Assembly (NCBI GenBank): GCA_000435595.1
Contig: FR895425.1
Coordinates: forward strand, 14,273 to 78,272
DNA: 64,000 nucleotides
Origin: Firmicutes bacterium CAG:882
GTDB lineage: Bacteria; Bacillota; Clostridia; Lachnospirales; Lachnospiraceae
Direction: 5' to 3'
The position numbers were made by a program, and so were the translations under genes. This document shows positions 1 through 64,000 of this stretch, one piece after another. The notes under the pieces were generated by a model. The model had not been told where the DNA came from, made no database searches, and saw nothing but the letters and a program-made list of their open reading frames with translations. Numbering within the stretch: the first letter of the stretch is position 1; every line of letters begins with the position of its first letter.

Positions 1-33
1 GAGATATCCACACTGCCCGTTTATCAAAATTCT

Positions 34-918
34 TTGACCTATGACGCAGACTTTATTGCATCGGGGGCTGATTTTGATAAGATGCAGGAGTTTATATTGG
101 ATGTTGCCGGTAGATTGGGACTTGATACAAATAACTTGACTATAACTGACGATGCACTGGACAAAGAGTCAAAGCAGAAAATGATTGAGAAGTTTCAAAA
201 GGTGGGAGATACTGTTCCCGAGGGATACTTTGACCCGACAAAATTAGTAATAAAAGCTGAGGGAATAAAAATTGAAGTAGACCAATCTATGACAGCAAAA
301 GTATCTTTCGATCCAGCAGTATCTCTTCCCGAAGAATATAATTTTACGCACTTTGCATCCTATGATGATAAGGCTGCCGTGGCTGATTATTTGAAAAGCG
401 AATATTGCAAATTTATTGGCATTGACGATCCGCAAGTGAACATTTATGGTGGAGATTACAATATCTATAACCAACAGAGCTATTACATTGAGTTTTTTGA
501 TGCCGGTCTTAGTGATGTCGAGCAAATCATAAACTACAATTTTAATCGGGTAGCATTTTACTGCGATGACAACGGTGAACTGTTCATTGCAAGGATATAT
601 CAGCCCAATTTATCGAAGAAACTCGGAGATTATCCAATTATCAGTTCGGAGCAGGCAAAAGAGTTGCTGTTAAACGGCAATTATATTTCGACTGTCCCTT
701 ATAGACTTTCTGGTGCAGAGTTTATCAAAAAGGTGGAACTCATCTACCGGACAGGCGAACACGAAGAATACTATATGCCATACTATCGTTTCTATGTTGA
801 GTTACCTGAAGAAGAACGAGAGAACGGATTAAAAACATACGGAGCATATTATGTTCCTGCGGTGGAAAGCTCCTATATTTCCAATATGCCAACATGGGAC
901 GGAAGTTTCAACTACTAA
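34..918 (+). CDS. hypothetical protein (294 aa), no recognisable motifs
   Basis: Intact ORF followed by a hairpin terminator. No diagnostic motifs seen. Confidence 0.45.
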   Translation: MTYDADFIASGADFDKMQEFILDVAGRLGLDTNNLTITDDALDKESKQKMIEKFQKVGDTVPEGYFDPTKLVIKAEGIKIEVDQSMTAKVSFDPAVSLPEEYNFTHFASYDDKAAVADYLKSEYCKFIGIDDPQVNIYGGDYNIYNQQSYYIEFFDAGLSDVEQIINYNFNRVAFYCDDNGELFIARIYQPNLSKKLGDYPIISSEQAKELLLNGNYISTVPYRLSGAEFIKKVELIYRTGEHEEYYMPYYRFYVELPEEERENGLKTYGAYYVPAVESSYISNMPTWDGSFNY

Positions 919-967
919 AGAAAAACCGAAGAATCCCTTTTGAACGAGGGGCTGCACCCCCCCAGCC

Positions 968-1000
968 AGACCGTCTACTGAAAGTGTAGGCGGTCTTTTT
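968..1000 (+). terminator. rho-independent terminator
   Basis: agaccgtctac..gtaggcggtc stem with one G-U wobble, followed by a T5 run. Confidence 0.55.
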
Positions 1001-1021
1001 CGTCCCATCCACCAGCCGCAA

Positions 1022-1434
1022 AATCCGGGCTGTGCAGAAAGCAAAGGGCGAGCGTGGTGTCCCCTGACAACCAATGTTCTGTTCGGTTATCGTAAAGACC
1101 CGGAGGACAAAACGAAATGGATCGTGGACGAAGTGGCGGCAATGGTAGTGAGGCGTATCTTCAAGCTGTGCATGGAGGGGCGGGGTCGATGCAGATCGCC
1201 AAGCTCTTGCAGGAGGAAAAGGTTCTGAATCCCACCGCATATAAGCGGCAGATCGACATCAAGACTCCAATCCCGGAAACCGCTGATCCCTACCATTGGA
1301 ATACCAACACGGTGGTTAACATTCTGGAACGGCGGGAATACACAGGCTGTACGGTCAATTTCAAGACCTGCACCAATTCGATCTGGGACAAGAAGCAGCG
1401 GGAAACGGCGGCAGAACATCCGCATTTCCTATGA
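1022..1434 (+). pseudogene. large serine recombinase fragment, 5'-truncated and frameshifted
   Basis: One frame reads NVLFGYRKDPEDKTKWIVDEVAAMVVRRIFKLCMEGRG. After a shift near 1185 the next frame reads MQIAKLLQEEKVLNPTAYKRQ...YHWNTNTVVNILERREYTGCTVNFK. This is the 'recombinase' domain signature of large serine recombinases. There is no N-terminal resolvase catalytic domain and no C-terminal zinc ribbon. Local GC is about 55-60% against about 40% in the surroundings. Confidence 0.6.
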
Positions 1435-1693
1435 CCTTGTGGGCTTTATCCCGCTGAATGAACTTGTGAAGGAGGAAACGGCATGACCGAAGCCATGCCG
1501 TTCCTGTGAAAACACGATATTACTTTCTTACGACCTCCGGCCATTATTGCCGGGGCATTTTTTAATTAATAAAAGTGTAATGTATAACATAAATTCGATG
1601 TAAAAAATGTTATTAAGCCCAATTATTAATTGTAATTTTTGCATGTAAGAGATATAATATATGTGAAAAAATAAATGATAAGGAGGAACAGGG

Positions 1694-2995
1694 GTGTACA
1701 GGACAGCGTTTGAACAGCTATATAAGTGGAAAGAGAATAAAAACAGAAAGCCATTGATTATTGAGGGGGCAAGGCAGGTTGGAAAGACCTGGCTTATGAA
1801 AGAGTTCGGAAAAATGGCATATAAAGATACAGTTTATATAAATTTTGATTCTAATTCGAAAATGGCAGACCTTTTCAGTTCGGATTTAAATATAGAACGT
1901 CTGATTATGGGACTTGAAATTTATATAGGCAGAAAGATAAATCCTGATAATTCGCTGCTGATTTTTGATGAGATTCAGGAGGTGCCGAGAGCACTTTCTT
2001 CACTCAAATATTTTTATGAGGATGCACCGCAGTACAATATTGTATGTGCAGGTTCGCTGCTTGGTATTGCCCTGCATGGCGGAACGTCATTTCCGGTGGG
2101 AAAGGTTGACTTTCTGAATTTATATCCGTTATCCTATCGTGAATTTTTGATGGCTTTGGTTGGAAAAAGCTATGTCGAGCTTCTTGACAATGGTGATTAT
2201 GATATGATAAAGGCTTTTAAGCAGACATATATTGATGCATTGAAGCAGTATTACTTTGTCGGTGGTATGCCGGAGGCGGTTCAGAGCTTTGTGTTGAATA
2301 AGGATTTTAAGGAAGTGCGAGATATTCAGAAGAGGATCCTTTTAGCATATGAACAGGACTTTTCAAAGCACGCACCAATAGAAATAGTGCCTAAAATCCG
2401 TATGTTGTGGAACAGTATTCCGTCTCAGCTTGCAAAAGAAAATAAAAAGTTTATATACGGTCTTGTCCGTGAAGGAGGACGAGCTAAGGAATATGAAGCT
2501 GCCATAATGTGGCTTTGCGACTGCGGACTTGTATATAAGGTCAGCCGTATCAATACTGCCGGGATTCCGTTGAAGGCGTATGAGGATTTGAAAGCATTCA
2601 AGTTGTTTGTCGTAGATGTGGGGCTTTTGGGGTGCATGACAGGTCTGCATCAGAGTGTACTTCTGGATGAGAATACGTTGTTTGTTGAATTTAAGGGAGC
2701 ATTGACGGAACAGTATGTATGTCAGCAGCTGTCTGCACTCGATGAATTGGATATTTATTATTACACGAACGATAGAGGCTCATGTGAGGTGGATTTTGTA
2801 ATTGACACAGGTGAAAAGATTATACCTGTAGAAGTTAAGGCACAGACTAATTTAAAGGCAAAAAGCCTGAAAACATACTGTGAAAGATTCTCACCTGATT
2901 TGGCGGTAAGAACTTCCATGTCGGATTATAAAGCAGAAGAATGGCTGGTGAATCTTCCGCTATATGCCATAGAGGAAATAGTGCATTGCAAATAG
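1694..2995 (+). CDS. AAA+ ATPase (AAA_14/DUF4143 family)
   Basis: Walker A GARQVGKTWL near the N-terminus. A 433-aa architecture typical of DUF4143 ATPases. Confidence 0.7.
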   Translation: MYRTAFEQLYKWKENKNRKPLIIEGARQVGKTWLMKEFGKMAYKDTVYINFDSNSKMADLFSSDLNIERLIMGLEIYIGRKINPDNSLLIFDEIQEVPRALSSLKYFYEDAPQYNIVCAGSLLGIALHGGTSFPVGKVDFLNLYPLSYREFLMALVGKSYVELLDNGDYDMIKAFKQTYIDALKQYYFVGGMPEAVQSFVLNKDFKEVRDIQKRILLAYEQDFSKHAPIEIVPKIRMLWNSIPSQLAKENKKFIYGLVREGGRAKEYEAAIMWLCDCGLVYKVSRINTAGIPLKAYEDLKAFKLFVVDVGLLGCMTGLHQSVLLDENTLFVEFKGALTEQYVCQQLSALDELDIYYYTNDRGSCEVDFVIDTGEKIIPVEVKAQTNLKAKSLKTYCERFSPDLAVRTSMSDYKAEEWLVNLPLYAIEEIVHCK

Positions 2996-3056
2996 CATAT
3001 TGATAATGCAATATCCTGGTGCTATTATTAAGAAAAGCTCAAAAAGGAGAGACAGC

Positions 3057-4238
3057 GTGAAAAATTATAGTGTTAAAAAGAGCTGCGTTATAATCGCATT
3101 TGCAGGGCTTGTTCTGTTTGCGGTTCTGAATGCGGGCGGTATTTCAAAGGAGATTTCACTTATAGGCAGGATTCTCATGCCGTTCTGGATTGGTATATTC
3201 ATGGCATTCATACTCAATATGCTCATGGTTCCGATACAGCGTTTTCTGGCTAAGAGAATTTTTAAGAAGAACAGTAAGCCTGCCAAGCCGATATCAATAG
3301 TGCTTTCATATCTCATTTTTATACTGGTTATTGTGGCACTGCTGGCATTTGTCATACCGGAACTTACCAAGAGCATAGCAGCTTTTATCAATAACTGGGG
3401 GACATATATTTCGCAGTTCCAGAAGATGATTAATGAACTCACGGTTAAGTATAATATAGATGCGATTGACCTTAACAGTATTGTGGAGAGTCTTTCGGAC
3501 AATATTGAGGCATTCGCCAACAAGGCACTCACATATATAGGAAATATGGTGCCGCAGGTGGTGGCATTTATGAGCAATATAGTGGGCTTTCTGTTCAATA
3601 TAATTATGGCGGTTGTCATATCGGCGAACATTCTTGTGTACAAGGAGAAGCTTATAAGCCAGATTTCGAGAACGGTCAATGTGACACTGCCAAAGTATTA
3701 CGGCAGGCTTGACAAGCTTGCGGTTGTAACGGCCGACACGTTCCGCAGATATATATCTGGACAGTGCATCGAGGCACTTATTCTTGGAGGACTTTGTTAT
3801 ATAGGAATGCTGATATTCAGATTTGACTATGCGCTTCTTATAAGCACGGTTATAGCCGTCACGGCACTTATTCCGGTTGCGGGTGCATATATCGGAGGTG
3901 CGGTTGCGTTCATTCTTCTTGCAATTATTTCTCCGATTAAGGCAATTATGTTCTTAATCTATCTTGTGGTGCTGCAGCAGATAGAGACGAATCTCATATA
4001 TCCGAGGGTGGTCGGCTCATCGCTTGAGCTTCCGGGAATATGGGTTATTTTTGCAGTAACCGTAGGCGGAGGTGCATTCGGAATTCTTGGTATCATGTTC
4101 GCCGTGCCGGTCATGTCGGTTGTGTATAAGTTCGTGAGGGAAGCGGTTGTAAAAAAGGAAGAGAAACATGAGAACAGCGAAGAGAAGCACGGAAATGTTG
4201 AACAGGAAAACGAAGTGAAAAACGAGGATAAAAGATAA
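3057..4238 (+). CDS. AI-2E family transporter (UPF0118 permease)
   Basis: Polytopic membrane protein with the conserved C-terminal block YPRVVGSSLELPGIWVIFAVTVGG. GTG start at 3057 behind an AAGGAGAG RBS. The ORF track starts at 3000. The acidic, K-rich tail is outside the conserved core. Confidence 0.65.
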   Translation: MKNYSVKKSCVIIAFAGLVLFAVLNAGGISKEISLIGRILMPFWIGIFMAFILNMLMVPIQRFLAKRIFKKNSKPAKPISIVLSYLIFILVIVALLAFVIPELTKSIAAFINNWGTYISQFQKMINELTVKYNIDAIDLNSIVESLSDNIEAFANKALTYIGNMVPQVVAFMSNIVGFLFNIIMAVVISANILVYKEKLISQISRTVNVTLPKYYGRLDKLAVVTADTFRRYISGQCIEALILGGLCYIGMLIFRFDYALLISTVIAVTALIPVAGAYIGGAVAFILLAIISPIKAIMFLIYLVVLQQIETNLIYPRVVGSSLELPGIWVIFAVTVGGGAFGILGIMFAVPVMSVVYKFVREAVVKKEEKHENSEEKHGNVEQENEVKNEDKR

Positions 4239-4327
4239 AATACATCAAGAATTGACATTAAAAACGCACAGTTTAATTATGTAAATTTTTTCTGTTTTAG
4301 TGTTTTAAAGTATTGTAGTGATTTCTG

Positions 4328-4356
4328 TTGACAAATCAACATACAGTTGTTAAAAT
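4328..4356 (+). promoter_or_regulatory. sigma-70-like promoter for ilvN-ilvC
   Basis: TTGACA, 17 nt, TAAAAT. A short ccgatatatttatcgg palindrome follows. Confidence 0.45.
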
Positions 4357-4406
4357 GTTAGATAACGTCCGATATATTTATCGGATTATCTATTACGGAG
4401 GTGCTT

Positions 4407-4892
4407 ATGAAACAAAGAGTATTTTCGCTGTTGGTTGAGAATGAAGCCGGTGTGTTAAGCAGAATTGCCGGATTGTTCAGCCGCAGAGGTTACAATATCG
4501 ACAGCCTTACCGTTGGAGTCACCGAGAATCCGTCGCTGTCAAGAATGACGGTTGCAGCTTCGGGTGAGGAAGATGTTCTCGATCAGATTGAGAAACAGCT
4601 TTCCAAGCTTATTGACGTGAAGAGCATAGAGGTTCTTCCGGATGGCGTGTCGGTGTGCAGAGAGCTTATCTTATGCAGAGTGAAGTGCAATGCACAGGAG
4701 CGCTCACAGGTTATTACGGTAGCAGAGGTCTTTCGTGCGAAGATTGTTGATGTGGCACCGGAGAGTGTCATGATTGAGCTTACGGGAAATGAAGCTAAGC
4801 TCACGGCGTTCCTTGGACTTTTAGACGGATATGAGATTCTCGACCTTGCGAGAACGGGTCTTACGGGACTTAAGAGAGGTGTCATTGCGTAG
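4407..4892 (+). CDS. ilvN: acetolactate synthase small (regulatory) subunit
   Basis: ACT-domain N-terminus MKQRVFSLLVENEAGVLSRIAGLFSRRGYNIDSLTVG. GGAGG RBS 6 nt upstream of the ATG at 4407. Confidence 0.85.
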   Translation: MKQRVFSLLVENEAGVLSRIAGLFSRRGYNIDSLTVGVTENPSLSRMTVAASGEEDVLDQIEKQLSKLIDVKSIEVLPDGVSVCRELILCRVKCNAQERSQVITVAEVFRAKIVDVAPESVMIELTGNEAKLTAFLGLLDGYEILDLARTGLTGLKRGVIA

Positions 4893-5966
<1,074 letters not shown>

Positions 5967-6004
5967 GTCTTGTCTGAGCGGTGAATAATCCTATTGAATA
6001 AAAT

Positions 6005-6055
6005 AAAGCTCCGCGGGAGAATGGAGAATATCTCCGATTTCCTGCGGAGCTTTTT
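6005..6055. terminator. bidirectional hairpin terminator between ilvC and the minus-strand HTH gene
   Basis: aaagctccgc...gcggagcttttt inverted repeat with A and T runs on either side. Confidence 0.6.
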
Positions 6056-6094
6056 ACTTTGCAATGAGGTTTTGCTGAATGATACTCCCGACGG

Positions 6095-6436
6095 TTAATT
6101 TATTTCAAGCAGCTTGTTCACGGCTGATGTCATTTCAGGGTGTTCCCTCAGGGCAAGGATGACCTTTCTTTCGTATTCGGTGGCATTTATCGGAGTATTT
6201 TCCTTATATCCGAAGGTGCTTAAAATATCATCGACGTGATAGATTTCACACAGAACCAGCAGCGTGTCGGCATCAGGCTGTGCCTGACCGCTTTCCCATC
6301 CGTAGAGAGTCTTGTCGGCGACGTTTATTGATTTATCGGACAGCTTTACCACCACATCATGTACAGTCAAAGAATTCTTTTTTCTGAGCTCTTTTAAAAC
6401 TTTGGCTATCATCTCATTTTTCATAATTTCCTCCAC
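6095..6436 (-). CDS. XRE-family HTH transcriptional regulator (113 aa)
   Basis: N-terminal HTH_3-like segment MIAKVLKELRKKNSLTVHDVVVKLS...KTLYGWESG. Divergent from the ssp operon. Confidence 0.7.
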   Translation of the reverse strand: MEEIMKNEMIAKVLKELRKKNSLTVHDVVVKLSDKSINVADKTLYGWESGQAQPDADTLLVLCEIYHVDDILSTFGYKENTPINATEYERKVILALREHPEMTSAVNKLLEIN

Positions 6437-6706
6437 AAAACGGTATTATTCGTTTGAACAAATTTTTATAAATTTGGGTTAAAATTCTGTATTTATCATA
6501 ATATGAATGCTTTCCACAAAAGCGCGTATTTAAGCGGAAATTCAGGGAAAACATTATATTCTTATAATATCCCAGTGCATAATCAAGGTCAAACTATTCT
6601 TAGTATCACAGAATTATACTGTTGAAATTCTTATTAACAAAGACTATAATATAAGAAAGTTCTGTGAATTACAGAATACAGAATACATAATACTATAAGC
6701 AGAGAA
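6437..6706. promoter_or_regulatory. divergent promoter and operator region with repeated ACAGAAT/ATTCTGT motifs
   Basis: aaaattctgtattt at 6481-6494 and cacagaatt at 6606-6615. Perfect inverted repeat ttctgtgaattacagaa at 6660-6676. Tandem acagaatacagaatac at 6671-6686. TATAAT boxes at 6563 and 6644. Confidence 0.45.
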
Positions 6707-6916
6707 ATGGAGCTTTGCAGGGTGGACAGACATAATGTGACACAGCGGATATCACAGTATTTACAGGAGAATCATATATCGGTTGAACAGGTTGAACGTG
6801 ACCTTGGAATGGAGCGTGGCAGGCTGTCTTGTGCAAGCGGCATGGAGCTTGGGGCGGCGGAATTTCTTGAACTGTGCCATTATCTTAATGTCCCGCCTGA
6901 GAGCTTCAGAGGTTAA
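6707..6916 (+). CDS. small HTH (XRE/Cro-like) protein, 69 aa, first gene of the ssp operon
   Basis: ISQYLQENHISVEQVERDLGMERGRLS helix-turn-helix. Ends 13 nt before the sspD-like start. Size and position resemble R-M controller (C) proteins. Confidence 0.55.
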   Translation: MELCRVDRHNVTQRISQYLQENHISVEQVERDLGMERGRLSCASGMELGAAEFLELCHYLNVPPESFRG

Positions 6917-6929
6917 TACGGAGGAATGA

Positions 6930-8660
6930 ATGCGGCATTACAGATGCACATTGCACAACATAGAACTTAATAAAAATTACTGTGATGAATGTGAAAGCAG
7001 GGAGCATGTGGAGGTCACATCGGATATCTACTATTGTACGCATTGCAATGTACCGATTTACGAGGAAAAATGTCCGGTATGTCATGGGCAGTGCAGCAGA
7101 ATTGCGGCTGATGTCAGACCTGTATTTCCAAGGGAAAGGCTTTTGTATGAGATACTTGAGGGTGAACCGCTTAAATATCTTCACTCATCCGTGTGGAATG
7201 CAAGCGGCAATTATTACATGACAGATGGCGTGTTAAAGCGCTTTAATGTTGGAAGGCTCAGTAAGCTTTCACAGGAAGATATAGATAATATAAGAGAGCA
7301 GCTGGAGAAATATGAGAAGGCTAATGAGGATAATTCGTTTTCGGAGTACATTGAGCGTTTTACAAGCTGTAACAGTGCAAGATATGATGAGATAACACAG
7401 GAGGCTGTGAGCTATATTCAGGATATAGCGGCAGCCTATGATGTGAGGGACATGTTTGTGTCATTTTCAGGCGGAAAGGATTCGACCGTCACATCAGACC
7501 TTGTTATGAGAGCGTTAAGTAATCCAAGAATACTTCATATATTCGGGGACACAACGTTAGAGTTTCCTAAGACGGAGGAATATGTAGCGCGGTTTAAGAA
7601 GGCGCATCCTATGACGCCTGTTCTCTCATCAAGGAATAAGGAGAAGAATTTTTCGGAGCTGTGTGAGCTTATCGGACCGCCGAGCCGAGTGATGCGCTGG
7701 TGCTGTACCATTTTTAAGACGGGAGCAATCAACAGAAAGCTTACGGCACTCTTTAAGGATAAGACGAAGATACTGGCTTTTTATGGCATAAGGAGAAGTG
7801 AGTCAGCAAGCAGGAGCAAGTATGAGAGGGAGACGCAGGGGCGGAAAATATCCAAGCAGGATACGGTATCTCCGGCAATAGACTGGATGGATTTTGATGT
7901 ATGGCTCTATATTCTTAAGAGAAAGATTGATTTTAACGAGGCATACACATACGGCTATGCGAGAGTGGGGTGTTTTTGCTGTCCTAATAACAGCGTATGG
8001 TCTGAGTTTTTATCCAAGATATATATGCCTGAACAGTATGGCAGATGGCAGGAATTTCTTGTGGAATTTGCAAGGAGCATAGGAAAGCCGGATGCTGAGG
8101 AGTATGTAAGAAGCGGCAAGTGGAAGGCCAGACAAGGAGGCAATGGCATAGCCTACGCGGACAAGGCGGTTGTAAGCTTCACACCATGCGTTCTTGAGGA
8201 GAACAGTTTTAATTATGATTTATTAAGACCTGTAAGTGAGGAATTATATGAGCTTTTCAAGCCGTTCGGATATCTTGATTTTAATATGGGAAATGCCCGC
8301 CTTGGAGAGGTATACATTCTTAATAGACGGGGAACACCTCTTTTGAGACTTCAGGGAAGAACAGGGAGTACGCATCTTAAAATTACAATTCTCGACTACC
8401 ATATTGACAAGGCAAAGAGTGTTGAGAAGGCTGAGGAGAAGGTTAAGTGTCAGCTCACCAAGTATCAGTTGTGTATGGGATGCCGTGCATGTGAGGGCGT
8501 GTGCAGGCATGGAGCGATAAGGCTTGACAGCATGCCTGACGGAAGCACGGTTTATCACATAGATAATGAGAAATGTGTGCGGTGTGCTGAGTGTGTCAAC
8601 CATTTTAATTCAGGATGCTATATGAAGAAGGTGCTTGCGGTTAAGCGAAAACAGATATAG
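6930..8660 (+). CDS. sspD: PAPS-reductase-like PP-loop ATP pyrophosphatase (SspD/DndC-like) with N-terminal zinc ribbon and C-terminal 2x[4Fe-4S] ferredoxin
   Basis: PP-loop FSGGKDST. N-terminal CDEC..CTHC..CPVCHGQC. C-terminal CMGCRACEGVC and CVRCAECV...C ferredoxin motifs. Operon context with DUF4007, DUF499, cysteine desulfurase and DUF262/DUF1524. Confidence 0.7.
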   Translation: MRHYRCTLHNIELNKNYCDECESREHVEVTSDIYYCTHCNVPIYEEKCPVCHGQCSRIAADVRPVFPRERLLYEILEGEPLKYLHSSVWNASGNYYMTDGVLKRFNVGRLSKLSQEDIDNIREQLEKYEKANEDNSFSEYIERFTSCNSARYDEITQEAVSYIQDIAAAYDVRDMFVSFSGGKDSTVTSDLVMRALSNPRILHIFGDTTLEFPKTEEYVARFKKAHPMTPVLSSRNKEKNFSELCELIGPPSRVMRWCCTIFKTGAINRKLTALFKDKTKILAFYGIRRSESASRSKYERETQGRKISKQDTVSPAIDWMDFDVWLYILKRKIDFNEAYTYGYARVGCFCCPNNSVWSEFLSKIYMPEQYGRWQEFLVEFARSIGKPDAEEYVRSGKWKARQGGNGIAYADKAVVSFTPCVLEENSFNYDLLRPVSEELYELFKPFGYLDFNMGNARLGEVYILNRRGTPLLRLQGRTGSTHLKITILDYHIDKAKSVEKAEEKVKCQLTKYQLCMGCRACEGVCRHGAIRLDSMPDGSTVYHIDNEKCVRCAECVNHFNSGCYMKKVLAVKRKQI

Positions 8661-8662
8661 AA

Positions 8663-9577
8663 ATGAGGAACAGTATGTCAGAACAGACAGCTAAGAAGAT
8701 AAGACTAAAGGGACATGAGACATTTATATTGAGGGAAGGGTGGCTTGCTAAGGGTATAAGAGCTGTTGCTGATAATCCTAAGGTATTTTCCGTGTATTCA
8801 GGTGCGGATGCACTCGGCGTTGGAACTAATATGGCAAAGGCAATACGGTATTGGCTTAAGGCCGCAGGACTTATCGAAGAGACAAAAAACGGAGTGGAGC
8901 TCAGCGCATTCGGGAAGAATGTCATGACATATGATTCCTATTTTGAGGACAGATTTACGTTATGGATAATACATGCACATATTGCGTCGAATGCAGAGCT
9001 TGCAACGAGCTGGTATGTGTTTTTCAACAGAATAGGGTGTGAGGAGTACACGAGGGACGAGCTTGTGTACTCACTCAATCGTGAGCTGTGTGTGTATTCG
9101 GGCTTGCAGGAGCTGCCGGAGAGTTCTGTGTCAGCGGATGTGACAGCCATTATCAATATGTATTCGAGAGATAAGGGCAGAGATTATGACCCGGAGGAGA
9201 AGAAGCTGAGCCCGTTTGCGGAACTCGGACTTCTGAAGCGGGACAACAGGTATGTGAGAAAGCAGACACCTGTATCGGATGATGCACTTGAGTATGCGGT
9301 TCTGTATCTGTTAAGGAGATACTTTGAACAAGAGAAGACGGACAGCGTGAGCATAGATAAGCTCTTGACGGGAAGCGGACTTATGGGGCGTATATTTAAT
9401 CTCAACCGTGTGGAGCTCAATTTTTATCTTGATAAGCTCGCAGTAGATGAATATATCACTGTTAACAGGACTGCGGGACTTGATATGGTGTATTCTCTTA
9501 GGAATATGAGCGCGCAGGATGTAATAAGTGCATATTATAAGAACAGGCAGACACTTTTAAAAGATGAGGACAGGTAA
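8663..9577 (+). CDS. sspB: DUF4007-family protein (SspB-like, putative nickase)
   Basis: N-terminal GHETFILREGWLAKG motif that I associate with DUF4007. 304 aa. Starts 2 nt after sspD. Confidence 0.6.
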   Translation: MRNSMSEQTAKKIRLKGHETFILREGWLAKGIRAVADNPKVFSVYSGADALGVGTNMAKAIRYWLKAAGLIEETKNGVELSAFGKNVMTYDSYFEDRFTLWIIHAHIASNAELATSWYVFFNRIGCEEYTRDELVYSLNRELCVYSGLQELPESSVSADVTAIINMYSRDKGRDYDPEEKKLSPFAELGLLKRDNRYVRKQTPVSDDALEYAVLYLLRRYFEQEKTDSVSIDKLLTGSGLMGRIFNLNRVELNFYLDKLAVDEYITVNRTAGLDMVYSLRNMSAQDVISAYYKNRQTLLKDEDR

Positions 9578-9586
9578 GGACAAGAT

Positions 9587-12500
9587 ATGCTTAAGGATAT
9601 GGTTAAGATAGATAAGAGATTTGAAAATTCAATTAATCTCTACCTTGATATAGATAACAGGAATAAGATAGACAGCTATGTGTATACGCGCTCATCGCAG
9701 AACATAATGGACTATTATCTGGACAATATAGATAACGATAGGAATCATGCGACAATGCTCATCGGACCTTACGGCAAGGGCAAGTCACACATGCTTCTGG
9801 TTCTTCTTGATAAGGTGAGAAGTATGGAACATCCATACCTCCCGATAATAATATCCGGCACGGGGGATGACCTCAATCAGGTATTTCTTATAGGACTTAC
9901 CGACGCGCTTAAGAGGGCACGGCTTGAAAAGCTTGCACCTGAGAGCTATTACAGCGAAGCCGCAAGGCGTATCGGGCAGTGGAAATGTGATTTTCCCGAT
10001 GCGTATGATAGATTCAAGGCAGAACTTCATAAGCTTGGCATAGGCAGCGTCGATGATTTTACCAGGGAGCTTGGCAGGCAGTCGAAGAAAGCACTTGGCA
10101 TGTTTGAGCAGATATACCCTGTTATAACAAGCGGCAGTGAATTCAAGCCGTTTCTGATGGTCGAGACGGTGAGAATATATGAGCAGATAAGGGATGTGCT
10201 TGCGAGGGAGTATGGATATTCGGGTCTTTATATTATTTTTGATGAGTTCAGCAAGTACGTCGAGGGGCATGAGAAGGACACATTCGCTAAGGATATGAAG
10301 GTGCTGCAAGATATGTGTGAGCTGGCGGGAAGAAGTGGTGACGGAAGAATATATCTCACCTGCGTTGCACACAAGAGCATCAAGGAGTACGATGCTAAGC
10401 TCTCCGGCGAGATGAAGAACGCATTCAGAGGTGTAGAGGCAAGGCTTGATGAGGTGAGATTTGTTGTTTCCTCACAGAACAATTACGAGCTCATAGGAAA
10501 TGTAATCAGGAAGGACAATAATGCTTTAAAAAGAATCCGTAGAATTGAGCGGTATTACCAAAACGCTATAAAGTCCTATAGCTTTTCATGTTTTTCGGGA
10601 CTTTTTGATGAGGACGATTTCAGAAAGTATGTTGTTGAGGGATGTTTTCCTCTTATGCCTCTCACGGCATACATGCTTTTACATATAAGTGAGAAGGTTG
10701 CACAGAATGAGAGAAGCATATTCACGTATCTGTCGCACGACGAGAAGGGAAGTCTGTGCAGGATAGTGGAGGAGTGTACCCTTGATGAGGCAGATTACGG
10801 TGTCACGGCGGATACAATATATGATTATTTTAAAAGCCTTTTCAGGGCTGACGGCACGGATGCACTCATACACAACGAATGGCTCAAGGCAGAGTATGCA
10901 CTTGAACGTGCAGAGGATGAGGATGAAAAGAAAGTAATCAAGGTTATAGCACTTATAGGCATAATAGACAGACCTGATGAGGTATCGGCGGACATGGAGC
11001 ATATCGCATGCTCCCTCAATATTACTTCAGAGGAATGCAGTGCGATAATGGACAGACTTGTGGAGCGCAAGGCGGTTATTTACCGCAGGAGAAAGCATGC
11101 TTACTGCTTCTATAACAATGTGGGGGTTGACATTCAGGCGGAAATTGCTGGCAGAGCGGCGAAGCTTCCAGCAGATGCGGATATTCTCGGAACATTGAAG
11201 AGCATATCAGAACTTGATTATGTTCTTCCGAAGAAATACAATCAGGATTTTTCGATGACAAGGTACTTTGAGTATGTGTTCATGACACCTGAGCAGATAA
11301 GCAGGCTCCCTAAGCCGTCTGTGCTTTTTGAACAGCGTTTCTCCGACGGAAAAATTGTTGCGGTTGTGTCTGAACAGCCTGTAGAGTACGATGAGCAGCT
11401 TTTTGAAAGACTTAACGATAAGAGAATAGTGGTGCTTGTGCCGCAGATGGTATTCAATCAGACGGACAATATAAGAAAATATATAGCGGCAAGGGAGCTT
11501 ATCAAGGATAAGGCGTTTATCGATGAGAACGCAGTGTTAGAGCAGGAGCTTGTCAATTATTGTGATGATGCAGCTTACGAGGTGAACAGATACTTAGAGG
11601 AGGCATTTGACACAGAAAGCGGAATGTGCCGGGTATATCATGCCAATGAGAAATATGCCGGAGGTTTCAGACATTCAATGACATTTAACATGTTTTTGAG
11701 CAGCATAATGATGGATTATTATGACAATGCGCCTATTGTCAACAACGAGCTTATAAACAGACAGAACATATCTGCACAGAACAAAAAGGCAAGAAATAAG
11801 ATAGTGGATATGATTTTGTCCAATGCTGACTGCTCGGAATTTCTGAAGGGAACATCGCCTGAATCAACCATATATAGGGCTGTCCTTGTTAATACAGGAG
11901 TATGCGGAGGCGGAAATATTGAGTCCGGCTGTGAGCGTGTCATTATGGAAATCGACCGCTTCATTGCACAATGTGATGACAACAGATGCTCATTCAAGGT
12001 TCTGTATGACAGAATTATGGGTATGGGATACGGAACAAGAAAGGGAATAATCCCAATATATATATCACTATGTCTTTCAAGACTGCATGATAAGCCGGTG
12101 CTGAGCTTTAAGGAGAAGGAAGTTGAACTTGACTCGGGCACACTTGGCAATGTAAATGACGCCCCGGGGAACTATTATCTGTATGTGGAGCACAAAAGCA
12201 TAGAGAAGCAGAATTACATTAATGAATTAAAAAAGCTCTTTGGTGCAGGCACCGGGCAGGATGATGACAGAGGTGTTCTTACCGGAATACTCAGATGGTT
12301 CAGGGCTCTGCCGCAGGCGGCATCCAATATAGGAAGGGATGCACGATGTGATGAGAACATGGCGGCTAAGCTTAAGAAGCTGTGCAGTATGCTGAGACGT
12401 CAGGATTACAACCCTCATGATTTCCTTTTTACCGAACTTCCTGCAGGGGTAGGGGCAGACAAGGGAGATTATGTATCGGCGATAGATGAACTCGTCAGGT

Positions 12501-13057
12501 TAAAACAGTTTCTCGACCACTATCTCGAGAATGTTTCATCCGAGGCGGCTTCAATTATAAAGCGCAGATGTGGTGCGGACGAGCAGGACAGCTTGAGAGC
12601 GGTTCTTGACGGTTATAATGCAAGATATACAGGACAGCGTAAGGACATTATTTTAAATCGACGCACACAGTCAATCGTAAGGTACATTTACGGACTGTCT
12701 ACATTCGATGACGCAGAGATTGTGTCGGGATTATCTAAGCTCGTCACGGATATATATATAGATGACTGGCGCGACGGAATGCTTGAGAACTTTAAAAGAG
12801 GCTGGAATGAGTTCTGTGATGAAATCGAGAGTGAACATTCCGCCGGAAGCGGCACCGGGATAGAAAAGCTGCTCCTGGAAGGTCAGGATCAGAACCTGCT
12901 TGACGGCAGTGACACAGACGACAACAGCACAAGCTATTTTTTAAAGAATGCAATAAGGGAAGCAATAGATGAGTTCGGTGACAGCCTTGATACCAAGGAG
13001 AAGGTCGCCGTGCTTGCGAGAGTGCTCGCCGAGCTTGTCGCCGGAGAAAATACATAG
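9587..13057 (+). CDS. sspC: large P-loop ATPase, DUF499/BrxC-like (SspC-like)
   Basis: 1156 aa. Walker A GPYGKGKSHMLL matches the G-x-Y-G-x-GKSH loop of DUF499 ATPases. Lies between the DUF4007 and cysteine desulfurase genes. Confidence 0.6.
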   Translation: MLKDMVKIDKRFENSINLYLDIDNRNKIDSYVYTRSSQNIMDYYLDNIDNDRNHATMLIGPYGKGKSHMLLVLLDKVRSMEHPYLPIIISGTGDDLNQVFLIGLTDALKRARLEKLAPESYYSEAARRIGQWKCDFPDAYDRFKAELHKLGIGSVDDFTRELGRQSKKALGMFEQIYPVITSGSEFKPFLMVETVRIYEQIRDVLAREYGYSGLYIIFDEFSKYVEGHEKDTFAKDMKVLQDMCELAGRSGDGRIYLTCVAHKSIKEYDAKLSGEMKNAFRGVEARLDEVRFVVSSQNNYELIGNVIRKDNNALKRIRRIERYYQNAIKSYSFSCFSGLFDEDDFRKYVVEGCFPLMPLTAYMLLHISEKVAQNERSIFTYLSHDEKGSLCRIVEECTLDEADYGVTADTIYDYFKSLFRADGTDALIHNEWLKAEYALERAEDEDEKKVIKVIALIGIIDRPDEVSADMEHIACSLNITSEECSAIMDRLVERKAVIYRRRKHAYCFYNNVGVDIQAEIAGRAAKLPADADILGTLKSISELDYVLPKKYNQDFSMTRYFEYVFMTPEQISRLPKPSVLFEQRFSDGKIVAVVSEQPVEYDEQLFERLNDKRIVVLVPQMVFNQTDNIRKYIAARELIKDKAFIDENAVLEQELVNYCDDAAYEVNRYLEEAFDTESGMCRVYHANEKYAGGFRHSMTFNMFLSSIMMDYYDNAPIVNNELINRQNISAQNKKARNKIVDMILSNADCSEFLKGTSPESTIYRAVLVNTGVCGGGNIESGCERVIMEIDRFIAQCDDNRCSFKVLYDRIMGMGYGTRKGIIPIYISLCLSRLHDKPVLSFKEKEVELDSGTLGNVNDAPGNYYLYVEHKSIEKQNYINELKKLFGAGTGQDDDRGVLTGILRWFRALPQAASNIGRDARCDENMAAKLKKLCSMLRRQDYNPHDFLFTELPAGVGADKGDYVSAIDELVRLKQFLDHYLENVSSEAASIIKRRCGADEQDSLRAVLDGYNARYTGQRKDIILNRRTQSIVRYIYGLSTFDDAEIVSGLSKLVTDIYIDDWRDGMLENFKRGWNEFCDEIESEHSAGSGTGIEKLLLEGQDQNLLDGSDTDDNSTSYFLKNAIREAIDEFGDSLDTKEKVAVLARVLAELVAGENT

Positions 13058-13073
13058 AATCGGGGAGATACAG

Positions 13074-14231
13074 ATGAGTGTAATTTACCTTGACAATGCA
13101 GCGACCACCTATCCAAAACCGGAGGGTGTCTATGAACAGATGGATAAAGTCAACCGCAGTCTGGCGTTTAACGCCGGACGTGGTTCTTATGCTCTGGCGC
13201 AGCAGTCGGCAGTTATCATTGACAATCTCAGAAGAGAATTATTGCGCATTGCGAATGCGATGAATGTAGCAGAGGTCGTACTGTCGGCTTCTGCTACATT
13301 TGCATTGAATCAGATAATCGGCGGACTGGGTATGAGGGCGGAGCAGTATGTGTATATATCGCCTTATGAGCACAATGCCGTTGTTAGAACACTTTACAAT
13401 CAAAAAATATACAGAGATGAAGAGAACTGCACGCATATTATTGTCATGCCTCTTCTGCCGGACGGGGGAATCAATGAGGAAAGGCTTCTGTACGAATTCA
13501 GCATACACACACCATCGTTCGTGTTCATGAGCAATGTGAGCAATGTAACCGGTTACATCCTTCCTGTGGAGAGGATTGCGTCCGCAGCCAAGGCATACGG
13601 TGCCACCGTTGTCGTAGACGGCTCACAGGCATTAGGCCTTGTTCCTTTTGACATGTCGGCATCAGACGTGGATTTCTATGTGTTTGCCGGACACAAGACA
13701 CCTTACGGTCCGTTCGGAATCGGCGGTTTCTATATGAAAAACGGAAGGAACCTCGACACATTCATAGCAGGCGGCACAGGAACAGATTCTCTCAATGTCG
13801 GCATGCCGCTCGCGGGTACGGTACGTTATGAACCGGCAAGCCCGAATGTCATAGCGGCAGCAGGGCTGCTTGCCGCTGTAAAAGAACTCACGACAGATGA
13901 GATAGCACACCGCCTGGAGCATGAGAAGAAACTTACTGAATATCTTGTAAACGGAATGCGCAAGATACCGGGCATCAGGCTGTATCTTGCGCCTGCACAG
14001 TCGCATGTCGGAATAGTCGCTTTCAATCTTGCGGGCTACAAGGCCTCCGACATCGGAATGATTCTCGATGCGGATTACAATATTGCGGTTCGCACAGGCT
14101 ACCACTGTGCTCCGCTTATACATGAATATTTGGACGACAGAGAATACCTTGGAGTTGTGAGAGCAAGCATAAGCATGTTCACGGGTTATGATGAAGCGGA
14201 TGCGCTGGTCGAGGCACTGGGGGAGATTTAG
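13074..14231 (+). CDS. sspA: cysteine desulfurase (class V aminotransferase, SspA/DndA/IscS-like)
   Basis: MSVIYLDNAATTYP N-terminus and PLP-lysine region FAGHKTPYGPFGIGG. GGGGAG RBS before the ATG at 13074. The ORF track starts earlier, at 12969, inside the sspC 3' end. Confidence 0.8.
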   Translation: MSVIYLDNAATTYPKPEGVYEQMDKVNRSLAFNAGRGSYALAQQSAVIIDNLRRELLRIANAMNVAEVVLSASATFALNQIIGGLGMRAEQYVYISPYEHNAVVRTLYNQKIYRDEENCTHIIVMPLLPDGGINEERLLYEFSIHTPSFVFMSNVSNVTGYILPVERIASAAKAYGATVVVDGSQALGLVPFDMSASDVDFYVFAGHKTPYGPFGIGGFYMKNGRNLDTFIAGGTGTDSLNVGMPLAGTVRYEPASPNVIAAAGLLAAVKELTTDEIAHRLEHEKKLTEYLVNGMRKIPGIRLYLAPAQSHVGIVAFNLAGYKASDIGMILDADYNIAVRTGYHCAPLIHEYLDDREYLGVVRASISMFTGYDEADALVEALGEI

Positions 14232-14243
14232 GAGGATGAGAAG

Positions 14244-16535
14244 ATGGATTTAAAGTTTGCAGAGATAAGAAATATTAATCAGTTATGCAATTTAGAAAGT
14301 AAAGGAAATAACAATGAAAATGTACCGCTGAATGTAAATATTCCATATTACCAGAGACCATACAAATGGGATAATACAAGAATTGGTAATCTAATTACAG
14401 ACTTTTATGATAATGAAGAAAATGAGAATGAAGATGAGGGATATTTTGCTGGTTCGGTTGTTATGGTTAAAGGAGAAAGCGGAAGATTTGAGGTTATTGA
14501 CGGGCAGCAGAGAATCACGACACTTTTTTTAATGAATTATCTGAGATTTTTGCTTATTAGAGGATATATTGAGCTGATAATAAAAACCAAAAAAATGTCT
14601 AAAATCAAGACACAAATTGATGAGCTTATTGATACAGCGGTTAATTTGTTTGATAAGGAAAAAATTATAAAATTACGTAATGTAAGCAGTGGAATAGATA
14701 ATTATATCAGCGATATTGAAAATGATGGACATGATGCTGAAAAAAAGGACAGCATATGGGATGCATTACTTGAATATTACGAGAAAGAATTAGGTTTGCC
14801 AAAGAGAAATTTTACTAATATTGAAAGTTATAAAAGGGAATGTTATCTGGAAAACAAGAAATTTCTGGCGAATGTAGGACTGACACTAAGGTACAGTAGA
14901 AACAGTTACAATGAAAAGCTTAAAGAAGCTTTATGCAGAGCTGTAATACTAATGCAGAGTGATGATATCAATCCGTGTTTTACAATGTGTTGTTTTGAGA
15001 AAAATTCAGTGTTTAAGAGTGTAGTAACAGAACAATATATGAATGCTATGAAATATATATATGATAATATTGTCACCGCATATATAGTCGGTGAAGAAAA
15101 ACCGGTTGAGTATATTGTAAAGCTAGAAAATGCAATGAAAAATATATTGGATAATATTAATTTTTGCGTTGTGGTTACGGGCAGAGAAAAGGATGCATAT
15201 ACATTATTTGAGGTATTAAATGATAGAAATTTCCCGGTTGAAGATTTGGAATTAATTAAGAATCTTTTTTACAAATATTACTGTAAAAATAGCGAAAACA
15301 ATGATAACACGGATTATTTCATTGAAAAGGCGGATACAAAATGGGGGGAAATATTTAGTGACACAATAGGCAAGGAACAGTCAAAACTTATTTCATATCT
15401 TGCTGCACAATATTTTACAGCGGATGGAAGACTCAAGTACAATGATAATGAGAGATATAGGGAGGCAATAGAAAAACAATACCTGAACAGAAAACAGCGA
15501 TATGATGGAGAAGCATTGTTAAGTGATATATGTGTTTATGAAATGCTTGAAATTATATTAGATGAATTTGATTTTAAATATCAGAAAAAAGCTGAAAATG
15601 TCATAAAAGCAGAGAGAGAAAATTCAAAATCAATTACATACAAAGCGTTAAATTTGTTCAATGCACTTAAATTGTACGGAGTAATACCTGCAATTACCAA
15701 TATTATACTTAAGAAGTTTTTGGAAAAAAATCCTATTAACAGATGGACTGGTGGGGATTATATTACTGCATTTAGAAAGTATGTACAGGAAATAAGGGAT
15801 GACAGAGAAAATAACAATACAGATTTTGCGGAGATTCACAGTGTAGCTTATGATTTCTGGCGTTTTGCACTGCTTGCACAAAATTCGGACAAACCAAGAA
15901 ATATAGCAAAAGACTATATCTCGAAAAATTATGTATCAAATTCTGACTATTCTTTAAAAGTCACAAGTCAGGAAGCAGATGTGTTGAATGAAGAGTTCAG
16001 AAGATGGATTAACGCATGGAAATATGGAAATGAAATTTCCCAGCTGAAGGTTAAAGTACTTTTTATTAATTTATTTAATTCAACTAAAGAGGGAAATACA
16101 CTTATATTCAACAAAACCGGCACAAATTTTAAAACGGATAAAATACAGCTTGATCATTTAGAGCCGGATAAAACCAATGCAGTTGCAAGTGAAAAGTATT
16201 TTGAACCTTCATCTAAGCTGCCAAGAGAAACATATACCGATAGTCTCGGTAATTTCATGATTATGGATGCAGGCAGTAACAATGACAAGAACACAATTCC
16301 GTTGCAGGATGCTCTTGAAATTTATGATAATATGGCTGGTGGTCATTGGCTGATAAAAGAAATTCATGACCTGTTTTATGAGAATGAATGTGGTGTAGAT
16401 AAGAACATTGATGGAAAAAAATACAGAATTCCGAATGAAGAATTTTTCATCAGAAGAAAAAAGAGATTGATATGTTATTTTAAGGCTATTTTGACTAAAA
16501 AGCTTGGCGATAATAAGGTGGAATTTGAACAGTAA
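14244..16535 (+). CDS. sspE: DUF262 (ParB-like NTPase, DGQQR motif) plus C-terminal DUF1524/HNH-like nuclease; SspE-like PT-sensing restriction protein
   Basis: RFEVIDGQQRITTLFL in the N-terminal domain. C-terminal QLDHLEPDK His-Me finger-like motif. 763 aa. Directly follows sspA. About 28-30% GC. Confidence 0.75.
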   Translation: MDLKFAEIRNINQLCNLESKGNNNENVPLNVNIPYYQRPYKWDNTRIGNLITDFYDNEENENEDEGYFAGSVVMVKGESGRFEVIDGQQRITTLFLMNYLRFLLIRGYIELIIKTKKMSKIKTQIDELIDTAVNLFDKEKIIKLRNVSSGIDNYISDIENDGHDAEKKDSIWDALLEYYEKELGLPKRNFTNIESYKRECYLENKKFLANVGLTLRYSRNSYNEKLKEALCRAVILMQSDDINPCFTMCCFEKNSVFKSVVTEQYMNAMKYIYDNIVTAYIVGEEKPVEYIVKLENAMKNILDNINFCVVVTGREKDAYTLFEVLNDRNFPVEDLELIKNLFYKYYCKNSENNDNTDYFIEKADTKWGEIFSDTIGKEQSKLISYLAAQYFTADGRLKYNDNERYREAIEKQYLNRKQRYDGEALLSDICVYEMLEIILDEFDFKYQKKAENVIKAERENSKSITYKALNLFNALKLYGVIPAITNIILKKFLEKNPINRWTGGDYITAFRKYVQEIRDDRENNNTDFAEIHSVAYDFWRFALLAQNSDKPRNIAKDYISKNYVSNSDYSLKVTSQEADVLNEEFRRWINAWKYGNEISQLKVKVLFINLFNSTKEGNTLIFNKTGTNFKTDKIQLDHLEPDKTNAVASEKYFEPSSKLPRETYTDSLGNFMIMDAGSNNDKNTIPLQDALEIYDNMAGGHWLIKEIHDLFYENECGVDKNIDGKKYRIPNEEFFIRRKKRLICYFKAILTKKLGDNKVEFEQ

Positions 16536-16556
16536 TTAAAAAAGGAGGCAGTGTAA

Positions 16557-16707
16557 TGCAAAAACCCGACGAAAGATTATTGAAGACCGTCATGTTTGAA
16601 ATACTTCATCTTGAACGGAAAAATCTCAGAAGCAGAGCAATGACGGATCAGAAAATGGTGGAGGAGATTGGGAAGGTTATCTCGGAGAATATTAAGCTAT
16701 GTAAATA
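16557..16707 (+). CDS. small hypothetical protein (50 aa) coupled to the downstream ATPase
   Basis: Strong RBS AAGGAGG 7 nt before the ATG at 16557. TAA stop abuts the next ORF. Not in the ORF track because it is under 60 aa. Confidence 0.4.
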
Positions 16708-16728
16708 ATGGAGGCGGAGAGGGTACGA

Positions 16729-18768
16729 ATGAAGTTTAAAACACTCAGAATGAAGAATTTTATGCGTTATAAAGGAATAAATGAGATTAATTTCAGTTGT
16801 GACGAAACGCATAATGTTACGGTGATATTGGGGGATAACACTGTAGGAAAAACAACGATTGCTCAGGCGTTTAGATGGTGTCTGTATGGTGCGATTATGG
16901 CTGAACGCGGAAAGAAAGAATCAGATTATCAGCTTCTGAACAATGATGCGCTTGCAAAACTGGATGCCAATAAGAAAGCTTCTGTTTTTGTGGAGATAAT
17001 AGCCGTGGATAGCGAAAGGCTGTATACCATCCATCGTGAAGTTGAATATATGAGGGTGTATCCTAAGTTCATTGCAAAAGAGTCATACAAGACATTGAAA
17101 ATGTTTATTTCAGATATAGACAGTCCTGATATCAGGCGTGAGGTGGAGCCCGGACCTAATTACAATAAGATAAATGAGCTTATAAATGAACTGTTTCCTA
17201 AAAATCTTTCACATTATTTTCTGTTTGATGGTGAGAGATGGAGTGATTTTTCGATAAATGGTGTCAGGGAGAACATTAAAGAATCAGTACATATTTTAAC
17301 CGGACTTTCTGCCTACAAGTCCGCCATGTATCATCTGAAGGATATGGGAGACAATTCAGTTATAAAAAAGTTCAGAAAAAATATTCAGGGAAAAGGCAAT
17401 GTGTATGATGATTATGAGCGTGAGCAGACCAGACTTGAACGTGAAGTGGAAAAATTACAGAAACAGATAGAAAGTATCGATGCCAATATCAGTCTTTGCA
17501 ATAAAAAATGCGATGAGATAGAGTTATATCTTGAGGAAAACAAGGATACGGAACAACTGCAGACGGCATATAAACAGTCTCAGAGAATGCTGAGGGCACA
17601 GGGGGAGAGATACTTAGCCAACTATAAAACTTTTATTTCGGAATACAATTCATGTGCATACAGACTGTTCGCCGGACCGCTTATCGAGGCTTCATTAAAA
17701 ATGGTCAAATCTGTGGCAGGTGAGCGCAGGGATATTCCACACATGAGGCAGGCGAGCATTGATTATATAATCAGAAGCGGAAGATGCATCTGCGGGACAC
17801 CGATAACGGAGGGGTCGTATGCTCTCGAATGCCTGCTCGAACAGAGAAATTATCTTCCGCCTGCCGATATGGGTTCTCTGCTCGGAGAATTTGAAAAGAC
17901 CGCTAACCGATGGAAAAGGGTTGATGACGAACTGCCAGACGATGCGGCAAGGGTTGATGAGAGCGCAAGGGATTATGAGGAGACAATCATTCAGCTTCAG
18001 AAAATGGAAAATAAGATGAATGAGAATATCGATTTTGCAGAGAAGAGAGCACAACTTAGGAGATATAAGGATGAAGCAAACAAGGCTGCAGTGAAAAAAG
18101 GTGAGATAAAGGGACTCATATCATCATATCAGACTCGAATACAGAGTATAGAACTCCAGATGAAGAATCAGGAAATAAAGAATGCCGAAAATGAAAAATG
18201 GAGAAACAAGCTGGGGCTTGCGGAGGCTGTATACGATAAATTATCAGCGGATTTTTCGGAGCGGGAGAAAAAGATATTTTACGAATTGAATGAAGAAATT
18301 CAGGCGAATTTTTCGCGTATGTTCAATGCGAAAGATAAAAGAATCCGGCTCTCGGAAAACTATGAAATTCAGATGTGCTATAAGACCGACATAGGCTATC
18401 AGGAAGAAAAGAACCTGTCGGAAGGAGAAAAGGTAGCAAGAAATTTTGCATTTATTGTGACAATAATGGATTACAGCACACGAAAGAAGAATGAGTATAA
18501 TAAAGCTGACTCAATCGTTGAGGATAAGGATGATGATTGCAATGATGCGCTTCCTATTGTGCTTGATGGACCATTCTCAAAACTCGGCGAGGAAAATATC
18601 TCTCTGGTGGCAAATGTGCTTCCGAAGGTATCGGAGCAGGTCATAGTATTTATGCTCAGAAAAGACTGGGCGTACACGGGACTTGATGAGTATGTCGGAG
18701 CGGAGTACTCGATTGACAAAAATCCTGAAGAAAGCTTTGCGTCGATAAGAAAGGTGGACAGAGGCTGA
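16729..18768 (+). CDS. SMC/DndD-like ABC ATPase (AAA_23 N-terminal head, coiled-coil middle, C-terminal head)
   Basis: N-terminus MKFKTLRMKNFMRYKGINEINF...ILGDNTVGKTTIAQAFRWCLYG (Walker A). Long charged coiled-coil middle. C-terminal LPIVLDGPFSKL (Walker B/D-loop). 679 aa, like DndD. Confidence 0.7.
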   Translation: MKFKTLRMKNFMRYKGINEINFSCDETHNVTVILGDNTVGKTTIAQAFRWCLYGAIMAERGKKESDYQLLNNDALAKLDANKKASVFVEIIAVDSERLYTIHREVEYMRVYPKFIAKESYKTLKMFISDIDSPDIRREVEPGPNYNKINELINELFPKNLSHYFLFDGERWSDFSINGVRENIKESVHILTGLSAYKSAMYHLKDMGDNSVIKKFRKNIQGKGNVYDDYEREQTRLEREVEKLQKQIESIDANISLCNKKCDEIELYLEENKDTEQLQTAYKQSQRMLRAQGERYLANYKTFISEYNSCAYRLFAGPLIEASLKMVKSVAGERRDIPHMRQASIDYIIRSGRCICGTPITEGSYALECLLEQRNYLPPADMGSLLGEFEKTANRWKRVDDELPDDAARVDESARDYEETIIQLQKMENKMNENIDFAEKRAQLRRYKDEANKAAVKKGEIKGLISSYQTRIQSIELQMKNQEIKNAENEKWRNKLGLAEAVYDKLSADFSEREKKIFYELNEEIQANFSRMFNAKDKRIRLSENYEIQMCYKTDIGYQEEKNLSEGEKVARNFAFIVTIMDYSTRKKNEYNKADSIVEDKDDDCNDALPIVLDGPFSKLGEENISLVANVLPKVSEQVIVFMLRKDWAYTGLDEYVGAEYSIDKNPEESFASIRKVDRG

Positions 18769-19289
18769 TGGCTGATTTTGAATTTTTTAAAAAGCAGTTT
18801 GAATTTAAAGGAAAGCACTCAAGAATGGTGTCTGAACTTTGTGTTGCTAATGATTTTGAGCATACATTTTTTAGAAGGATTATTGACGTGTATGTATTTG
18901 CAGCAATAATAGGTATCCGTCTTGACAGAAAAGCTTCGGAAGATTATTCACCGGTGGAGACAAAAAGTATTTTTCCGGAGCAGATGATAAATGCCAAGGA
19001 AGACTTGGATTTCATAATGCAGATGATGATAATGTTAGATTCGGGTCCGGGAACTACTGCTGAGGACAGAGTAAGGGAAGCCTTTAGAGGTGCACAGACT
19101 AAGGAAGAGTATGACAGGCTGATGGGAATTTTCAATGACTATGTGAGAGGTGGAGTTGAAGAACTTTACGAAAGACTTGTTGTCAGAAAGCCTGATTCGG
19201 ATGGCGGATACTACGACGAAAGAACCGCTAATCTTATGGCGCTTTATGATAGGCTTGTTCCGAGGAATATTTCAAAAATCACAAAATAA
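18768..19289 (+). CDS. hypothetical protein (173 aa), translationally coupled to the DndD-like ATPase
   Basis: TGATG stop/start overlap with the upstream gene. No motif I can recognise. Predicted mostly helical. Confidence 0.5.
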   Translation: MADFEFFKKQFEFKGKHSRMVSELCVANDFEHTFFRRIIDVYVFAAIIGIRLDRKASEDYSPVETKSIFPEQMINAKEDLDFIMQMMIMLDSGPGTTAEDRVREAFRGAQTKEEYDRLMGIFNDYVRGGVEELYERLVVRKPDSDGGYYDERTANLMALYDRLVPRNISKITK

Positions 19290-19328
19290 TGCTTTACTTT
19301 TTTAAATATGTGGGGTATAATAAACATA

Positions 19329-19445
19329 CGTTATATCATACCAAGCGATAAACGGTTACAACAATAAGGTCCCGCCGCTGGCGGTGTACCTCAAAGCTCT
19401 AATCCCACTTAAAGTGAATACTTTAAGTGGGATTATCTATTTTAA
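19329..19445 (+). ncRNA. tracrRNA: tracrRNA (anti-repeat, nexus-like hairpin, terminal hairpin, T-run)
   Basis: ttatatcataccaagcgataaacggttacaacaa is 31 of 34 identical to the CRISPR repeat on the same strand. It is followed by taaggtcccgccgctggcggtgtacc (hairpin) and aatcccacttaaagtgaatactttaagtgggatt (hairpin), then ctatttt. TATAAT at 19316-19321 sits about 8 nt upstream. Confidence 0.7.
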
Positions 19446-19634
19446 ACAGAATTATTATTAAAGCGAACAGAATAATGATATCCAATCCCTTATTGGTTTT
19501 GACTCAAAAGGAAATTCTGCTATTTTGCAGGAAAATATATGAGTCATAATATTGCTTGGTATTAAATGATTTAATGAATTATTTAATCTGATAACCGTTT
19601 GACTTGATAAGGTTTTGGAGGAAGGGATTATATT

Positions 19635-22600
19635 ATGGAGGAAATGAAGCAGACAGGCAGAAAAAATGAAGCACCTAAGCTGACGGATTTGAATTACAGA
19701 ATTGGGCTTGATATTGGTATTGCTTCTGTAGGCTGGGCGGTGCTTGAGAACAACTCTCATGACGAGCCGTTCAGGATTATTGATTTGGGTGTCAGAATTT
19801 TTGATACCGCAGAGCAGCCTAAGACGGGTGCATCACTAGCACTTCCAAGGAGGGAAGCACGTTCAGCAAGAAGGAGAATAAGAAGGCGCAGGGACAGGAT
19901 AGAACGCATCAAGAAGCTTTTTCAGGCTGAAGGGCTTATAAATATCGATGAGTTTGAGGCTCGTTACAAAATAGCAGGACTTTCTGATGTTTACAAGCTG
20001 AGATATGAGGGGCTTGACAGGAAGCTTACAGATGATGAACTGGCACAGGTATTATTACATATTGCAAAGCACAGAGGATTTAAGTCGACAAGCAAGGCAG
20101 AAGAAGCGGAAAACGAAAATGACGCAGCAAAGAAAAAAGAAGCAGGGGCTTTAAAGAAGGGTATAAGCAATAATAAAAAGCTTATGGAAGAAAAAGGATA
20201 CAGGACGGTTGGAGAAATGATGTATCTTGATGAAAACTTCCGTACAGATTGTCCATGGAATGAAAATGGCTACATACTTACACCTCGCAATAAGTCCGGC
20301 GATTATAAGCATACCGTTTTAAGAGATATGCTTGTAGATGAAGTAAGAGAGATATTTAAGTCTCAGAGAAGTCTTGGAAATATTCACGCTTCCGAAGAAC
20401 TTGAGAATGCATATCTTGATATTATGCTCAGCCAGCGTTCATTTGATATGGGACCGGGTGCTCCGAGCAAGTATGCGATGGAGGGATTTGAGGACAGAGT
20501 AGGATTATGTACCTTTGAAGGTAAGAATGGTGAGAAGCGTGCAGCAAAGGCAGCATATACCTCAGAACTTTTTGTGGCATTGGAGAAGATAAATCACACC
20601 AAGATTGTGAGTGATGATGGAGCCACAAGATTTTTGACGACGTATGAACGCAAGAGCATTATTGAACTTATGCATAAGCAGCAGACTGTAAAGTATGCGG
20701 CAGTGCGTAAGGCGATTGGCTTAGCGGAGGAGGACAAATTCTACAACCTTAACTACAGTCCGAAGGCTGGAAGCAAAAAGTCTCCTGAAGATACAGATTT
20801 TGTTAAACTTGAAAACTATCATAAGATACGCAAGGCTCTTGGAGAAGACATAGTTTCAGAACATTTACCTGCTGAAAAGATAAAGCTGTATGACAGTATT
20901 GCAACTATACTTACACTGTTCAAGAATGATGACAGCCGAATTAAGAGATTTATCGAACTGGGGATTGGTGAGGAATGCTTTGACGGGCTCCTTTCATTAT
21001 CACCAAGCAAATTTCATAACCTTTCTCTGGTTGCAATGGGGAAGATAATTCCGTTTTTGCTTGATGGCAACACCTATGACAAGGCATGCGAACTCGCAGG
21101 GTATGATTTTAAGGCAGATAATAAAGGCGAGAAGTCTGTTCTGCTGAAAGGAAAAAATATAACGGATATGGTGAATGATATTACCAATCCGGTTGTGAGA
21201 CGTTCTGTATCTCAGACAATAAAGGTTATAAATGCAATTATACTTGAGTATGGAAGTCCGCAGGCGGTTAATATTGAGCTTGCAAGGGAAATGTCAAAGA
21301 ACTTTGATGAAAGACGAAAGCTCAAGTCTGATATGGAATCACGCGAAAAAGAAAACAATAATGTCATAAAGCGTGTAAAAGAATATAAGCTGAATCCAAC
21401 AGGTCAGGATATAGTTAAGTTCCGCCTCTGGGAGGAGCAGGACAGAAGATGCTTATATTCAGGTGAGAAGATTGATATAAATGACCTTTTTTCAAGAGAT
21501 GGCGGTTATGACGTTGACCACATTCTTCCGTACAGCATCACATTTGATGATACATATCGCAATAAAGTACTTGTAAAAGCATCTGAGAACAGGCAGAAGG
21601 GAAACAGAACACCTTATGAGTATTTTATGGCTGAGAAGGATGATGATGAATGGAATGTTTACGAGACTTTGGTTCGAAATACAGTCAAAGATTATAAGAA
21701 GGTGCTCAAGTTACTCAAGAAACATATAACAGAGGATGAAAAGAGCGAATTTAGGGAGCGAAATCTTACTGATACAAAATATATTACCAGAATCATCTAC
21801 AATATGATACGTCAGAACCTTGTGTTAAAACCATATCTTAGTCTTGAAAAAGAACGCAAGAAACAGGTCATGGCTGTAAATGGTTCCATAACACACTATC
21901 TCAGTAAGAGATGGGGACTTGAAAGCAAGGATAGACGTACAGACACACATCACGCACAGGATGCAGTTGTCATCGCCTGTACAACTGATGGAATGATAAA
22001 TAAAATATCGCGATATTCCAAGGGACGAGAGCTACTTTATTCAAGAGGCTTTAAGTTTGTAGATGAAGAAACAGGGGAAATACTTTCGCGCGATAATTTT
22101 ACCCGTGAGGAGTGGGACGAGAAGTACGGGGTGAAAATCCCTATACCGTGGGAACATTTCAGGGATGAGCTTGATATCCGTATGTCAAGGTACAACGGAA
22201 CAGGTGATGACTCAATCGACAAAACAACGCCGAGGGATTTTATTTTGTCACACAGGGATGCGCACAAATGGATAAATTACCCTGAGTGGATGTTTGTCGA
22301 AGGAAGACCGGGACGTAGAGGAGTGCTCGACGGAATTTTTGTTTCCAGAATGCCGAAGCATAAAGTGAGTGGTCAGGCACATGAGGAGACGGTTCGCTCG
22401 GCGAAGTATTATAATGATGGTGGCAGTGTATTTGAGAGTGGTGGATATGTAGTTACCAAAAAATCAATTCAGGACATCAAGCTAAAAGACGGGGAGATAA
22501 AGGAGTTCTTCAATCCGGACAGCGACAGATTACTTTATAACGCTTTGGTTGACAGACTTAATAAATTTGAAAACGATCCAAAGAAGGCTTTCGCGGAGCC

Positions 22601-23162
22601 ATTCTATAAGCCAAAGGCGGATGGCACTCAGGGACCTATCGTCAAAAAAATCAAGGTGTTCGAGAAGCAGTCATCAGGAGTGTTTGTCAGAGATGGAAAG
22701 GGTATAGCAGCAAACGGTGCAATGGTTAGAATTGATGTATTCTGTGAAGAAGATAAGGGCAAAAAGAAGTACTATTTTGTACCGATCTATACAGCGGATG
22801 TTGTAAAGAAAAAACTGCCTGACCGTGCTGCAACAGCCAACAAGCTTATATCTGAATGGCGTGTGATGAAGGAAGAAAATTTTATTTTTAGTCTGTATTC
22901 AAGGGACTTGATTTATATTGAGAGTGATAAGGGAGTACAGGTTAAAGATATAGATGGTAAAATCAGTAAACCAGTTAATTTATTTGCATATTATTTGGGA
23001 GCAGATACATCTACAGCGAGCATTTCGGGTAAATTGCATGATAGTAGTGCTAATTTTAGAAGCATTGGTATTCAGGGGCTGAGGCGATTTGATAAATGTC
23101 AGGTAGATGTATTGGGAAATATTTCATTTGTGAATAAGGAAAAACGTATGCCGTTTAATTAA
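19635..23162 (+). CDS. cas9: Cas9, type II-C
   Basis: RuvC-I IGLDIGIASVGWAV. Arg-rich bridge helix RREARSARRRIRRRRDRIERIKKLF. HNH DVDHILPYS...NKVLVKASENRQKGNRTPYEY. RuvC-III HHAQDAVVIACTT. 1175 aa. Confidence 0.95.
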   Translation: MEEMKQTGRKNEAPKLTDLNYRIGLDIGIASVGWAVLENNSHDEPFRIIDLGVRIFDTAEQPKTGASLALPRREARSARRRIRRRRDRIERIKKLFQAEGLINIDEFEARYKIAGLSDVYKLRYEGLDRKLTDDELAQVLLHIAKHRGFKSTSKAEEAENENDAAKKKEAGALKKGISNNKKLMEEKGYRTVGEMMYLDENFRTDCPWNENGYILTPRNKSGDYKHTVLRDMLVDEVREIFKSQRSLGNIHASEELENAYLDIMLSQRSFDMGPGAPSKYAMEGFEDRVGLCTFEGKNGEKRAAKAAYTSELFVALEKINHTKIVSDDGATRFLTTYERKSIIELMHKQQTVKYAAVRKAIGLAEEDKFYNLNYSPKAGSKKSPEDTDFVKLENYHKIRKALGEDIVSEHLPAEKIKLYDSIATILTLFKNDDSRIKRFIELGIGEECFDGLLSLSPSKFHNLSLVAMGKIIPFLLDGNTYDKACELAGYDFKADNKGEKSVLLKGKNITDMVNDITNPVVRRSVSQTIKVINAIILEYGSPQAVNIELAREMSKNFDERRKLKSDMESREKENNNVIKRVKEYKLNPTGQDIVKFRLWEEQDRRCLYSGEKIDINDLFSRDGGYDVDHILPYSITFDDTYRNKVLVKASENRQKGNRTPYEYFMAEKDDDEWNVYETLVRNTVKDYKKVLKLLKKHITEDEKSEFRERNLTDTKYITRIIYNMIRQNLVLKPYLSLEKERKKQVMAVNGSITHYLSKRWGLESKDRRTDTHHAQDAVVIACTTDGMINKISRYSKGRELLYSRGFKFVDEETGEILSRDNFTREEWDEKYGVKIPIPWEHFRDELDIRMSRYNGTGDDSIDKTTPRDFILSHRDAHKWINYPEWMFVEGRPGRRGVLDGIFVSRMPKHKVSGQAHEETVRSAKYYNDGGSVFESGGYVVTKKSIQDIKLKDGEIKEFFNPDSDRLLYNALVDRLNKFENDPKKAFAEPFYKPKADGTQGPIVKKIKVFEKQSSGVFVRDGKGIAANGAMVRIDVFCEEDKGKKKYYFVPIYTADVVKKKLPDRAATANKLISEWRVMKEENFIFSLYSRDLIYIESDKGVQVKDIDGKISKPVNLFAYYLGADTSTASISGKLHDSSANFRSIGIQGLRRFDKCQVDVLGNISFVNKEKRMPFN

Positions 23163-23177
23163 ATTAAGGAGAAGTGT

Positions 23178-24080
23178 ATGGGATACCGCAACATAAAAAT
23201 AGATAGTTCTATAGGATTACATATAAAAAATGAACAATTAGTTATAGGCGATAAGAATATCAGTTTTCCTTTAGAAGATATTAATTGTGTCATTATAGAA
23301 AATCAATCTGTTACGGTATCCACATATATGCTTCAAGAGTTTGCAAAATATGGAATCGCATTATATGTATGCGATGAGAAACATTTACCTAATGCTGTGC
23401 TTCTGCCTATGGTAAAGCATAGCAGGCATTTTAGAATGCTTACCAAACAGATTGAGGTGGGAAAGCCTCTTATTAAGCGGCTGTGGCAGCAGGTTATTGT
23501 TTTTAAAATAAGAAATCAGGCATTGTGTCTTAAAGAGCTTGGACTTGATGGGCATGAAAAACTTCTTTCAATGACAAAAGAAGTGCAGTCGGGTGACAAG
23601 ACACATGTTGAGGCGAAAGCTGCGGCATATTATTTTCGTGTTTTATATGGTGAAAACTTTACCAGATCAGATGAAAGTATTGTAAATTCGGCGATGAATT
23701 ATGCTTATGCGATAATCAGAGGTCTGATTGCAAGGTCAATCGTGTGCTATGGTCTGGAGCCTTCATTGGGGATGTTCCATCACAGCGAATTAAACAGTTA
23801 TAATCTGGCAGATGATATGATTGAAGTATTCAGACCACTGGTTGATTTGTACGTGGCAAGTCATTTTGATATTTCAGAGGTTGATGCGGATTTAACCCCT
23901 CAGATAAAAAGAGATTTGTTTAATATTATTAACTATGATATGTCGGTGAAAGGAGAGAAACGCATTATCAGCAACTGTATTGAGATGCTTGTGTACAGCT
24001 ATAGTGGAGCCATTCAGGGAAACAGAACAGATTTGGAACTTCCCGAATTGATACCGTTGCAGGTGCATAGCTATGAATAA
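23178..24080 (+). CDS. cas1: Cas1
   Basis: 300 aa type II Cas1 directly downstream of cas9. Conserved acidic and histidine residues in the C-terminal half. Confidence 0.9.
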   Translation: MGYRNIKIDSSIGLHIKNEQLVIGDKNISFPLEDINCVIIENQSVTVSTYMLQEFAKYGIALYVCDEKHLPNAVLLPMVKHSRHFRMLTKQIEVGKPLIKRLWQQVIVFKIRNQALCLKELGLDGHEKLLSMTKEVQSGDKTHVEAKAAAYYFRVLYGENFTRSDESIVNSAMNYAYAIIRGLIARSIVCYGLEPSLGMFHHSELNSYNLADDMIEVFRPLVDLYVASHFDISEVDADLTPQIKRDLFNIINYDMSVKGEKRIISNCIEMLVYSYSGAIQGNRTDLELPELIPLQVHSYE

Positions 24081-24393
24081 ATTTATGAGATTGTTGGTGT
24101 TTTTTGATTTACCTGTTGTTAAGGACAGAGATAGAAAAGTTGCTGCTAAATTTCGCAGATTTCTTCTGAAAGATGGATATGTTATGGTTCAGTGGTCAGT
24201 ATATTCGAGACTTTGCAATGGTACGGATTCTATCGAGACTCATAAGCAAAGATTAAAGCAGAATTTACCGCATAAGGGGTCTGTGCGTTGCCTTGTATTG
24301 ACGGAAAAACAATATTCGTCCATAGATATTCTTTTAGGAACGTCTACATTTCATGATATGGATGAATCATCTGATTTAATAAATATTTTTTGA
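24073..24393 (+). CDS. cas2: Cas2
   Basis: 106 aa. Overlaps cas1 by 8 nt. MNKFMRLLVFFDLP N-terminus typical of Cas2. Confidence 0.9.
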   Translation: MNKFMRLLVFFDLPVVKDRDRKVAAKFRRFLLKDGYVMVQWSVYSRLCNGTDSIETHKQRLKQNLPHKGSVRCLVLTEKQYSSIDILLGTSTFHDMDESSDLINIF

Positions 24394-24446
24394 AAAAAGA
24401 GTATTATGCAATGTGAAAATTAGGATTAACAATTATTTTTTACATG

Positions 24447-24486
24447 AAAAATCCCCGTGAACATATATAAACACGGGGATTTTTCG
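24447..24486. terminator. bidirectional hairpin terminator between cas2 and the CRISPR array
   Basis: aaaaatccccgtg...cacggggattttt, a symmetric A/T-flanked GC-rich stem. Confidence 0.6.
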
Positions 24487-24490
24487 TTCC

Positions 24491-24592
24491 CTATTATATC
24501 ATACCAAGCGATAACCGGGAACAACAACATATGAGGAATTAGAGGAACAGGGCAGACTATTATATCATACCAAGCGATAACCGGGAACAACA
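24491..24592. CRISPR. minimal CRISPR array: two 36-bp repeats, one 30-bp spacer
   Basis: Repeat ctattatatcataccaagcgataaccgggaacaaca at 24491-24526 and again at 24557-24592. Spacer acatatgaggaattagaggaacagggcaga at 24527-24556. On the minus strand each repeat carries the extended -10 TGaTATAAT, which implies antisense (minus-strand) crRNA transcription. Confidence 0.8.
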
Positions 24593-24725
24593 CGACAAGA
24601 GACCCTTTTGTGAAAGATTAGTTTACATTTTTGTTGTAAATCTTTTTTTTTTGTATTAGAATAAAATAGATGTAAAAATATAGTAAAGAAGAATATAAGA
24701 AAACAAGAAATGAGGACGTTTTGTT

Positions 24726-26516
24726 ATGGATGCTGTATCAGTAACGCTGTTGTGCCTTGGGCTGTTTAGCGGAATTGCACTTTTCCTGTATGGAATGAGT
24801 GTGATGGGTGACGGTCTTAAGAAGGTTGCGGGAAATAAGCTTGAGACGCTTTTGTACGGGTTGACAAGCACACCGATTAAGGGAATTTTGCTGGGTGCAG
24901 GTGTTACGGCTATTATTCAGTCATCATCGGCTACTTCGGTTATGGTAGTCGGCTTCGTTAATTCGGGTATGATGAAGGTTATACAGGGAATTGGTATTAT
25001 TATGGGTGCCAATATCGGAACAAGTATAACCGGATGGATTTTGTGTCTTTCGGATATTCAGGGAGCGGGTGGTATAGCAGCTCTTTTGTCATCGTCGAGT
25101 ATAGCGGCAATTGTAGCTATAATTGGTCTGCTTGTGAGAAATCTTTCAAAGAAGGAGTCTCATAAGGCAGTCGGTGATATCATGTTTGGATTTACGATAC
25201 TTATGATAGGTATGTCAACCATGAAGGAGGCGATGTCTCCGCTTCAGAACAATCCTTTTTTTATGGGAATGCTTACGAAGTTTTCCAATCCGTTTCTTGG
25301 TATTCTTTTAGGTATAGTTATCACGGCAGTGCTTCAGAGCGCATCGGCATCCATAGGTATTCTACAGTCGGTTGCAATGTCGGGATTTCTGCCTTTTTCG
25401 GCGGCACTGCCTATAGTCATGGGTATTGGTGTCGGGGCGGCATGTCCGGTTCTCATGAGTGGTATGAGTTCTAACAAGAACGGTAAGAGAACAGCACTTG
25501 TGTATCTTTTTAATGATTTGTTCGGAATGATTATATGCGGAACTCTTTTTTACACAATTCAGGCGATTGTGACAAGAGGAGGTCAGTTCGCATTTATGGA
25601 TGTTGAGATGAATTCTGTCTCAATAGCCCTTCTCAATACTGTATATCGAGTTGTCACAATCGTGATACTCGCACCGTTCATCAAGCAGATTAATAAGCTT
25701 ATGTTCTGGCTTGTAAAGGACACCGAGGATGAGGTTGAGGATCAGGCAGACTTTGACCTGCTTGAGGAGCGTTTCTTAAGAAACCCTGAACTTGCACTTA
25801 CTCAGGTAGGTGTTGTAATGAACGGAATGGCAAGAAAGGCACAAAAGAATGTCATGAGGGCATTTGACCTTATGGATGATTATTCTGTTGAGAAGTACAA
25901 TATCATTCAGGAAAAAGAGACAATCATCGATAAATATGAGGACAAGCTTGACACATATATGATGAAGATTACGGCTGTGGGACTTAACAAGAGCCAGACA
26001 GTGCAGAACTCCAAGTATCTCCATACAGTCAGTGATTTTGAACGTATTGCTGATCACGCCTGCGGTATATCGAGGGCAGCCAAGGAAATCGTGGAGAAAA
26101 AGATTAAGTTTTCCGATGATGCGCGGCGGGAGCTTGCAATTCTGTACAGTGCTGTTAAGGAAGAACTGGATATGACTGTTAAGTCATTTACTGAGGATGA
26201 TATAGATATGGCAAGACAGGTGGAGCCGCTTAGAATCACAGTGAGAATGTTATGTGCAGAGCTTAAGCGAAACCACATTACTCGTCTTCAGAGCGGTAAC
26301 TGTGATGCAATCAATGGATTTGTTTTTAATGATCTTTTGACGAATCTGGAGAGAATTGTTGCGCATTGCTCCAACGTAGCCGTTGCCATGATGGAGTTTG
26401 AATCGGATGATTTCAACACCCACCAGTATCTGAAGGAGCTCAGAGATTCAGAGGATTCCGGTATTGTAAAGGATGTCAACTATTATTCTGAAAAGTATTC
26501 GGTGGATAAGAAATAA
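24726..26516 (+). CDS. Na/Pi cotransporter family protein (NptA-like with C-terminal PhoU-like domain)
   Basis: GAGVTAIIQSSSATSVMVVGFVNSGMM repeat motif of Na/Pi cotransporter II. 596 aa. Confidence 0.75.
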   Translation: MDAVSVTLLCLGLFSGIALFLYGMSVMGDGLKKVAGNKLETLLYGLTSTPIKGILLGAGVTAIIQSSSATSVMVVGFVNSGMMKVIQGIGIIMGANIGTSITGWILCLSDIQGAGGIAALLSSSSIAAIVAIIGLLVRNLSKKESHKAVGDIMFGFTILMIGMSTMKEAMSPLQNNPFFMGMLTKFSNPFLGILLGIVITAVLQSASASIGILQSVAMSGFLPFSAALPIVMGIGVGAACPVLMSGMSSNKNGKRTALVYLFNDLFGMIICGTLFYTIQAIVTRGGQFAFMDVEMNSVSIALLNTVYRVVTIVILAPFIKQINKLMFWLVKDTEDEVEDQADFDLLEERFLRNPELALTQVGVVMNGMARKAQKNVMRAFDLMDDYSVEKYNIIQEKETIIDKYEDKLDTYMMKITAVGLNKSQTVQNSKYLHTVSDFERIADHACGISRAAKEIVEKKIKFSDDARRELAILYSAVKEELDMTVKSFTEDDIDMARQVEPLRITVRMLCAELKRNHITRLQSGNCDAINGFVFNDLLTNLERIVAHCSNVAVAMMEFESDDFNTHQYLKELRDSEDSGIVKDVNYYSEKYSVDKK

Positions 26517-26539
26517 AATATATTTGATGGAGGAGTGGA

Positions 26540-27109
26540 ATGATGAAGAGAGTAAAAATAACGTATAATGCACCGGTGACACTTACTTTTGTACTATTAT
26601 GCTTTTTGGCGACTTTGCTCAATTACATAACTCAGGGCGGAAGTAACGTGCTTTTGTTTATGACATACCATTCTTCACTTGCCAACCCGCTTACCTATCT
26701 GCGGTTTTTTACTCATGTGTTAGGACATAGCGGATGGTCACATTTTATAGGAAACGCCTCGTATCTGTTGCTGCTTGGCCCGATGCTTGAGGAAAAGCAT
26801 GGCGGAAAAGAGATAATAGAAGTGATGTTATTGACGGCATTCGTTACAGGTGTTATCAACTATATTTTCTTTCCTTATGTTGCACTTTGCGGAGCAAGCG
26901 GAGTGGTATTCTCGTTTATTCTCATGACTTCGTTCACAGGCTTTAGAGATGGAGAGATACCGATAAGTTTTATTCTTGTAGCGGTTATATTTATAGGGCA
27001 GCAGATTTACGGTGGTATAGTGTATGACAACAATATTTCATACATGGCTCACATTACCGGTGGTGTCGTAGGTTCGGTAACAGGTTATATGCTTAATAAA
27101 CAAAAATAA
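26540..27109 (+). CDS. rhomboid-family intramembrane serine protease
   Basis: GASGVVFSFI (GxSG catalytic serine) and a downstream AHITGGVVG histidine helix. Polytopic, 189 aa. Confidence 0.6.
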   Translation: MMKRVKITYNAPVTLTFVLLCFLATLLNYITQGGSNVLLFMTYHSSLANPLTYLRFFTHVLGHSGWSHFIGNASYLLLLGPMLEEKHGGKEIIEVMLLTAFVTGVINYIFFPYVALCGASGVVFSFILMTSFTGFRDGEIPISFILVAVIFIGQQIYGGIVYDNNISYMAHITGGVVGSVTGYMLNKQK

Positions 27110-27144
27110 AAGTTCCCCATCTGCAGGTTGTGCCTGTGAGATGG
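27106..27144 (+). terminator. rho-independent terminator
   Basis: tccccatct...agatgggggtctttt. Confidence 0.55.
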
Positions 27145-27164
27145 GGGTCTTTTGTAATGTTCTA

Positions 27165-27512
27165 TTATTCGTTTCGGTTGCGGTTAAGTCGTGTGAACTC
27201 ACGGGCGATTAACAGAATGGATTCATTGTATTCGAGCGGAAGAGATGACATCATGGATACAACGTCTTTTTGCATGTCATTTGAGTTGTCGTGACCGAAC
27301 ACTATGGTGTCGAGTGAGACATGCAGACCTCTTGACAGCTTGATCAGGGTATCCACAGACATTGATTTGCGTCCGTTCTCGATTTCTGATAAGAATGTGA
27401 CAGATATGCCGGTCTTTTCGGCGAGCTCCTGCTGCGTCATGTTAAGGGAACGCCTGAGCTGGTAAATCTTGTTACCTATGATACGGTTGGTATCATGGGA
27501 AGTACAGTTCAT
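27165..27512 (-). CDS. XRE-family HTH transcriptional regulator
   Basis: IYQLRRSLNMTQQELAEKTGISVTFLSEIENGRKSMSVDTLIKLSRGL. Confidence 0.75.
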   Translation of the reverse strand: MNCTSHDTNRIIGNKIYQLRRSLNMTQQELAEKTGISVTFLSEIENGRKSMSVDTLIKLSRGLHVSLDTIVFGHDNSNDMQKDVVSMMSSLPLEYNESILLIAREFTRLNRNRNE

Positions 27513-27656
27513 ATAATTCCTCCTATGCTATTTATTTGTTAAAACCTTGTTTAACTATAAGTACAAAATACCAAAAAATGGCAATTTATTAAATTAACAA
27601 TAGTTTATAATTTGTTAAACAAAGACGCTTTGACAGTTATTTTATAAAATGTTACA

Positions 27657-28103
27657 ATGAGCAAAACTGAAATATATGAATATTATAGGAGTGTGAGACA
27701 GTTGGGCATAGTGATGGAGGATATTTTAGGCTTCAATTTTTTTCAATACGGAAGCCCGTATACAGGAGAATGCGGAGGAATGCATTTTAGGATGGAGAGA
27801 AGCCCGCTGGAAAATGTGGTGTTTAATCATGATCCTCACAAGAATGATGAGGCTTTGTTTGCGGTTACGGTGTGGAGGGGACCGTTCAATTATGATACCA
27901 CCCGTCAGAAAAAGATTACGGCACAGTTTCCTTTTACGGAGGAGGGGAGAATTCAGGCTGTGCAGTGGTTGAATGAACGATATAATGAGAAGGTTGATTA
28001 CTGGGCAGAGGGGATACCACTGTTCCCGAGATACACCACCGATGAAGACGAAGTCGATGAAAATATCTCAGATGGGAACGCGGATGAGCAGATGGAGGGC
28101 TAG
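27657..28103 (+). CDS. hypothetical protein with an acidic C-terminus
   Basis: ORF only, no motifs. Divergent from the XRE regulator. Confidence 0.35.
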   Translation: MSKTEIYEYYRSVRQLGIVMEDILGFNFFQYGSPYTGECGGMHFRMERSPLENVVFNHDPHKNDEALFAVTVWRGPFNYDTTRQKKITAQFPFTEEGRIQAVQWLNERYNEKVDYWAEGIPLFPRYTTDEDEVDENISDGNADEQMEG

Positions 28104-29035
28104 CCTGCAGTGATGCCGGATAGGAAGTCTGTGACAGCATCGGAGAGAGGGAGAGCTTCGCTTACACAGTAACTTACCTCTCTTTTTTTTATGTATAAAT
28201 CAGGTGGGGTTACTTCCATAAGAGCACCTGTTTCAAGTTCGTTTTTGACAAATTCGCGTATAACACAGCCTATTCCAAGCCCTGTCTTGGCAAACTCAAT
28301 AAGAAGGTCCATACTGCCGATTTCCATTAGAGTTATCTGTGCGAGAGGAAGTTCGTTTATGTAGGTGTCGACATAGGTTCTTGTCACGTTGTCCTTGGTG
28401 AGCAGCATGAGATTGGCACCTTGAAAAAGATTGCTCATGTCCGTGTGCTCCCTGAGAAGAAGATTCTTTATGTACGCCGGGGAAGCGACAAAGGTATCCT
28501 GAATTGAACCGGCGCTATACAGCTTAAGTCCTTTGGTAGAGTCAGGTGTGGCTATAAGTCCTATGTCTATATCGTGGTTGTCGATAAGGGCTTTGGTATG
28601 CAGGGATGACTGACAATTTATTGATATGCTCACATGAGGGTTCTTGCGGACGTATTTTTGAAGCCTTGGAAGAAGAATATATTTACACAGGGTGTTGCTT
28701 GCACCGAAGCGGATGCGTCCGACACCAAGCAGCTTTCTTGAGCTTAACAGCATTTCGCCTGCGTTAATCTCGTTGAAGGCAGCGAGAATGTGATTATAGA
28801 GAAGATCACCTTCTTCCGTGAGCTTTACACCTCTCGAACTTCGATAGAACAGTGTTGTGTCGAGTTCGTTTTCAAGCTGACGGATGGCTTTACTGACGGC
28901 CGGCTGACTGATGAAGAGCTTTTTTGATGCCTCTGAGAGATTGCCTGACTGTGCAACCATGATAAAAATATTGTATAGATTGAGTGAGGCGTGATTTATA
29001 TTGTTCACTATATTATATTCTCCATTTCGATTCAT
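28100..29035 (-). CDS. LysR-family transcriptional regulator
   Basis: HTH NLSEASKKLFISQPAVSKAIRQLE. LysR substrate-binding fold follows. Start chosen at MNRNG. The ORF track extends to 29095. Confidence 0.8.
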   Translation of the reverse strand: MNRNGEYNIVNNINHASLNLYNIFIMVAQSGNLSEASKKLFISQPAVSKAIRQLENELDTTLFYRSSRGVKLTEEGDLLYNHILAAFNEINAGEMLLSSRKLLGVGRIRFGASNTLCKYILLPRLQKYVRKNPHVSISINCQSSLHTKALIDNHDIDIGLIATPDSTKGLKLYSAGSIQDTFVASPAYIKNLLLREHTDMSNLFQGANLMLLTKDNVTRTYVDTYINELPLAQITLMEIGSMDLLIEFAKTGLGIGCVIREFVKNELETGALMEVTPPDLYIKKREVSYCVSEALPLSDAVTDFLSGITAG

Positions 29036-29181
29036 ACAAACATAATAACTTGTAGTTATAATACATATAAATAATATGTATTTTAAGAATAGCAAAAAAT
29101 GTGCTATGATGCAAGTAATAACTTGATAATCTTATTGCTCTATATGATTATTAAAGAAAAACAGTGAAATGAGGAATTATT

Positions 29182-30447
29182 ATGGGTATGACTATGACAC
29201 AGAAGATTCTGGCTGCACATGCCGGTCTTCCTTATGTTGAGGCAGGACAGCTTATTGAGGCTGACCTTGATTTGGTTCTTGGAAACGATATAACATCACC
29301 TGTTGCCATTCATGAGATGGATAAGATGAAGGTCAATGGCGTATTTGATAAGGATAAGATTGCGCTTGTTCCTGATCATTTTGTACCGAATAAGGATATT
29401 AAGTCGGCAGAGCATTGCAAGTGTGTGAGAGAATTTGCAAAGAGAAATGACATTACCAACTATTTCGAGGTTGGACAGATGGGAATTGAGCATGCACTTC
29501 TTCCTGAGAAAGGACTCACCGTTGCGGGCGACGTTGTAATCGGTGCCGATTCACATACCTGTACTTACGGAGCACTTGGAGCATTCTCAACCGGTGTCGG
29601 CTCTACGGATATGGCAGCGGGAATGGCTACAGGCAAGGCTTGGTTTAAGGTACCTTCAGCGATTAAGTTCGTGCTTACAGGCAAGCCTTCTAAGTGGGTG
29701 AGCGGCAAGGATGTAATTCTTCACATTATAGGAATGATTGGTGTTGACGGTGCACTTTACAAGTCAATGGAGTTCGTTGGTGACGGAATAAAGAGTCTTT
29801 CAATGGATGACAGATTTACAATTGCCAACATGGCTATTGAAGCAGGTGGAAAGAATGGAATTTTCCCTGTAGATGATATTGCAGAGGCATATATTAAGGA
29901 ACATTCGAACAAAAAATACACGATATATGAGGCTGATGAGGATGCCGTATATGATGAGACATACACTATAGACCTTAGCACACTTAAGCCTACAGTTGCA
30001 TTTCCTCATCTTCCTGAGAATACGCACACGGTTGATGAAGCAGGAGATATCAAAATTGATCAGGTTGTAATCGGCTCATGTACTAACGGAAGACTTGACG
30101 ATCTTCGTATTGCAGCAGAGGTTCTTGAAGGGAGAAAGGTTGCAAAGGGACTCAGAGTCATCGTAATTCCGGCAACACAGGCAATTTATCTTCAGGCGAT
30201 GGAGGAAGGTCTTTTAAAGACATTTATCGAAGCGGGAGCTGTTGTGAGTACGCCTACATGCGGGCCTTGCCTTGGAGGATACATGGGTATTCTTGCTGAG
30301 GGCGAGAGATGTGTCTCGACGACTAACCGTAACTTCGTAGGACGTATGGGACATGTAAAGTCGGAGTTATATCTTGCAAGCCCGGCAGTGGCTGCTGCAA
30401 GTGCCGTGACAGGAAAAATAAGTGAACCTGCAGAACTTGGTCTGTAG
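29182..30447 (+). CDS. leuC: 3-isopropylmalate dehydratase large subunit
   Basis: Aconitase-family motifs. [12 protein letters not shown]-terminus of the LeuC/HACN type. 421 aa. Confidence 0.9.
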
Positions 30448-30464
30448 ATGAATGGAGGATTAAT

Positions 30465-30950
30465 ATGAAAGCATCAGGAAGAGTGTTCAAATTTGGAGAT
30501 AATGTAGATACGGATGTTATCATTCCGGCAAGATATCTCAATTCATCCGACCCTGCAGAGCTTGCAACACACTGCATGGAGGATATAGACAAGGATTTTG
30601 TAAAGAAGGTAAAAAAGGGAGACATAATCGTTGCCGACAAGAACTTCGGCTGTGGCTCATCAAGAGAGCATGCTCCGATTGCCATCAAGGCTGCCGGTGT
30701 GAGCTGTGTTATAGCGGAGACATTTGCGAGAATTTTCTACCGCAATGCAATCAATATAGGTCTGCCAATCATCGAGTGTGCTGAGGCTAGCAGGGATATT
30801 GAGGATGGTGATGAGGTTGAGATTGATTTTGACAGCGGTGTCATAACTAATGTGACCAAGAATAAGCAGTACAAGGGACAGGCATTTCCTGAGTTCATGC
30901 AGAAGCTCATTGCCGCCGGCGGTCTTATCAATTACATTAACAATAAGTAG
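30465..30950 (+). CDS. leuD: 3-isopropylmalate dehydratase small subunit
   Basis: 161 aa aconitase swivel domain with [15 protein letters not shown], directly after leuC. Confidence 0.9.
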
Positions 30951-31743
30951 AGACATAATCACGAAAGCGTTTTGACAGCTTTACTGAATTGTAGAGCTTG
31001 GCGTATTCGATGGCAGATATATCTTCGAGATAGTTTTCAGGGTATGCTTTTGTGCAGCCCTTGTCATGAAGCATTGCGACAGCCTTGTTGTAGGCTATCG
31101 CAGCTTCGTTCTCAGAGCTGTATCTTCCTATTATATAGTTGCCATTGATGTGGATGCGGGAACGGTAGCTTACGCGGCCGTTCTTTTTTATTGCCTCGAC
31201 ACCGTGGTAGCGGTTGATTATTCTTATATTGTCATAGCGGTAATCGCTGTCGTCACCGTTAATAAATTCATAGTCACGGCCTTTGACCGCATGGCTTCTT
31301 ATTCCGTATCTGGATAATATATTGACCTGCATGCCGTAATCCGCCACAAACAGGTATCCCTGCCGCTTTATTATTGTGTGGTTTGAATAGTAAAAGAGGT
31401 CATCGACATTGAATTTGAGTGCCTCATTCTCGGAAAGAAAATACATAAAATAATTCTTCATCATATATATTGGTGTCTTTATATAGATTCCTTTATCACG
31501 AAAATTGAGCAGTATGACATATTTATCGAAGCTCAGGACACGGCAGTGTGAGTGGTAGTCCTCTGACGTACACTCACAGTTACATGAGCCGGTTATGGCA
31601 AGAGCCTCGGTGTAGGCGAGGTTAGCTTCCGCCTCGGTTGGAAAGCTGCCGAGACTTATATGCTTGTTTTTGTATGTAAATGACGAGCGGTAATATATGG
31701 TGCCATCTTTTTTCTGAGCCTTGAATGCGCCGGGTAATGCCAT
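30937..31743 (-). CDS. protein with two AP2-like DNA-binding domains
   Basis: [34 protein letters not shown] and [34 protein letters not shown] both match the YRG...G.F.T.EEAA.AYD AP2 pattern. The 3' end overlaps leuD by 14 nt. Confidence 0.5.
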
Positions 31744-31826
31744 GGTTTTCTCCGTTTCTTCCTAGTTAAAGATTCCGATATCAATTATAGCCTCAGAAGC
31801 CTGCTCTTGCAATGTAAAAGAACCTG

Positions 31827-31858
31827 AAAATGTAAGAAAATGTAAGAATTTACATTTT
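31827..31858. repeat. tandem gaaaatgtaa repeats fused to the perfect palindrome aaaatgtaagaatttacatttt
   Basis: Read directly at 31827-31858. Confidence 0.6.
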
Positions 31859-32079
31859 GCATGCAGCATGCTCCATTTTGAACCTGAATTCGTGGCAATT
31901 ATCCCACTTAAATACTTAAAAAATCCAAAAAATAAGCTGTTTTCCCCCACTTTTTGAAAATAAATTCGGAGAAAAGACGGTAATAATAAATTCGCCGTTT
32001 TACCATAAAAAAATATCAATAGGCAAAAGTTACAAAAAATATGAATAAAAACACAAAAATTAGGGCATAATTCCGAATA

Positions 32080-32105
32080 AAATTGTTACAAAATTGTTAC
32101 AAAAG
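32080..32105. repeat. tandem 11-nt direct repeat aaattgttaca x2 upstream of a sigma-70-like promoter
   Basis: aattgttacaaaattgttacaaaag. TTGACA, 17 nt, ATAATT at about 32144-32172. Confidence 0.55.
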
Positions 32106-32207
32106 ACGTTTTTCACAAAAAACGGAGTTTTGATTGACAAAAATGAAATCGTAAATATAATTGCAACAAGAACGAAAAAACATTTATTTGAATGAGAGGT
32201 TTTTAAG

Positions 32208-33005
32208 ATGAAGAATATTTTTTCGCTCTTTAATGGTGTTTTTTGTTTCTTTAAAACCATTACCAAGAGTATGTACAGAAGATGTGCCATTATTGCTTCA
32301 GGTTCTGCGGTAATTGCGGTTGTGTGTCTTAACTCGACATGCTATGGCGGAGGTGGAAAGAACAATGTCGTTTCATCATATACGGGAACCGGACAGGTTG
32401 CGGAGGATGAAGAAACGGACGATGACACTGATGAAGAGACAACAGTATTCACATCACTGATCAATTCAGACATGACATTGGAAAACGAAAATTATGCCAG
32501 ACCGCTGCTTGACATGAGTTTAGAGGATAATATTTCGAAATACCGTTGTGTCTATGTTGATGTGAATGAAATGCGGATGGCAGAAGAAGCACTTGTGAGT
32601 GCGGATTATATCAATCCGATTATTACAATCACGGACGAGGAATACAATAACCTTGTTCGAATTGTTGAGGCGGAGGCAACGGGACTTGACATTAAGGCGA
32701 AGATTCTTGTTGCGAATGTAGTTATCAACAGAGTATTTTCAAATGATTTTCCTAACAATGTAACAGATGTTATTTTTCAGGAGAACGGAGCACAGTTTCA
32801 GCCGGTTATGGACGGAAGATACTATTCGGTATCGCTTACGGACACTTCTTATGAAGCGGTTGACAGAGCACTTGTCGGAGAGGATTATTCTGAGGGAGCA
32901 CTTTTCTTTGCGGCTACGGCATCAGCAGGTGACGGAAGCTGGTTTGCAACTCACCTAAGAAGACTCTTTGAGTATAATGGACATGTATTCTTTGGATATT
33001 ATTAA
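32208..33005 (+). CDS. cell wall hydrolase, SleB/CwlJ (Hydrolase_2) family
   Basis: C-terminal LVRIVEAEATGLDIKAKILVANVVINRV...FQENGAQFQPVMDG matches the spore-cortex-lytic hydrolase domain. Signal peptide-like N-terminus. Confidence 0.65.
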   Translation: MKNIFSLFNGVFCFFKTITKSMYRRCAIIASGSAVIAVVCLNSTCYGGGGKNNVVSSYTGTGQVAEDEETDDDTDEETTVFTSLINSDMTLENENYARPLLDMSLEDNISKYRCVYVDVNEMRMAEEALVSADYINPIITITDEEYNNLVRIVEAEATGLDIKAKILVANVVINRVFSNDFPNNVTDVIFQENGAQFQPVMDGRYYSVSLTDTSYEAVDRALVGEDYSEGALFFAATASAGDGSWFATHLRRLFEYNGHVFFGYY

Positions 33006-33063
33006 GGAATTAAGGAAATACTGAAGAATTTACTTGTTTAATGAAATAAAGTGTGATAAAATG

Positions 33064-33097
33064 GGCGATAAGTATTAAGCTTATCGCCTTTTTATTG
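33064..33097 (+). terminator. rho-independent terminator
   Basis: ggcgataag..cttatcgcc followed by tttttatt. Confidence 0.6.
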
Positions 33098-33154
33098 CGT
33101 TTTACGACGCAGGGTGTTACTGAAAATAACAAAAATGATCTTGTGGAGGATGCT

Positions 33155-34642
33155 ATGGAATTATTTTATAAAAGTACCAGGGATGACAATGTGAAGGTCA
33201 CTGCTTCTAAGGCAATTCTTAAGGGTCTTGCAGATGACGGCGGACTGTTTGTGCCGGAGAGTATACCTGTTCTTGATAAGAGCTTTGAAGAGCTTTCAAA
33301 GCTGAGCTACGGAGAGGTTGCTTATGAAGTTATGAAGCTTTTCTTTACGGATTTTACAGAGGAAGAACTCAAAAACTGTATTGCCAATGCTTATGACAGC
33401 AAGTTCGACACCCCTGAGATAGCACCGCTTGTCAAGGCGGATGGTGCATATTTCCTTGAATTATTTCACGGTGCTACAATTGCATTCAAGGATATGGCAT
33501 TATCAATTCTTCCACATCTTATGACAACATCAGCGAGAAAGAATAACATTAAGAATGATATTGTTATTCTGACGGCAACATCCGGTGATACAGGCAAGGC
33601 TGCTCTTGCCGGTTTTGCCGATGTCAAGGGAACCAAGATAATCGTGTTCTATCCTAAGGACGGCGTAAGTCCTATTCAGGAAAAGCAGATGGTTACACAG
33701 AAGGGCGATAATACTTATGTAGTTGGAATTAAGGGTAACTTCGACGATGCCCAGACCGGCGTTAAGAATATATTCGGTGACAAGGAGCTTGCGGCAGAGC
33801 TTGATGCGGCAGGATATCAGTTCTCATCAGCCAATTCAATCAACATAGGAAGGCTTGTTCCGCAGATAGTTTATTATGTATATTCATATGTTAAGCTTCT
33901 TGCCAATGAAGAGATTATGTCAGGTGAGAAAATTAATGTTGTGGTACCTACAGGTAATTTCGGCAACATTCTGGCTGCCTTCTATGCAAAGAACATGGGA
34001 CTTCCGATTGCAAAGTTAATCTGTGCGTCGAATGAGAACAAGGTTTTGTATGATTTCTTCAGCACAGGTGTATATGACAGAAACAGAGAGTTTAAGCTTA
34101 CAAGCTCCCCTTCAATGGATATTCTTATATCGAGCAATCTTGAGAGACTTATTTACCGCATTGCAGGTGGTTCGGCAGAGGAAAATAAGAAACTCATGGC
34201 ACAGCTTAAGGATAACGGCAGATATGAGATTTCTGACAAGATGAGGGCAGAGCTTGGTGATTTCTACGGCAATTATGCGAGCGAGCAGGAGACGGCGCAG
34301 ACTATAAAGAAGCTCTATGAAGACACAGGATATGTAATTGATACACATACGGCTGTTGCTGCAGCAGTATATCATAAGTATGCCGCAAATGGAGATAGCA
34401 ATAAGACCGTAATTGCTTCAACGGCAAGCCCGTTCAAGTTCACAAGAAGTGTAATGAATGCGATTGACGGTGAGAAATATGCAGACATGACGGATTTTGA
34501 ATTGGTTGATGAGCTCTCTAAGATTGCCAATGTGGCAGTGCCTAAGGCAATAGAGGAGATAAGAACGGCACCTGTGCTTCACACAAGAGTATGTGACAGA
34601 ACACAGATGAAAGAGACAGTGAAGGATATTCTTAATGTATAA
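33155..34642 (+). CDS. thrC: threonine synthase
   Basis: FHGATIAFKDMALS PLP-lysine motif. GGAGG RBS before the ATG at 33155. The ORF track starts upstream at 33053. Confidence 0.85.
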   Translation: MELFYKSTRDDNVKVTASKAILKGLADDGGLFVPESIPVLDKSFEELSKLSYGEVAYEVMKLFFTDFTEEELKNCIANAYDSKFDTPEIAPLVKADGAYFLELFHGATIAFKDMALSILPHLMTTSARKNNIKNDIVILTATSGDTGKAALAGFADVKGTKIIVFYPKDGVSPIQEKQMVTQKGDNTYVVGIKGNFDDAQTGVKNIFGDKELAAELDAAGYQFSSANSINIGRLVPQIVYYVYSYVKLLANEEIMSGEKINVVVPTGNFGNILAAFYAKNMGLPIAKLICASNENKVLYDFFSTGVYDRNREFKLTSSPSMDILISSNLERLIYRIAGGSAEENKKLMAQLKDNGRYEISDKMRAELGDFYGNYASEQETAQTIKKLYEDTGYVIDTHTAVAAAVYHKYAANGDSNKTVIASTASPFKFTRSVMNAIDGEKYADMTDFELVDELSKIANVAVPKAIEEIRTAPVLHTRVCDRTQMKETVKDILNV

Positions 34643-34787
34643 TAAAAATACTTAACGATAATGAACCATGCTATTGTTAGTTGACGATTAACGGTAGTAT
34701 GGTTTTTTGCATAAAAACGCTTGAAAAGAGCCGGATTTTGTTATAGTATAGAACATATATTTGCTTTTTGGAATTTTGGAGGAGTTT

Positions 34788-36710
34788 ATGGCGGAGAAGA
34801 AACAGGATTATGGTGCCGGAAGCATTACTATCTTAGAAGGACTTGAGGCGGTCAGAAAGCGTCCGGGAATGTATATAGGAAGTGTTTCCACTAAGGGACT
34901 TAATCATCTCATATATGAGATTGCCGATAACGCGGTGGATGAGCATCTTGCCGGTTACTGTGATTCTATATGGGTTACACTTAATAATGATGGGACGGCT
35001 GTGATTAAGGATAACGGTAGAGGTATACCGGTGGGTATACATCCTAAGGCGGGAATTCCGGCGGTTGAAGTTGTATTTACGATGCTTCATGCCGGAGGCA
35101 AATTCGGCGACGGGGCATACAAGATTTCGGGAGGACTTCACGGAGTAGGTGCATCGGTTGTCAATGCACTGTCGAGATGGCTTGAAGTTGAGATAAGACA
35201 GGACGGAAAGGTGTACAGACAGCGGTATGAACGCGGACATGTCATGGCACCGCTTGCAGAAACCGGCACATGCAGGAAGAATGATACCGGAACGACTGTT
35301 ACCTTCCTTCCTGATGATGAGATATTTGAAAAGACATATTTTAAAGCTGATCAGGTAAAAAGCCGACTTCATGAGACAGCTTATCTTAATCCGGGACTTA
35401 CAATCTATTTTGAAAATAAGAGAAGCGGAGAGGCGGAGTCGGATGTATTTCATGAGCCGGACGGAATTAAGGCTTATGTAAAGGCACTCAATGAAGGGCT
35501 TGATACGCTTCATGATGTTATATATTACAAGCATACGAGCGAGGGCATAGAGGTGGAGTGTGCCGTTCAGTTCGTTGATGCTTTTCAGGAGAATATTCTC
35601 GGCTTCTGTAACAACATTTACACGCAGGAGGGCGGAACACATCTGACAGGTTTTAAGACCAAGTTTACGGTTGTAATCAACCAGTACGCGAGAGAGCTTG
35701 GAATTCTTAAGGATAAGGATGTCAATTTTACCGGGCAGGATGTACGAAACGGAATGACGGCGGTTATCGCCGTAAAGCACCCTGAACCGAGGTTTGAGGG
35801 GCAGACTAAGACAAAGCTTGACAATCAGGACGCGGGCAAGGTTGTTGCGGAGGTTACGGGCGATGAGCTTGTGCGCTATTTTGACAAGAATCTTGAGACA
35901 TTAAAGACAGTTATAGCCTGTGCAGAGAAGTCAGCTAAGATTCGTAAGGCTGAGGAGAAGGCTAAGACCAATCTGCTTGTTAAGCAGAAGTTCTCGTGCG
36001 ACAGCAATGGAAAGCTCGCCAATTGTGAGAGCCGCAACCCTGAGGAATGCGAGGTATTCATAGTTGAGGGAGATTCGGCAGGAGGTTCTGCAAAGACAGC
36101 GAGAAACAGACGCACACAGGCCATACTTCCAATCAGAGGTAAGACTCTCAATGTAGAGAAGGCTACAATGGATAAGGTGCTCGCCAATGCAGAGATTAAG
36201 ACAATGATAACCAGCTTTGGCTGTGGATTCGCGGAAGGCTATGGCAATGATTTCGATATAACCAAGCTAAGATACAATAAGATTATTATTATGACTGATG
36301 CGGATGTTGATGGAGCGCATATTGCGACGCTTCTTCTTACATTCTTTTATCGTTTCATGCCAGAGCTTATACAGGAGGGACATGTTTATCTGGCAACGCC
36401 GCCATTGTATAAGGTTGTTCCTAAGAAAGGGGAGGGGCAGTATCTGTACGATGACAAGGCGCTTGAAAAGTACAGAAAGACACATACATGCAGTTTTACA
36501 CTGCAGAGATATAAGGGACTTGGAGAGATGGATGCAGAGCAGCTATGGGAGACAACGCTCAATCCGGAGACAAGAATCCTTAAGCGCGTTGAGATTGAGG
36601 ATGCGAAGATGGCATCGGATGTCACTGCTATGCTTATGGGAAGCGATGTAGAGCCGAGACGCAGATTTATATATGAGCATGCACACGATGCTGAGCTTGA
36701 TCTGGCATAA
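34788..36710 (+). CDS. parE: type IIA topoisomerase subunit B (topo IV ParE or GyrB)
   Basis: GLEAVRKRPGMYIGS, GHKE ATPase motifs, TOPRIM EGDSAGGSAK. 640 aa and lacking the long GyrB insertion, which favours ParE. Confidence 0.8.
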   Translation: MAEKKQDYGAGSITILEGLEAVRKRPGMYIGSVSTKGLNHLIYEIADNAVDEHLAGYCDSIWVTLNNDGTAVIKDNGRGIPVGIHPKAGIPAVEVVFTMLHAGGKFGDGAYKISGGLHGVGASVVNALSRWLEVEIRQDGKVYRQRYERGHVMAPLAETGTCRKNDTGTTVTFLPDDEIFEKTYFKADQVKSRLHETAYLNPGLTIYFENKRSGEAESDVFHEPDGIKAYVKALNEGLDTLHDVIYYKHTSEGIEVECAVQFVDAFQENILGFCNNIYTQEGGTHLTGFKTKFTVVINQYARELGILKDKDVNFTGQDVRNGMTAVIAVKHPEPRFEGQTKTKLDNQDAGKVVAEVTGDELVRYFDKNLETLKTVIACAEKSAKIRKAEEKAKTNLLVKQKFSCDSNGKLANCESRNPEECEVFIVEGDSAGGSAKTARNRRTQAILPIRGKTLNVEKATMDKVLANAEIKTMITSFGCGFAEGYGNDFDITKLRYNKIIIMTDADVDGAHIATLLLTFFYRFMPELIQEGHVYLATPPLYKVVPKKGEGQYLYDDKALEKYRKTHTCSFTLQRYKGLGEMDAEQLWETTLNPETRILKRVEIEDAKMASDVTAMLMGSDVEPRRRFIYEHAHDAELDLA

Positions 36711-36913
36711 CGGTGTAAAAATATTGGGTCACTGAGGATACAGTGACGCGGAGAAATGGGGATTAGTGTGCAAAATAAGCTTGATAGCTTATTCTTGCAC
36801 ACATGCTATTTGTGCCGCAGGCGTCACAAAGTAGCATTTATCGTGGTCAAAATTTGAGATTTTGCCCACGATTCCTCCGGTAAGAAAGCATTGCCTGCGG
36901 AATGGAGATTAAT

Positions 36914-39157
36914 ATGGCAGAACAAATTATGCAGACAGAGTATTCGGAGCTGATGCAGAAATCATACATTGATTATTCCATGAGTGTAATAACGGCGCGT
37001 GCCGTACCGGATGTCCGCGACGGACTCAAGCCGGTTCAGAGACGTGTACTGTATGCCATGGAACAGCTTGGACTTAACTATGACAAGCCGCACCGTAAGT
37101 CGGCGCGTATTGTCGGAGATACGATGGGTAAATACCATCCGCATGGTGACAGCTCAATATACGATACACTTGTTGTACTTGAGCAGGATTTTAAGAAGGG
37201 AATGGCACTTGTCGACGGTCACGGCAATTTTGGTTCCATAGAGGGTGATGGTGCCGCGGCAATGCGATATACGGAGGCAAAGCTAAAGAAGTTTACGCAG
37301 GATGTCTATCTTGCAGACCTTGATAAGAATGTTGTTGATTTCATGCCGAACTTTGATGAGACGGAGAAAGAACCGGTGGTTCTTCCTGTTCGTGTTCCGA
37401 ATCTTCTTGTCAATGGCTCCGAGGGTATTGCAGTAGGTATGACGACGAGCATACCGACACATAATCTCGGTGAGGTTATCGATGCGGTTAAGGCATGCAT
37501 GGATAATCCTGATATAACGACAGCCGAACTTATGAATTACATAACGGGTCCTGATTTTCCTACAGGAGGCCTTGTGGTCAATAAGAGTGAGCTGCCTGAT
37601 ATCTATGAGAGCGGGACAGGAAAAATCAAGCTCAGGGGTAAGGTGGAGTTTGAACCGGCGGCAAAGAAGGGCGACAAGGATAAGCTTGTTGTTACCGAGA
37701 TTCCGTATACCATGATCGGGGCGGGAATAGGTAAGTTTATCTCAGATGTTGTCGATTTGATTGAGACAAAAAAGACTCAGGACATCACGGATATTTCCAA
37801 CGAATCGTCCAAGGAGGGAATAAGAATCGTACTTGAGCTCAAGAAGAATGTTGATGTGGAGAAGTTAATCAACATGCTCTACAAAAAGACCAAGCTTGAG
37901 AATTCGTTCGGCGTGAACATGCTTGCAATTGTTGACGGCAGACCTGAGACCTTAGGTCTTAAGCAGATTATAAAGCATCATATTGACTTCCAGTTTGAGC
38001 TTGCAACACGAAAATATACAACACTTCTCAACAAGGAGCTTGAGAACAAGGAAATAAAGGAAGGACTTATACGGGCCTGCAATATAATAGATCTGATTAT
38101 TGAAATCCTTCGTGGAAGCAGGAATCTTAAGATGGCGAAGGAATGTCTTATAAGCGGCAATGGCGAGGGCATCAGCTTCAAGTCGGAGAAATCAAAGAAG
38201 GATGCGGCTAAGCTGCACTTTACGGAGAGACAGGCATCGGCTATTCTTGAGCTTCGTCTGTATAAGCTCATAGGACTCGAAATCCTTGCACTTGAGAAGG
38301 AGTATGAGGAGACGCTTGCGAGAATTGCTGAATATGAGGATATTCTTAACAGCAGAAGAACAATGGTCAAGGTTATAAAGAAAGACCTTGACAACATAAA
38401 GAAAGAGTATGCACTCCCGAGACGAACTGTTGTGGAGGACGCTGAAGAAGCGGTATTCGAGGAGCAGAAGATGGTTGAGCAGGAGGTGGTATTCCTGATG
38501 GACCGCTTTGGGTATGCCAAGACAATAGATACGGCTGCCTATGAGAGAAATAAGGAAGCTGCACATGCTGAGAATAAGTATGTCTTCAACTGTATGAATA
38601 CTGATAAGATATGCATATTTACGGACAACGGCAATCTTCATCAGATTAAGGTGAAGGATATTCCTTTTGTGAAGTTCAGGGATAAAGGAACTCCTATAGA
38701 CAACCTTGGCAATTACAGCAGTGCGGGCGAGGAGATTATATTCCTGTGCTGCAGTAGTCTGCTTGCCGGGCGCAAGCTTCTGTTTACGACGAAGAAAGCT
38801 ATGATGAAGCTTGTCGATGGAGCCGAGTTCGATGTGTCTAAGAGGACGGTTGCGGCGACTAAGCTGTCAGAGAATGATCTGATAACAAGTATAGAGATTA
38901 TCAGTGCCGTCAACACACAGAATGTTGTTCTTCAGACGGAGAACGGATATTTTCTTAAATTTATGTTGGAAGAGATACCGGAAAAGAAGAAGAGTGCGGT
39001 CGGTGTGCGCGGAATGAAGATTGATGATAAGGATGCTGTGGATGAGGTATACCTGATTCCGGAGGATGCAGACATATCAATTCAGTACAAGGATAAGGAC
39101 ATCTCACTTAAGAAGCTTAAGCTGTCTAAGCGGGATGCCAAAGGACAGAAAAGGTAA
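36914..39157 (+). CDS. parC: type IIA topoisomerase subunit A (topo IV ParC or GyrA)
   Basis: [24 protein letters not shown], with the catalytic tyrosine region. 747 aa. Confidence 0.8.
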
Positions 39158-39160
39158 AAT

Positions 39161-39200
39161 AAATGAGTGGTTATTTCAATGCGAAATAACCACTCATTTT
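39161..39200. terminator. bidirectional terminator
   Basis: aaatgagtggttattt..aaataaccactcatttt. Confidence 0.6.
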
Positions 39201-39240
39201 GTATTATCTGAGTATATGAAAATATCCGGCGCAATCAGCT

Positions 39241-40290
39241 TCACTGGCTGAGCTTGTGAAGTGTGATGCAGTTAGGCGTATCAATCTTAACCGGCTTGCC
39301 ATTCATTACAAGAAGACCTTTTTCATAATGTATTGTGAAGAAGGTGAGAGTTCCTGACTCGTTGTTGACGCTTACGAGATGCTTTTCGTCAGGGAAGAGA
39401 TTGATGTCCTTAGGATAATCCCCGCTGATTGGAAGGCTGTTCTTGAGTGATAAAAGTCCTGTCTCCTTATCTACGGAGTAAATGGTGACGCTGTTGTCTC
39501 CCGCATTGGAGCAGAATACATAATCGCCGTTTTTAGATACCTGTATGGCAGCGGCAGCGGTATTCTCCTTGTGCCCCTTTCTTACGGTGAATATGTTCTG
39601 TATAAATTCAAAACGTGTCTTGTTCTCAGGAGTATACTTATACACATCTATGTAATTCTTCAGCTCACACACAATATATGCATACTTTCCGTCCGGGCTG
39701 AAGGTTATCTCGCGCGGGGCGGATTCAAGCTGGCATCTGATAATATCTGAAAGCTTCAGCCTGCCGGTTGCCTTGTCAAAGTCGTAGAGCTTAACCTGAT
39801 CCATACCGATATCGCATACACAGAGTAAATCTTCATCAGGCGTTAATACGGAACAGTTGATGTGGGGACGGAAATTGCGCTCTGCGATACTTCCCATACC
39901 CTTGTGGTATACCTCAGCCGTTATTGCTCCTACAGTTCCGTCGGCATTGATGTGAAGAACCGTCAGCTTGCCGTCATGATAACCTGATACAAATATATAG
40001 TCGTCAGCTTTTGTGAGTGAAAGATGGCAGCCACGCATACCCTTTATTGAAGAAGTATTCATATATTCAAGTCCGCCGTCAGGCTTGATCTTAAAGGCTG
40101 CAATGCCTTCATCGACTATTGAATAGAGATATCTGCCGTTATGAGAAACAATAAGATATGATGAATTGTTGACAATGACCTCCTCACGGTATGACATATG
40201 TCCCGCTTCGTTATCAACATCCAATATGGTAATTCCTTTGCTTGAATCATGTGTGTAGGAACCTACATAAGCAACATATTTTTCAGCCAT
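39241..40290 (-). CDS. lactonase-family beta-propeller protein (6-phosphogluconolactonase-like)
   Basis: MAEKYVAYVGSYT N-terminus and repeated blade motifs. 349 aa. Confidence 0.7.
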   Translation of the reverse strand: MAEKYVAYVGSYTHDSSKGITILDVDNEAGHMSYREEVIVNNSSYLIVSHNGRYLYSIVDEGIAAFKIKPDGGLEYMNTSSIKGMRGCHLSLTKADDYIFVSGYHDGKLTVLHINADGTVGAITAEVYHKGMGSIAERNFRPHINCSVLTPDEDLLCVCDIGMDQVKLYDFDKATGRLKLSDIIRCQLESAPREITFSPDGKYAYIVCELKNYIDVYKYTPENKTRFEFIQNIFTVRKGHKENTAAAAIQVSKNGDYVFCSNAGDNSVTIYSVDKETGLLSLKNSLPISGDYPKDINLFPDEKHLVSVNNESGTLTFFTIHYEKGLLVMNGKPVKIDTPNCITLHKLSQ

Positions 40291-40397
40291 AGTAACCTCA
40301 ATTCCGCCACAGTAGATGTGGCACGTTATTTGTAAATTAAAAGGGCTGCCGGTTAAAATGGCAGCCCGGATTTATATTTATTTTACGTCAATAGAGG

Positions 40398-40898
40398 TTA
40401 TTTTACAAGCGTTTTCATAACTTTTGAAAGTAAAATCGTAAGAGGCTTATAGAGAAAAAGTGCAGTCAAAAAATTACCTATACAGTGTACTATATCAAAA
40501 GGTATTCCGCTTATAAAATATGCAAAGCCCGAACCTATGCCGAACATTACTCCCTGAGTGATTGAGCACAGTGCTCCAAAGACAAGTCCGAACGCACCAT
40601 TGATTACAGCCCAGAAAACGGCTGAATCATTGCGCCTTAACAGCATTGTAATTCCCCATAAAACCGCCCAGACATAGAGATACATTATCCACCAGCTTCC
40701 AAAGCCCCAGAATATGCCTTCAAGCAGAACGAATACATATATTGGAAAAAGAGCTTTTTTGCCGAATATTTTGGTGTATACCAGAAAAAGTATGGACACA
40801 ACCTCTATATTTGGAAGAAAGCTTAAGGCAACCTGACCGACATATGCGATTGCTCCGAGCATTCCTAGAAGTACTATCTCAAAAGTCTTATATTTCAT
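40398..40898 (-). CDS. small polytopic membrane protein, putative ECF-transporter S component
   Basis: 166 aa, 5-6 TM helices. Operon with a DUF4430 gene behind a cobalamin riboswitch. Confidence 0.4.
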   Translation of the reverse strand: MKYKTFEIVLLGMLGAIAYVGQVALSFLPNIEVVSILFLVYTKIFGKKALFPIYVFVLLEGIFWGFGSWWIMYLYVWAVLWGITMLLRRNDSAVFWAVINGAFGLVFGALCSITQGVMFGIGSGFAYFISGIPFDIVHCIGNFLTALFLYKPLTILLSKVMKTLVK

Positions 40899-40915
40899 AA
40901 GGTGGTTTTACCTGC

Positions 40916-41317
40916 CTAGTATGTCTCAAGTGCAAGCTTGAAGGTGTCACCGTCATTGACAGGTGTTGAATCCACACCTGTAGATGCATAGTCATCGCCT
41001 ATGTAAAGCGCCCAGTACTGATGAGCCGAGTCGTCGGCTGTTACGCCGTCAACTGTCTTTACATATAAGCCCCACTCGGACTCGTCTCCTGCGATGAGGT
41101 TTTCCTGCTCAAGGGCGCCGCGGAGGTAATCTTCGTTGGTCTTGATTGTGAAATCCTTGGTGCTTGCGTCAGCGTATACCACGGTTAAAGTGATGGTCTT
41201 GTTTCCACCTGCATCCTTTGGCTGAGGTCTTAAGTTGATGTAGAGCAGTGCCAGAACTACAACAGCTACAACTAAGCCAAGAACACCAAATAAAATCTTC
41301 TTATTCTTTTTGCTCAT
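40916..41317 (-). CDS. DUF4430-domain protein
   Basis: N-terminal TM anchor, then ITLTVVYADASTKDFTIKTNEDYLRGALEQENLIAGDESEWGLYVKTVDGV, which is typical of DUF4430. Confidence 0.55.
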   Translation of the reverse strand: MSKKNKKILFGVLGLVVAVVVLALLYINLRPQPKDAGGNKTITLTVVYADASTKDFTIKTNEDYLRGALEQENLIAGDESEWGLYVKTVDGVTADDSAHQYWALYIGDDYASTGVDSTPVNDGDTFKLALETY

Positions 41318-41339
41318 TTGTTTTCTCCTTTAAATTATG

Positions 41340-41610
41340 TATTTTTGCCATAAAGTATTATCCGGTCATCGCAGATGTGCAATACAAAAATTGCAATACT
41401 TTTCACATAAGGCAGGTCTTCTGACTCAAGATATGGCATCCGCATCTGTCTTCCCGGAGCAGAGCTGCCCCAGTGACTTTTTCACCGGCACTTGGTGCTT
41501 AGCGGACTAATCTTTTACAGCGACGGGCTCGTTCAGGATTATCACCTGATTCCCTCTTAGCAGCCGGAATACCGGCTGAACCATTATGTCCGGCATTCTG
41601 TATACACAGA
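41340..41610 (-). promoter_or_regulatory. cobalamin (AdoCbl) riboswitch
   Basis: Minus-strand sequence aagagggaatcaggtgataatcctgaacgagcccgtcgctgtaa matches the GGGAA..GGTG.AAATCC..GCCCG core. agtcactgg downstream matches the B12 box (GCCACTG) with one mismatch. Confidence 0.5.
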
Positions 41611-41780
41611 ACTTTATTAGTGTATAACATTGGGAGTCAAAAGTCAAACAGAATGAAATCGGGCAGGGAAGAACAGTCGTAATCATTGAAAGGATGGAAA
41701 TGATATGGTAAGATTAACAAACAGGCACAAACACAATTTATACTTTTGCCACTTACATCATGAAATCGGGGTATAAAAAT

Positions 41781-42572
41781 ATGAACGCGGCGGATAAGAA
41801 GAGAGTATATATTCTGGATATAATAAGGGGCATTCTGATAATATATGTTGTTTATTATCATTTTATGTATGATTTGAATGACATTATGGGGCATGAGATT
41901 GGGTATCTCTACTCTGAATGGTTCTCGACAGTGAGGGACTGCATGTCAGGGTCACTCATATTCATATCCGGAATATCATGTAATTTTTCAAGAAATAATA
42001 TAAAGAGAGGTGCAAGAACGTCACTCATTGCACTCATGCTTTCGATGGTGACGGCGGTGGTGATGCCCTCGCAGACAATAATATTCGGAATTCTGCATCT
42101 GCTGGGAATAATGATGCTGATGTACGGATTTGGTGAGCTTGCGGCAAATAAAATCAGAAGAAAAAAAATGCAGAAAAAGGAAGCTTCAATGCGCGTAAGA
42201 GTTGTCCTGATGTCAGTATTTTTAATTCTGTTTTTTGTGTGCAGAAATGTATATTACGGCTGGCTGACATTTGGAAATTTCAGGCTGTACCTGCCGGATG
42301 TTCTGTATGGCGGAAGCAACGGCTTTCTTTATATAATGGGATTTTGGCAGAGACTAAGCTCGGCAGACTACTATCCGCTCATTCCGTGGGGATTTTTATT
42401 TTTGGCGGGAGCGATGATCGGACGCATATTTAAGAGCGACAGGCTTCCGCGGTTTATGTATATGAATTTTTGTCCGCCGCTTGCGTTCATCGGCAGGCAT
42501 ACCATGATAATATATCTCGCACATCAGCCGATACTTCTTGGTATTTTTATGCTTGCGCAGAAGCTTGTATAA
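41781..42572 (+). CDS. polytopic membrane protein, DUF1624/acyltransferase-3-like
   Basis: MNAADKKRVYILDIIRGILIIYVVYYHF N-terminus and multiple TM segments. Confidence 0.4.
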   Translation: MNAADKKRVYILDIIRGILIIYVVYYHFMYDLNDIMGHEIGYLYSEWFSTVRDCMSGSLIFISGISCNFSRNNIKRGARTSLIALMLSMVTAVVMPSQTIIFGILHLLGIMMLMYGFGELAANKIRRKKMQKKEASMRVRVVLMSVFLILFFVCRNVYYGWLTFGNFRLYLPDVLYGGSNGFLYIMGFWQRLSSADYYPLIPWGFLFLAGAMIGRIFKSDRLPRFMYMNFCPPLAFIGRHTMIIYLAHQPILLGIFMLAQKLV

Positions 42573-42643
42573 TTGATGTCTTTCTTGGAATAATAATCGG
42601 GCAATGATTTATCGTTGTATATTTATTATTCGGAGGTGTTGAC

Positions 42644-42961
42644 ATGAACGATTTAGCTTGTGGAGTTAAGAGCTGTGCCTATAATGAGAGCAACTGCTGT
42701 AAGAGGGAAGGAATCAAGGTCGACGGAGCAATGGCTGAGAATTCCGCGTCCACATGTTGTTCATCATTCTGTGAATGTGGAAGTCCGCGTGTGACATCAG
42801 CTTGTGAGTGTGAACCTAAAAGAGTCACCAATATTATCTGTGACGCGGTTAAGTGCCGTTACAATGAGGACAAGAATTGTACGGCGAAGCATGTTGATGT
42901 AACGGGAAGCCATGCCATGATTGCTTCAGAGACAGAGTGTGCAACATTCGTAGGCAGATAG
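42644..42961 (+). CDS. DUF1540-domain protein (two Cys-rich repeats)
   Basis: CGVKSCAYNESNCC...IKVDG and CDAVKCRYNEDKNCTAKHVDVTG repeats. Confidence 0.6.
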   Translation: MNDLACGVKSCAYNESNCCKREGIKVDGAMAENSASTCCSSFCECGSPRVTSACECEPKRVTNIICDAVKCRYNEDKNCTAKHVDVTGSHAMIASETECATFVGR

Positions 42962-42988
42962 CACATAGTAATTATATGCCTATATAAG

Positions 42989-43025
42989 GCGGAGCCCGTC
43001 TTAAATGTCGGGCTCTGCTTTTTGT
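42989..43025 (+). terminator. rho-independent terminator
   Basis: ggcggagcccg..cgggctctgcttttt. Confidence 0.55.
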
Positions 43026-43105
43026 TGACAAAAGAAGAATAAGAGTATACAATAAGTAAAGTGTATTATATGATGCAATTTTAACAGTGGATGAGAGGTG
43101 AGAAC

Positions 43106-45040
43106 ATGCAGTCAAATGAGGCGCAGAATAAGGCAATCAACCATATTGACGGACCGATGCTGGTGCTTGCGGGACCGGGGTCGGGAAAAACAACGGTAAT
43201 CACAAGGCGCGTTGAGAAACTTATAAGACACGGAATTAATCCTATGAACATTCTGGTAATTACGTTCACTAAGGCAGCGGCGAATGAGATGAAGGAGCGT
43301 TTTTACCGCCTTATGGCTGACGGTACGGAACCATACCGCAATGTCACATTCGGAACCTTTCATGCTGTATTTTTCACTATTCTTAAGCATGCCTACAATC
43401 TGTCGGCGGATAATATCATAAGAGAAGAGGAGCGGTATGCGATAGTTAAGGCGGCAATCGGGCAATATGAGCTTGATATAGAGGATGAGCGGGAGTTTAC
43501 CGCCAATGTGCTCGGTGAGATTGCCAGGGTTAAGTCTGACAGAATACCGATACAGAACTATTATTCGACTAACTGTCCGGCGGATATATTCAGAAAGATA
43601 TATGATGAGTATAATACAAGGCTTAAGAATACGAGAAAGCTGGATTTTGAGGATATGTTAGGATACACCTATGAGCTTTTGACACAGCGGAGTGATATAT
43701 TGTCGGCATGGCAGGGAAAATATAAGTATATTCTTATCGATGAATTTCAGGATATCAATAAGGTTCAGTATGACACGATAAGGCTGCTTGCCGCTCCTGA
43801 GAATAATCTTTTTATTGTTGGCGATGATGATCAGAGTATATACGGCTTCAGAGGTTCTAAGCCCGATATAATGCTTAATTTCGGCAAGGATTACGGGAAT
43901 GCGGCTCAGGTGACTTTGGATGTCAACTACCGCTCGACACCTGAGATAGTTAAAGCGGCAGGTGATGTGATAAGGTTCAATAATAAGAGATATAAGAAGA
44001 ACATAACGCCTGACAGGGAATCCGGTGGGGCGGTTGTAGTAAGAAGAACAAAGGATTTTATCGATGAGTATAATGAGGTATGCGAACGAATTAAGGCGGT
44101 GACGGACGGTGACAGGAAGCGTTACGGTGATATAGCTGTTTTGTACAGGACGTCGGCTGGAATAGGTTCGCTGGTAAGGAAGCTTATGGAGAACGGAATA
44201 CCGTTTCAGATAAGGGATAAGCTGCCGGATATGTTCGAACACTGGATTGCCAAGGATATTTTTGCATATATAAGGCTTGCCTGCGGCACTGCAAACAGGG
44301 CGGATTTTATATCGGTATGCAACAAGCCCAAGCGCTATATAGGGCGGGATTATCTGACAGATGAGGAAATTAATCTTGATAAGCTCTGTACATATTATGA
44401 GGATAAGCAGTGGATGGTGGAGAGAATACTCAAGCTTAAGAATGATTTGGAACTTGTTGCAAAACTCAATCCTTATGCTGCCGTGAACTATATAAGAAGG
44501 GGCATAGGCTACGATGATTATATTACGGAGTATGCCATGAATCATCATATTCAGGCGGACGAATTGTTCGATGTACTCAATGACATTCATGAGAGTGCGA
44601 GAGATCACAATACATTTGCGGAGTGGGACAGGGCGGTGAGTGAGTACCGGCAGCGTGTACATGAGGTTCCACATAATGATATTCCAAGGGTTACACTCAC
44701 AACAATGCACAGCTCCAAGGGCTTAGAGTTCGACACTGTGTTTATAATTGACGCCAATGAGGGAAACTGCCCACATAAGAAGGCGGTGCTTGATACGGAT
44801 ATAGAGGAAGAGAGAAGAATGTTTTATGTTGCCATGACGAGGGCAAAAAGACACTTGTACATATACAGTTCATACGAAAAATATAACAAGACACTTGAAG
44901 TGAGCAGATTTTTGATTGAGGGCGGGCTGTATGTTCCGGAAAAATCAAAATACAATGCAAAAGCCCCCGTTACAGGAGGCTTCAGAGCAGGTGGAAGCGG
45001 TTATAAATGGAACCGCTCCGGCACCAATTATTCAGGTTAG
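43106..45040 (+). CDS. UvrD/PcrA-family ATP-dependent DNA helicase
   Basis: Walker A AGPGSGKTTVITRR. Helicase motifs through the C-terminal GLEFDTVFIID. Confidence 0.85.
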   Translation: MQSNEAQNKAINHIDGPMLVLAGPGSGKTTVITRRVEKLIRHGINPMNILVITFTKAAANEMKERFYRLMADGTEPYRNVTFGTFHAVFFTILKHAYNLSADNIIREEERYAIVKAAIGQYELDIEDEREFTANVLGEIARVKSDRIPIQNYYSTNCPADIFRKIYDEYNTRLKNTRKLDFEDMLGYTYELLTQRSDILSAWQGKYKYILIDEFQDINKVQYDTIRLLAAPENNLFIVGDDDQSIYGFRGSKPDIMLNFGKDYGNAAQVTLDVNYRSTPEIVKAAGDVIRFNNKRYKKNITPDRESGGAVVVRRTKDFIDEYNEVCERIKAVTDGDRKRYGDIAVLYRTSAGIGSLVRKLMENGIPFQIRDKLPDMFEHWIAKDIFAYIRLACGTANRADFISVCNKPKRYIGRDYLTDEEINLDKLCTYYEDKQWMVERILKLKNDLELVAKLNPYAAVNYIRRGIGYDDYITEYAMNHHIQADELFDVLNDIHESARDHNTFAEWDRAVSEYRQRVHEVPHNDIPRVTLTTMHSSKGLEFDTVFIIDANEGNCPHKKAVLDTDIEEERRMFYVAMTRAKRHLYIYSSYEKYNKTLEVSRFLIEGGLYVPEKSKYNAKAPVTGGFRAGGSGYKWNRSGTNYSG

Positions 45041-45052
45041 AGTGGCTGATGA

Positions 45053-45379
45053 TTATTCCTCGTCGTCATCAGCTAAGAGTTCAGCGTACTCATCCTCATC
45101 CATGAGCTCGTCGAACGCATCGGCTACGCGCTCATATTCTTCATCGTCCTCTATGTTTCCGAGAGATGGTTCACCATCCGCATCTTCAAAATATTGATAA
45201 AGGTATACTTCGCCTTCGGCGGCATCGCTGTCGTTGAGAGGGAGAAGTGCAATATAGTCCTGTTCGCCTACAGGGAACACTGCGACAATTCCGCACTCCA
45301 CTTCCTTCCCGTTGTCGAGTGAGAGTGTGACTGTTCCTTCCTCAAATTCGTTCATATAATCTTCATTCTTGTTAGCCAT
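45053..45379 (-). CDS. DUF1292-family acidic protein
   Basis: TLSLDNGKEVECGIVAVFPVGEQDYIALLPL followed by an acidic tail. Confidence 0.55.
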   Translation of the reverse strand: MANKNEDYMNEFEEGTVTLSLDNGKEVECGIVAVFPVGEQDYIALLPLNDSDAAEGEVYLYQYFEDADGEPSLGNIEDDEEYERVADAFDELMDEDEYAELLADDDEE

Positions 45380-45623
45380 ATAGTCCTCCGTTAAGATTGT
45401 TTCATTACAGTGTGTATTATGCTGTATATTAACAAAATATCATATTAATAAGTAATTTTCAATTCCATAAAAAAATTACTTGCTATTTTTATAATTGTAA
45501 TGTATTATGAATAAAGATTAAGAAAATTAATATTTAATGTCAAAGGAGACAATATTTGCCGAGTGCACACTTGCTTTTTTTAGTGTATGGCGATATTGTT
45601 TTTTTTATTTAACGGAGGTTTTT

Positions 45624-46088
45624 ATGGATAAAATTGATAAAAAAATAATAACACTGCTGCAGCAGAATGCGAGAATGCCGTTGAAGGCTTTGGCAGAGCA
45701 GGTGTTCTTATCGTCGCCGGCTGTATCTGCAAGAATCGAGAGACTCGAAAAGGAACAGATTATATCCAGGTATGAGGCAAAGGTTAATCCGTTTAAGTTA
45801 GGCTATCATATAACGGCATTTATCAATCTTGATGTTATGCCTGCACAGAAGCCTGAATTTTATCCGTTTGTGAAGTCGTGTCCGAACGTCATAGAATGTA
45901 ATTGTGTCACGGGTGATTTTTCCATGCTGCTTAAGGTTACTTTCCCGAGTACAATGGAACTTGATACATTTATAGGGCAGCTTCAGAAGTTCGGAAGGAC
46001 GAGCACACAGATTGTTTTTTCGACGCCGGTGGAACCGCGCGGAATAGATGTGAATTTTAACAATGAAGAATATGAGGAGAATGAATAG
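45624..46088 (+). CDS. Lrp/AsnC-family transcriptional regulator
   Basis: MDKIDKKIITLLQQNARMPLKALAEQVFLSSPAVSARIERLE HTH, then an RAM domain. Confidence 0.8.
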   Translation: MDKIDKKIITLLQQNARMPLKALAEQVFLSSPAVSARIERLEKEQIISRYEAKVNPFKLGYHITAFINLDVMPAQKPEFYPFVKSCPNVIECNCVTGDFSMLLKVTFPSTMELDTFIGQLQKFGRTSTQIVFSTPVEPRGIDVNFNNEEYEENE

Positions 46089-46199
46089 GAGCTGTGATAT
46101 GGCTCCTATTTTTATTTGACGACCTTGGGCTGATGCATTATAATCATGATAAAAAGAACAAAACTATTGTTAATCAGATGTTTTTGGAGGCAATATCGA

Positions 46200-46826
46200 A
46201 TGAAGACAATTCGTGATATGAATAAGATAATACTTGCATCTGCATCGCCGAGGCGCAGGGAGCTTCTGAGTCAGATGGGGCTTAAGTTTGAGGTGATGCC
46301 GAGTCATTGCGATGAGGTTATAACGCGTAAGATACCTTGGGAGATAGTTATGGAGCTGTCATCGCAGAAGGCAAGGGAGCTTGTGTATAAGGCTGCCATG
46401 GACTCAATATCCGAGGATAAGGACAGTGACGGTGAAGGACAGGATATTCTCGTTATAGGTGCCGACACTATAGTTGCATACGGGAATGAAATCCTTGGAA
46501 AACCGAAGGATAAGGACGATGCTGTGAGAATGCTTAAGCTTCTTGAGGGAAAGCAGCACAGCGTGTATACGGGAGTGTCGATGGTCTATCTTAAGGAGGG
46601 AATTGCGCAGACAAGGACATTTGTTGAGGAGACGAAGGTTTTTGTGGCACCGATGACCGATGAGCAGATAGAGAAATATGTGGCAACAGGAGAGCATGTG
46701 GACAAGGCTGGTGCATATGCCATACAGGGGCTTTTTGCCGAGTATATTGTAAAGATTGAAGGGGACTATAATAATGTTGTGGGGCTCCCGATCGGAAGAA
46801 TAATGAGAGAGTGCATATTCTCTTAA
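46200..46826 (+). CDS. maf: Maf-like nucleoside triphosphate pyrophosphatase
   Basis: IILASASPRRRELLSQMGL N-terminal signature. Confidence 0.85.
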   Translation: MKTIRDMNKIILASASPRRRELLSQMGLKFEVMPSHCDEVITRKIPWEIVMELSSQKARELVYKAAMDSISEDKDSDGEGQDILVIGADTIVAYGNEILGKPKDKDDAVRMLKLLEGKQHSVYTGVSMVYLKEGIAQTRTFVEETKVFVAPMTDEQIEKYVATGEHVDKAGAYAIQGLFAEYIVKIEGDYNNVVGLPIGRIMRECIFS

Positions 46827-46846
46827 GGCTTACCAGGAGTTGAATT

Positions 46847-47650
46847 ATGAAAAAGAATAAAATAAAGTTTATTGCGAGCGATTTAGACGGGACACTTCTG
46901 CTTAACGGGGCACAGAAGGTGTCGGAAGAATTGATACCGCTCATAAAGAGGCTTAATGATGAGGGGATTATATTCTGCGCAGCCAGCGGAAGGCAGTATC
47001 CGAACTTAAGGAGGCTGTTTGGCGAGGTGGCGGATGAGCTTATGTATATCTGTGAGAACGGTTCGGTTATTATTTATAAGGACAAGCTGCTTGACAAGAC
47101 GCCGATGAAGGTTGAACTCGGACGTGATATTATAAGGACTATTACAGGTGTTGAACAGTGTGAGGTGCTTGTGTCGGGTGAGAGAACATCATATCTTAAA
47201 CCTAAGACGGAAAGCTATCTCGTGCGGATGCGGGATATTGTGAGAAATGATATATGTCTGGTGGATGACCTTGAGCATATAGAAGAGGATTATGTGAAGA
47301 TTTCTGTGTATGACCCGACCGGCATTGAAAATACACAGGATTATTTTCTGACTGCATTTGAAGGAAGAGCACAGTCGTGTGTATCGGGAAAACAGTGGCT
47401 TGACTATACAGCACAGGGTGTCAACAAGGGAAGTGCCATAAAGACGATTCAGCGGCTTATGGGATTTGAAGCTGAAGAGTGCATAGCCTTTGGTGATAAT
47501 TTCAACGACATTGAGATGTTTCAGAGTGTCGGATATCCTATTGTCATGAGGCAGGCAGTGGATGCAGTCAAGGCCAATGCTGCATATGAGACTGACAGAG
47601 TGGAAAACAGCTTGAGAAAGCTTATTGAAAAATTACAGACGGAGGTATAA
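46847..47650 (+). CDS. Cof-type HAD-IIB hydrolase
   Basis: FIASDLDGTLL motif I and C-terminal GDNFNDIEMF. Confidence 0.8.
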   Translation: MKKNKIKFIASDLDGTLLLNGAQKVSEELIPLIKRLNDEGIIFCAASGRQYPNLRRLFGEVADELMYICENGSVIIYKDKLLDKTPMKVELGRDIIRTITGVEQCEVLVSGERTSYLKPKTESYLVRMRDIVRNDICLVDDLEHIEEDYVKISVYDPTGIENTQDYFLTAFEGRAQSCVSGKQWLDYTAQGVNKGSAIKTIQRLMGFEAEECIAFGDNFNDIEMFQSVGYPIVMRQAVDAVKANAAYETDRVENSLRKLIEKLQTEV

Positions 47651-47652
47651 TT

Positions 47653-47910
47653 ATGAATGAGATTGACGAGATGTGTGCAGAGGTATTTTTAAAGGAGCAG
47701 GGAAAGCTTTTTGATGAGCCTGTGGCAGAGACTAAGGAGGAGGCAATGGAGTTTCTTGAAGACTGTTTTGCACAGGTATTCAATTCCGAGAAGGAGCTCC
47801 GTGCATATTGGAGAGAAGAGGGACTTGATGATGAAGAGATGGAAGATGCCTCAGATGCACTTGAAGTGTTCGTTCTCCCGGATGGAAGATATCTCTATGT
47901 TGAGGCATAG
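47653..47910 (+). CDS. small acidic hypothetical protein (85 aa)
   Basis: ORF starts 3 nt after the cof stop. Its 3' end overlaps the prsA-like start. Confidence 0.4.
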   Translation: MNEIDEMCAEVFLKEQGKLFDEPVAETKEEAMEFLEDCFAQVFNSEKELRAYWREEGLDDEEMEDASDALEVFVLPDGRYLYVEA

Positions 47911-48865
47911 AGTGTTAATACGTCTATCCTTAATTCTGACTTTGACGGCCTGCATTATGATGACCGGCTGTAATGTTGACGGCAGGAGTGTGACCATCAA
48001 CAAATATACATTTCAATTTGTGACAGGTGCGCATGAGGATTATGTTATAAGGGGCGGAGAATTCAGCTTAACCGCCGGTCAGATGAGACTCCTTTTGTCA
48101 GGCGTGAGAGACGGGTATGAGGCAGCCCTTACATCAAATATATGGGATATGCAGCTTGATGACGTGTCATTTGGCGAATACGTGGATGATACTGTGCTTG
48201 ATATGTCTGTGAGGCTTATGATTGTAAATATGCTTGCGGCAGATAAGCGTATTGAGCTTGGAACGGCGGAGCTTAGCGACAGCATGGAAAGTGCGGATGC
48301 TTTTTATGATGAGCATGAGCCGGAGCTTACCTATGTGAGCAGGGATGAGGTTGAGACACTGTTTGAAATGATGAGACTTTCCGACAAGGTATACAACGAA
48401 CTTGGAAAGAATGTCGACACTGAAATAAGCATGGACGAGGCGCGTGTTATCAGAATACAGTATATATATTCTAAGGACTCCATGCAAAAGCTTTATGATG
48501 CGGCTGCAGAGTATGAGGAAGGAGCAGCTTTTTCATCTCTTGCGGCAAAGTACAGCGACAGCGCGGAATATACGGCTGAGATTGGGCGTGGCGAGATGGA
48601 CAAGAACTTCGAGAACACGGCATTTAATCTTGATGAAGGTCAGATTAGCAGTGTAATAAGCTGTAATAATGGATTTTATCTGATTTACTGTGTCAATGAT
48701 AATGTTGAGGATAAGATTGACAGCCAGAAGGAGAGAATCGTTCAGAACAGGCAGAAAGAGCAGTTCGAGAATTTCTTTAATGAGTTTTCAAAAAATGTTG
48801 TATTGTCTTTTGATAAAAACGCGTGGGATAGGATCACGGCGCAGCTCAAACAGGGAGAACAATAA
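47897..48865 (+). CDS. PrsA-like lipoprotein with PpiC/parvulin peptidyl-prolyl isomerase domain
   Basis: Signal peptide with lipobox-like LTACIMMTGC. Parvulin block ENTAFNLDEGQISSVISCNNGFYLIYCV. The ORF track starts upstream at 47711. Confidence 0.6.
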   Translation: MLRHRVLIRLSLILTLTACIMMTGCNVDGRSVTINKYTFQFVTGAHEDYVIRGGEFSLTAGQMRLLLSGVRDGYEAALTSNIWDMQLDDVSFGEYVDDTVLDMSVRLMIVNMLAADKRIELGTAELSDSMESADAFYDEHEPELTYVSRDEVETLFEMMRLSDKVYNELGKNVDTEISMDEARVIRIQYIYSKDSMQKLYDAAAEYEEGAAFSSLAAKYSDSAEYTAEIGRGEMDKNFENTAFNLDEGQISSVISCNNGFYLIYCVNDNVEDKIDSQKERIVQNRQKEQFENFFNEFSKNVVLSFDKNAWDRITAQLKQGEQ

Positions 48866-48928
48866 AACAGAATATTTAGTATAAAATAAGTGTGCATTAT
48901 ACAGGTACAGTGTAATGCACACTTGTTT

Positions 48929-49702
48929 TTATTTTATGAGGTGTATTGTCGGAAAGTAACAGAACATAGCCTTGGCTATAATTTTATCTTTGCTCACAAA
49001 AGTGTTGTTCCAGAAACGTGAATCCCATGAGGAGTTGCGGTTATCTCCCATCATGAAATAGCAGTTCTCAGGTACCGTAAAAGGTCCGCTTACACCTGAA
49101 GTTTCGACTGTGAGATAATCGCTCTCATCAAGCGGCTGTCCATTAATATATACGGTTCCGTGTTCGATGTATACTGTCTCGCCGGGAAGACCGATGATGC
49201 GCTTGATGTATTTTTGCGTCTCGTCGTCAGGATAGTAGAATACGACAACGTCGCCGCGCTTAGGATCTGAATTGATATAGGCAAGTCTGTTGCCTATTAT
49301 TCTGTTGCCCTCGGTTATAGTGGGTATCATGGAGCCTGATGGGATTCGGGCATTCACTATCAGGTATCTGTTAGTCAGTGTCGCGAGTATGAAAGCGGCG
49401 GCGATGATGGCAACATAGCTTATAATCTCCCGGATTATTCTGCCGTGGCGTGATTTTTTGCCCGGTGAGGCAGCTTCCTCATCATCAGGCTCATCAACCT
49501 CAGCGGCTTCGTCCATGCAGGAAGCTTCTGCTGAAATGTCATCCGGAATGTCATCGTTTTTAAAATGTGAAGCATCTATAAAAATATCATCATCTTCATG
49601 CGCAATGTCATTTTTGCCATTTACTATGTGTTTTTGGTTTTTTTGGGGGATGTTTCCGGTATCATCTAAATTAATATATATATATTCTAAATCTTTGCTC
49701 AT
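48929..49702 (-). CDS. lepB: signal peptidase I
   Basis: SGSMIPTI (catalytic Ser) and GDNRNSSWDSRFW box E. Confidence 0.85.
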   Translation of the reverse strand: MSKDLEYIYINLDDTGNIPQKNQKHIVNGKNDIAHEDDDIFIDASHFKNDDIPDDISAEASCMDEAAEVDEPDDEEAASPGKKSRHGRIIREIISYVAIIAAAFILATLTNRYLIVNARIPSGSMIPTITEGNRIIGNRLAYINSDPKRGDVVVFYYPDDETQKYIKRIIGLPGETVYIEHGTVYINGQPLDESDYLTVETSGVSGPFTVPENCYFMMGDNRNSSWDSRFWNNTFVSKDKIIAKAMFCYFPTIHLIK

Positions 49703-49799
49703 ATTTTTAGTCCTTTTAGTTGAATAAGCTTATTATAAATCAAAATTATGGTTTCAACAAGTTAATATGTCCGTAAAAAATAAAAAAAATATAAAATTA

Positions 49800-49826
49800 T
49801 TAGCAGTCTTATTAAATGAGTGCTAA
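49800..49826 (+). promoter_or_regulatory. CIRCE operator (HrcA site) upstream of htpG
   Basis: ttagcagtc-ttattaaat-gagtgctaa against the consensus TTAGCACTC-N9-GAGTGCTAA. TTGACA -35 box 5 nt downstream. Confidence 0.55.
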
Positions 49827-49899
49827 AAGTGTTGACATTTGCCGAAGCCGGTATTACTATATAGCTGTTGTAAGATTTTAGTATACGGAGGTTATAATA

Positions 49900-51903
49900 A
49901 TGGCAAATACACATGGAAGCTTATCAATTAACAGTGACAATATTTTCCCTATAATTAAGAAGTGGTTATATTCGGATCACGACATTTTCTACAGAGAGCT
50001 TATATCTAACGGCTGTGATGCGATAACGAAGCTTAAGAAGCTTGAACTTATGGGAGAGTATACCGCACCTGAGGATAACAAGTATCAGGTTAAGGTTATC
50101 GTAAGCGCGAAGGATAAGACAATCAGGTTCATTGATAATGGTCTTGGTATGACAGCTGATGAGGTTAATGAGTACATCTGTCAGATAGCATTTTCAGGGG
50201 CTGAGGCATTCCTTGAGAAGTACAAGGACAAGGCTAATGAGGATCAGATTATCGGACATTTCGGACTTGGTTTTTATTCGGCATTTATGGTCGCTGACAG
50301 AGTTACAATAGATACACTCTCATATCAGGAGGGTGCTAAGCCGGTTCACTGGGAGTGCGACGGCGGCACTGAGTACGATATGGAGGAGGGAGATAAGACT
50401 ACAAGAGGTACTGAGATTACTCTTTATCTCTCGGAGGAGTGCAATGAATTCGCCAACGAGTACCGTGCAAAGGAAGTAATCGAGAAGTATTGTTCTTTCA
50501 TGCCTGTTGAGATATATGTTGAGAATGCGGATGCAGGCGAACAGTATCAGACAATTAACGAGGACGAGCTTCTTGATACCGATAAGGTGATTGAGACAAT
50601 AGTTGAGGAAGCTAAGACAGAGGAGATTGAGAAGGAGGACGGAAATAAGGAGACGGTTGAGACGGTTCCTGCTTCTAAGAAGCTTAAGATTGTAAAGAGA
50701 CCTGTTCCGATTAACGATACAACACCACTCTGGACGAAGCATCCTAATGAATGTACTGAGGAGCAGTACAAGGAGTTCTACCGCAAGGTGTTTAAGGACT
50801 ATAAGGAGCCTCTTTTCTGGATTCATCTCAACATGGATTATCCGTTTAACTTAAAGGGTATTTTATATTTCCCTAAGTTAAACACGGAGTACGATACAAT
50901 AGAGGGAACAATCAAGCTATACAATAATCAGGTATTTATTGCAGATAACATCAAGGAAGTTATTCCTGAGTTCCTTATGCTTTTAAAGGGTGTAATCGAT
51001 TGCCCTGACCTTCCTCTTAATGTATCGAGAAGTGCACTTCAGAACGATGGCTTTGTAAAGAAGATTTCTGATTACATCACAAAGAAGGTTGCCGATAAGT
51101 TAAGCGGAATGTGTAAGACCGAGAAAGAGAGCTACGAGAAGTATTGGGATGACATAAATCCGTTCATCAAGTACGGCTGCATAAAGGATGACAAGTTCTT
51201 CGAGAAGATGAAAGATTATATTCTCTTTAAGAATCTTGACGGTAAGTATCTTACTCTTCCGGAGTGTCTTGAGGAGAACAAGGAGAAGCATGAGAATACG
51301 GTATTCTATGTAAAGAACGAGACAGAGCAGGGTCAGTATATCAAGATGTTCAAGGAGGCAGGCTTAGATGCCGTAATTCTTACGCACAATATTGACTCAG
51401 CGTTCATTAATCACCTTGAGCAGAAGAATGAGGGCGTTAAGTTCCTGAGCATTGATTCAGATCTCACAGAGACTTTCAAGGAAGAACAGACAGAGGATGA
51501 GGTAAAGGAGCTTAAGGAGAAGGAGGAGAAGCTTTCGGAGGTATTTAAGAAGGCTCTCGGCAATGACAAGCTTGCAGTTAAGCTTGAAAAACTTAAGAAT
51601 GAATCGATTGCGTCCATGATTACCGTATCTGAGGATTCTAAGCGTATGCAGGAAATGATGAAAATGTATGGTATGTACGGTATGGATCCTTCGATGTTCG
51701 GTCAGGAGGGACAGACACTCGTTCTTAATGCCAAGCATCCGCTTGTTCAGTATGTTGAGGCTAACCCGGATGGTGAGAATACAGCACTCTTCTGTGAACA
51801 GTTGTATGATCTTGCCGAGCTTGCACATGCACCTCTTAAGCCTGAGAGAATGAGTGCGTTTATTGAGAGAAGCAACAAGCTCATGGAGATTATTGCAAAG
51901 TAA
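49900..51903 (+). CDS. htpG: molecular chaperone HtpG (Hsp90)
   Basis: HATPase_c motifs ELISNGCDAITK and IGHFGLGFYSAFMVAD. 667 aa. Confidence 0.93.
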   Translation: MANTHGSLSINSDNIFPIIKKWLYSDHDIFYRELISNGCDAITKLKKLELMGEYTAPEDNKYQVKVIVSAKDKTIRFIDNGLGMTADEVNEYICQIAFSGAEAFLEKYKDKANEDQIIGHFGLGFYSAFMVADRVTIDTLSYQEGAKPVHWECDGGTEYDMEEGDKTTRGTEITLYLSEECNEFANEYRAKEVIEKYCSFMPVEIYVENADAGEQYQTINEDELLDTDKVIETIVEEAKTEEIEKEDGNKETVETVPASKKLKIVKRPVPINDTTPLWTKHPNECTEEQYKEFYRKVFKDYKEPLFWIHLNMDYPFNLKGILYFPKLNTEYDTIEGTIKLYNNQVFIADNIKEVIPEFLMLLKGVIDCPDLPLNVSRSALQNDGFVKKISDYITKKVADKLSGMCKTEKESYEKYWDDINPFIKYGCIKDDKFFEKMKDYILFKNLDGKYLTLPECLEENKEKHENTVFYVKNETEQGQYIKMFKEAGLDAVILTHNIDSAFINHLEQKNEGVKFLSIDSDLTETFKEEQTEDEVKELKEKEEKLSEVFKKALGNDKLAVKLEKLKNESIASMITVSEDSKRMQEMMKMYGMYGMDPSMFGQEGQTLVLNAKHPLVQYVEANPDGENTALFCEQLYDLAELAHAPLKPERMSAFIERSNKLMEIIAK

Positions 51904-51984
51904 TAACAGCAATAATAAGGCTGTGATTTTGAACGTAGTCGCTTTACTTACAAATATTTGGTCACTGTATTGACACAATAAAAA

Positions 51985-52026
51985 AGATGTACTATCATCT
52001 AATTGGTTGATGGTACATCTTTTTTG
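51985..52026 (+). terminator. rho-independent terminator
   Basis: aaaagatgtactatcatc..gatggtacatctttttt. Confidence 0.5.
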
Positions 52027-52046
52027 TGTGAAGGACATGATAGATT

Positions 52047-53810
52047 ATGAAAAAACAAAATTTCCGAGAGAACGGTTTTGAGGCTGACAGAATTGTCTCA
52101 TATTTTAAGGCTGAGTGGAAGGTGCTTGCGGCGGTAACGGTGTCGGGACTTATCTATAACCTCGGACTATTGGCGGGACCGTGGTTTGAGGGAAGGATGA
52201 CTGGGTGTCTTGTCGACATACTCGGCGGCAGGAGCGGTTTTTACGATATGCTTGTGCTTGTCATTGCCTATGTCTTAGCGATAGGAGTCGTGCAGGTGTC
52301 AAGATACATAAAGCGTTTCTATGTGAGACGTTTTGCCAACAATGTGAACAGAAGAATGAAGCATGTGCTCTATGGAAGCCTGGTCAGAAAGAGCAGGCTT
52401 GAAATTAATGAGGACGGTGTCGGCAATGTCATGACAAAGGCAATTCTCGATGTTGATGACTGTGCCGAAGGAATGAGAAAGTTCACAACAGAGGTCTTTG
52501 ATACAGGAGTGGCACTCTTGGCCTATATGGGAATGCTTTTGTGGTATGACTGGAGACTTGGAATCATAAGCCTTATATTTCCTCCGGTATCATATGTGGC
52601 GGCTGAAAAGTTAAAGTCGGTGGTTCAGCGCACCGGAGCGGCATATAAGGAGCAGTCAGGGGCACTGAGCACCGCAACACTTGACAGGGCGTCGAATGCG
52701 ATAACCTACAGAGTGTTCGGCTGCGAGGAGGAGAGAAAGGCAGACTATGAGGGGAAGCTCACGGCTTATGAGAAAGCTGCAGTGAAGGCGAATATATGGA
52801 ACACGATGATGACACCGCTGTACCGCGTTGTATCGATGACGGGAGTTATATTCATTCTGTATTTCGGAGGGAAGAATGTGCTTGGAAACGGCTGGAGAGC
52901 ATGGGACATTGCGGCGTTTACGACATTTCTGTCATGCTTTACCAAGCTGTCCGTAAAGTCGTCGAAGGCTGCCAGGCTTTTTAACTCCGTGCACAAGGCA
53001 CAGGTATCCTGGAAGAGAATCAAGCCTCTCATGAAGTGCAGGGAGAATGAAGTCTTGATTGCAGACGGTGCAAGGACTCATGAAGGACACGCCGGAAGTC
53101 TCTCGGTAAAAGAGTTAGGCTTTGGATACCCTTCAGCACCGAACGGCGAGAGAATATTTGACGGGCTTTCATTTGATGCGGAGCCGGGACAGATAATAGG
53201 TGTAACGGGAGCGGTAGCCAGCGGAAAATCGACATTGGGTAAGATTTTTTTGTGCGAGTATCCTTATGATGGGAGCATAATCTACGACGGAGAAGAGCTC
53301 AGTGCCATGAGCGACGCAGAGCGTGCATGCGTGGTCGGGTATCTCGGACACGACACGGAGCTTTTTGCGGACAGTATAAGAAACAATATTCTTCTCGGGG
53401 ACGAGGAGGATGTCGACAGGCTTTTGAAAGCGGTAAGTTTTAAAGAGGAGGCTGCAGCGATGGAGAACGGTGCCGACACCATGGTCGGCACGGGAGGCGT
53501 GCGTCTCTCAGGCGGTCAGGCACAGAGAATTGCACTTGCAAGAACACTCTGCCACAAGAGACCTCTTATGATTCTTGATGATCCGTTCTCGGCACTTGAT
53601 AAAAATACGGAGGAGGAAGTGTTTGACAATCTTAAAAGTATTGCGTCGGACGATATTGTACTATTAATATCGCACAGGCTGTATATGTTTCCACGCATGG
53701 ATAAGATTATATGGCTTGAAAACGGCAGAGCTGTGGTCGGAACCCATGATGAGCTCATGAAGAAAGTTCCCGAGTATGCGAAGCTTTACAATGACCAGAA
53801 AGGAGGATGA
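52047..53810 (+). CDS. ABC transporter ATP-binding/permease (exporter half-transporter)
   Basis: TMD followed by an NBD with GAVASGKST Walker A and LSGGQAQRIALAR signature. Confidence 0.85.
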   Translation: MKKQNFRENGFEADRIVSYFKAEWKVLAAVTVSGLIYNLGLLAGPWFEGRMTGCLVDILGGRSGFYDMLVLVIAYVLAIGVVQVSRYIKRFYVRRFANNVNRRMKHVLYGSLVRKSRLEINEDGVGNVMTKAILDVDDCAEGMRKFTTEVFDTGVALLAYMGMLLWYDWRLGIISLIFPPVSYVAAEKLKSVVQRTGAAYKEQSGALSTATLDRASNAITYRVFGCEEERKADYEGKLTAYEKAAVKANIWNTMMTPLYRVVSMTGVIFILYFGGKNVLGNGWRAWDIAAFTTFLSCFTKLSVKSSKAARLFNSVHKAQVSWKRIKPLMKCRENEVLIADGARTHEGHAGSLSVKELGFGYPSAPNGERIFDGLSFDAEPGQIIGVTGAVASGKSTLGKIFLCEYPYDGSIIYDGEELSAMSDAERACVVGYLGHDTELFADSIRNNILLGDEEDVDRLLKAVSFKEEAAAMENGADTMVGTGGVRLSGGQAQRIALARTLCHKRPLMILDDPFSALDKNTEEEVFDNLKSIASDDIVLLISHRLYMFPRMDKIIWLENGRAVVGTHDELMKKVPEYAKLYNDQKGG

Positions 53811-53811
53811 C

Positions 53812-55500
53812 ATGACGGAAAACAGCAAAGTTAAGAAAAATAACGCCGGAAATGTCGGAAAGATTATTTTTCGTACCATGGCAGAATATGGTTTTCTGTC
53901 GGCGGGCATTATAGCCGCAGTTATCGGAGCGGTTGCAGCGGCACTTATTCCACCACTTGTTTTGGGAAATATTGTGGATATACTCGCCATGGGAGAGCTG
54001 CCCCCGGTGGGAATGGCATTTCTGTATTTTGGGATGCTTGCGTTGACGGGCTTTTTAGAGTCTGCAAGAGAAGGGCTTCTCACCGTGTTAGGACAGAAGA
54101 TAACCCACGGATTGAGAAGCAGCCTTATGGGAAAGCTTGTCAGGCTGTCAGCCGATGAGCTTAACAGGCAGGAGCCGGGAAATCTCGTCTCGAGATTTGT
54201 AGGTGACGTTGACATGGTGGAGAATCTGTTCACCTCGGGCATTATAAGCATGTTTGCCGATGCATGCAAAATTGTGAGCATTCTCGCCGTTATATGGGTT
54301 AAGAATATGGGACTTGCCATTGTCCTTCTGCTTTTGCTCCCTGTGTTGTTCGTATTCACAAGGTATGTGCAGAAAAATATGCTCACGGCACAGCTTGAGA
54401 ACAGAAGAGCGGTCGGAAGGGCATCGGGACATGTGCCTGAAACTTTGAAAAATATAAGAACCATACACTGTCTTTTAAAAGAGAAGTACATGGAGAAAAA
54501 GTACGATGAGTATATAGGGCAGAGCTACATGGCGATGGAAAAGACTAATTTTTACGATGCCATATACTCACCGGTGATACTCATTTTGAATGCGGTTGTA
54601 GTTGCTGTCGTGATGCTTCTCTCGGCATCGGGAAACAGCAGCGTGCTGACATTTTTCGGAATGTCAGCCGGTACAGCGGTTGCGTTAATCAACTACATTT
54701 CAGAGATATTTTCGCCTGTTGAGAGTCTCGGAATGGAGATTCAGACCATACAGTCGGCATTTGCGGGAATCAAAAGAATCAATGAATTTCTCACTCTTTC
54801 GGAGAGGAAGGTACATTACGGTGAGGTACAGAGCAGTTCAAACAGCGCAGGTGACGACGGTGCGGACAAGCCGTATGTAGAGTTTAAAAACGTCACCTTC
54901 GGATACGATGAGCATGTCATTCTTGACGATGTGAGCTTTGAGGTAAAAAGAGGCGGGCAGGCGACTTTGTCAGGAAGAACCGGAGCAGGAAAGAGTACGA
55001 TATTCAAGCTTCTGCTCGGGCTGTATGAGCCGCAGAAGGGAAGCGTGCTGATTGACGGAACACCTGCGGCGGCACTCAGGGATGAGGAGCGCAGAAATAT
55101 ATTCGGATATGTCGAGCAGTCGTTTCACATGGTTCCGGGTACGGTAAAGGAACAGATTACACTGTTTGACGATTCGATATCGGAGGAGGATGTGCGTGAT
55201 GCGGCAGTTCTTGCCGGGCTTCATGACACAATCATGAAGCTGGAGAAGGGGTATGACACGATATGTACGCCTGAGCTGTTCTCACAGGGACAGTGGCAGT
55301 TATTATCAATAGCGAGAGCAGCAGCTGCAAAGCCTGAGCTTCTTCTGCTTGATGAGATTACGGCAAACCTTGATGCCGAGACGGAGAAAACGGTTCTTCA
55401 GGCGTTAAAGAGGGTATCAAAGGACAGAACTGTGCTCTCAATTTCACATAGGACGATGGCAGAAACGGGACGTATTATACCGATACATTCGAATAAATAA
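53812..55500 (+). CDS. ABC transporter ATP-binding/permease (partner half-transporter)
   Basis: GRTGAGKST Walker A, degenerate signature LSQGQWQLLSIAR. This suggests a heterodimeric exporter. Confidence 0.85.
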   Translation: MTENSKVKKNNAGNVGKIIFRTMAEYGFLSAGIIAAVIGAVAAALIPPLVLGNIVDILAMGELPPVGMAFLYFGMLALTGFLESAREGLLTVLGQKITHGLRSSLMGKLVRLSADELNRQEPGNLVSRFVGDVDMVENLFTSGIISMFADACKIVSILAVIWVKNMGLAIVLLLLLPVLFVFTRYVQKNMLTAQLENRRAVGRASGHVPETLKNIRTIHCLLKEKYMEKKYDEYIGQSYMAMEKTNFYDAIYSPVILILNAVVVAVVMLLSASGNSSVLTFFGMSAGTAVALINYISEIFSPVESLGMEIQTIQSAFAGIKRINEFLTLSERKVHYGEVQSSSNSAGDDGADKPYVEFKNVTFGYDEHVILDDVSFEVKRGGQATLSGRTGAGKSTIFKLLLGLYEPQKGSVLIDGTPAAALRDEERRNIFGYVEQSFHMVPGTVKEQITLFDDSISEEDVRDAAVLAGLHDTIMKLEKGYDTICTPELFSQGQWQLLSIARAAAAKPELLLLDEITANLDAETEKTVLQALKRVSKDRTVLSISHRTMAETGRIIPIHSNK

Positions 55501-55590
55501 ATATAGCAGATATCTGTTGACAGATTATTTCTCACAGGAGTAAAATTGTACATACAATAACATGATGATAACTGAACACGGAGGCATGCT

Positions 55591-57681
55591 ATGAAAACAA
55601 TACGGACAAAGATTATTATGGGTATTTTACTGTGTTCTCTTTTGACTGCGGCTGTCATAGGAACACTGGCGATGGTCAATTCATCGCAGATGGCATCGAG
55701 AGATTCTAAGGAACGTGCAAGGACGGAAGGAGAACTGTATGCTGAGAGAATCAACGGTGTTATTTCACAGATTGAACAGTCTGTTAACACATTAAGTGAC
55801 GCAGTAATTAATAATTTTGATTATGATGCGTTTGTCAAGAGCAAAGCGTATGCTGATGAGTACACCGAGAAGATTAAGGATGAGGCAGTGAACTTTGCAT
55901 CGCATACGGATGGAGCAGTGACTGCATATGTCAGGTATAATCCGCAGTATTCCAATCCGACGTCAGGTGTATTCATGTCAAGGAATTCGACGGACGATGA
56001 ATTCACATTGCTGACACCTACGGATTTTTCAATGTATTCGGAGGATGATGTTGCTCATGTAGGCTGGTATTACAATCCTGTCAAAGCAGGGCAGCCTCTG
56101 TGGATGGAGCCGTATCTCAACGAAAATATCAATGTATATATGATTTCGTATGTTGTGCCGTTGTATGCATCTGACGGAACTTCTATAGGCATTGTTGGAA
56201 TGGATATTGATTTTTCGACTTTAACGGATAATGTTGATGAAATTTCGATTTATGAGACGGGCTATGCGTTTCTTTTAAACGGCGGCGGACAGATAATGCA
56301 TCATAAGGAGCTGGCACAGGGACAGAACATTTCAGAGCTTGATGCTTCGCTTTCGGGGATAACAGGTGTTCTCGGTGATGATACACGGCAGGGAACAGGT
56401 TATCTGTATACATATAATGGTGTGCGTAAGCAGATGTTTTATTTTAATCTCGATAACGGAATGAAGCTTGTGCTTGCAGCACCGAACGGAGAGATTTTTG
56501 CCGATGCCAACAGACTTATATCGCTTATAGTCGGTGCACTGGTGCTTGCACTTATTGTATCGGCAGTAATCGGTATTATAATAGGTAATAGGATTTCAAA
56601 ACCTATAAGATATGTGACTGACATCATAGAACAGACGTCGAGACTTGATTTCAGACCTACAGAGATGGGAAGCAGACTCAGAAAACAAAAGGATGAAATC
56701 GGAGTGATGGCGACATCGGTTCATGAGATGAGGAAAGTCCTGCGTGACATTATGGGGAGACTCGACAAGTCTAACGCAACCATAGTAGAGAGTGTTGCAA
56801 AGCTTGACGACATCATGAAGGTAAACAGTGACCATGCAATGGACAACTCTGCTGCTACACAGGAGCTTGCAGCCGGAATGCAGGAGACTTCCGATAATAC
56901 GGAGAACATCTCAAAAAGTATTGATGAAGTGAAGAAAAATTCAAGTACAATATATAAGCTTGCTGTTGATGGAGAAGAAAATTCCAGACTTGTTCAAGAG
57001 CGTGCCGTGGCAATGGAGGAGACAAGTGCCGCGTCGAGCCGGAAGGTTGATGAGGTTTATGCAAGAATTAAGGATAAGACGGATGAGGCGATAGAGCAGT
57101 CTAAGGCAGTACAGAGAATCAATGAATTGACTAATGATATTAAGGATATTTCGTCACAGACCAATCTTCTTGCATTAAATGCAAGTATTGAGGCAGCAAG
57201 AGCAGGGGATGCAGGAAGAGGATTTGCTGTTGTTGCTTCTGAGATAGGAGCGCTTGCGTCACAGACACTTCACAGCGTGGACAACATCAATGAAATTGTC
57301 GGTGAAGTTAACCTCGCTGTAAACAATCTTACCGAATGCATAACAACCATTATGGACTTTATGGAGAACACGGTTGTAGGTGACTATGAGAACTTCAAGA
57401 AGGCAGGAGCTGAGTACAGGCAGGATGCAGGAGAATTCAAGACTGTGATGGAGCAGACAAAGGAGGCTATGCAGGAGCTTGAGTCACTCATTGGGAGGAT
57501 TTCAGAAGCTGCATCGGGAATTAACAATATGGTAGCCCAGTCAGCAGCAGGAATCAATGATATAGCTGAAAAGTCAGGAAAGACACAGTCAAGTACCGCC
57601 GAGGGATATGAAAAATTAAAAGAATGCAGAGAATCTATAGAAGAATTAAAGGGTATTGTTGAACAGTTCCATCTTGGGTGA
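55591..57681 (+). CDS. methyl-accepting chemotaxis protein with Cache-type sensor and HAMP
   Basis: Signal/TM, extracytoplasmic sensor, second TM, HAMP, MCP signalling domain [28 protein letters not shown]. Confidence 0.85.
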
Positions 57682-57699
57682 TGGGGTTTCTCTTTTGCA

Positions 57700-57723
57700 G
57701 GTACCGGGTTCAAGCCCGGTACC
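57700..57723. terminator. bidirectional terminator between the MCP gene and dut
   Basis: ggtaccgggttcaagcccggtacc, a perfect palindrome. Confidence 0.6.
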
Positions 57724-57730
57724 TAATATA

Positions 57731-58177
57731 TTATTTTACTCCTGTCGAGCCGAAGCCTCCGGCACCTCTTACCGTGTCAGAGAGTTCGTCCGCTTCAGTG
57801 AAGGATGCGGTGAGAAACGGTGTGATTACGAGCTGGACAATTCTCTCACCGGGCTCGACGGATGCAGGCTTTGAGGAGTGGTTGTGCATGGCAACCATGA
57901 ACTCGCCGCGGTAGTCCGGATCGACGACGCCGACTTTATTTGCAGGAGCAAGTCCGCGCTTGGAGGCTATGCCGCTTCTCGGGTAGATAAGTCCCGCATA
58001 CCCTTCAGGAATTTCCATGGCAAGGCCGGTTCCTATCATGACGGTCTCATGAGGTGCTATTATTACGGGAGAGTCGATGCATGCGTATAAATCGGCTCCG
58101 GCAGCATATTCAGTCCCACGGGTCGGCATGATGGCATTGTCCTTTAATTTTTTTACTTTAACTTGAATGTTGTTCAT
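57731..58177 (-). CDS. dut: dUTP diphosphatase
   Basis: AIMPTRGTEYAAGADLYA, GLIYPRSG, VVDPDYRGE, RGAGGFGSTG motifs. Start at MNNIQ with a GGAGAAAC RBS. Confidence 0.85.
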   Translation of the reverse strand: MNNIQVKVKKLKDNAIMPTRGTEYAAGADLYACIDSPVIIAPHETVMIGTGLAMEIPEGYAGLIYPRSGIASKRGLAPANKVGVVDPDYRGEFMVAMHNHSSKPASVEPGERIVQLVITPFLTASFTEADELSDTVRGAGGFGSTGVK

Positions 58178-58334
58178 AGTGTTTCTCCATTTCTGAGTGC
58201 TTGTCACCGGGTTGAGGTGTGATATGTTCATTATAAAATAAAAAAAGTAAAAAAAATAGCTTGCATTTTAAAAAAATATATGGTAGTATCTATTTTGCTG
58301 TCACTGAGAAGAACTGTGGCATGATACATACTGA

Positions 58335-58419
58335 GCAGTCGTGGCGGAATTGGCATACGCGCTAGACTAAGGATCTAGTCCATATTGCTTGGGTGCGGGT
58401 TCAAGTCCCGCCGACTGCA
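58335..58419 (+). tRNA. class II tRNA with long variable arm, tRNA-Leu. The anticodon loop reads cuAAGga.
   Basis: Perfect 7-bp acceptor stem gcagtcg/cgactgc. D-stem gcg/cgc. Anticodon stem ctaga/tctag. T-arm gcggg-ttcaagt-cccgc. 85 nt. No encoded CCA. Confidence 0.75.
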
Positions 58420-58425
58420 TTTTAA

Positions 58426-58460
58426 AAGACCTTGAGGATTTTCTCAAGGTCTTTTTTTTT
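58426..58460 (+). terminator. rho-independent terminator after the tRNA
   Basis: aaaagaccttgag..ctcaaggtcttttttttt. Confidence 0.65.
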
Positions 58461-58590
58461 ATGTAATAGGAAACTTCGTTCCTATTACATAAAAAATGCT
58501 CCGCTTAGGATGCGCACTGCGGCGTATAATGTAGGTGTCGCAAGCGACCGCCGCAGGCGCGAGAATGTGCCAAGGCACATTCTTTATCGG

Positions 58591-59112
58591 TTATTCGCTC
58601 CAGAGAACAATCTCATTGGAGACAAAAGTCTTTTTCATATCTATGATGCGTTGGTTTTCCGAGCCTCTGAATTGAAGATTGAGGTTCTTTTTCTCAAGAA
58701 TAAATGGTCCGTCAACGAGGATATCTATATATGACAGAATTTCTTTTGTGTGGGGAAGGGTGTCGACCATTTTGCCAACAATATCAGTGTCATACAGGTA
58801 GCCTGTATACAGCCATATATCCTTGTCCGGAAAATGCTCCTTGATTTGGCGCATGGTGTTTAATACCTCGCCCTGGTTGGCAGGAGCCATAGGCTCACCG
58901 CCAAGAAAAGTTATTCCTCTTATATAATGAGGCTCTAAAAGAGTGAGAATATAATCTATAGTCTCCTGAGTATAAGGCTTACCATAGGTAAAATCCCAGG
59001 CCATCTCATTGAAGCATCCCTTGCAGTGGTGCGGGCATCCGCTGACAAACAGTGAGATTCTGACTCCGGGACCATTTGCAATATCTACATTTTTAATTTC
59101 GGCATAATTCAT
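58591..59112 (-). CDS. nrdG: anaerobic ribonucleoside-triphosphate reductase activating protein
   Basis: SLFVSGCPHHCKGCFN radical-SAM cluster motif. 173 aa. Confidence 0.85.
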   Translation of the reverse strand: MNYAEIKNVDIANGPGVRISLFVSGCPHHCKGCFNEMAWDFTYGKPYTQETIDYILTLLEPHYIRGITFLGGEPMAPANQGEVLNTMRQIKEHFPDKDIWLYTGYLYDTDIVGKMVDTLPHTKEILSYIDILVDGPFILEKKNLNLQFRGSENQRIIDMKKTFVSNEIVLWSE

Positions 59113-59131
59113 GGCTTATCTCCGTTTAAAA

Positions 59132-60091
59132 TTAAAATCCAAGGACATTCCTGCGGCTGTAGTGGGCAGCCTCCTCGTCAGTAAGCTTGTGTGCCCAAGG
59201 TACACGCTCACCCTTGGCACCTTCTCCGGTGCTGTTGTACTCTGCCCAGTATGCGGTCTCGTGTGTAATTTCTTTATTCCAGTCGTTAAACCCTTCATGT
59301 CTGATATGTGCATCCATCTCACAGTTGAGAAATACTGCCTTTGCATAGTTGCGCCACGGACGTCCGAGATATACTGAATCTGCCGGGCAGTTGCTTGTGA
59401 AGTGGCAGCCCTCAAACACATAGCCGTATTCCTGACCCTCAGGGGTGGAAGGCGCGGTCACATAGCCGTTAATCTCCTTGCCACGGTTGTTCGAGAATAT
59501 CTCGCAGTTCTCAAAGTAAGCCGTGGAACTTCCGAAAATGAAATCAATATCGCCTCTTATGAAGCAGTCCTTGTAGTACTGTCTTCCGTTAATTCGGGGG
59601 GCGAACTGCTTAGGACCGATAAAGCCTCCTGGCTGAAGCTCCTTAGGTGGAAGCGGACCTGTAAAAATTGTGTCCTGGCAGCCTAAAAAGCAGCAGTTGA
59701 TGTATTTTATCATATCGCCTTCTGAGTATATTGCGAGAGCCTGTCCTACTTCACCTCCGTCGCCGGAAGCATTCTCGAAGGTTATATTCTCGGCGGTGAA
59801 ATCGTTCGTGTCTATGAGAACACTGTAGCTCCTGAAGGTTCCGCGCTTGGTTCCGTCAGCCATGAGCATAAATGCGTAGAGACTATGTGTGATGAAGGTT
59901 GTGTCTGCGTTCTCGCCAACTAAAGTTATGTGTGGGCGGAGAATCTCAAGTCTTTCATAGTACTCACCGGGTGCGAGTTCGATTCTTACGGGTATGTTCT
60001 CGTCAAGCTCCTCTATGGAATCGAGAGCATCGTTGATTGTTGTAAAATCGCCTTTTCCGGATTGGTCAACTTTAATTATATGTGTATTCAT
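59132..60091 (-). CDS. pectinesterase (carbohydrate esterase family 8)
   Basis: AIYSEGD, IRGDIDFIFG and YLGRPW motifs of pectin methylesterases. Confidence 0.85.
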   Translation of the reverse strand: MNTHIIKVDQSGKGDFTTINDALDSIEELDENIPVRIELAPGEYYERLEILRPHITLVGENADTTFITHSLYAFMLMADGTKRGTFRSYSVLIDTNDFTAENITFENASGDGGEVGQALAIYSEGDMIKYINCCFLGCQDTIFTGPLPPKELQPGGFIGPKQFAPRINGRQYYKDCFIRGDIDFIFGSSTAYFENCEIFSNNRGKEINGYVTAPSTPEGQEYGYVFEGCHFTSNCPADSVYLGRPWRNYAKAVFLNCEMDAHIRHEGFNDWNKEITHETAYWAEYNSTGEGAKGERVPWAHKLTDEEAAHYSRRNVLGF

Positions 60092-60190
60092 AATGCCTCC
60101 AATTTTTATTATCGTATTGACTAATTGTTTTAATTATATTACATTTATTGTGTATGTTCAAGCGTGAAAGGAAAAGGATTGGGAGGAAAT

Positions 60191-62821
60191 ATGGAATCAG
60201 TGAAACAAGCCACAGGATGTACGATAACAGCCAGGCAGTTAGAAAAAAATAAGAAAGAATATGATGTAAGAGACTATGGAGCAGGCTCTGAGGAGCCGCC
60301 CGCCGCCAACACTGCAGCGATTAACCGGGCTATAGAGGAAGCTTCCGTAAACGGAGGAACCGTTGTTTTTCCTGAGGGTGAGTATAAGACTTACACAATC
60401 AGACTGAAAAGCAATGTCAACATTCGAATGGAAAAGGGAGCGGTTATAAGAGCGGCAAGAAGCGAGATTAACACGGCATACGAAGTATGCGAGGGAGAGG
60501 GAGGCAATTATGATGAGCCGGAGGTATGCCTGTATGCGGGACTTCAGGACCACGGACACACATATTTTGCCAACAGTCTTATATACGGTAAGAATCTCAA
60601 CAATATAATGATATATGGCGATGGACTCATTGACGGAAGCTACAAGGATGAGTACGGTTATACAAGGTATGCACTTCTTGGTGGAGACCCTGCCAATAAT
60701 AAGTACCGCAATGAAAAGGGGCATGATGGGGCGTGGTACGGCAACAAGGGTATAGCGCTTGTTGACTGTAAGAATGTAGTGCTCAAGGATTTTTCGATTG
60801 TTGATGCGGGACATTTTGCGATTATATGTGAAGGCGTGGAAAATATGCTTGTGGACGGCATTCTGGTTGATACCATAAGGGATGCCTTTGATGTGGACTG
60901 CTGCCGCGATGTGACGGTTGTACATTCGAGATTTAATTCACTGACGGATGATGCGCTTGTCATGAAGGCATCCTTCGGGGCGGGAAAGTTCATGCCTTTG
61001 TATAATGTATACATAGAGGACTGTGAGGTGACAGGTTATGATGCAGGAAGCGTATATTCCGGAAAGTATACTTGTGACAAGGTTGTTGCCACCGACCGAT
61101 GTGGCCCTACGGCGAGAGTGAAGCTCGGAACGGAATCGACCTGCGGTTACGAGCTTGTGACCGTGAAAAATGTGCGCTTTAAGCGTTCAAGAGGTTTTGC
61201 ACTTGAGGCGGTCGACACATCTGATCTCACAGACATTGTGTTTACCGACTGTACGATGGAGAATGTCAGCAGCTCGCCGATTTATATAAGAATAGGCGAC
61301 AGAGGAAGATTTCCTGTGACGGGCAGCAGCACAGAGGAGCTTTTAAGAGCCGAGAATAATGTACGCCTTGACAATACGGAATGGGTGCTTCCGAACAGGG
61401 AAGAATACGGTTGTTACCCAGTGAAGAGATATACTCCGTCCTATAATTACACTCATAAGGTGACGGTTGACGGACACTCCTATTTTAATATTGTCGATGA
61501 GAAGAATCCTGTAAAGATAAACCCGGCTAATTTTTATGAGAAGGACGGAAAGTGTTATGAGTATGTATATAACAGTGCAGAAAAAAAATACGAGCCTGAT
61601 TTTTCAAAGGAAATATCAAAGGACAGATTATGTCTTTATGCCAATGCGGTCGGAAGAGAGCAGATGGCATCTGTAAGAAATATAGAGATAAGCAATGTCA
61701 GAGTTAAAGATGCCGATCCGAGGTATCCGATTATTATCATGGGACTTGACAGCAGTCATGTTAAAAATGTCAGCATAAAGAATATAGAGGTTGAGTACCG
61801 AGGAGGATTATTGATGGAGCACGCCGTGGAACAGAGGCAGCTCAATACCAACTGGGAATACTCACAGCTCGGTTCTAAGCCGTCTACACAGATCCTGCCG
61901 TGGCTTGTAAATACATTTTTCCTGAAAAACGAGGGCCTTCTTCCGAGAATGAGCTGGAACAAGGACAAAAAGTGCTTTGTTCCTGCACCGTACAATGTGC
62001 CGGAGCTTGCCGGCGTGTACCCTGAACCGAGTAATTGGGGCATTCTTCCTGCTTATGGTATTTATGCCAGACATGTTGACGGACTTGAACTTGAGAATAT
62101 AAAGCTCGGTTACATTGTCGAGGATGAGAGACCGGCTGTGGTATTTGACGATGTGCATGACGGTATTTTGAAAGAATGCGGACTTATGGCTGAGAAAAAT
62201 TCACCGCATATTGTGTTTGTCGAGAACAAATACAAGCGTCCGACTAACCTTGAGTATGTGCCCGATTACCCATATCACACTACGGACAATTCAGTTACGG
62301 TAATTCCGGGAGCTGACAGGGAAAACTATCGTGTTGAGAAGGTGTGCGTGGACGCGCCGGCACCGGGTACGCCTAGGGATACATTGTATTCTTATCCTAC
62401 AGCGGCGGTTATGGAAAATACTCAGGAGAGCTATACTTATGAGGTAAAGACGGAGGAATATGAGCTTCCTGCTACGGTTCACCGTCCGTACTTTGTACCC
62501 GTGGATGATATCCATGTGTCGACAGGCAGACTTGTGTGCTTTGATGTGATGGTCAGAAATCCGCTCACGGACGGTAACGACAGCGATGCCGAGCAGTTCA
62601 TGTGGGAGGGCAGAGCGGACAAGGAATATGTCGTCGAGTGCGAGTCGGGGACAATTCTTATGCAGGCGGAGAATCTGCCATACGGAGCTGATTTTGACAC
62701 GCTCAGCGGCAATTTTATCTGGACACCCGAAAAAGAGGGAGAATATCATATAACATTTACTGCGGATGACGGAGTAATTCCGATATCAATGCAGGTGAAT
62801 ATTATAGTTGAAGATGAATAG
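60191..62821 (+). CDS. GH28-like glycoside hydrolase (polygalacturonase-type right-handed beta-helix) with a long C-terminal extension
   Basis: YDVRDYGAGSEEP...NTAAINRAIEEAS...GGTVVFPEGEYKT N-terminal GH28/pectate-lyase-fold signature. 876 aa from the ATG at 60191. Confidence 0.65.
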   Translation: MESVKQATGCTITARQLEKNKKEYDVRDYGAGSEEPPAANTAAINRAIEEASVNGGTVVFPEGEYKTYTIRLKSNVNIRMEKGAVIRAARSEINTAYEVCEGEGGNYDEPEVCLYAGLQDHGHTYFANSLIYGKNLNNIMIYGDGLIDGSYKDEYGYTRYALLGGDPANNKYRNEKGHDGAWYGNKGIALVDCKNVVLKDFSIVDAGHFAIICEGVENMLVDGILVDTIRDAFDVDCCRDVTVVHSRFNSLTDDALVMKASFGAGKFMPLYNVYIEDCEVTGYDAGSVYSGKYTCDKVVATDRCGPTARVKLGTESTCGYELVTVKNVRFKRSRGFALEAVDTSDLTDIVFTDCTMENVSSSPIYIRIGDRGRFPVTGSSTEELLRAENNVRLDNTEWVLPNREEYGCYPVKRYTPSYNYTHKVTVDGHSYFNIVDEKNPVKINPANFYEKDGKCYEYVYNSAEKKYEPDFSKEISKDRLCLYANAVGREQMASVRNIEISNVRVKDADPRYPIIIMGLDSSHVKNVSIKNIEVEYRGGLLMEHAVEQRQLNTNWEYSQLGSKPSTQILPWLVNTFFLKNEGLLPRMSWNKDKKCFVPAPYNVPELAGVYPEPSNWGILPAYGIYARHVDGLELENIKLGYIVEDERPAVVFDDVHDGILKECGLMAEKNSPHIVFVENKYKRPTNLEYVPDYPYHTTDNSVTVIPGADRENYRVEKVCVDAPAPGTPRDTLYSYPTAAVMENTQESYTYEVKTEEYELPATVHRPYFVPVDDIHVSTGRLVCFDVMVRNPLTDGNDSDAEQFMWEGRADKEYVVECESGTILMQAENLPYGADFDTLSGNFIWTPEKEGEYHITFTADDGVIPISMQVNIIVEDE

Positions 62822-62839
62822 AAAGAGAAATTTATAATA

Positions 62840-64000
62840 ATGATTTTAGCATGTAACAATATATCGAAGTCCTTTGGCATTGATGAGGTTATAAAGAATG
62901 CTTCTTTTCATATTGAGGAGCGTGAAAAGGCTGCCATTGTCGGTATCAACGGTGCGGGAAAGACAACACTTCTTCGCATTATAATGGGTGAATATTCGGC
63001 GGACAGCGGCGAAGTGGTGATAGCTAAGGACAGAACGATAGGTTATCTTGCACAGCATCAGAATTTATCAGGCGATAACACCATATATGATGAGCTTCTG
63101 AGTGTTAAGCAGGATATCATAGATTTAGAGAGAAAGATAAGAAAATTAGAGCTTGATATGCATGGCAGGGAAGGAGCGGAGCTTGAAGCGGTTATGGAGG
63201 CTTACTCTAAGAGCACTCACCAGTTTGAGCTTCAGAACGGTTATGCATACAAGAGCGAGGTCGTCGGTGTTCTTAAAGGTCTCGGCTTTGATGAGTCGGA
63301 CTTTGAAAAAAGGATGAGCACACTCTCGGGCGGGCAGAAAACGAGGGTTGCACTTGGCAGACTGCTTTTGTCTAAGCCGGACATAATAATGCTCGATGAG
63401 CCTACTAACCATCTTGACATGAATTCAATAGCATGGCTTGAGAACTATCTTGTAAACTATGACGGCAGTGTGATTATAGTTGCGCATGATCGTTATTTTC
63501 TTGACAAGGTTGTGACTAAGGTAATTGAGGTTGAGCGCGGCGTTGTAAGTGTGTTTTCGGGAAATTATTCAGACTATGCGGCGAAGAAAAAGCAGCTTAT
63601 GGACGCAAAGCTTAAGGAGTATTACAATCAGCAGAGAGACATTAAGCATCAGGAGGAGGTAATAGCAAAGCTTAAATCCTTCAACCGGGAGAAGTCAATC
63701 AAGCGTGCGGAGAGCCGTGAAAAGCTGCTTGATAAGATTGAGGTTATAGATAAGCCGATAACCGTGCAGGAGACGATGCACTTTAAGCTGGAGCCTGCTA
63801 AGGAGAGCGGAAACGATGTATTAAGTGTTGAGGGGCTTTCAAAGTCGTTCGGAAGTCAGAAGCTGTTTGAGGATGTAAGCTTTGAGATAAAAAAGGGCGA
63901 GAAGGTTGCACTTATCGGCAATAACGGAACGGGAAAGACCACGATACTCAAGATAATCAACCATATAATTGAAGCGGATTCGGGTAAGGTCAGGCTCGGC
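62840..64000 (+). CDS. ABC-F family ATPase (EttA/Uup-like), 3'-truncated by the window edge
   Basis: Two NBDs: GINGAGKTTLLRII, LSGGQKTRVALGRLL, then GNNGTGKTTILKII. No stop codon before 64000. Confidence 0.85.
   Translation, partial: MILACNNISKSFGIDEVIKNASFHIEEREKAAIVGINGAGKTTLLRIIMGEYSADSGEVVIAKDRTIGYLAQHQNLSGDNTIYDELLSVKQDIIDLERKIRKLELDMHGREGAELEAVMEAYSKSTHQFELQNGYAYKSEVVGVLKGLGFDESDFEKRMSTLSGGQKTRVALGRLLLSKPDIIMLDEPTNHLDMNSIAWLENYLVNYDGSVIIVAHDRYFLDKVVTKVIEVERGVVSVFSGNYSDYAAKKKQLMDAKLKEYYNQQRDIKHQEEVIAKLKSFNREKSIKRAESREKLLDKIEVIDKPITVQETMHFKLEPAKESGNDVLSVEGLSKSFGSQKLFEDVSFEIKKGEKVALIGNNGTGKTTILKIINHIIEADSGKVRLG

Follow-up and report, generated by a model that had tools for sequence, protein, structure and literature searches.

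At the head of a putative ssp operon, the window (the whole 64-kb stretch of DNA analysed) carries two genes predicted to encode helix-turn-helix (HTH) proteins, which are transcribed in opposite directions from a shared intergenic region: an XRE-family regulator gene and a small HTH gene, the latter being the first gene of the operon (Table 1). The gene set is of the SspABCD type and putatively directs phosphorothioate (PT) modification of DNA. The product of the gene following the small HTH gene matches Pfam PAPS_reduct (2e-32) and also Fer4_7; its best PADLOC model is BrxP of BREX type 4 (1.5e-79), with SspD at 7e-12. No terminator-like site was found on the + strand between 6650 and 7100, and an Rfam scan of the window gave no match in 6000–7000, so an RNA element is not indicated. 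Judging by their common strand and tight packing, all of the operon genes would be co-transcribed from the promoter predicted at 6622–6650.

Table 1 The HTH gene pair, the intergenic sites between them and the putatively controlled operon.
Feature	Position	Strand	Basis or detail
XRE-family regulator gene	6095..6424, stop codon included	-	ORF and translation; divergent to ssp operon
Distal operator-like site TTCTGTATTTATCATAA	6485..6501	.	One core mismatch; in long leader from XRE promoter to start codon
Predicted XRE promoter	6564..6592	-	-35 TTGACC 6592..6587, 17-nt spacer, -10 TATTAT 6569..6564
Putative operator O1 ATTCTTAGTATCACAGAAT	6596..6614	.	Exact TTCT-N9-AGAA core; between the two -35 hexamers
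Predicted operon promoter	6622..6650	+	-35 TTGAAA 6622-6627, 17-nt spacer, -10 TATAAT 6645-6650
Putative operator O2 ATTCTTATTAACAAAGACT	6627..6645	.	One core mismatch; occupies -35/-10 spacer of operon promoter
Putative operator O3 GTTCTGTGAATTACAGAAT	6659..6677	.	Exact core; begins about +3 of predicted operon transcript
Second ACAGAAT copy	6678..6684	+	7-bp tandem duplication of O3 right half-site, lineage-private
Small HTH gene, putative XRE fold	6722..6916	+	First operon gene; likely 64 aa from GTG 6722
PAPS-reductase / 4Fe-4S gene, SspD-like	6930..8660	+	RBS GGAGGA 6920-6925
Remaining controlled operon (putative), as a whole	8663..19289	+	Pfam, PADLOC, NCBIfam scans
SspB/DUF4007	8663-9577	+	PADLOC SspB 1.5e-55
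SspC ATPase	9587-13057	+	PADLOC SspC 3e-107
SspA cysteine desulfurase	13074-14231	+	PADLOC SspA 1e-34
DUF262/GmrSD nuclease	14244-16535	+	Pfam/PADLOC/NCBIfam scans
PbeC/DndD-like ATPase	16708-18768	+	Pfam/PADLOC/NCBIfam scans
dnd_assoc_4-like	18768-19289	+	Pfam/PADLOC/NCBIfam scans

Both HTH proteins are probably shorter than first read. The divergent XRE regulator had been given as 113 aa; its ORF (6095–6436, minus strand) is present, and the likely start is the ATG at 6424, which is preceded by GGAGGA and yields a protein of 109 aa; gene calls in 10 metagenome contigs give this length too. The 69-aa HTH gene exists as an ORF (6707–6916, plus strand) with its stop 13 nt before the ATG at 6930, as described. 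In the closest clade (L019, L021–L024), its upstream ATG runs into an in-frame stop after three codons, and the conserved start is GTG GAC AGA (6722 in the window) with GGAG 9 nt upstream, which makes 64 aa the most likely length of the small protein.

The 109-aa protein is a member of the XRE / Cro-C1 HTH superfamily. Its N-terminal HTH spans residues ~5–65, and the protein matches Pfam HTH_3 at 24.1 bits (cut-off 23), with HTH_31 and HTH_19 slightly under threshold, and the PHROG category “transcriptional repressor/regulator” at 1e-8. A profile of the family searched against the PDB matched the ImmR HTH (E = 2e-3). The recognition-helix region is nearly invariant (K38, T39, Y41, W43 and E44; consensus KTIYGWESG), and the protein is the probable operator-binding repressor. 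Its C-terminal part comprises two predicted helices, a secondary structure that probably serves dimerisation or cooperativity; the AlphaFold2 (AF2) model from a single sequence (pLDDT 51) was unreliable and too poor for a fold search.

The small protein falls under the Pfam thresholds (HTH_19, 18.2 of 30.2 with E = 2e-3; HTH_26, 16.6 of 22), and its homologue on a phage-like contig, L111, clears HTH_26 (24.3 vs 22). Searching with the family profile gave a match to the SaPI2 Stl HTH (E = 1e-4). This is a small, unannotated family of 65 clusters, every one labelled “hypothetical”. Modelled with AF2 (pLDDT 76), the protein can be superposed on C.BclI, C.AhdI and SinR-N with a TM-score of about 0.7. 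The segment corresponding to the recognition helix (residues 29–44) is non-helical in this model, and the helix-3 region varies across homologues, deletions included, while the operator core described below is invariant.

The intergenic DNA had been credited with at least five copies of the heptamer ACAGAAT/ATTCTGT. There are four exact copies, at 6484 (minus strand), 6608, 6671 and 6678, and a fifth, GTTCTGT at 6659, carries one mismatch. Over the whole window 27 copies were counted where 12.5 would be expected, and none of 100 shuffles reached that number. The inverted repeat TTCTGT-GAATT-ACAGAA at 6660–6676 was confirmed, with 6-bp arms and a 5-bp spacer. The reported tandem pair, at 6671–6684, is also present and stems from a 7-bp duplication that is unique to this lineage: the nearest variants read TTCTGTGAATCACAGAA, and the second copy is missing from L011–L016, which read TTCTGTGAAT-CACAGAAT, and is found in all ten identical same-species contigs. 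A repeat search brought out a point missed in the sequence-only reading, namely that there are three phased palindromes, of which the heptamers form the half-sites. The ACAGAAT heptamer is half of a 19-bp palindrome, ATTCTT-N7-AAGAAT, with the core TTCT-N9-AGAA, and the three sites, O1, O2 and O3, have their centres 31–32 bp apart.

These sites lie in and around two predicted promoters. The operon promoter matches the sigma-70-type consensus at 11/12 positions and is unchanged in L011–L016; the XRE promoter matches at 10/12 in a consensus scan, both of its hexamers are kept in L011–L016, and distant loci have TTGAC(G/A) at the same position beside O1. The centre of O1 (6605) lies at about -52 relative to the predicted start of the operon transcript (about 6657) and at about -48 relative to that of the XRE transcript (about 6557), that of O2 (6636) at about -21 of the operon transcript, and that of O3 at 6668. 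The core of the XRE promoter is overlapped by no operator, so the layout gives no sign of the mutual repression on which bistability depends. The distal site at 6485..6501 is kept in the nearest variants, and its role is uncertain because distant loci have no counterpart. TTCT-N9-AGAA occurs twice in the 64 kb, both times within 80 bp in the DNA between the two HTH genes. When the intergenic DNA was simulated 20,000 times under a first-order Markov model, four or more sites with at most one core mismatch arose at a frequency of 5e-5, and a triple spaced 29–34 bp apart in 0/20,000. An ACAGAAT cluster at 19446–19473, upstream of cas9, is without the TTCT-N9-AGAA palindrome and was treated as chance.

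Comparison with 80 related loci, found through SspD homology at identities down to about 54–55%, showed that genes and sites are kept together in many loci of Lachnospiraceae. A small-HTH homologue stands directly upstream of sspD in 47/80 and a close XRE homologue (E ≤ 6e-35) is found in 44/80, with an additional distant homologue in L076; contig ends account for most of the shortfall. The arrangement TTGnnn-[TTCT-N9-AGAA]-TAnAAT was present in 54/81 loci, with the consensus TTGAaATTCTt-N7-aAGAATAtAAT, and across loci nothing else in the region is as well conserved as O2. An O1-type site lies 29–32 bp upstream of O2 in 31 of these 54, and O2 and O3 are 32–34 or 39–42 bp apart, that is, three or four helical turns. 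The O1-O2-O3 layout recurs at this three- or four-turn spacing even where SspD identity is as low as about 55%, and site position, palindromic form and helical phasing are kept in dozens of loci despite fully diverged surroundings. Divergent genes with shared operators were seen in at least 40 related loci as well as on phage-like contigs. The module of gene pair and operators accompanies sspD-B-C-A; flanking genes, insertion site and restriction partner vary.

Where the XRE gene is absent O1 is absent too, with a single exception, and deep clades without the HTH pair are also without operators, except for L071 and L081. Eleven related loci with neither HTH gene within 4 kb retain O2, and mostly O3 too; operators can thus persist without a local pair. 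In the SspD tree these loci are nested within pair-bearing clades, as would be expected from secondary loss. Pair-less loci include L044, L054, L072 and L093, from Roseburia MAGs. The XRE and small genes appear to separate only rarely: of about 45 loci, L029 alone combines the XRE gene and operators with the loss of the small gene. A search for operator/protein covariation found that an ADKT variant of the XRE helix accompanies G at half-site position 5 in the clade of the window, a weak pointer that is confined to one clade and too confounded by phylogeny to be proof.

The same module was found on phage-like contigs in IMG/VR, where XRE homologues (37–55% identity) are divergent from small-HTH homologues and the layout of O1, O2 between -35 and -10, and O3 is repeated. 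The ssp genes are absent from these contigs, which indicates that the partner of the small protein is the XRE/operator module and not the Ssp enzymes. On contig L111 genes for an RNase_T-type exonuclease and a tyrosine integrase (PHROG 1, 2e-47) come after the XRE homologue, and the opposite gene set is headed by the small HTH gene, the classic arrangement of a lysogeny module. The small-HTH homologues on phage-like contigs were reached via the XRE search, and their source is uncultured samples, with no cultured phage. In GenBank phage genomes, tblastn found no XRE homologue; for the small HTH protein it gave one weak match, to a faecal “Bacteriophage sp.” record without annotation (34% identity, E = 4e-3).

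We consider it probable (about 0.68) that a two-protein switch of the temperate-phage type has been recruited here to control an Ssp-like DNA-phosphorothioation defence operon, a reading based on the sequence and on analogy. From the genes, sites, positions and co-conservation seen in the DNA, we infer binding assignments, repression, cooperativity and possible bistability as follows. The divergent 109-aa XRE protein would act as the operator-binding repressor, its dimers occupying the three 19-bp palindromes, which share one face of the DNA through a centre spacing of three helical turns. Binding would probably be cooperative, via the two predicted C-terminal helices. The operon promoter would be blocked from O2, within its -35/-10 spacer, and from O3 (about +3 to +20), and O1, between the back-to-back promoters, would couple it with the XRE promoter. 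The 64-aa small HTH protein, as first product of the operon, would be the counter-regulator. It might compete for the operators as Cro does, or it might bind XRE and alter or abolish its DNA binding, as MOR of TP901-1 does. Cro-like DNA binding is doubtful, because the recognition helix of the small protein is poorly conserved and AF2 predicts no helix there. The outcome would be tight, possibly two-state ON/OFF expression; since the first four (ssp) genes of the operon are modification genes, modification and restriction would therefore be controlled together.

The sequence-only reading had proposed a controller circuit for the ssp operon, and comparison across loci strongly supports this part: an HTH pair, a promoter and three phased operators are co-conserved, one operator lying inside the promoter spacer and another just beyond the predicted start site. 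Its suggestion that the circuit times or limits an autotoxic nuclease is plausible. The closest analogue is probably a CI/Cro or CI/MOR switch of temperate phages; the module also lies on phage-like contigs, in one case beside an integrase. Divergent genes, back-to-back promoters and multiple shared operators, the features of this functional class, are all present, and occurrence in a temperate-phage lysogeny module is seen on L111.

The likeness to lambda CI/Cro consists in two divergent HTH proteins, three similar intergenic palindromes and a small protein heading the controlled operon. Lambda operators are spaced about 23–24 bp apart (vs 31–32 bp here) and overlap both promoters, giving mutual exclusion, whereas here none lies on the XRE promoter core. 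Unlike lambda CI, the XRE protein is without a RecA-sensitive peptidase domain, and searches for homology to lambda, 434 and P22 CI/Cro proteins gave only marginal matches to the P22 C2 HTH (E about 0.5). The topology agrees with that published for the lysis–lysogeny switch of the lactococcal phage TP901-1 (operators OR, OL and OD), to which switches of other Gram-positive temperate phages are related: its back-to-back promoters surround a central operator, another operator lies on the lytic promoter and one more in distal mor, and its CI combines an HTH with a helical hook, MOR being a small HTH protein (PMC7250872). As in TP901-1, the gene for a larger HTH protein, here the presumed repressor, is divergent from one for a small HTH protein (about 70 aa) with which the opposite operon begins, there is a central operator between back-to-back promoters, one on the “lytic” promoter and a third further downstream, and the larger protein joins an N-terminal HTH to a C-terminal part that is helical, here by prediction (PMC7250872). 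The differences are that XRE has 109 aa and no multimerisation domain, against 180 aa for CI, that the operator sequence is another one, and that the target is a PT modification/restriction system and not phage early genes. Profile searches found no match to TP901-1 CI or MOR for either protein.

Other known regulators resemble the pair in part. The XRE protein recalls SinR (111 aa), of the SinR/SinI/SlrR set of Bacillus subtilis, in size and, in a low-confidence model, in its HTH plus two-helix C-terminal part. The operator half-site, (A/G)TTCT(T/C/G), resembles the SinR consensus GTTCTYT (PMC3163267), and SinR too works in a two-state switch with a small antagonist. The repeat in the SinR oligonucleotide is TTCT-N6-AGAA, however, vs N9 here, the small protein is an HTH domain and not a helical hook like SinI, SinR is absent from the PDB matches of the XRE profile, and Pfam gave no SinI match. 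With spacing that differs and no sequence match, membership was not adopted; the half-site likeness is to be read as coincidence or a lead, not as homology. BrxR and CapW, of BREX, CBASS and further defence islands, occupy the same genomic slot but are single, ligand-sensing proteins of the unrelated wHTH-WYL-WCX family, and Pfam found no WYL or WCX domain in either HTH protein of the window. In two loci of the SspD-like family (L040 and L094) an HTH-WYL-WCX protein heads the operon instead of the HTH pair. A toxin–antitoxin pair was set aside, as both proteins are predicted HTH proteins, neither has a toxin fold, and the operators lie in the promoter of a 12-kb operon.

The best-surviving alternative, still unlikely, is that XRE alone represses through O1–O3 and that the small HTH protein does something else, for example as a DNA-binding accessory of the modification machinery. 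An invariant XRE helix matched with an invariant operator core would suit such a scheme, as would the degenerate HTH of the small protein and the translational proximity of its gene to sspD across the 13-nt gap. Against it, phage-like contigs pair the small protein with an XRE homologue where ssp genes are absent, and L029 is alone among about 45 loci in having XRE and operators without the small gene.

Slightly less likely again is a scheme in the manner of restriction–modification controller (C) proteins, where the small HTH protein would bind the operators, activating its own operon from O1 and, once it has accumulated, repressing it at O2 and O3 as C.AhdI and C.Esp1396I do, with XRE separate or accessory. 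The small protein is C-protein-sized and first in its operon, the distal and proximal operators recall OL/OR logic, and its model superposes best, by Foldseek, on C.BclI, C.AhdI and C.EcoT38IS (TM 0.6–0.76). All of these matches have E-values of 0.08 or more, and any XRE-fold domain would yield them. The operator core and the XRE helix are invariant whereas helix 3 of the small protein varies, O1 is lost with the XRE gene in all cases but one, and the pair is inherited jointly, phage-like contigs included. The likeness to C.AhdI, C.BclI and C.Esp1396I lies in a small protein, here of putative XRE fold, whose gene opens a defence operon and has palindromic operators at the promoter that drives it, and in the likely purpose, restraint of a self-toxic system. 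C proteins, in contrast, act singly on two adjacent operators (the C-box), as against two proteins and three operators here; the probable DNA binder here is the divergent XRE and not the small protein; and the operators differ in sequence from C-boxes and modification genes lead the controlled operon. With two regulators, three operators, four modification genes before the nuclease and only a generic likeness of fold, C-protein membership was rejected, and the earlier analogy to a C protein or BrxR does not hold for a two-protein circuit, BrxR being a WYL protein.

A trans-acting factor, such as a host regulator or the repressor of a resident prophage, could read the palindromes while the local HTH proteins have other targets. 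The eleven loci that keep O2, and mostly O3, with no HTH gene nearby fit this, and so do the TTCT-N9-AGAA operators of phage-like contigs, which indicate that these communities contain repressors with such a specificity that act in trans. We regard it as improbable as an account of the locus, given the tight correlation of operators and pair over the SspD tree, the nesting of pair-less loci in pair-bearing clades, the tracking of the XRE gene by O1, and a 64-kb window in which no second XRE or small-HTH copy was found. That the palindromes arose by chance in an AT-rich promoter region and do not serve as operators is highly improbable and contradicted by the comparison of loci: the region has 29% G+C and the two TTCT-N9-AGAA copies are close to a shuffle expectation of 1.8 for the window, yet both fall within 80 bp, the simulated frequencies are 5e-5 or less, and position, palindrome and phasing are retained in dozens of diverged loci, at SspD identities down to 54%, that are not near-identical copies.

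The regulation of PT systems is, to our knowledge, little known, with DndB the sole characterised regulator. We found no published description of an XRE/small-HTH switch on an ssp operon, and the recent surveys of Dnd, Ssp and BREX-4 systems that were searched do not mention an XRE pair. A two-protein switch of the kind favoured here would be a phage lysis–lysogeny switch reused as the controller of a defence system. Being portable and compact, it would give a testable handle on how self-toxic systems establish themselves after transfer and on why PT modification is partial and heterogeneous. It would also bear on gut isolates with complete ssp genes, some of which show no PT (PMC12914056). 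The 300-bp module with its two small genes is a potential genetic part for Lachnospiraceae, now short of tools. The operator family shared with phage-like contigs makes regulatory cross-talk between phages and host defence possible. A heritable ON/OFF switch that renders phosphorothioation defence phase-variable in gut Lachnospiraceae, possibly with cross-talk with community phages, is a more speculative extension and rather unlikely. If true, a small HTH protein or anti-repressor from an infecting or induced phage would de-repress the Ssp operon, amounting to infection-sensing induction; the Ssp-linked XRE would silence incoming phages that have TTCT-N9-AGAA operators, a repressor-type immunity; and pair-less operons that keep O2 and O3 would be under trans control by prophage repressors.

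A repeat search of the DNA between the divergent XRE gene and the small HTH gene that opens the ssp operon found three units of 18-19 nt, beginning at 6597, 6628 and 6660, with a spacing of 31 and 32 nt. Each is an imperfect palindrome of the type TTCT-N9-AGAA (O1, O2 and O3), and the ACAGAAT/ATTCTGT heptamers belong to these units. The sequence-only reading had counted at least five heptamers in this DNA; four copies are exact and the fifth has one mismatch. The tandem pair that it pointed out, ACAGAATACAGAAT, repeats the right half of O3 as a 7-bp duplication, present in the window and ten identical contigs of the same species. The nearest variants lack it and carry a perfect 7-3-7 palindrome, TTCTGTGAATCACAGAA, instead. 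Across the 64-kb window the pattern TTCT-N9-AGAA is found just two times, in each case in this intergenic DNA. First-order Markov simulations of that DNA (20,000 runs) produced four sites at a frequency of 5e-5 and never the phased triple. Relative to the predicted starts, O1 lies at ~-52 for the operon and ~-48 for the XRE gene, and none of the operators overlaps the XRE promoter core, a weak point of the switch model proposed below.

Coordinates of the switch region, restriction partners and regulators of related loci (L-numbers denote related loci; other positions are in the window)
Feature	Position	Strand	Sequence or basis	Remark
XRE gene	6095-6436	-	ORF	
Fourth, weaker operator-like site	6485-6501			within long XRE leader
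XRE promoter (predicted)	TTGACC 6592..6587, TATTAT 6569..6564	-	promoter scan, 10/12	
O1	6596-6614		ATTCTTAGTATCACAGAAT	between the two -35 boxes
Operon promoter (predicted)	TTGAAA 6622-6627, 17-nt spacer, TATAAT 6645-6650	+	promoter scan, 11/12	sigma-70-type
O2	6627-6645		ATTCTTATTAACAAAGACT	fills spacer of operon promoter
O3	6659-6677		GTTCTGTGAATTACAGAAT	begins ~+3
Small HTH gene, ORF as first read	6707-6916	+	ORF	69 aa
Restriction partner, window	14244-19289			DUF262/GmrSD, PbeC-like, dnd_assoc_4
Restriction partner, distant relatives	L097:17748-20228, L100:17767-20222, L101:17767-20222			PLD-SF2 helicase, 56-aa protein, AAA_23 ATPase
HTH-WYL-WCX (BrxR/CapW type)	L040:2415-3446, L094:114-1106			head position
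Single HTH_26 protein	L083:3696-3962			head position (L083/84)
Different 149-aa HTH_3 (XRE) protein	L076:28-477			head position
Operators without the pair	~30-170 bp upstream of sspD match			L044, L047, L051, L054, L059, L061, L071, L072, L081, L093, L095

An SspD-like protein alignment retrieved 80 loci from species-representative genomes (SspD identity 54-93%), mostly Lachnospiraceae, Eubacterium and Roseburia. Profile searches of six-frame translations placed the small HTH gene directly 5′ of sspD in 47 of the 80 and a close homologue of the XRE protein, divergently encoded, in 44, with a distant one in L076 besides; most of the missing cases fall at contig ends. The architecture is constant although the intergenic sequence has diverged past alignment, the shared order being TTGAC(G/A) of the XRE promoter, O1, TTGAAA or TTGACA, O2 fused to TATAAT, and O3. 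The consensus for O2 in the promoter, TTGAaATTCTt-N7-aAGAATAtAAT, is present in 54 of 81 loci, O1 lies 29-32 bp 5′ of O2 in 31 loci, and O3 is at +32-34 or +39-42 relative to O2, equal to three or four helical turns. Loci that lack the XRE gene also lack O1, with one exception. Three relatives (L021, L023 and L024) carry one more site, TTCT-N9-GGAA, 63 bp past O1 and near +12 of the XRE transcript.

O2 is retained in eleven related loci, and O3 in most of them; O1 and both HTH genes are absent within 4 kb. Their promoter reads TTGAAA-[TTCT-N9-AGAA]-TATAAT, mostly with a downstream palindrome. In the SspD tree they fall repeatedly within clades that carry the pair, which points either to recurrent recent loss of the pair or to a repressor with matching specificity acting in trans, for example from a prophage. 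In the deeper clades neither the pair nor the operators were found, apart from L071 and L081, and in some of these loci a different regulator occupies the head position. The regulator slot of the SspD-like family is modular.

Exact-protein look-ups with distant small HTH homologues found the same block of XRE, small HTH, SspD, SspB, SspC and SspA at a different chromosomal site, where a PLD-SF2 helicase takes the place of DUF262 as restriction partner. The regulators and modification genes are constant between loci while the restriction partner 3′ of sspD-B-C-A changes, which argues that the regulators are part of a mobile modification module.

The genes after the small HTH gene encode, in order, a PAPS-reductase/4Fe-4S protein, SspB/DUF4007, SspC, a class-V cysteine desulfurase, a DUF262/GmrSD nuclease, a PbeC/DndD-like ATPase and a dnd_assoc_4-like protein. 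The label ssp operon is reasonable, although in PADLOC the PAPS reductase fits the BREX type 4 BrxP model best (1.5e-79), ahead of SspD (7e-12). The longest cysteine desulfurase ORF (12969-14231) begins at ATG 12969, inside the end of sspC; a start at 13074 agrees with both the Aminotran_5 match and the sequence MSVIYLDNAATT at the N-terminus. Directly after this Ssp-like operon come Cas9 (19635-23162) and Cas1 (23178-24080), within region 19290-24080. The 345-bp gap 5′ of cas9 contains TATAAT as well as a perfect hairpin (19407-19437) and probably corresponds to the tracrRNA region; two ACAGAAT copies in it (19446 and 19467) look like chance. Rfam matches at gathering threshold in the window were a cobalamin riboswitch (41394-41601, minus strand, 95 bits) and a tRNA gene (58335-58419, plus strand), with no others.

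The sensible XRE start is ATG 6424, immediately behind GGAGGA, which shortens the protein from the 113 aa first read to 109 aa, in agreement with the gene calls in ten gut-metagenome contigs; its minus-strand orientation and family assignment hold. It scores 24.1 bits against Pfam HTH_3 (cut-off 23) and matches a PHROG ‘transcriptional regulator/repressor’ at 1e-8, and its family profile matches the ImmR HTH (E = 2e-3); it is a genuine though weak XRE-family HTH protein. Two helices are predicted, at low confidence, in the C-terminal 30 residues. SinR and TP901-1 CI have helical hooks, and by comparison these two helices could serve in dimerisation and in cooperative binding to sites that lie three turns apart. 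The leader from the predicted -10 to the ATG is unusually long in the window clade (~130 nt, region 6425-6563) and ~25-35 nt in distant relatives.

The small HTH gene, as the sequence-only reading had it, ends 13 nt before the next ATG (6930, PAPS-reductase/4Fe-4S gene), with GGAGGA in the gap; the length of 69 aa needs revision. In the nearest clade (L019 and L021-L024) the counterpart of ATG 6707 meets an in-frame stop after three codons, and the ORF opens with a conserved GTG GAC AGA, equivalent to window 6722. A conserved ATGGAGC provides GGAG nine bases upstream of this GTG, and distant homologues likewise start at or after the matching point, which together make 64 aa the most likely length. 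The family carries no annotation other than ‘hypothetical’ and the protein alone scores below Pfam thresholds. An XRE-type fold is supported in three ways: a profile built from 37 homologues hits the SaPI2 master repressor Stl in its N-terminal HTH (E = 1e-4), a homologue from a phage contig passes the Pfam HTH_26 threshold, and an AF2 model (pLDDT 76, 65-sequence alignment) superimposes with TM ~0.7 on C.BclI, C.AhdI, SinR-N, ClgR and P22 C2. Residues 29-44, the expected recognition helix, have no predicted helix and the lowest confidence of the model. Conservation is confined to the C-terminal helices (EFLELCxYLxxxPE), and the helix-3 region varies, two members having lost 5 residues there.

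Residues K38, T39, Y41, W43 and E44 of the XRE recognition-helix region (consensus KTIYGWESG) are invariant across Ssp and phage loci, as is the operator core TTCT/AGAA. Because both are constant and helix 3 of the small HTH protein varies, we provisionally take the XRE protein to be the one that binds the operators. Half-site position 5 is G in the window clade, where the XRE helix has an ADKT variant; the link is suggestive and comes from a single clade. The small HTH protein is treated as a putative counter-regulator, acting by Cro-like competition or MOR-like repressor binding.

Scanning IMG/VR with the XRE alignment identified 11 contigs with homologues (37-55% identity), most with a divergent small HTH homologue; no XRE homologue was found in any cultured phage in GenBank. 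Operators in these phage-like contigs are of the type TTCTTC-N5-GAAGAA, and their intergenic DNA repeats the layout, in L111 and L106 for instance as O1, TTGACT/TTGACA-O2-TAAAAT/TATAAT, O3 and small-gene RBS. Behind the XRE gene of L111, and on its strand, lie genes for an RNase_T-type exonuclease and for a tyrosine integrase (PHROG 1, 2e-47), and the small HTH gene heads the opposite gene set, which is the classic layout of a lysogeny module. In another (L105:1198-8294) the module heads an operon of 346-aa and 1006-aa proteins, neither with a match in Pfam, PADLOC or PHROG; a reverse transcriptase and a TPR protein are its neighbours, and the operon may represent a further cargo of the switch.

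Phage CI/Cro-type switches are well known. For the module in the window we infer that XRE dimers on O2 and O3 would occlude the operon promoter; O1 would link both promoters and may either reinforce repression cooperatively or adjust how much XRE protein is made. On transfer into a naive cell, where the repressor is absent, the operon would fire, and the small HTH protein, produced first, would modulate the repressor. At steady state the operon would either be kept low or adopt one of two states. The same topology is found in the TP901-1 CI/MOR switch, where back-to-back promoters flank a central operator, the lytic promoter carries a second operator and the distal part of mor a third; CI combines an HTH with a hook, and the small HTH protein MOR binds DNA inefficiently alone (PMC7250872).

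Known regulators at the head of defence operons include C-proteins, BrxR/CapW, CapH/CapP and RptR (PMC12255303). We found no description of an XRE pair or of these operators in the Dnd, Ssp and BREX-4 literature (recent comparative papers and a gut-microbiome PT survey). Set beside such regulators and the phage switches, what would be new is a phage-type two-protein, three-operator switch controlling a PT modification/restriction operon. Its anatomy is unusually clear and open to direct testing. Isolates with sspBCD yet without PT have been described (PMC12914056), and the module may bear on such partial or absent PT modification in carriers. It also raises possible regulatory cross-talk between phage and defence.

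Follow-up and report, generated by a model that had tools for sequence, protein, structure and literature searches.

The locus raises the question of what kind of defence system is encoded by five tightly packed genes whose products resemble those of SspABCD-SspE, a phosphorothioate (PT) modification and restriction system, and of how far that system extends. Having analysed it within a window of 64,000 nucleotides (the whole stretch of DNA studied here), we consider it rather probable that these genes are part of a single nine-gene operon (~6622-19435) that constitutes a PT-based restriction-modification system built from three known blocks. Most likely, the operon marks the DNA of its own cell with phosphorothioates and attacks unmarked phage DNA.

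A nine-gene operon

The five co-directional ORFs of the original prediction, for which gaps of 2-17 nt had been given, were all present, separated by 2, 9, 16 and 12 nt, and the motifs quoted for them (FSGGKDST, GHETF..REGWLAKG, GPYGKGKSH, DGQQR and LDHLEP) were all found in the translations. The five-gene bounds were nevertheless too tight, as an upstream gene for a 69-aa protein and a PbeB/PbeC/PbeD-like trio fell outside them. In fact, nine plus-strand genes form one promoter-to-terminator unit in the chromosome of a human-gut Clostridia host; a Clostridia-type host had been proposed. According to promoter and terminator scans, one strong promoter and one strong terminator serve the whole unit, in which gene spacing ranges from a 1-nt overlap up to 20 nt. 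The features are the following:

6095..6436, minus strand: XRE-type HTH regulator, 113 aa, divergently transcribed (Pfam HTH_31, HTH_3 and HTH_19, ~2-4e-05)
6596..6677, no strand: promoter region with operator-like repeats (promoter scan and repeat families)
6707..6916, plus strand: 69-aa small protein, first operon gene (called on public contigs of identical sequence; 13-nt gap to sspD)
6930..8660, plus strand: SspD-like, BrxP-type PP-loop ATP pyrophosphatase, 576 aa (Pfam PAPS_reduct 2e-32, Fer4_7 7e-07)
8663..9577, plus strand: SspB (DUF4007), 304 aa (Pfam DUF4007 2e-89; PADLOC SspB 1.5e-55)
9587..13057, plus strand: SspC, ORC/Cdc6-STAND-type ATPase, BrxC homologue, 1156 aa (PADLOC SspC 3e-107, BrxC 5e-31)
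13074..14231, plus strand: SspA-equivalent cysteine desulfurase, SufS-like group II, 385 aa (Aminotran_5 1e-64)
14244..16535, plus strand: SspE/DndI-like protein, DUF262 (DGQQR NTPase) plus predicted C-terminal HNH-type nickase, 763 aa (GmrSD_N (DUF262) 8e-27)
16556..16708, plus strand: PbeB-like small protein, 50 aa (RBS and ORF; called on public contigs)
16729..18768, plus strand: PbeC-like CxC-type ABC ATPase, 679 aa (PADLOC PbeC 1.9e-84, DndD 1.9e-27; AAA_23 9e-17)
18768..19289, plus strand: PbeD-like protein (dnd_assoc_4 / DndE-cognate), 173 aa (TIGR04062 3e-06, below the curated cutoff)
19400..19435, plus strand: intrinsic terminator, operon end (terminator scan: 16-bp stem, then a T-rich tail)

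In the promoter scan, the top sigma-70-like candidate (11/12 matches) is at 6622-6650 on the plus strand and is overlapped by three ~18-nt ATTCT-N9-AGAAT-like repeats with 31-32 nt spacing (direct family D1, inverted pairs I3/I4), which would have a regulatory role. The divergent XRE-type protein is a candidate repressor of the operon, and its place and orientation are kept in most Clostridial loci, with 43-93% identity. The 69-aa protein has no Pfam match and has homologues (36-65% identity) at the equivalent place in some related loci; from its sequence alone, our impression is that it is possibly a small DNA-binding (HTH) regulator. Downstream of the terminator lies cas9.

The modification module

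Profile matches and synteny agree with the Ssp-type PT modification set and DUF262/HNH partner that had been proposed. The 576-aa SspD-like protein is predicted to be the sulfur-inserting enzyme. From the N-terminus, zinc ribbons (CxxC pairs C18/C21, C36/C39 and C48/C51, plus C6) and a helical/alpha-beta region precede a PAPS-reductase core that has the SGGKDS motif and conserved cysteines (CC and CxCC); beyond the core come an alpha+beta domain and, at the C-terminus, a ferredoxin-like 2x[4Fe-4S] domain. The tandem CxxCxxCxxxC previously noticed at the C-terminus is right for the first motif (C515-x2-C518-x2-C521-x3-C525), whereas the second ends in x7-C563 (C549-x2-C552-x2-C555-x7-C563). Homologues with as little as 41% identity keep the PP-loop and another 16 cysteines unchanged, and PAPS reductases came up in a fold search together with the [4Fe-4S] sulfurtransferases TtuA, NcsA and LarE. 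In PADLOC the protein matches BrxP (1.5e-79, residues 57-573 against positions 23-516 of the 779 in the model), SspD (7e-12) and DndC (2e-10), and its identity to a canonical 302-aa SspD is 26% over 117 aa of the PP-loop core. This elaboration had been regarded as unusual for an SspD, but the protein is of the BrxP type and its family is very large, with 400 clusters or more at 50% identity, and the extra alpha+beta and Cys-rich 4Fe-4S region has already been described in BrxP and in "a subset of SspD" (PMC12839542, 2026).

The possibility, raised originally, that the 1156-aa and 304-aa proteins might fall in unrelated families was not borne out, since profile searches place them in SspC and SspB/DUF4007. 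SspB maps to positions 518-774 of the 779 in the PADLOC BrxP model (1.2e-12), that is, to the C-terminal half of BrxP, and would be a DNA-binding/nicking target-recognition subunit. SspC carries a Walker A (GPYGKGKSH) and a Walker B (IIFDEF) motif, and its only Pfam matches were sub-threshold ones to PF19557 and PF10923 (BrxC-PglY_N and BrxC_BrxD). Among the Pfam families expected in the five proteins, PAPS_reduct, DUF4007, Aminotran_5 and GmrSD_N (DUF262) were recovered, whereas the Pfam search gave no match to PF04465 (DUF499) in this ATPase and none to PF07510 (DUF1524) in the DUF262 protein. The desulfurase matches TIGR01977 (1.5e-93) and SufS (1.7e-65, versus 6e-19 for DndA) as well as SspA in PADLOC (1.4e-34), and carries the PLP lysine (GHK) and the catalytic cysteine loop RTGYHCAP; its ORF spans 12969-14231, the start at 13074 being likelier according to the gene calls on identical public contigs.

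The locus shares with the SspABCD-SspE systems of Vibrio cyclitrophicus FF75, E. coli 3234/A and Streptomyces yokosukanensis a desulfurase, a DUF4007 SspB, an SspC ATPase, a PP-loop enzyme and a DUF262/HNH effector. It differs from them in its D-B-C-A-E order, in its SspD, which at 576 aa is of the BrxP type and carries zinc ribbons and a 2x[4Fe-4S] domain, whereas canonical SspD has ~280-300 aa, and in having a SufS-like desulfurase and the added PbeBCD-like trio. The order had been taken as shuffled and unusual, but it is the standard one in this lineage: D-B-C-A-E is kept in dozens of gut Clostridia genomes and metagenome contigs, the arrangement HTH(-)/sspD/B/C/A/DUF262 persists across Clostridia genomes even at 32% DUF262 identity and ~41% SspD identity, and D-B-C is collinear with type 4 BREX, where BrxC comes after BrxP, a PAPS-reductase-DUF4007 fusion. 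The system had been thought poorly characterised in Clostridia, but gut Clostridiales ssp systems have already been surveyed and CpsC has been measured in ssp-carrying gut isolates (PMC12914056). The five flagged genes are thus a common, recently described lineage.

In the sspD-B-C-A module, the SufS-like desulfurase would draw sulfur from cysteine and the BrxP-type PP-loop enzyme, using ATP and Fe-S clusters, would put it into the DNA backbone at sites chosen by SspB and the SspC ATPase; sspD-B-C would be the unfused form of the BrxP-BrxC pair. We infer the PT chemistry of the locus from sequence, and its target motif is probably of the C-PS-C type, with the modification on a single strand.

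The DUF262/HNH protein

The 763-aa protein is the predicted PT-sensing restriction effector. PADLOC matched it to Orf5 (8e-25), HEC-06 (3e-24) and SspE (1.4e-11), and against the PDB its family profile found DndI (9JFL, 4e-16, in three segments including the HNH region) and SspE (6JIV, 1.4e-07), this SspE match being limited to the N-terminal ~70 residues of the protein. In a fold search with the AlphaFold model (pLDDT 86), the best match was SspE (7DRS, 5e-10), followed by DndI (2e-08, with the highest target TM-score, 0.53) and BrxU (5e-03). Profile and modelled fold therefore both put the protein beside the PT-sensing nickases SspE and DndI. It had been identified as SspE-like, and membership of this group stands, but its kinship to characterised SspE is distant and by profile it is nearer DndI.

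The family alignment has invariant Y36-Q-R, D86-G-Q-Q-R90, D637-H638, N670 and N679, and the PT-sensing tyrosine of DndI, Y25, aligns with Y36, the DGQQR motif being conserved. A search with only the C-terminal 204 aa of the 763-aa protein, run at E<=10, still gave no PF07510 match, but several full-length homologues have this domain, and the alignment shows the HNH-type residues without variation. Full-length homologues with 29-31% identity adjoin canonical sspB/C/D in Gammaproteobacteria. The GC content of the gene is low, ~33%.

DndI, from the IscS-DndBCDE-DndI system of Salmonella enterica Cerro 87 (PMC11662687; PDB 9JFL), is the best solved-structure match to the family profile, although it is shorter (596 aa) and paired with Dnd double-strand PT, whereas the present protein has a longer helical middle region and an Ssp-type module. 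The PT-sensing mechanisms of SspE and DndI have been described (PMC11662687 and, in part, PMC9646914), and without PT the two act in opposite ways (PMC11662687), DndI being constitutively active and SspE PT-activated. We propose that the 763-aa protein would sense PT via a conserved YQR hydrophobic patch, and that this would alter the DGQQR NTPase activity and so control the HNH nickase, with nicking of unmodified phage DNA as the outcome.

The PbeBCD-like trio and the exchangeable slot

In PbeA-type loci, the small ORFs that separate PbeA from PbeC encode homologues of the small PbeB-like protein, with a common motif E-x-x-N-L-[RK]-[ST]...D-x-x-M, and this homology holds across PbeA-type and DUF262-type loci. 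The PbeC-like protein has a coiled-coil insert with a CICG zinc hook, and its Walker A, hook and Walker B/D-loop residues are invariant. The start codon of the PbeD-like gene overlaps the PbeC stop by 1 nt, and in related loci the gene always follows the CxC ATPase; we call its product PbeD-like on sub-threshold profile matches, TIGR04062 matching 15/24 family members, and by sequence it matched no solved DndE. PbeC has been classified as a CxC ABC ATPase and PbeD as the DndE cognate (PMC10853773).

The same trio, in the same order and downstream of a PT modification module, occurs in DndCDEA-PbeABCD of Haloterrigena jeotgali (PMC6459918; re-annotated in PMC10853773), and sister loci of the present one carry a bona fide PbeA. 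Unlike that system, the present locus has an Ssp/BrxP-type module instead of a Dnd-type one, and PbeA (HKD nuclease plus SF2 helicase) is absent in the window, the DUF262/HNH protein filling its slot. In Haloterrigena, pbeB, pbeC and pbeD are needed for antiviral activity, weak protection remains after pbeA deletion, and PbeBCD without PbeA gives <10-fold protection (PMC6459918), which makes a nuclease-less trio a weak stand-alone system.

We examined this slot in metagenomic loci of the CxC-ATPase clade, taking the best 80 of 511 matches, a choice that biases the set toward the present clade. Among these 80, a complete ssp module lies directly upstream in 39/43 loci whose upstream DNA extends for 9.5 kb or more, and the gene between it and the trio is PbeA in 25 loci (PADLOC ~1e-225) and a DGQQR protein in 16. 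In the PbeA-less sub-clade of the same set, the DUF262 gene precedes PbeB in 16/18 loci with full upstream sequence. The slot is thus occupied by either PbeA or a hypervariable DUF262 nuclease, as here, and its DUF262 proteins fall into at least three mutually unalignable subfamilies. Replacement is also seen at strain level, where the slot gene and PbeBCD block differ, from a breakpoint at 14246, in a contig otherwise 96.8% identical. One locus, L093, has PbeBCD without any nuclease gene. A comparison of two PbeA-less loci gave dN/dS values of 0.043 for the PbeC-like, 0.067 for the PbeD-like and 0.085 for the PbeB-like gene (0.065-0.095 for ssp genes), so purifying selection on the PbeA-less trio is strong.

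The trio would comprise a small regulator (PbeB-like), a zinc-hook ABC ATPase and a DndE-like DNA binder, and may scan or loop DNA on the restriction side; in the PbeA-less sub-lineage it would work with the DUF262 nickase in place of the PbeA nuclease-helicase, with a possible physical or functional coupling between the two. The system is of a known kind, and its Ssp-Pbe configuration is apparently undescribed: the link of this ssp lineage to a Pbe-type module without the usual nuclease seems new to the literature.

Alternative explanations

The main competitor, which we regard as possible though clearly less probable, is that two independent modules lie side by side, a five-gene SspDBCA-SspE-like system and a PbeA-less PbeBCD acting alone or with a nuclease encoded elsewhere, with a common PT mark and no cooperation. 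The two parts are separable elsewhere, so that adjacency may reflect two effectors on one modification module and not one complex: ssp-DUF262 occurs without Pbe genes, within the DNA available downstream, in ~10 Clostridial loci; ssp-PbeABCD lacks a DGQQR protein in 35/40 PbeA-type loci from the best 80 of 511 matches, only 5/40 having one; and PbeA and a DGQQR protein occur together in L012, L019 and four others. Furthermore, SspE and SspFGH additively use one SspBCD module (PMC8092258). Against independence stand the regular position of the DUF262 gene before PbeB, the purifying selection on a trio that has lost PbeA, the weak protection by PbeBCD in Haloterrigena and the inclusion of all genes in one operon with 20-nt gaps. 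It is quite unlikely that the PbeC/PbeD-like pair, as paralogues of the modification components DndD and DndE (PMC10853773), selects or prepares sites for BrxP-type sulfur insertion: the CxC clade nearly always adjoins an ssp module, but many loci have an equivalent module without the pair, the DndE and DndD roles are already filled by SspB and SspC (PMC10853773), in Bacteroides salyersiae the BrxP-BrxC pair is the smallest set of brx genes that supports PT synthesis, given a host SufS desulfurase (PMC12914056), and the Haloterrigena dnd genes alone yield PT-modified virus, the pbe genes being required for protection (PMC6459918).

The two remaining readings concern the module itself, and we give each very little credence. 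A reduced type 4 BREX with brxP split in two genes, instead of an Ssp system, would account for the closer match of the PAPS reductase to BrxP than to SspD and for the D-B-C order, and fused relatives (P0269 and P0309, PAPS_reduct + Fer4 + DUF4007) have 32-37% identity. The brxPCZL systems, as in Bacteroides salyersiae (PMC12914056, PMC12839542), also share the PAPS reductase with its extra alpha+beta and Cys-rich 4Fe-4S region, DUF4007 after it and then a BrxC/SspC-type ATPase, often with a linked cysteine desulfurase. However, type 4 BREX is defined by the core brxPCZL (PMC12914056), and profile searches found neither PglZ (BrxZ) nor BrxL in the operon or the 64-kb window; PAPS reductase and DUF4007 are separate genes here, the ATPase scores well above BrxC with SspC models, and the restriction side consists of DUF262/HNH and PbeBCD. 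As for a DNA or RNA modification other than phosphorothioate, the PP-loop/Fe-S enzyme is far removed from the SspD and DndC that have been studied biochemically, its best NCBIfam matches are uncharacterised archaeal PRK13795 proteins and tRNA thiolases are among its structural neighbours; yet its gene is closely linked to those for SspB, SspC, a cysteine desulfurase and PT-sensor-type nucleases, and the related BrxP is genetically needed for PT synthesis (PMC12914056).

Limits and gene content of the operon

The five co-directional ORFs of the original prediction are all present, separated by gaps of 2-16 nt, and the motifs quoted for them are all found in the translations. The limits assigned to the operon were too tight, as a 69-aa gene upstream and three genes downstream had been omitted. 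The features of the extended operon are as follows.

Features of the operon (coordinates, strand, description)
6622-6650, +, best promoter match of the region (11/12), upstream of the 69-aa gene
6707-6916, +, 69-aa gene, which stops 13 nt 5' of sspD
6930-8660, +, SspD-like protein
8663-9577, +, SspB
9587-13057, +, SspC ATPase
12969/13074-14231, +, SspA-like protein
14244-16535, +, DUF262 protein (763 aa)
16556-16708, +, PbeB-like 50-aa ORF, homologous to small ORFs at the same place in PbeA-type loci, with which it has a motif in common
16729-18768, +, PbeC-like 679-aa ABC ATPase with a CICG zinc hook (PADLOC PbeC 1.9e-84, full length)
18768-19289, +, PbeD-like protein of 173 aa (TIGR04062, dnd_assoc_4, 3e-06, under the curated cutoff; size and position fit)
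19400-19435, +, strongest terminator-like site downstream of the promoter (16-bp stem)

Between a divergent HTH gene and the operon, three ATTCT-N9-AGAAT-like repeats (6596-6677, 31-32 nt apart) overlap the promoter and look like candidate operator sites.

The family predictions held for PAPS_reduct, DUF4007, SspC (by PADLOC), cysteine desulfurase and DUF262; the matches expected to Pfam DUF499 in the ATPase and to Pfam DUF1524 in the 763-aa protein did not appear. SspB matches DUF4007 across its full length (Pfam, 2e-89) as well as PADLOC SspB (1.5e-55), and its gene adjoins those of SspC and the SspD-like protein. The SspC ATPase has GPYGKGKSH as its Walker A motif and aligns with positions 158-1048 of the 1054 of the PADLOC SspC model (3e-107); Pfam DUF499 gave no match in it. 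In the case of the SspA-like protein, the matches are to class-V aminotransferases/cysteine desulfurases (Aminotran_5, 1e-64), to PADLOC SspA (1.4e-34) and to the SufS-like group (TIGR01977, 1.5e-93). SspA is the dedicated cysteine desulfurase of SspABCD and is dispensable, as IscS can substitute for it.

A Pbe-like trio tied to the ssp module

In Pbe systems, PbeA is a fusion of an HKD nuclease and an SF2 helicase, PbeB is small and fast-evolving, PbeC is a DndD-like ABC ATPase of the CxC type with a zinc hook in its coiled coil, and the DndE cognate is PbeD (PMC10853773). The trio found here follows the DUF262 gene closely, with gaps of 20 nt before and after the PbeB-like ORF and a 1-nt overlap between the PbeC- and PbeD-like genes. 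The residues C353-I-C355-G and those of Walker A and B in the PbeC-like ATPase are invariant in nine homologues. TIGR04062 is matched by 15 of 24 members of the PbeD-like family, and no solved DndE was found when the family profile was searched against the PDB. PbeA is absent from the window, where a DUF262/HNH gene occupies its slot between sspA and the PbeB-like gene; with PbeB-, PbeC- and PbeD-like genes present, the window thus holds a Pbe-like set minus PbeA.

The link between both modules was examined in 80 metagenomic loci, the best of 511 matches to the PbeC-like ATPase; because of this selection, the sample is biased to one clade. In 43 of the loci the upstream DNA extends for 9.5 kb or more, and in 39 of these a complete set of sspD, sspB, sspC and sspA lies directly upstream. 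In this sample, the slot gene is PbeA in 25 loci (PADLOC ~1e-225; Pfam PLDc_2, ResIII and Helicase_C) and a DGQQR protein in 16. Two sub-clades of the ATPase match the slot type, those of PbeA-type loci being 27-36% and those of DUF262-type loci 43-91% identical to the ATPase of the window. The DUF262 proteins of the slot fall into at least three mutually unalignable families: that of the window, a HEC-06/Orf5-like one of 615-630 aa and a HEC-05/PDC-M55C-like one of 722-813 aa. In L006, a locus of the same species, SspD is 100% identical and the DNA is 96.8% identical up to 14246, the start codon of the slot gene; the slot (8623-10485) then holds an unrelated 620-aa DUF262+DUF1524 gene, followed by PbeBCD-like genes with 75% identity.

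Between two PbeA-less loci, dN/dS was 0.043 for the PbeC-like gene, 0.067 for the PbeD-like gene and 0.085 for the PbeB-like gene, values as low as those of the ssp genes. A PbeBCD remnant decaying after the loss of PbeA is therefore ruled out by dN/dS of 0.04-0.09 and intact catalytic motifs. That the trio works and belongs with this ssp module follows from its conserved adjacency and from selection; a joint action with the DUF262 nickase does not follow from them.

The DUF262 protein of the slot

The DUF262 protein belongs to a large family of proteins of 740-790 aa. Its N-terminus matches GmrSD_N (8e-27), all of 17 family members keep the NTPase motif D86-G-Q-Q-R90, and the family invariants comprise P-x-YQRPYxW, DGQQR, DAYTLFEVLNDR and a C-terminal D-H...G-N...N motif. 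PF07510 (DUF1524) gave no match in this protein, even when its C-terminal 204 aa were scanned alone. On the other hand, D637-H638, N670 and N679 of this C-terminus are invariant, homologues carry PF07510, the family profile aligns with the HNH segment of DndI, and the fold matches the C-terminal domain of SspE.

As a single sequence, the protein barely matches solved SspE (E 0.05). The family profile matches DndI (9JFL) at 4e-16 in three segments that include the HNH region, and its match to SspE (6JIV, 1.4e-07) is confined to the N-terminus. When the predicted structure (pLDDT 86) was compared with the PDB by Foldseek, matches were obtained to SspE (7DRS, 5e-10; 7DRR, 1.8e-09) and DndI (9JFL, 2e-08), and SspE, DndI and the SspE C-terminal domain all ranked above the generic GmrSD enzyme BrxU (5e-03). 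Full-length TM-scores were low (0.32-0.53; DndI target TM 0.53), a normal outcome for proteins built of several mobile domains. Furthermore, Y36-Q37-R38, a predicted hydrophobic PT-sensing patch, is invariant and aligns with Y25-Q-R of DndI, where Y25, in the P-x-YQR motif, is the PT-sensing tyrosine (PMC11662687). SspE needs PT for its activity, whereas DndI is active constitutively and is toxic when PT is absent (PMC11662687).

The DUF262 gene lies directly 3' of sspA in the window and in more than 15 Clostridial genomes, and full-length homologues (29-31% identity) adjoin canonical sspB/C/D in Pseudoalteromonas, Marinospirillum, Ignatzschineria and Vibrio. In PADLOC, these Gammaproteobacterial homologues behave like the window protein, with better scores for HEC-06/Orf5 than for SspE. 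The idea that this is a Pbe-only, non-SspE-like gene is ruled out by its ssp linkage without Pbe, both in Gammaproteobacteria and in about ten Clostridial loci. Because of its profile matches, fold and ssp linkage, we have filed the protein as a third branch of PT-associated DUF262/HNH nickases. The GC content of its gene is about 33%, versus 42-48% in the ssp genes, which is consistent with a recent cassette replacement.

In L014, a locus from a Eubacterium MAG, three genes lie between sspA and the DUF262 gene (5508-9951), encoding a 576-aa SF2-helicase-like, a 597-aa and a 298-aa PLD-like protein; they may be another inserted defence module.

A BrxP-type SspD and a conserved gene order

The SspD-like protein matches PAPS_reduct (2e-32) and a 4Fe-4S dicluster domain (7e-07) in Pfam, which gave no match in its alpha+beta region. 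Its PADLOC score is 1.5e-79 for BrxP versus 7e-12 for SspD and 2e-10 for DndC. Canonical SspD has about 280-300 aa. One such protein, encoded in an ssp locus of Vibrio anguillarum (302 aa; PADLOC SspD, 1e-125), is only 26% identical to the window protein in a stretch of 117 residues within the PP-loop core. From this comparison, the protein is best described as a predicted functional analogue from a paralogous clade of canonical SspD, not an orthologue. Among relatives as distant as 41% identity, there is no change in the SGGKDS PP-loop, in C258/C259 and C348/C351, in the second zinc ribbon (C36, C39, C48, C51) or in any of the eight cysteines that make up the two 4Fe-4S motifs; C6, C18, C21, C245, C350 and C420 are almost invariant. 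The top solved structures for its AlphaFold model (pLDDT 74.7) are PAPS/APS reductases and the [4Fe-4S]-dependent PP-loop sulfurtransferases TtuA, NcsA and LarE.

The original prediction regarded the elaborated SspD and the D-B-C-A-E order as oddities. Both are explained by a known and common lineage, of which the five-gene set as first noted is a member. When a library clustered at 50% identity was searched exhaustively with the SspD-like protein, at least 400 clusters were obtained at E<=1e-30, mostly of 520-590 aa; at E<=1e-5 there are at least 6451 matches, and 985 contigs share one and the same Eubacterium sequence. This BrxP-type enzyme belongs to a very common family, and a rare or novel elaboration is ruled out by these numbers; it has already been described (PMC12839542). 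Its N-terminal zinc ribbons are not covered by the alignment with the BrxP model and are conserved within the Clostridial family.

On the 779 positions of the PADLOC BrxP model, the SspD-like protein aligns with 23-516 and the DUF4007 protein, SspB (1.2e-12), with 518-774, so that the two are collinear with the model and form two separate genes here. About a dozen of the top 150 SspD-like clusters are 767-846 aa long, and the best two of these (P0269 and P0309) are fused forms with PAPS_reduct, Fer4 and DUF4007. Collinearity and fused relatives together indicate that the window has an unfused BrxP-BrxC. In type 4 BREX, BrxP is an SspD-SspB fusion that is followed by BrxC, the SspC homologue (PMC12914056). 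The D-B-C order is thus explained, since the SspD-like protein and SspB correspond to the two halves of BrxP, upstream of a BrxC-type ATPase. The operon resembles type 4 BREX in its BrxP-type PAPS reductase with an extra alpha+beta and Cys-rich region, but BrxP is usually fused to DUF4007 there and the genes are separate here. Moreover, neither PglZ/BrxZ (in the operon or other large ORFs of the window) nor the Lon-like BrxL (in the operon or window) was found, which rules out membership of type 4 BREX (brxPCZL).

For the survey of gene order, one genome per species was searched with the alignment of the DUF262 protein, followed by tblastn of all window proteins. The order HTH(-)/sspD/sspB/sspC/sspA/DUF262 is found in about 15 Clostridial genomes, with DUF262 identity down to 32%, and the order sspD-B-C-A also in the 80 metagenomic loci retrieved through the downstream ATPase (best 80 of 511 matches). 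A rearrangement peculiar to this genome is therefore ruled out, as D-B-C-A-E is kept across many divergent genomes and is the rule for the lineage. In L021, from a Bacillota MAG (10001-20116), the DUF262 gene stands ahead of the ssp module in the order E-D-B-C-A; therefore, the position of the effector is not fixed.

Proposed function of the composite locus

In Bacteroides, it has been shown genetically that BrxP and BrxC together with a SufS desulfurase make PT (PMC12914056), and because of this and of the homologies we propose PT modification for the present operon. The SufS-like desulfurase would form a persulfide, the SspD-like PP-loop/Fe-S enzyme would activate and transfer the sulfur, and SspB and SspC could pick the modification sites. 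The product would probably be a single-strand mark of the C-PS-C/C-PS-A type, the single-strand PT of SspABCD being C-PS-CA; CpsC has been measured in gut isolates that carry ssp, and an unclassified Clostridiales genome from the gut has C*CA and C*AG (PMC12914056, PMC11931770). The DUF262/HNH protein would read PT through its YQR patch, with the DUF262 NTPase setting the state of the nickase, the CxC ATPase and its DndE-like partner might scan or loop DNA, and the small PbeB-like protein could modulate the system, as has been proposed for Pbe (PMC10853773).

We favour, with somewhat better than even confidence, a composite in which ssp modification is combined with a DUF262 nickase that works with the PbeBCD-like trio. 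It is rather unlikely, although far from negligible, that nickase and trio are independent effectors acting on one PT mark. The separability of the modules speaks for such independence: ssp-DUF262 occurs in about 10 Clostridial loci with no Pbe genes within the available downstream DNA, a DGQQR protein is also present in only 5 of 40 PbeA-type loci, and one metagenomic locus (L093, 6265-10134) lacks a slot nuclease altogether, its sspA being followed directly by the PbeB-, PbeC- and PbeD-like genes. A more far-reaching proposal, which we advance tentatively and consider rather less probable than its opposite, is that within one sub-lineage of gut Clostridia PbeA has given way to a DUF262/HNH nickase as the effector of a PbeB-CxC ATPase-DndE-like complex, which is coupled to a modification module of the Ssp/BrxP and not the Dnd type. 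The ATPase-DndE pair would scan PT status and license any nickase in the swappable slot, giving an 'SspDBCA-E-PbeBCD' system.

PT defence systems are at present grouped by set combinations of a modification with a restriction module: Dnd is paired with DndFGH, DndI or PbeABCD, Ssp is paired with SspE or SspFGH, and type 4 BREX counts as a PT system of its own. CxC systems were reportedly first described in a 2020 classification of ABC ATPases. A 2025 review pairs pbeABCD with Dnd only. In the literature searched, we found no description of a Pbe clade with systematic coupling to modification of the Ssp/BrxP type, of a sub-clade with interchangeable DUF262 nickases in place of PbeA, or of the composite 'SspDBCA-E-PbeBCD'. 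The first two, as features of the configuration, appear to be undescribed, and an earlier mention is possible in the 2020 classification or the supplementary tables of PMC12914056. The window locus and about 60 relatives show that, in Clostridia abundant in the human gut, a whole Pbe clade is dedicated to Ssp/BrxP-type modification, and that its nuclease position can be filled either by PbeA or by several unrelated DUF262 nickases. Should the coupling prove true, it would offer a natural experiment in which a DNA-scanning ABC ATPase/DndE pair is combined with differing nucleases, and would help to account for the sspBCD clusters seemingly lacking a restriction partner, which were 84% in an earlier survey (PMC8092258). 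In addition, placing the Clostridial 'long SspD' as an unfused BrxP ties Ssp to the evolution of type 4 BREX.

Origin and genomic setting

The 576-aa SspD-like sequence is identical on at least 22 public contigs, human-gut metagenome studies among them, and the closest genome records are MAGs of uncultured Clostridiales, Eubacterium and Lachnospiraceae. The defence island that holds the operon measures about 19 kb and is bounded by ilvN/ilvC and a Na/Pi cotransporter gene; the remainder of the window is housekeeping. No tandem repeats were found in a scan of the whole window. A CRISPR-Cas system directly follows the operon.

19635-24601, type II CRISPR-Cas
19635-23162, cas9
23178-24080, cas1
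24073-24393, cas2
24491-24535 and 24557-24601, CRISPR array with only two 36-nt repeats and hence a single spacer

Upstream of the island, an AAA_14/DUF4143 ATPase gene is located at 1694-2995, and related contigs carry a recombinase fragment near this gene (4188-4505 in contig L001).

Follow-up and report, generated by a model that had tools for sequence, protein, structure and literature searches.

A probable tracrRNA gene upstream of cas9 and a predicted antisense array in a type II-C CRISPR-Cas9 locus from Clostridia

A CRISPR-Cas9 locus was found in the window (the whole 64-kb stretch of DNA analysed here), in which a predicted tracrRNA gene is followed by cas9, cas1, cas2 and a short repeat array. 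The cas genes lie on the plus strand and comprise cas9 (19635-23162, 1175 aa, type II-C like; TIGR01865, E = 1e-246), a cas1 of the type II (NMENI) class (23178-24080; TIGR03639, E = 5e-83) and cas2 (24073-24393; TIGR01573, E = 3e-23). All three are intact as judged by their family-profile matches and neither csn2 nor cas4 was found in the locus, so that the operon consists of cas9, cas1 and cas2 only, which is the type II-C gene set. The Cas9 is compact, contains the RuvC aspartate and the HNH histidine, and has type II-C Cas9s as its best structural relatives, the nearest solved structure being AtCas9 (PDB 21dz/9wac, E = 5e-263). Ssp/Pbe-type genes border the locus on one side and a Na/Pi transporter on the other. 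The genes upstream of the tracrRNA and cas9 form an Ssp/Pbe-type phosphorothioation defence set, the last two members of which were observed to be linked to the tracrRNA-cas9 pair in relatives down to 57% Cas9 identity.

The array, found by direct-repeat search, is made up of two repeats around a single 30-nt spacer; with no more than two copies of the repeat, it was missed by Tandem Repeats Finder. Repeat boundaries (36 nt) were taken from relatives with long arrays. Repeat 1 (24493-24528, minus strand; crRNA sense GTTGTTGTTCCCGGTTATCGCTTGGTATGATATAAT) lies beside cas2 and the leader, and is followed by the sole spacer (24529-24558, minus strand) and by repeat 2 (24559-24594, minus strand), the distal terminal variant, whose first two bases in crRNA sense are CG in place of GT. 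Between cas2 and the array lies a GC-rich terminator-like hairpin (24446-24485; GAAAAATCCCCGTG / CACGGGGATTTTTC), recorded as inverted repeat I18, with 14 bp, 100% complementarity and T-runs on both sides. This hairpin and the 7-nt junction GTTCCCT (24486-24492) that separates it from repeat 1 are kept in all relatives, and its sequence suggests that it acts as a two-way terminator. For the spacer, no exact match was found in viral contigs, and the best match in phage records covered 24 of 34 nt (E = 0.4). A 15-nt match to the spacer in another locus (L032) does not extend and was set aside as chance.

The predicted tracrRNA (19328-19443, plus strand) is about 116 nt long and ends 190 nt upstream of cas9. 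Its ends were both placed from the sequence: it would start 7-9 nt past the -10 box and stop at the U-run. It is preceded by a sigma-70 promoter (19293-19321, plus strand) in which TTTACT (-35, 19293-19298) is separated by 17 nt from TATAAT (-10, 19316-19321), agreeing with the consensus at 10 of 12 positions in a promoter scan. The end of the -10 box is 8-9 nt away from the anti-repeat, in agreement with the 8 nt reported in the earlier note. The anti-repeat itself (19330-19365, plus strand, 36 nt) has the same sense as the array repeats and differs from them at three internal positions and also at both end positions, where G·U pairs arise in the duplex. The earlier description of a near-identical copy on the same strand, with three mismatches clustered at the expected bulge, was confirmed, the register being that of the 36-nt repeat with G·U ends. 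Against the minus-sense repeat the anti-repeat forms 31 Watson-Crick pairs, two G·U pairs and three mismatches.

When the anti-repeat was used as a query with up to three mismatches, it matched itself only; the array repeats were missed because an end position is a fourth difference, and a degenerate pattern was used instead. This repeat-core pattern, TTATATCATACCAAGCGATAANCGGNNACAACA, has exactly three matches in the 64-kb window, all on the plus strand (19331-19363, 24494-24526 and 24560-24592), and a chance expectation of zero in shuffled sequences. No further anti-repeat was found in the window by this search.

The anti-repeat is followed directly by an AAGG motif (19366-19369) and a first, nexus-like 3' hairpin (19367-19391, plus strand), as the earlier note had described. 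The sequence ACAAUAAGG was found to be near-invariant in the thirteen tracrRNA sequences compared, with ACAGUAAGG taking its place in L005 and L133. The tracrRNA of N. meningitidis likewise reads ...CUACAAUAAGG... after its anti-repeat. The second hairpin belongs to an intrinsic terminator (19400-19443, plus strand) identified by a terminator scan, in which a helix of 16 bp (19400-19435), and not of 14 bp as first reported, is followed by a U-run, UCUAUUUU. The 3' half of the tracrRNA folds with -34.9 kcal/mol (z = -7.0 relative to shuffled sequences).

Co-folding of crRNA and tracrRNA gave a duplex of -47.6 kcal/mol with canonical geometry, in which an 8-bp lower stem (with one G·U pair) is followed in turn by a 2x2 loop, a 3-bp helix, a small loop and a helix of 21 bp. 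The arrangement proposed earlier, a 7-bp lower stem, an internal loop and an upper stem of more than 20 bp, is therefore essentially right, except that the 3-bp middle segment was omitted. An Rfam scan of 18500-25500 with E-values up to 10 returned chance-level matches only, and no covariance model matched the tracrRNA. If the Rfam tracrRNA model derives, as we assume, from sequences of the Streptococcus type, its failure to match would say little on function. On the strand complementary to the crRNA, the site combines a pairing anti-repeat with a promoter of its own and with nexus and terminator hairpins, and it adjoins cas9. We consider it very probable that a type II-C CRISPR-Cas9 locus, made up of tracrRNA, cas9, cas1, cas2 and a short array, has its tracrRNA gene at this site.

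Related loci were gathered from genomes, metagenomes and assemblies. A metagenome scan with a 15-nt tracrRNA pattern returned 120 loci, of which only four (L021, L027, L074 and L091) have a real tracrRNA and the rest are chance matches. In relatives whose Cas9 is 41-99% identical to that of the window, the promoter, anti-repeat, AAGG motif and terminator were found in the same place and on the same strand. All inspected relatives with upstream DNA on the contig have a sigma-70-type promoter on the cas9 strand a few nucleotides 5' of the anti-repeat. Downstream of the hairpins, all inspected relatives have a terminator even where the sequences differ. The hexamers TTTACT and TATAAT are invariant in close relatives, while the distant L005, L006 and L007 (Cas9 identity to the window 57%, 49% and 41%, respectively) have other promoter sequences that are well placed and equally distant from the anti-repeat. 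In the same three loci, changes in the repeats are matched by changes in the anti-repeats and the duplex geometry is kept, so that the two elements are seen to have co-evolved.

In an alignment of the thirteen tracrRNA sequences, 94.6% of the cells in the two hairpins are paired, compared with 37-44% in controls with a slid register. Compensatory changes on both sides were found in nine hairpin pairs, three in the first (AAGG) helix and six in the terminator hairpin, which also shows a U·G/C-G alternation; none of 500 shuffles reached this number. The thirteen G·U cells of the hairpins become A·C mismatches when the other strand is read, lowering the paired fraction from 94.6% to 90.7%. An asymmetry was also observed in the repeat:anti-repeat duplexes of ten loci, where 26 G·U wobbles are formed with a minus-sense crRNA and five with the opposite sense.

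These comparisons bear on the strand of the tracrRNA, as both hairpins of the window are perfect Watson-Crick helices that fold equally well on either strand, and the strand call therefore rests on promoter and terminator, on the relatives and on repeat polarity. The array might conceivably be transcribed on the plus strand as a continuation of the cas operon, with the tracrRNA coming from the minus strand of 19330-19445, and besides the strand-neutral hairpins a weak promoter-like site on the minus strand (19344-19317) would fit such an arrangement. An RNA from that strand would carry its hairpins 5' of the anti-repeat with no U-run after them, however, whereas the promoter and terminator scan finds a promoter followed by hairpins and U-run in the plus orientation only. 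The conserved promoters of all the relatives also point in the plus direction, and both the thirteen G·U hairpin cells and the 26 versus five duplex wobbles favour a plus-strand tracrRNA. The terminator-like hairpin parts cas2 from the array and makes plus-strand read-through into the array unlikely. Finally, plus-sense repeats would start with ATTATA and end with the complement of GTTGTT, unlike any known type II repeat. We therefore regard this opposite polarity as highly improbable. A tracrRNA on the plus strand, and hence a crRNA from the minus strand, is supported by the comparative evidence, and the antisense crRNA proposed in the earlier note agrees with the promoters, the covariation, the G·U asymmetry and the TATAAT at the repeat end. 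What was overrated there is the weight of this implication, as an antisense array together with a tracrRNA upstream of cas9 is the documented norm for type II-C systems (PMC3737331, PMC7038990, PMC5965381).

The same comparisons bear on whether the site is expressed, as we infer, or silent. A degenerate orphan repeat left behind by rearrangement would also share its sense with the array repeats, as 19330-19365 does, and Chylinski et al. proposed that tracrRNAs descended from degenerate repeats (PMC3737331). For an unexpressed relic, however, one would have to account for a promoter, an AAGG hairpin and a terminator that are conserved over 41-99% Cas9 identity with compensatory changes, and for three internal mismatches that fall at bulge positions shared by all close relatives. 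The window also contains no other anti-repeat, yet its cas9 is intact. Such a relic is, in our estimate, the least probable of the readings considered, slightly below the opposite polarity, and an expressed plus-strand tracrRNA is preferred.

The coordinates given in the earlier note run to 19634, but the RNA would end near 19443, and the remainder (19444-19634) forms a spacer region of its own that lies between the tracrRNA and cas9. This region is an insertion relative to L002, L135, L139 and L140, in which 14-20 nt separate the U-run from the cas9 ATG. There is no room for a separate promoter in these four loci, so that read-through from the tracrRNA promoter probably drives their cas9. It is possible, though we think it rather less than even, that the tracrRNA of the window likewise doubles as the 5' leader of the cas9-cas1-cas2 mRNA, with the 16-bp hairpin acting as an attenuator; this would be compatible with a free-standing tracrRNA gene. 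The interrupted terminator tail (UCUAUUUU) is in line with such read-through, while the 16-bp hairpin is a strong terminator and the 190-nt spacer holds a candidate promoter of its own (TTGACT-16-TGcTATTTT, 19499-19526), the -10 box of which is, however, mutated in the near-identical L136.

Three conserved blocks were found wherever the long spacer is present. Block A (19454-19489, plus strand) is an AT-rich hairpin or palindrome, ATTATT-AAAGCGAACAG-AATAAT with AAAGCGAACAG as its loop, followed by ATCCAATCCC. It has invariant columns in eight lineages and is absent from the loci with a spacer of 14-20 nt, and the two arms of its stem vary together among lineages (ATTATT/AATAAT versus TTTATT/AATAAA). 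Block C (19610-19634, plus strand; GGTTTTGGAGGAAGGGA...) is the cas9 ribosome-binding region and also consists of invariant columns. UUGGA of block C can pair with UCCAA of block A in the minimum-energy folds of several lineages; neither side varies and no covariation was found between them.

Block B (19548-19571, plus strand; inverted repeats I6, I7 and I14) is a half-repeat in crRNA sense, with the core TATTGCTTGG at 19550-19559, and is complementary to the centre of the anti-repeat. Its core, AT(C/T)GCTTGG, equals the repeat centre in crRNA sense and is found in all six long-spacer lineages; in the window and in L001 the likeness spans the 3' half of the repeat. The best predicted duplex between tracrRNA and spacer falls on block B in five of the six lineages (z = -2.5 to -4.4). 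Either a half-repeat relic or a site at which the tracrRNA pairs could account for block B. Two other descriptions were discarded: the segments 19550-19570 and 19583-19600 are in the wrong order to form one antiparallel helix as a simple inverted copy of the anti-repeat, and a repeat-derived -10 promoter for cas9 is unsupported, the hexamer being AATGAT in the window, TATGAT in L001 and unconserved in L004 and L074.

The half-repeat of block B could pair with the anti-repeat of a separate tracrRNA molecule (in trans) or with that of its own read-through transcript (in cis), and such pairing could create a binding site for RNase III or Cas9 in the cas9 leader. The same stretch contains the conserved hairpin (19454-19476) and the segment UCCAAUCC, which can pair with the ribosome-binding region. 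On this basis the stretch 19444-19634 may act as a regulatory module through which cas9 expression is tied to free tracrRNA, a suggestion that we regard as speculative and well below that of read-through in probability. If it were true, the output of cas9 would follow the balance of crRNA and tracrRNA, which would matter most in arrays with zero or one spacer.

In minus sense, the repeats start with GTTGTTGTT and end with TGATATAAT, which is an extended -10 box and is found on the minus strand at 24567-24559 and 24501-24493. TATAAT forms the last six bases of the repeat in all ten loci compared, although the repeat body diverges. TGnTATAAT was found at the repeat end in nine of them, as TGATATAAT or TGGTATAAT, the exception being L006 with TAATATAAT, where TATAAT occurs without TG. 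An extended -10 box that ends the repeat in crRNA sense corresponds, as far as sequence can tell, to the known repeat-embedded promoter of type II-C systems. The generic promoter scan did not flag these repeat-internal promoters because it demands a match to the -35 box, and their assignment is based on direct reading and conservation.

The following course of guide-RNA production is proposed. An RNA of about 116 nt would be made on the plus strand from its own sigma-70 promoter, starting 1-3 nt before the anti-repeat, carrying the AAGG/nexus hairpin and ending at the 16-bp intrinsic terminator. The array would be read on the minus strand towards cas2 without a leader promoter, transcription being driven by the extended -10 box (TGATATAAT) in the last nine bases of each repeat. 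Repeat 2 (24559-24594) alone has a spacer and a repeat downstream and would give rise to the only crRNA, while the -10 box of repeat 1 would fire into the leader only and yield no guide. Its spacing from the -10 box, together with the N. meningitidis precedent, would place the crRNA start at about 24553 on the minus strand, some 6-7 nt into the spacer. Its guide of about 24 nt would then run into repeat 1, the predicted crRNA being 24 nt of spacer followed by GUUGUUGUUCCCGGUUAUCGCUUGG..., and the transcript would go on across the 7-nt junction (24486-24492) to enter the hairpin (24485-24446). Repeat 1 would pair with the anti-repeat to form the lower stem, internal loop and upper stem, and the duplex would be loaded into Cas9, with trimming by RNase III optional as in N. 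meningitidis. The start sites, processing, Cas9 loading and Cas9 activity in this scheme are predictions drawn from sequence and from analogy with known systems.

Comparison of otherwise near-identical strains showed that only cas9 is hypervariable. In L134 and L136, the DNA is 97-100% identical to the window on both sides of cas9, whereas the cas9 reading frame is 51-90% identical. The conserved upstream flank includes a PbeC-like gene, a dnd-associated gene, the tracrRNA and the tracrRNA-cas9 spacer, and the downstream flank consists of cas1 (97-98% in L134, 92-98% in L136) and cas2. At the protein level, Cas9 identity in L134 and L136 is 60-65%, falling to 31-47% in residues 1058-1153, and the two loci carry an identical tracrRNA. 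Across the clade, tracrRNA identity is 86-100% while that of Cas9 falls to 63-84%.

Array length was also observed to vary, as the same or a 99%-identical Cas9 occurs with a lone repeat (L128 and L130), with one spacer (the window) or with at least nine spacers (L129). A lone repeat is found in L134 as well, which has a divergent Cas9. Such lone-repeat and single-spacer arrays represent, in nature, the stages of 'array neogenesis' that were studied in N. meningitidis (PMC12477760). Both the sharing of one guide scaffold by divergent Cas9 alleles and the natural occurrence of lone-repeat and single-spacer arrays are better leads than the polarity itself. The practical value of the analysis lies in reliable guide-RNA design (crRNA polarity, tracrRNA ends and duplex geometry) for an uncharacterised Cas9 clade from uncultured Clostridia and Lachnospiraceae, most likely of the gut. 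It also indicates that type II-C polarity can be called correctly from sequence alone, and it leaves the known working of type II-C systems unchanged.

Among known systems, segments near cas9 that are repeat-like or pair with the anti-repeat have been described for the long-form tracrRNA of S. pyogenes (a natural single guide) and for the scaRNA of F. novicida; they enable Cas9 and the tracrRNA to control genes, the cas operon itself among them (cited in PMC12477760). Block B resembles these segments in being repeat-like, complementary to the anti-repeat and located just upstream of cas9, and differs from them in containing the 3' (upper-stem) half of the repeat only and in lying 3', not 5', of the tracrRNA. 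No guide-like match of block B to a promoter was identified, and a paper on an N. meningitidis scaRNA (PMC13431127) was of no help as to where a possible analogue of block B might lie or what repeat sequence it might contain.

The Cas9 of the window could be aligned over nearly its full length, with the same domain order, with the type II-C AtCas9 of Alicyclobacillus tengchongensis. The two are nevertheless clearly distinct proteins, as substitutions are numerous and a gap separates the two aligned segments. The Cas9 of the window is only distantly similar to Nme1Cas9 (chain 6jdq, E = 1.5e-182). The systems of N. meningitidis and C. jejuni share with the window an antisense array and repeat-embedded promoters (both predicted in the window) and a three-gene cas operon, while their hosts are Proteobacteria and that of the window belongs to the Clostridia. 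In N. meningitidis the tracrRNA is located elsewhere in the locus and not directly upstream of cas9.

RNA sequencing by Chylinski et al. showed that array and cas operon are transcribed in opposite directions in N. meningitidis, C. jejuni and F. novicida; the authors also remarked that the mutated terminal repeat is thereby found at the unexpected end (PMC3737331). The crRNAs of N. meningitidis and C. jejuni start from promoters in each repeat, at about 6 nt into the spacer (PMC5965381, PMC12477760); the type II-C work of Zhang et al. 2013 and Dugar et al. 2013 on these species is summarised in a review (PMC5965381). Stranded gut metatranscriptomes revealed the same face-to-face arrangement in the type II-C locus of B. 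fragilis (PMC4911918). In C. cellulolyticum H10, the tracrRNA lies upstream of the cas genes, small-RNA sequencing placed the array opposite to the cas genes, and the repeat has nine terminal nucleotides that look like an extended -10 box (PMC7038990). This CcCas9 system and the window share the upstream tracrRNA, the order cas9-cas1-cas2, the downstream array and the -10 box at the repeat end, and both hosts are Clostridia. The window differs in its single spacer and in the 190-nt tracrRNA-cas9 spacer with conserved blocks, and CcCas9 is not among the closest solved-structure matches of its Cas9. The two are likened here by layout and polarity. Such a layout with an antisense array is the standard architecture of type II-C systems, as already shown in N. 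meningitidis, C. jejuni and C. cellulolyticum.

The cas9 upstream region contains a half-repeat in crRNA sense (19548-19571) that is complementary to the tracr anti-repeat, and its core, AT(C/T)GCTTGG, is retained in all six of the lineages having a long stretch between the tracr terminator and cas9. A second piece, TAACCGTTT (19583-19600), matches the lower-stem side of the anti-repeat. The two pieces occur in the wrong order to pair with the anti-repeat as a single helix.

Directly adjoining the 3' side of the tracr terminator is a conserved AT-rich hairpin or palindrome (19454-19489; ATTATT-AAAGCGAACAG-AATAAT, followed by ATCCAATCCC). This element is invariant across eight lineages save for a single stem position, which is altered on both sides, and it is missing where the tracr terminator and cas9 are separated by 14-20 nt. 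It may serve as an operator or as an RNA element.

Such short distances between the tracr terminator and the cas9 start codon were found in several related loci (L002, 5983-6003; L135, 2483-2503; also L139 and L140). Because only 14-20 nt are available, the arrangement implies that cas9-cas1-cas2 would be expressed in these relatives via read-through from the tracrRNA promoter, in which case the operon mRNA would carry the tracrRNA as its 5' leader.

The upstream neighbours (9587-19289) are a DNA phosphorothioation defence cluster of the Ssp/Pbe type, which consists of an SspC-like ATPase (9587-13057), an SspA/DndA cysteine desulfurase (12969-14231), a GmrSD/SspE-like protein (14244-16535), a PbeC/DndD-like ATPase (16708-18768) and a homologue of dnd-associated protein 4 (18768-19289). 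The last two genes lie directly upstream of tracr-cas9 in relatives with Cas9 identity down to 57%.

When the window was compared with two of the related loci (L134 and L136), hypervariability was found to be confined to cas9 (19635-23120). The upstream flank (17135-19534) and cas1-cas2 (about 23110-24300) share 97-100% and 92-98% nucleotide identity respectively, whereas identity falls to 51-90% over exactly the cas9 ORF. Cas9 protein identity is 60-65% overall and 31-47% within residues 1058-1153, likely the PAM-interacting region. Despite this divergence, the tracrRNA and repeats are identical in all three loci, and one guide scaffold is therefore common to very different Cas9 alleles. The divergence is similar to that of the N. 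meningitidis Cas9 variants, although most of cas9 is affected here.

Between cas2 and the array (24446-24492) lies a perfect hairpin of 14 bp flanked by T-runs, with a junction, GTTCCCT, that adjoins the cas2-proximal repeat; both are kept in all relatives. This region is probably a two-way terminator serving both the cas operon and crRNA transcripts, and probably also the acquisition leader. As in N. meningitidis, the leader would then sit at the end of the array that lies downstream with respect to transcription.

Strains whose Cas9 is the same or 99% identical differ in array size, from a lone repeat without spacers (L128, 8860-8895; L130) through one spacer in the window (24493-24594) to at least nine (L129, 8862-9476). 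A lone repeat also occurs in L134, where Cas9 is divergent. Since the distal 'ACG' end is present on the lone repeat, these arrays fit a collapse through repeat-repeat recombination. The array of L140 (7350-7440) has two repeats, the second being badly degenerate (ATTATACCATACCAAGCGATTATTAGG...), and minimal arrays are thus recurrent in the clade. In N. meningitidis, single-repeat and short-array states set off 'super-adaptation' by apoCas9 (PMC12477760), and the lone-repeat and one-spacer arrays described here are natural counterparts of these states.

Follow-up and report, generated by a model that had tools for sequence, protein, structure and literature searches.

Introduction

In Neisseria meningitidis, crRNAs are transcribed from within the CRISPR array, and initiation itself sets their 5′ ends (reviewed in PMC5965381). 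In Campylobacter jejuni NCTC11168, the repeats end in GGTAAAAT, primary 5′ ends have been mapped to spacer position 5 (Dugar et al. 2013, PMC3656092), and RNase III together with tracrRNA makes the 3′ end only (PMC3656092; PMC4283603). The first-transcribed repeat of C. jejuni carries a 5′-terminal substitution that is not propagated, and spacers are added transcription-distally (Hooton and Connerton 2015, PMC4283603). Among Firmicutes, the array of Clostridium cellulolyticum H10 is transcribed against the direction of the cas genes, its repeat closes with nine nucleotides resembling an extended −10 element, and its crRNAs carry 23 to 26 nt of spacer (Fedorova et al. 2020, PMC7038990); these data come from heterologous expression in Escherichia coli, and internal initiation was proposed, not proven (PMC7038990). 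Repeat-embedded promoters have been attributed to “many type II-C” systems (PMC7665894; PMC12080349), and the first, oldest repeat of II-C arrays is described as mutated near its 5′ end with the promoter kept (Feussner et al. 2025, PMC12080349).

Here we describe a CRISPR locus in a 64,000-nt stretch of DNA from Firmicutes bacterium CAG:882 (the window, referring throughout to the whole stretch). An original prediction, made from the letters alone, had proposed that a two-repeat array in this window carries an extended −10 promoter in each repeat on the minus strand and makes crRNAs by the mechanism established in N. meningitidis and C. jejuni. That mechanism had been rendered as it stands in the published C. 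jejuni account (PMC3656092) and in the review covering N. meningitidis (PMC5965381). By analogy with those two species, we consider it very probable that the same mechanism operates at this locus, although several particulars of the original prediction required correction.

A complete type II-C CRISPR-Cas9 locus

The cas operon lies on the plus strand and comprises cas9 (positions 19635 to 23162; 1,175 aa, intact, with HNH and RuvC domains; TIGR01865, E = 1e−246), cas1 of the type II NMENI subtype (23178 to 24080; TIGR03639, E = 5e−83), and cas2 (24073 to 24393; TIGR01573, E = 3e−23). The array follows 100 nt from cas2 and is itself followed by a Na/Pi-cotransporter gene (24726 to 26516), whereas the genes upstream of the CRISPR locus are Pbe/Dnd-like defense genes, none of them cas. 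Neither csn2 nor cas4 was found in the operon by open reading frame mapping or by Pfam and NCBIfam scans, and cas9-cas1-cas2 without the csn2 of II-A or the cas4 of II-B indicates type II-C by gene content.

The best PDB matches of the window Cas9 were chains of 1,055 to 1,154 aa (E = 1e−263 to 1e−178), including 8uza/8uzb and 6kc8/6jdq; weaker matches included 5axw (about 1e−77), 5x2g (2e−70), and SpCas9 (1e−21). We take 8uza/8uzb to be GeoCas9, 6kc8/6jdq to be Nme1Cas9, 5x2g to be CjCas9, and 5axw to be SaCas9. Judged on these similarity scores to solved structures, the protein can be placed in the II-C branch, and the type II-C assignment made originally is thus supported by gene content and Cas9 similarity alike. 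The window Cas9 is 99% identical to that of its strain relatives (P0001), and the Cas9 proteins of the closest named genomes (Eubacteriales, Clostridia, and Lachnospiraceae MAGs) are 82 to 84% identical to it. The cas2 product occurs as an identical protein in 588 blocks of a public collection. Together with the tracrRNA gene and the array described below, the latter read against the direction of the cas genes, the operon makes up a complete type II-C CRISPR-Cas9 system.

Strain relatives and the history of the array

A 36-nt unit occurs twice within positions 24491 to 24601 at a spacing of 66 nt. In the frame originally given, the two copies are exact (24491 to 24526 and 24557 to 24592), and no comparable repeat pair arose in any of 100 dinucleotide-preserving shuffles; the proposed two-repeat CRISPR array is real. 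Because two repeats cannot fix their own boundaries, we turned to strain relatives, that is, contigs from human-gut metagenome assemblies in which Cas9, Cas2, the Na/Pi transporter, and the neighboring genes are those of the window, and set the boundaries from the 10- to 54-repeat arrays that they carry at this site. The repeat unit in these arrays is ATTATATCATACCAAGCGATAACCGGGAACAACAAC on the plus strand and GTTGTTGTTCCCGGTTATCGCTTGGTATGATATAAT on the minus strand, which is the crRNA sense, so that the frame first proposed was 2 nt off.

In the corrected frame, the array consists of repeat 1 (24493 to 24528), a single 30-nt spacer (24529 to 24558; AGTCTGCCCTGTTCCTCTAATTCCTCATAT in crRNA sense), and repeat 2 (24559 to 24594), all read here on the minus strand. 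The two repeats, identical in the earlier frame, differ in the true one. Repeat 1 is canonical, cas-proximal, and last transcribed; it would supply the repeat part of the only crRNA, and its −10 box (24493 to 24501) faces a putative terminator. Repeat 2 is the cas-distal, first-transcribed, “extra” repeat, with CG in place of GT at crRNA-sense positions 1 and 2 and with its TGATATAAT intact (24559 to 24567). The CG variant is the terminal repeat in every same-species contig that reaches the cas-distal end of the array.

The original prediction had suggested a search for longer arrays in strain relatives, and these exist at the same site, up to 54 or more repeats: the arrays found there have 1, 2, at least 4, at least 10, 23, 29, 34, 38, 42, 50, and at least 54 repeats. 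Maps of 14 same-species contigs showed cas-proximal spacers to be unique to strains and cas-distal spacers to be shared. The spacer of the window is the cas-distal terminal spacer of contigs L087/L095 (23 repeats), L096 (50 repeats), and L101, with which the window also has in common the distal-flank variant ACAAGAGACCC. New spacers therefore enter beside cas2, at the last-transcribed repeat; the same polarity is stated for II-C systems in PMC12080349 and has been seen in C. jejuni (PMC4283603). The window array is thus a collapsed remnant, not a nascent array, in which only the oldest spacer is left after inter-repeat recombination deleted the others. Deletion is favored over acquisition from a single degenerate repeat because duplication of that repeat would have copied the CG variant. 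Some relatives' arrays also hold a 770-nt insertion, whose small open reading frames gave no Pfam match.

An exact search with the 24-nt guide part of the spacer returned no match in viral contigs and none in metagenome contigs, and comparison of the spacer with a phage collection gave partial matches at chance level only. Collapse as a means of avoiding self-targeting was considered and found no support, in that 0 of 287 same-species spacers matched the window outside the array, the comparison covering these 64 kb only.

A remnant of this kind could be decaying and silent, with one ancient spacer, no known target, and no immunity to confer whether or not its promoters fire. Collapse has indeed gone to two repeats in the window and in L099, which holds a different single spacer, and to one degenerate repeat in L001, L004, L097, and L100, and the window's spacer is unmatched in the phage, viral, and metagenome collections. 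We nevertheless regard silence as unlikely, given that cas9, cas1, and cas2 are full length and 99 to 100% identical to those of strains with 23 to 54 repeats and that nothing is damaged in the tracrRNA, in either −10 box, or in the canonical acquisition-side repeat with its flank. With these elements in place, crRNA expression and the acquisition of further spacers would still be possible. Decay would in any event bear on the present usefulness of the array and not on its mechanism, for which promoters within the repeats remain our preferred reading.

Conservation of the repeat end

The sequence TGATATAAT lies on the minus strand at 24493 to 24501 and 24559 to 24567, as the last 9 nt of each true-frame repeat. 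An extended −10 box is thus present in the repeats on the predicted strand, but it forms the repeat end itself and does not lie 2 nt from the edge, as had been claimed. The motif TGNTATAAT by itself is no rarer in the window than chance would have it (4 matches versus 4.1 expected); what gives the box weight as evidence is that it occupies a fixed position within the repeat and is conserved from locus to locus, not that it is rare.

With one genome taken per species, a Cas9-profile scan yielded 80 loci whose Cas9 identities were 28 to 84%, spanning Lachnospiraceae, Roseburia, Synergistales, Armatimonadota, Campylobacterota, and Alphaproteobacteria. In most of these loci an array finder detected 36-nt repeats, always downstream of the cas genes and in one orientation. 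TAnnnT occupied repeat positions 31 to 36 in 42 of 42 distinct consensus repeats, a count that overstates the number of independent observations since the repeats are phylogenetically related. Within this related set, positions 31, 32, and 36 (the T, A, and final T of the hexamer) were invariant (42/42), TG stood at positions 28 and 29 in 37 repeats of the 42, position 30 (the n of TGnTATAAT) carried 0.3 bit, and conservation in the middle of the repeat was poor. The box reads TGGTAGGCT in high-GC lineages, is present in all 28 Lachnospiraceae/Roseburia-type relatives found, and is intact in 391 of 396 non-terminal repeats of same-species arrays. Natural variants with substitutions in the box occur in L089 (repeat 21) and L088 (repeat 27). 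The corresponding box of Neisseria repeats is presumably TGCTACAAT, compared with TGATATAAT in the window. Firmicute repeats have TA immediately ahead of the box and read TATGnTATAAT here (TATGaTATAAT in the window); TATG at this place fits the TRTG “−16 region” of Gram-positive promoters. The repeat holds no −35 element, as read off its sequence, and the predicted strength of the promoter would accordingly come from the TG/TRTG extension.

This conservation pattern matches the one expected of an extended −10 element and is general to the subtype. Cas9 binding of the mature guide cannot account for it, because RNase III presumably cuts away the 3′ part of the repeat. In a separate survey of 989 spacers, no purine enrichment was seen at spacer positions 5 to 8, an observation that is uninformative either way.

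The 3′ end of the repeat also adjoins the acquisition-side flank, and part of its conservation could serve recognition by Cas1-Cas2. The ATTATA end of the repeat is leader-proximal, with spacers entering cas-proximally; the two repeat ends are imperfect inverted copies of each other (GTTGTAG...CTATAAT), a feature typical of type II repeats; and the AGGGAAC flank is conserved. All of this would fit a box kept mainly for Cas1-Cas2 recognition of the repeat end, its likeness to a −10 element being incidental and crRNAs arising from a long precursor through RNase III and a 5′ trimming nuclease. We judge that explanation very improbable, since what is invariant is what a −10 element would need (T, A, and final T fixed, TG two positions upstream, and the base between them free) and the box is kept, as TGGTAGGCT, even in high-GC lineages. 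The long precursor would moreover be without a source, in that no promoter-like site was found on the minus strand within 400 nt upstream of the array. In C. jejuni (PMC3656092) and N. meningitidis (PMC5965381), the same box has been shown to initiate transcription. Recognition by Cas1-Cas2 and promoter function are in addition compatible roles, and we retain the reading in which the box acts as a promoter.

Direction of array transcription

A local-alignment scan found a single degenerate copy of the repeat outside the array, on the plus strand at 19330 to 19365, upstream of cas9. It forms the anti-repeat of a predicted tracrRNA gene (19328 to 19446, plus strand, ends predicted), in which it is followed by ATAAGG, a short nexus-like hairpin, and a 16-bp terminator hairpin (19400 to 19435) with a T-run. 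A predicted sigma-70-type promoter (19293 to 19321, plus strand; TTTACT, 17 nt, TATAAT; 10 of 12 positions matching) has a −10 element that ends 9 nt ahead of the anti-repeat. The predicted duplex of repeat and anti-repeat (−47.6 kcal/mol) comprises 9 bp, an internal loop, 3 bp, an internal loop, and 21 bp; with the degenerate repeat 2 it loses two guide-proximal pairs (−45.4 kcal/mol). The arrangement is kept in 15 Firmicute loci, with changes on both sides in 7 of 23 predicted pairs. Rfam at gathering thresholds detected no tracrRNA or CRISPR family across the whole window, the only hits being a cobalamin riboswitch and a tRNA elsewhere.

The idea that mutation of the anti-repeat serves, as a rule, to inactivate an antisense version of the repeat promoter was tried and rejected, most Roseburia-type relatives having kept ATTATATC. 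In the clade of the window, the anti-repeat GTTATATC reads TGATATAAC in antisense, so that the −10 copy is disabled there only.

Because the anti-repeat and the plus strand of the array share one sense, only array RNA from the minus strand can pair with tracrRNA. From the strand of the anti-repeat we deduce that transcription of the array runs against that of the cas genes, in agreement with the minus-strand reading proposed at the outset. Transcription of the plus strand in the II-A style, whether it began at a leader situated between cas2 and the array or continued out of the cas operon, could appeal to the position of the array directly 3′ of cas2 on the strand of the cas genes and to a weak promoter-like match on the plus strand at 24468 to 24497, and is scarcely credible all the same, since its transcript would have the sense of the anti-repeat and be unable to pair with it, the tracrRNA promoter, 5′ anti-repeat, and 3′ terminator keep their plus orientation in 15 loci, a strong terminator separates cas2 from the array, and the repeat would begin with ATTATA, unlike that of any type II crRNA, with the degenerate repeat and the oldest spacers still leader-distal. 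This all but rules out a II-A-like plus-strand precursor driven from a leader.

The hairpin beside cas2

A perfect 14-bp inverted repeat (24446 to 24459 and 24472 to 24485; GAAAAATCCCCGTG...CACGGGGATTTTTC) lies between cas2 and the array, flanked by an A-run and, at its opposite end, a T-run. Its predicted folding energy is −22.5 kcal/mol on the minus strand and −23.4 kcal/mol on the plus strand. The bidirectional terminator reported beside the array in the original prediction is recognizable in this structure (24446 to 24485, both strands), which would probably function as an intrinsic terminator in either direction. On the other side of the array, between it and the Na/Pi-cotransporter gene, a weak hairpin with a T10 run (24612 to 24658) is terminator-like on the plus strand only; the region from 24595 to 24660 folds at −11.3 kcal/mol on the plus strand and −3.9 kcal/mol on the minus strand.

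Folding at this place is not peculiar to the window. Of 40 related loci, 34 had a strong fold (z < −2 versus shuffled sequence) in the 60-nt stretch beyond the cas-proximal repeat, with a median of −20.2 kcal/mol and a median z of −5.5, whereas a strong fold occurred in the cas-distal flank of 5 of 31 loci (median z, −0.4). The hairpin starts 7 to 25 nt beyond the cas-proximal repeat (7 nt in the window), its stem sequence varies by locus (CCCCGTG, CCCTGCATAA, CCTAGAAAAT, and GCCCGCATA), and Firmicute hairpins are bounded by an A-run at one end and a T-run at the other. The interval between hairpin and repeat in the window is GTTCCCT (24486 to 24492; AGGGAAC on the minus strand). It is identical in all same-species contigs, and AGGGAAC or a near variant is found in most Firmicute relatives; it is a candidate leader-anchoring sequence, a role that is speculative.

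On the minus strand, the hairpin would stop the orphan promoter of the cas-proximal repeat, and on the plus strand it would end the cas operon before transcription could run antisense through the array. The plain reading is thus an ordinary one, in which the terminator of the cas operon doubles as a stop for the orphan repeat promoter. For acquisition, the important flank is that beside cas2, where spacers enter (PMC12080349) and the terminator lies; the same study, which used more than 650 II-C loci, analyzed the cas-distal, transcription-upstream flank and does not discuss a cas-proximal hairpin (PMC12080349). We put forward tentatively, as a doubtful possibility, that hairpin and AGGGAAC together constitute an undescribed functional module of II-C loci that silences the orphan promoter, prevents transcription collision, and perhaps marks the site of Cas1-Cas2 integration. 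Were this so, the module would be the II-C counterpart of a leader. That the array has no recognizable leader, which had been presented as an oddity, is not one, as a promoter-bearing leader is not expected in II-C systems.

A model for crRNA synthesis

In the mechanism that we favor, each repeat's TGATATAAT would start an RNA 6 to 8 nt into the following spacer without a leader promoter; activity of the box as a promoter is expected from homology, and the start site is predicted from the position of the −10 element and the C. jejuni and N. meningitidis precedents. The box of the degenerate repeat (24559 to 24567) would initiate within the spacer at about 24551 to 24554, with the G at 24553 as the likely start. 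This is the same physical place that was originally predicted, but in the true frame the offset is 6 to 8 nt into a 30-nt spacer and not about 5 nt. From there the RNA would cross about 23 to 25 nt of spacer, close to the guide of about 25 nt anticipated originally, and continue into the canonical repeat (24528 to 24493). That repeat would pair with tracrRNA, RNase III could cut on the 3′ side, and 5′ trimming would not be needed. The canonical repeat's own box is followed by no spacer; its transcript would start at about 24485 to 24487, at the foot of the hairpin, and, if terminated there, would be an RNA of about 45 nt. One productive unit would then be left in this strain. An “extraneous” crRNA is unlikely, because there is no promoter-like site within 400 nt upstream of the degenerate repeat on the minus strand.

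Discussion

The locus carries little mechanistic weight, repeat-embedded promoters being accepted as common in type II-C arrays. Its Firmicute host, missing leader, and adjoining terminator are each either usual in this subtype or on record in the literature. The host in particular had been offered as a novelty, a claim that does not stand, given the publication on C. cellulolyticum H10 (PMC7038990) and the presence of the box in 28 of 28 Lachnospiraceae/Roseburia-type relatives. What the locus adds is an uncharacterized II-C Cas9 of 1,175 aa from an abundant human-gut lineage of Clostridia, with its tracrRNA and repeat defined and two tentative protospacers that hint at a PAM of the N4C type (C at position 5), and a natural series at one site (1, 2, 23, 29, 38, 50, and at least 54 repeats) that displays both acquisition polarity and repeated collapse to the terminal repeat. 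The −10 signature and the acquisition-side hairpin, conserved from Firmicutes to Alphaproteobacteria in a comparison of about 40 loci, could merit a short systematic study.

Compared with known systems, the window shares two II-C features set out in PMC12080349, namely, a degenerate repeat that keeps its −10 box and the lack of a transcription source upstream of the array. Clostridium (Ruminiclostridium) cellulolyticum H10, likened here on the basis of its published description, is a Firmicute precedent for the same box combined with an antisense array. The window resembles C. jejuni in having the box at the very 3′ end of the repeat and a mutated first-transcribed repeat; it differs in that the C. 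jejuni box is GGTAAAAT and the Cas9 there is much smaller, the match of the window Cas9 to 5x2g (E = 2e−70) being far weaker than its best matches. The window also resembles N. meningitidis 8013: both operons consist of cas9-cas1-cas2 only, with a 36-nt repeat ending in an extended −10 and an array opposite to the cas genes, and in both an AAGG nexus region follows the tracrRNA anti-repeat. The window Cas9 matches 6kc8/6jdq at E = 1e−182 and is about 90 aa longer than the N. meningitidis protein. Unlike N. meningitidis, the host belongs to the Bacillota and not the Pseudomonadota, the array is down to one spacer, and the promoter is a predicted one.

Conserved hairpin beside the cas-proximal repeat

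We compared the 60 to 70 nt adjoining the cas-proximal repeat among related Cas9 loci (L005 to L084) with the corresponding hairpin and flank in the window (24446-24492). In 34 of 40 type II-C loci, spanning Firmicutes through Alphaproteobacteria, a strong hairpin begins 7 to 25 nt past the last-transcribed repeat, whereas the opposite flank of the array carries one in only 5 of 31. Stem sequences vary from locus to locus. The Firmicute hairpin is a predicted bidirectional terminator with a conserved AGGGAAC ahead of it, a motif that reverse-complements repeat positions 7 to 12.

Array size and repeat variants within one species

Within one species, arrays occupying the same chromosomal site vary in size between one degenerate repeat and at least 54 repeats. 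Four same-species contigs (L001, L004, L097, and L100) retain one repeat, the window and L099 have two, and L085 to L096 have 23 to at least 54. This range points to arrays having collapsed repeatedly and independently through repeat-to-repeat recombination. Spacer blocks are also duplicated internally in some of the long arrays (L089 and L090). The extended −10 box at the 3′ end of the repeats also varies, albeit rarely: TGATGTAAT, TAATATAAT, and TGATACAAT occur within arrays (L089, repeat 21; L088, repeat 27; L099, distal repeat). These natural variants offer a ready-made test of spacer expression downstream of a damaged box.

An insertion within the array and candidate protospacers

Five long-array contigs (L085, L088, L089, L091, and L093) carry an insertion of ~690 to 770 nt within the array, immediately ahead of the terminal, cas-distal repeat (L088, 6404-7118) and adjoined by a truncated repeat. 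It encodes two small open reading frames (62 and 52 amino acids), neither with a Pfam match. A spacer in strain L094 matches the insertion perfectly (L088, 6669-6698), making a mobile element the probable source of the inserted DNA; this protospacer is flanked on the PAM side by GTAACAGA. In a Logan contig (L098, 1-2970), phage genes encoding a portal and a ClpP-like protease directly abut the terminal repeat. This junction probably arose during assembly, through a phage-matching spacer; if so, the PAM-side flank there is CCGCCTAC. Combined, the two flanks hint at C in PAM position 5, an N4C-type PAM.

Anti-repeat and genomic neighborhood

The tracrRNA anti-repeat of the window (19330-19338) was compared with those of four related loci (L006, L008, L028, and L042). 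In the window's clade it begins GTTATATC, so that the antisense strand reads TGATATAAC, in which the final T essential to a −10 element is missing, and pairing with the crRNA is preserved as G-U. Most Roseburia-type relatives retain ATTATATC and with it a potential promoter on the antisense strand of the tracrRNA gene.

Across the whole window, Rfam at gathering thresholds returned only a cobalamin riboswitch (41394-41601, minus strand, 95 bits) and a tRNA gene (58335-58419, plus strand). Immediately upstream, the CRISPR locus is bordered by a defense island (12969-19289, plus strand) encoding a class V aminotransferase (cysteine desulfurase-like), a 763-amino-acid DUF262/GmrSD_N protein matching PADLOC Orf5/HEC-06/SspE, a 686-amino-acid PbeC/DndD-like ATPase (E = 2e-84), and a 173-amino-acid protein whose Dnd-associated match is weak. 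Such gene content suggests a phosphorothioation-type system resembling Pbe, Dnd, and Ssp.
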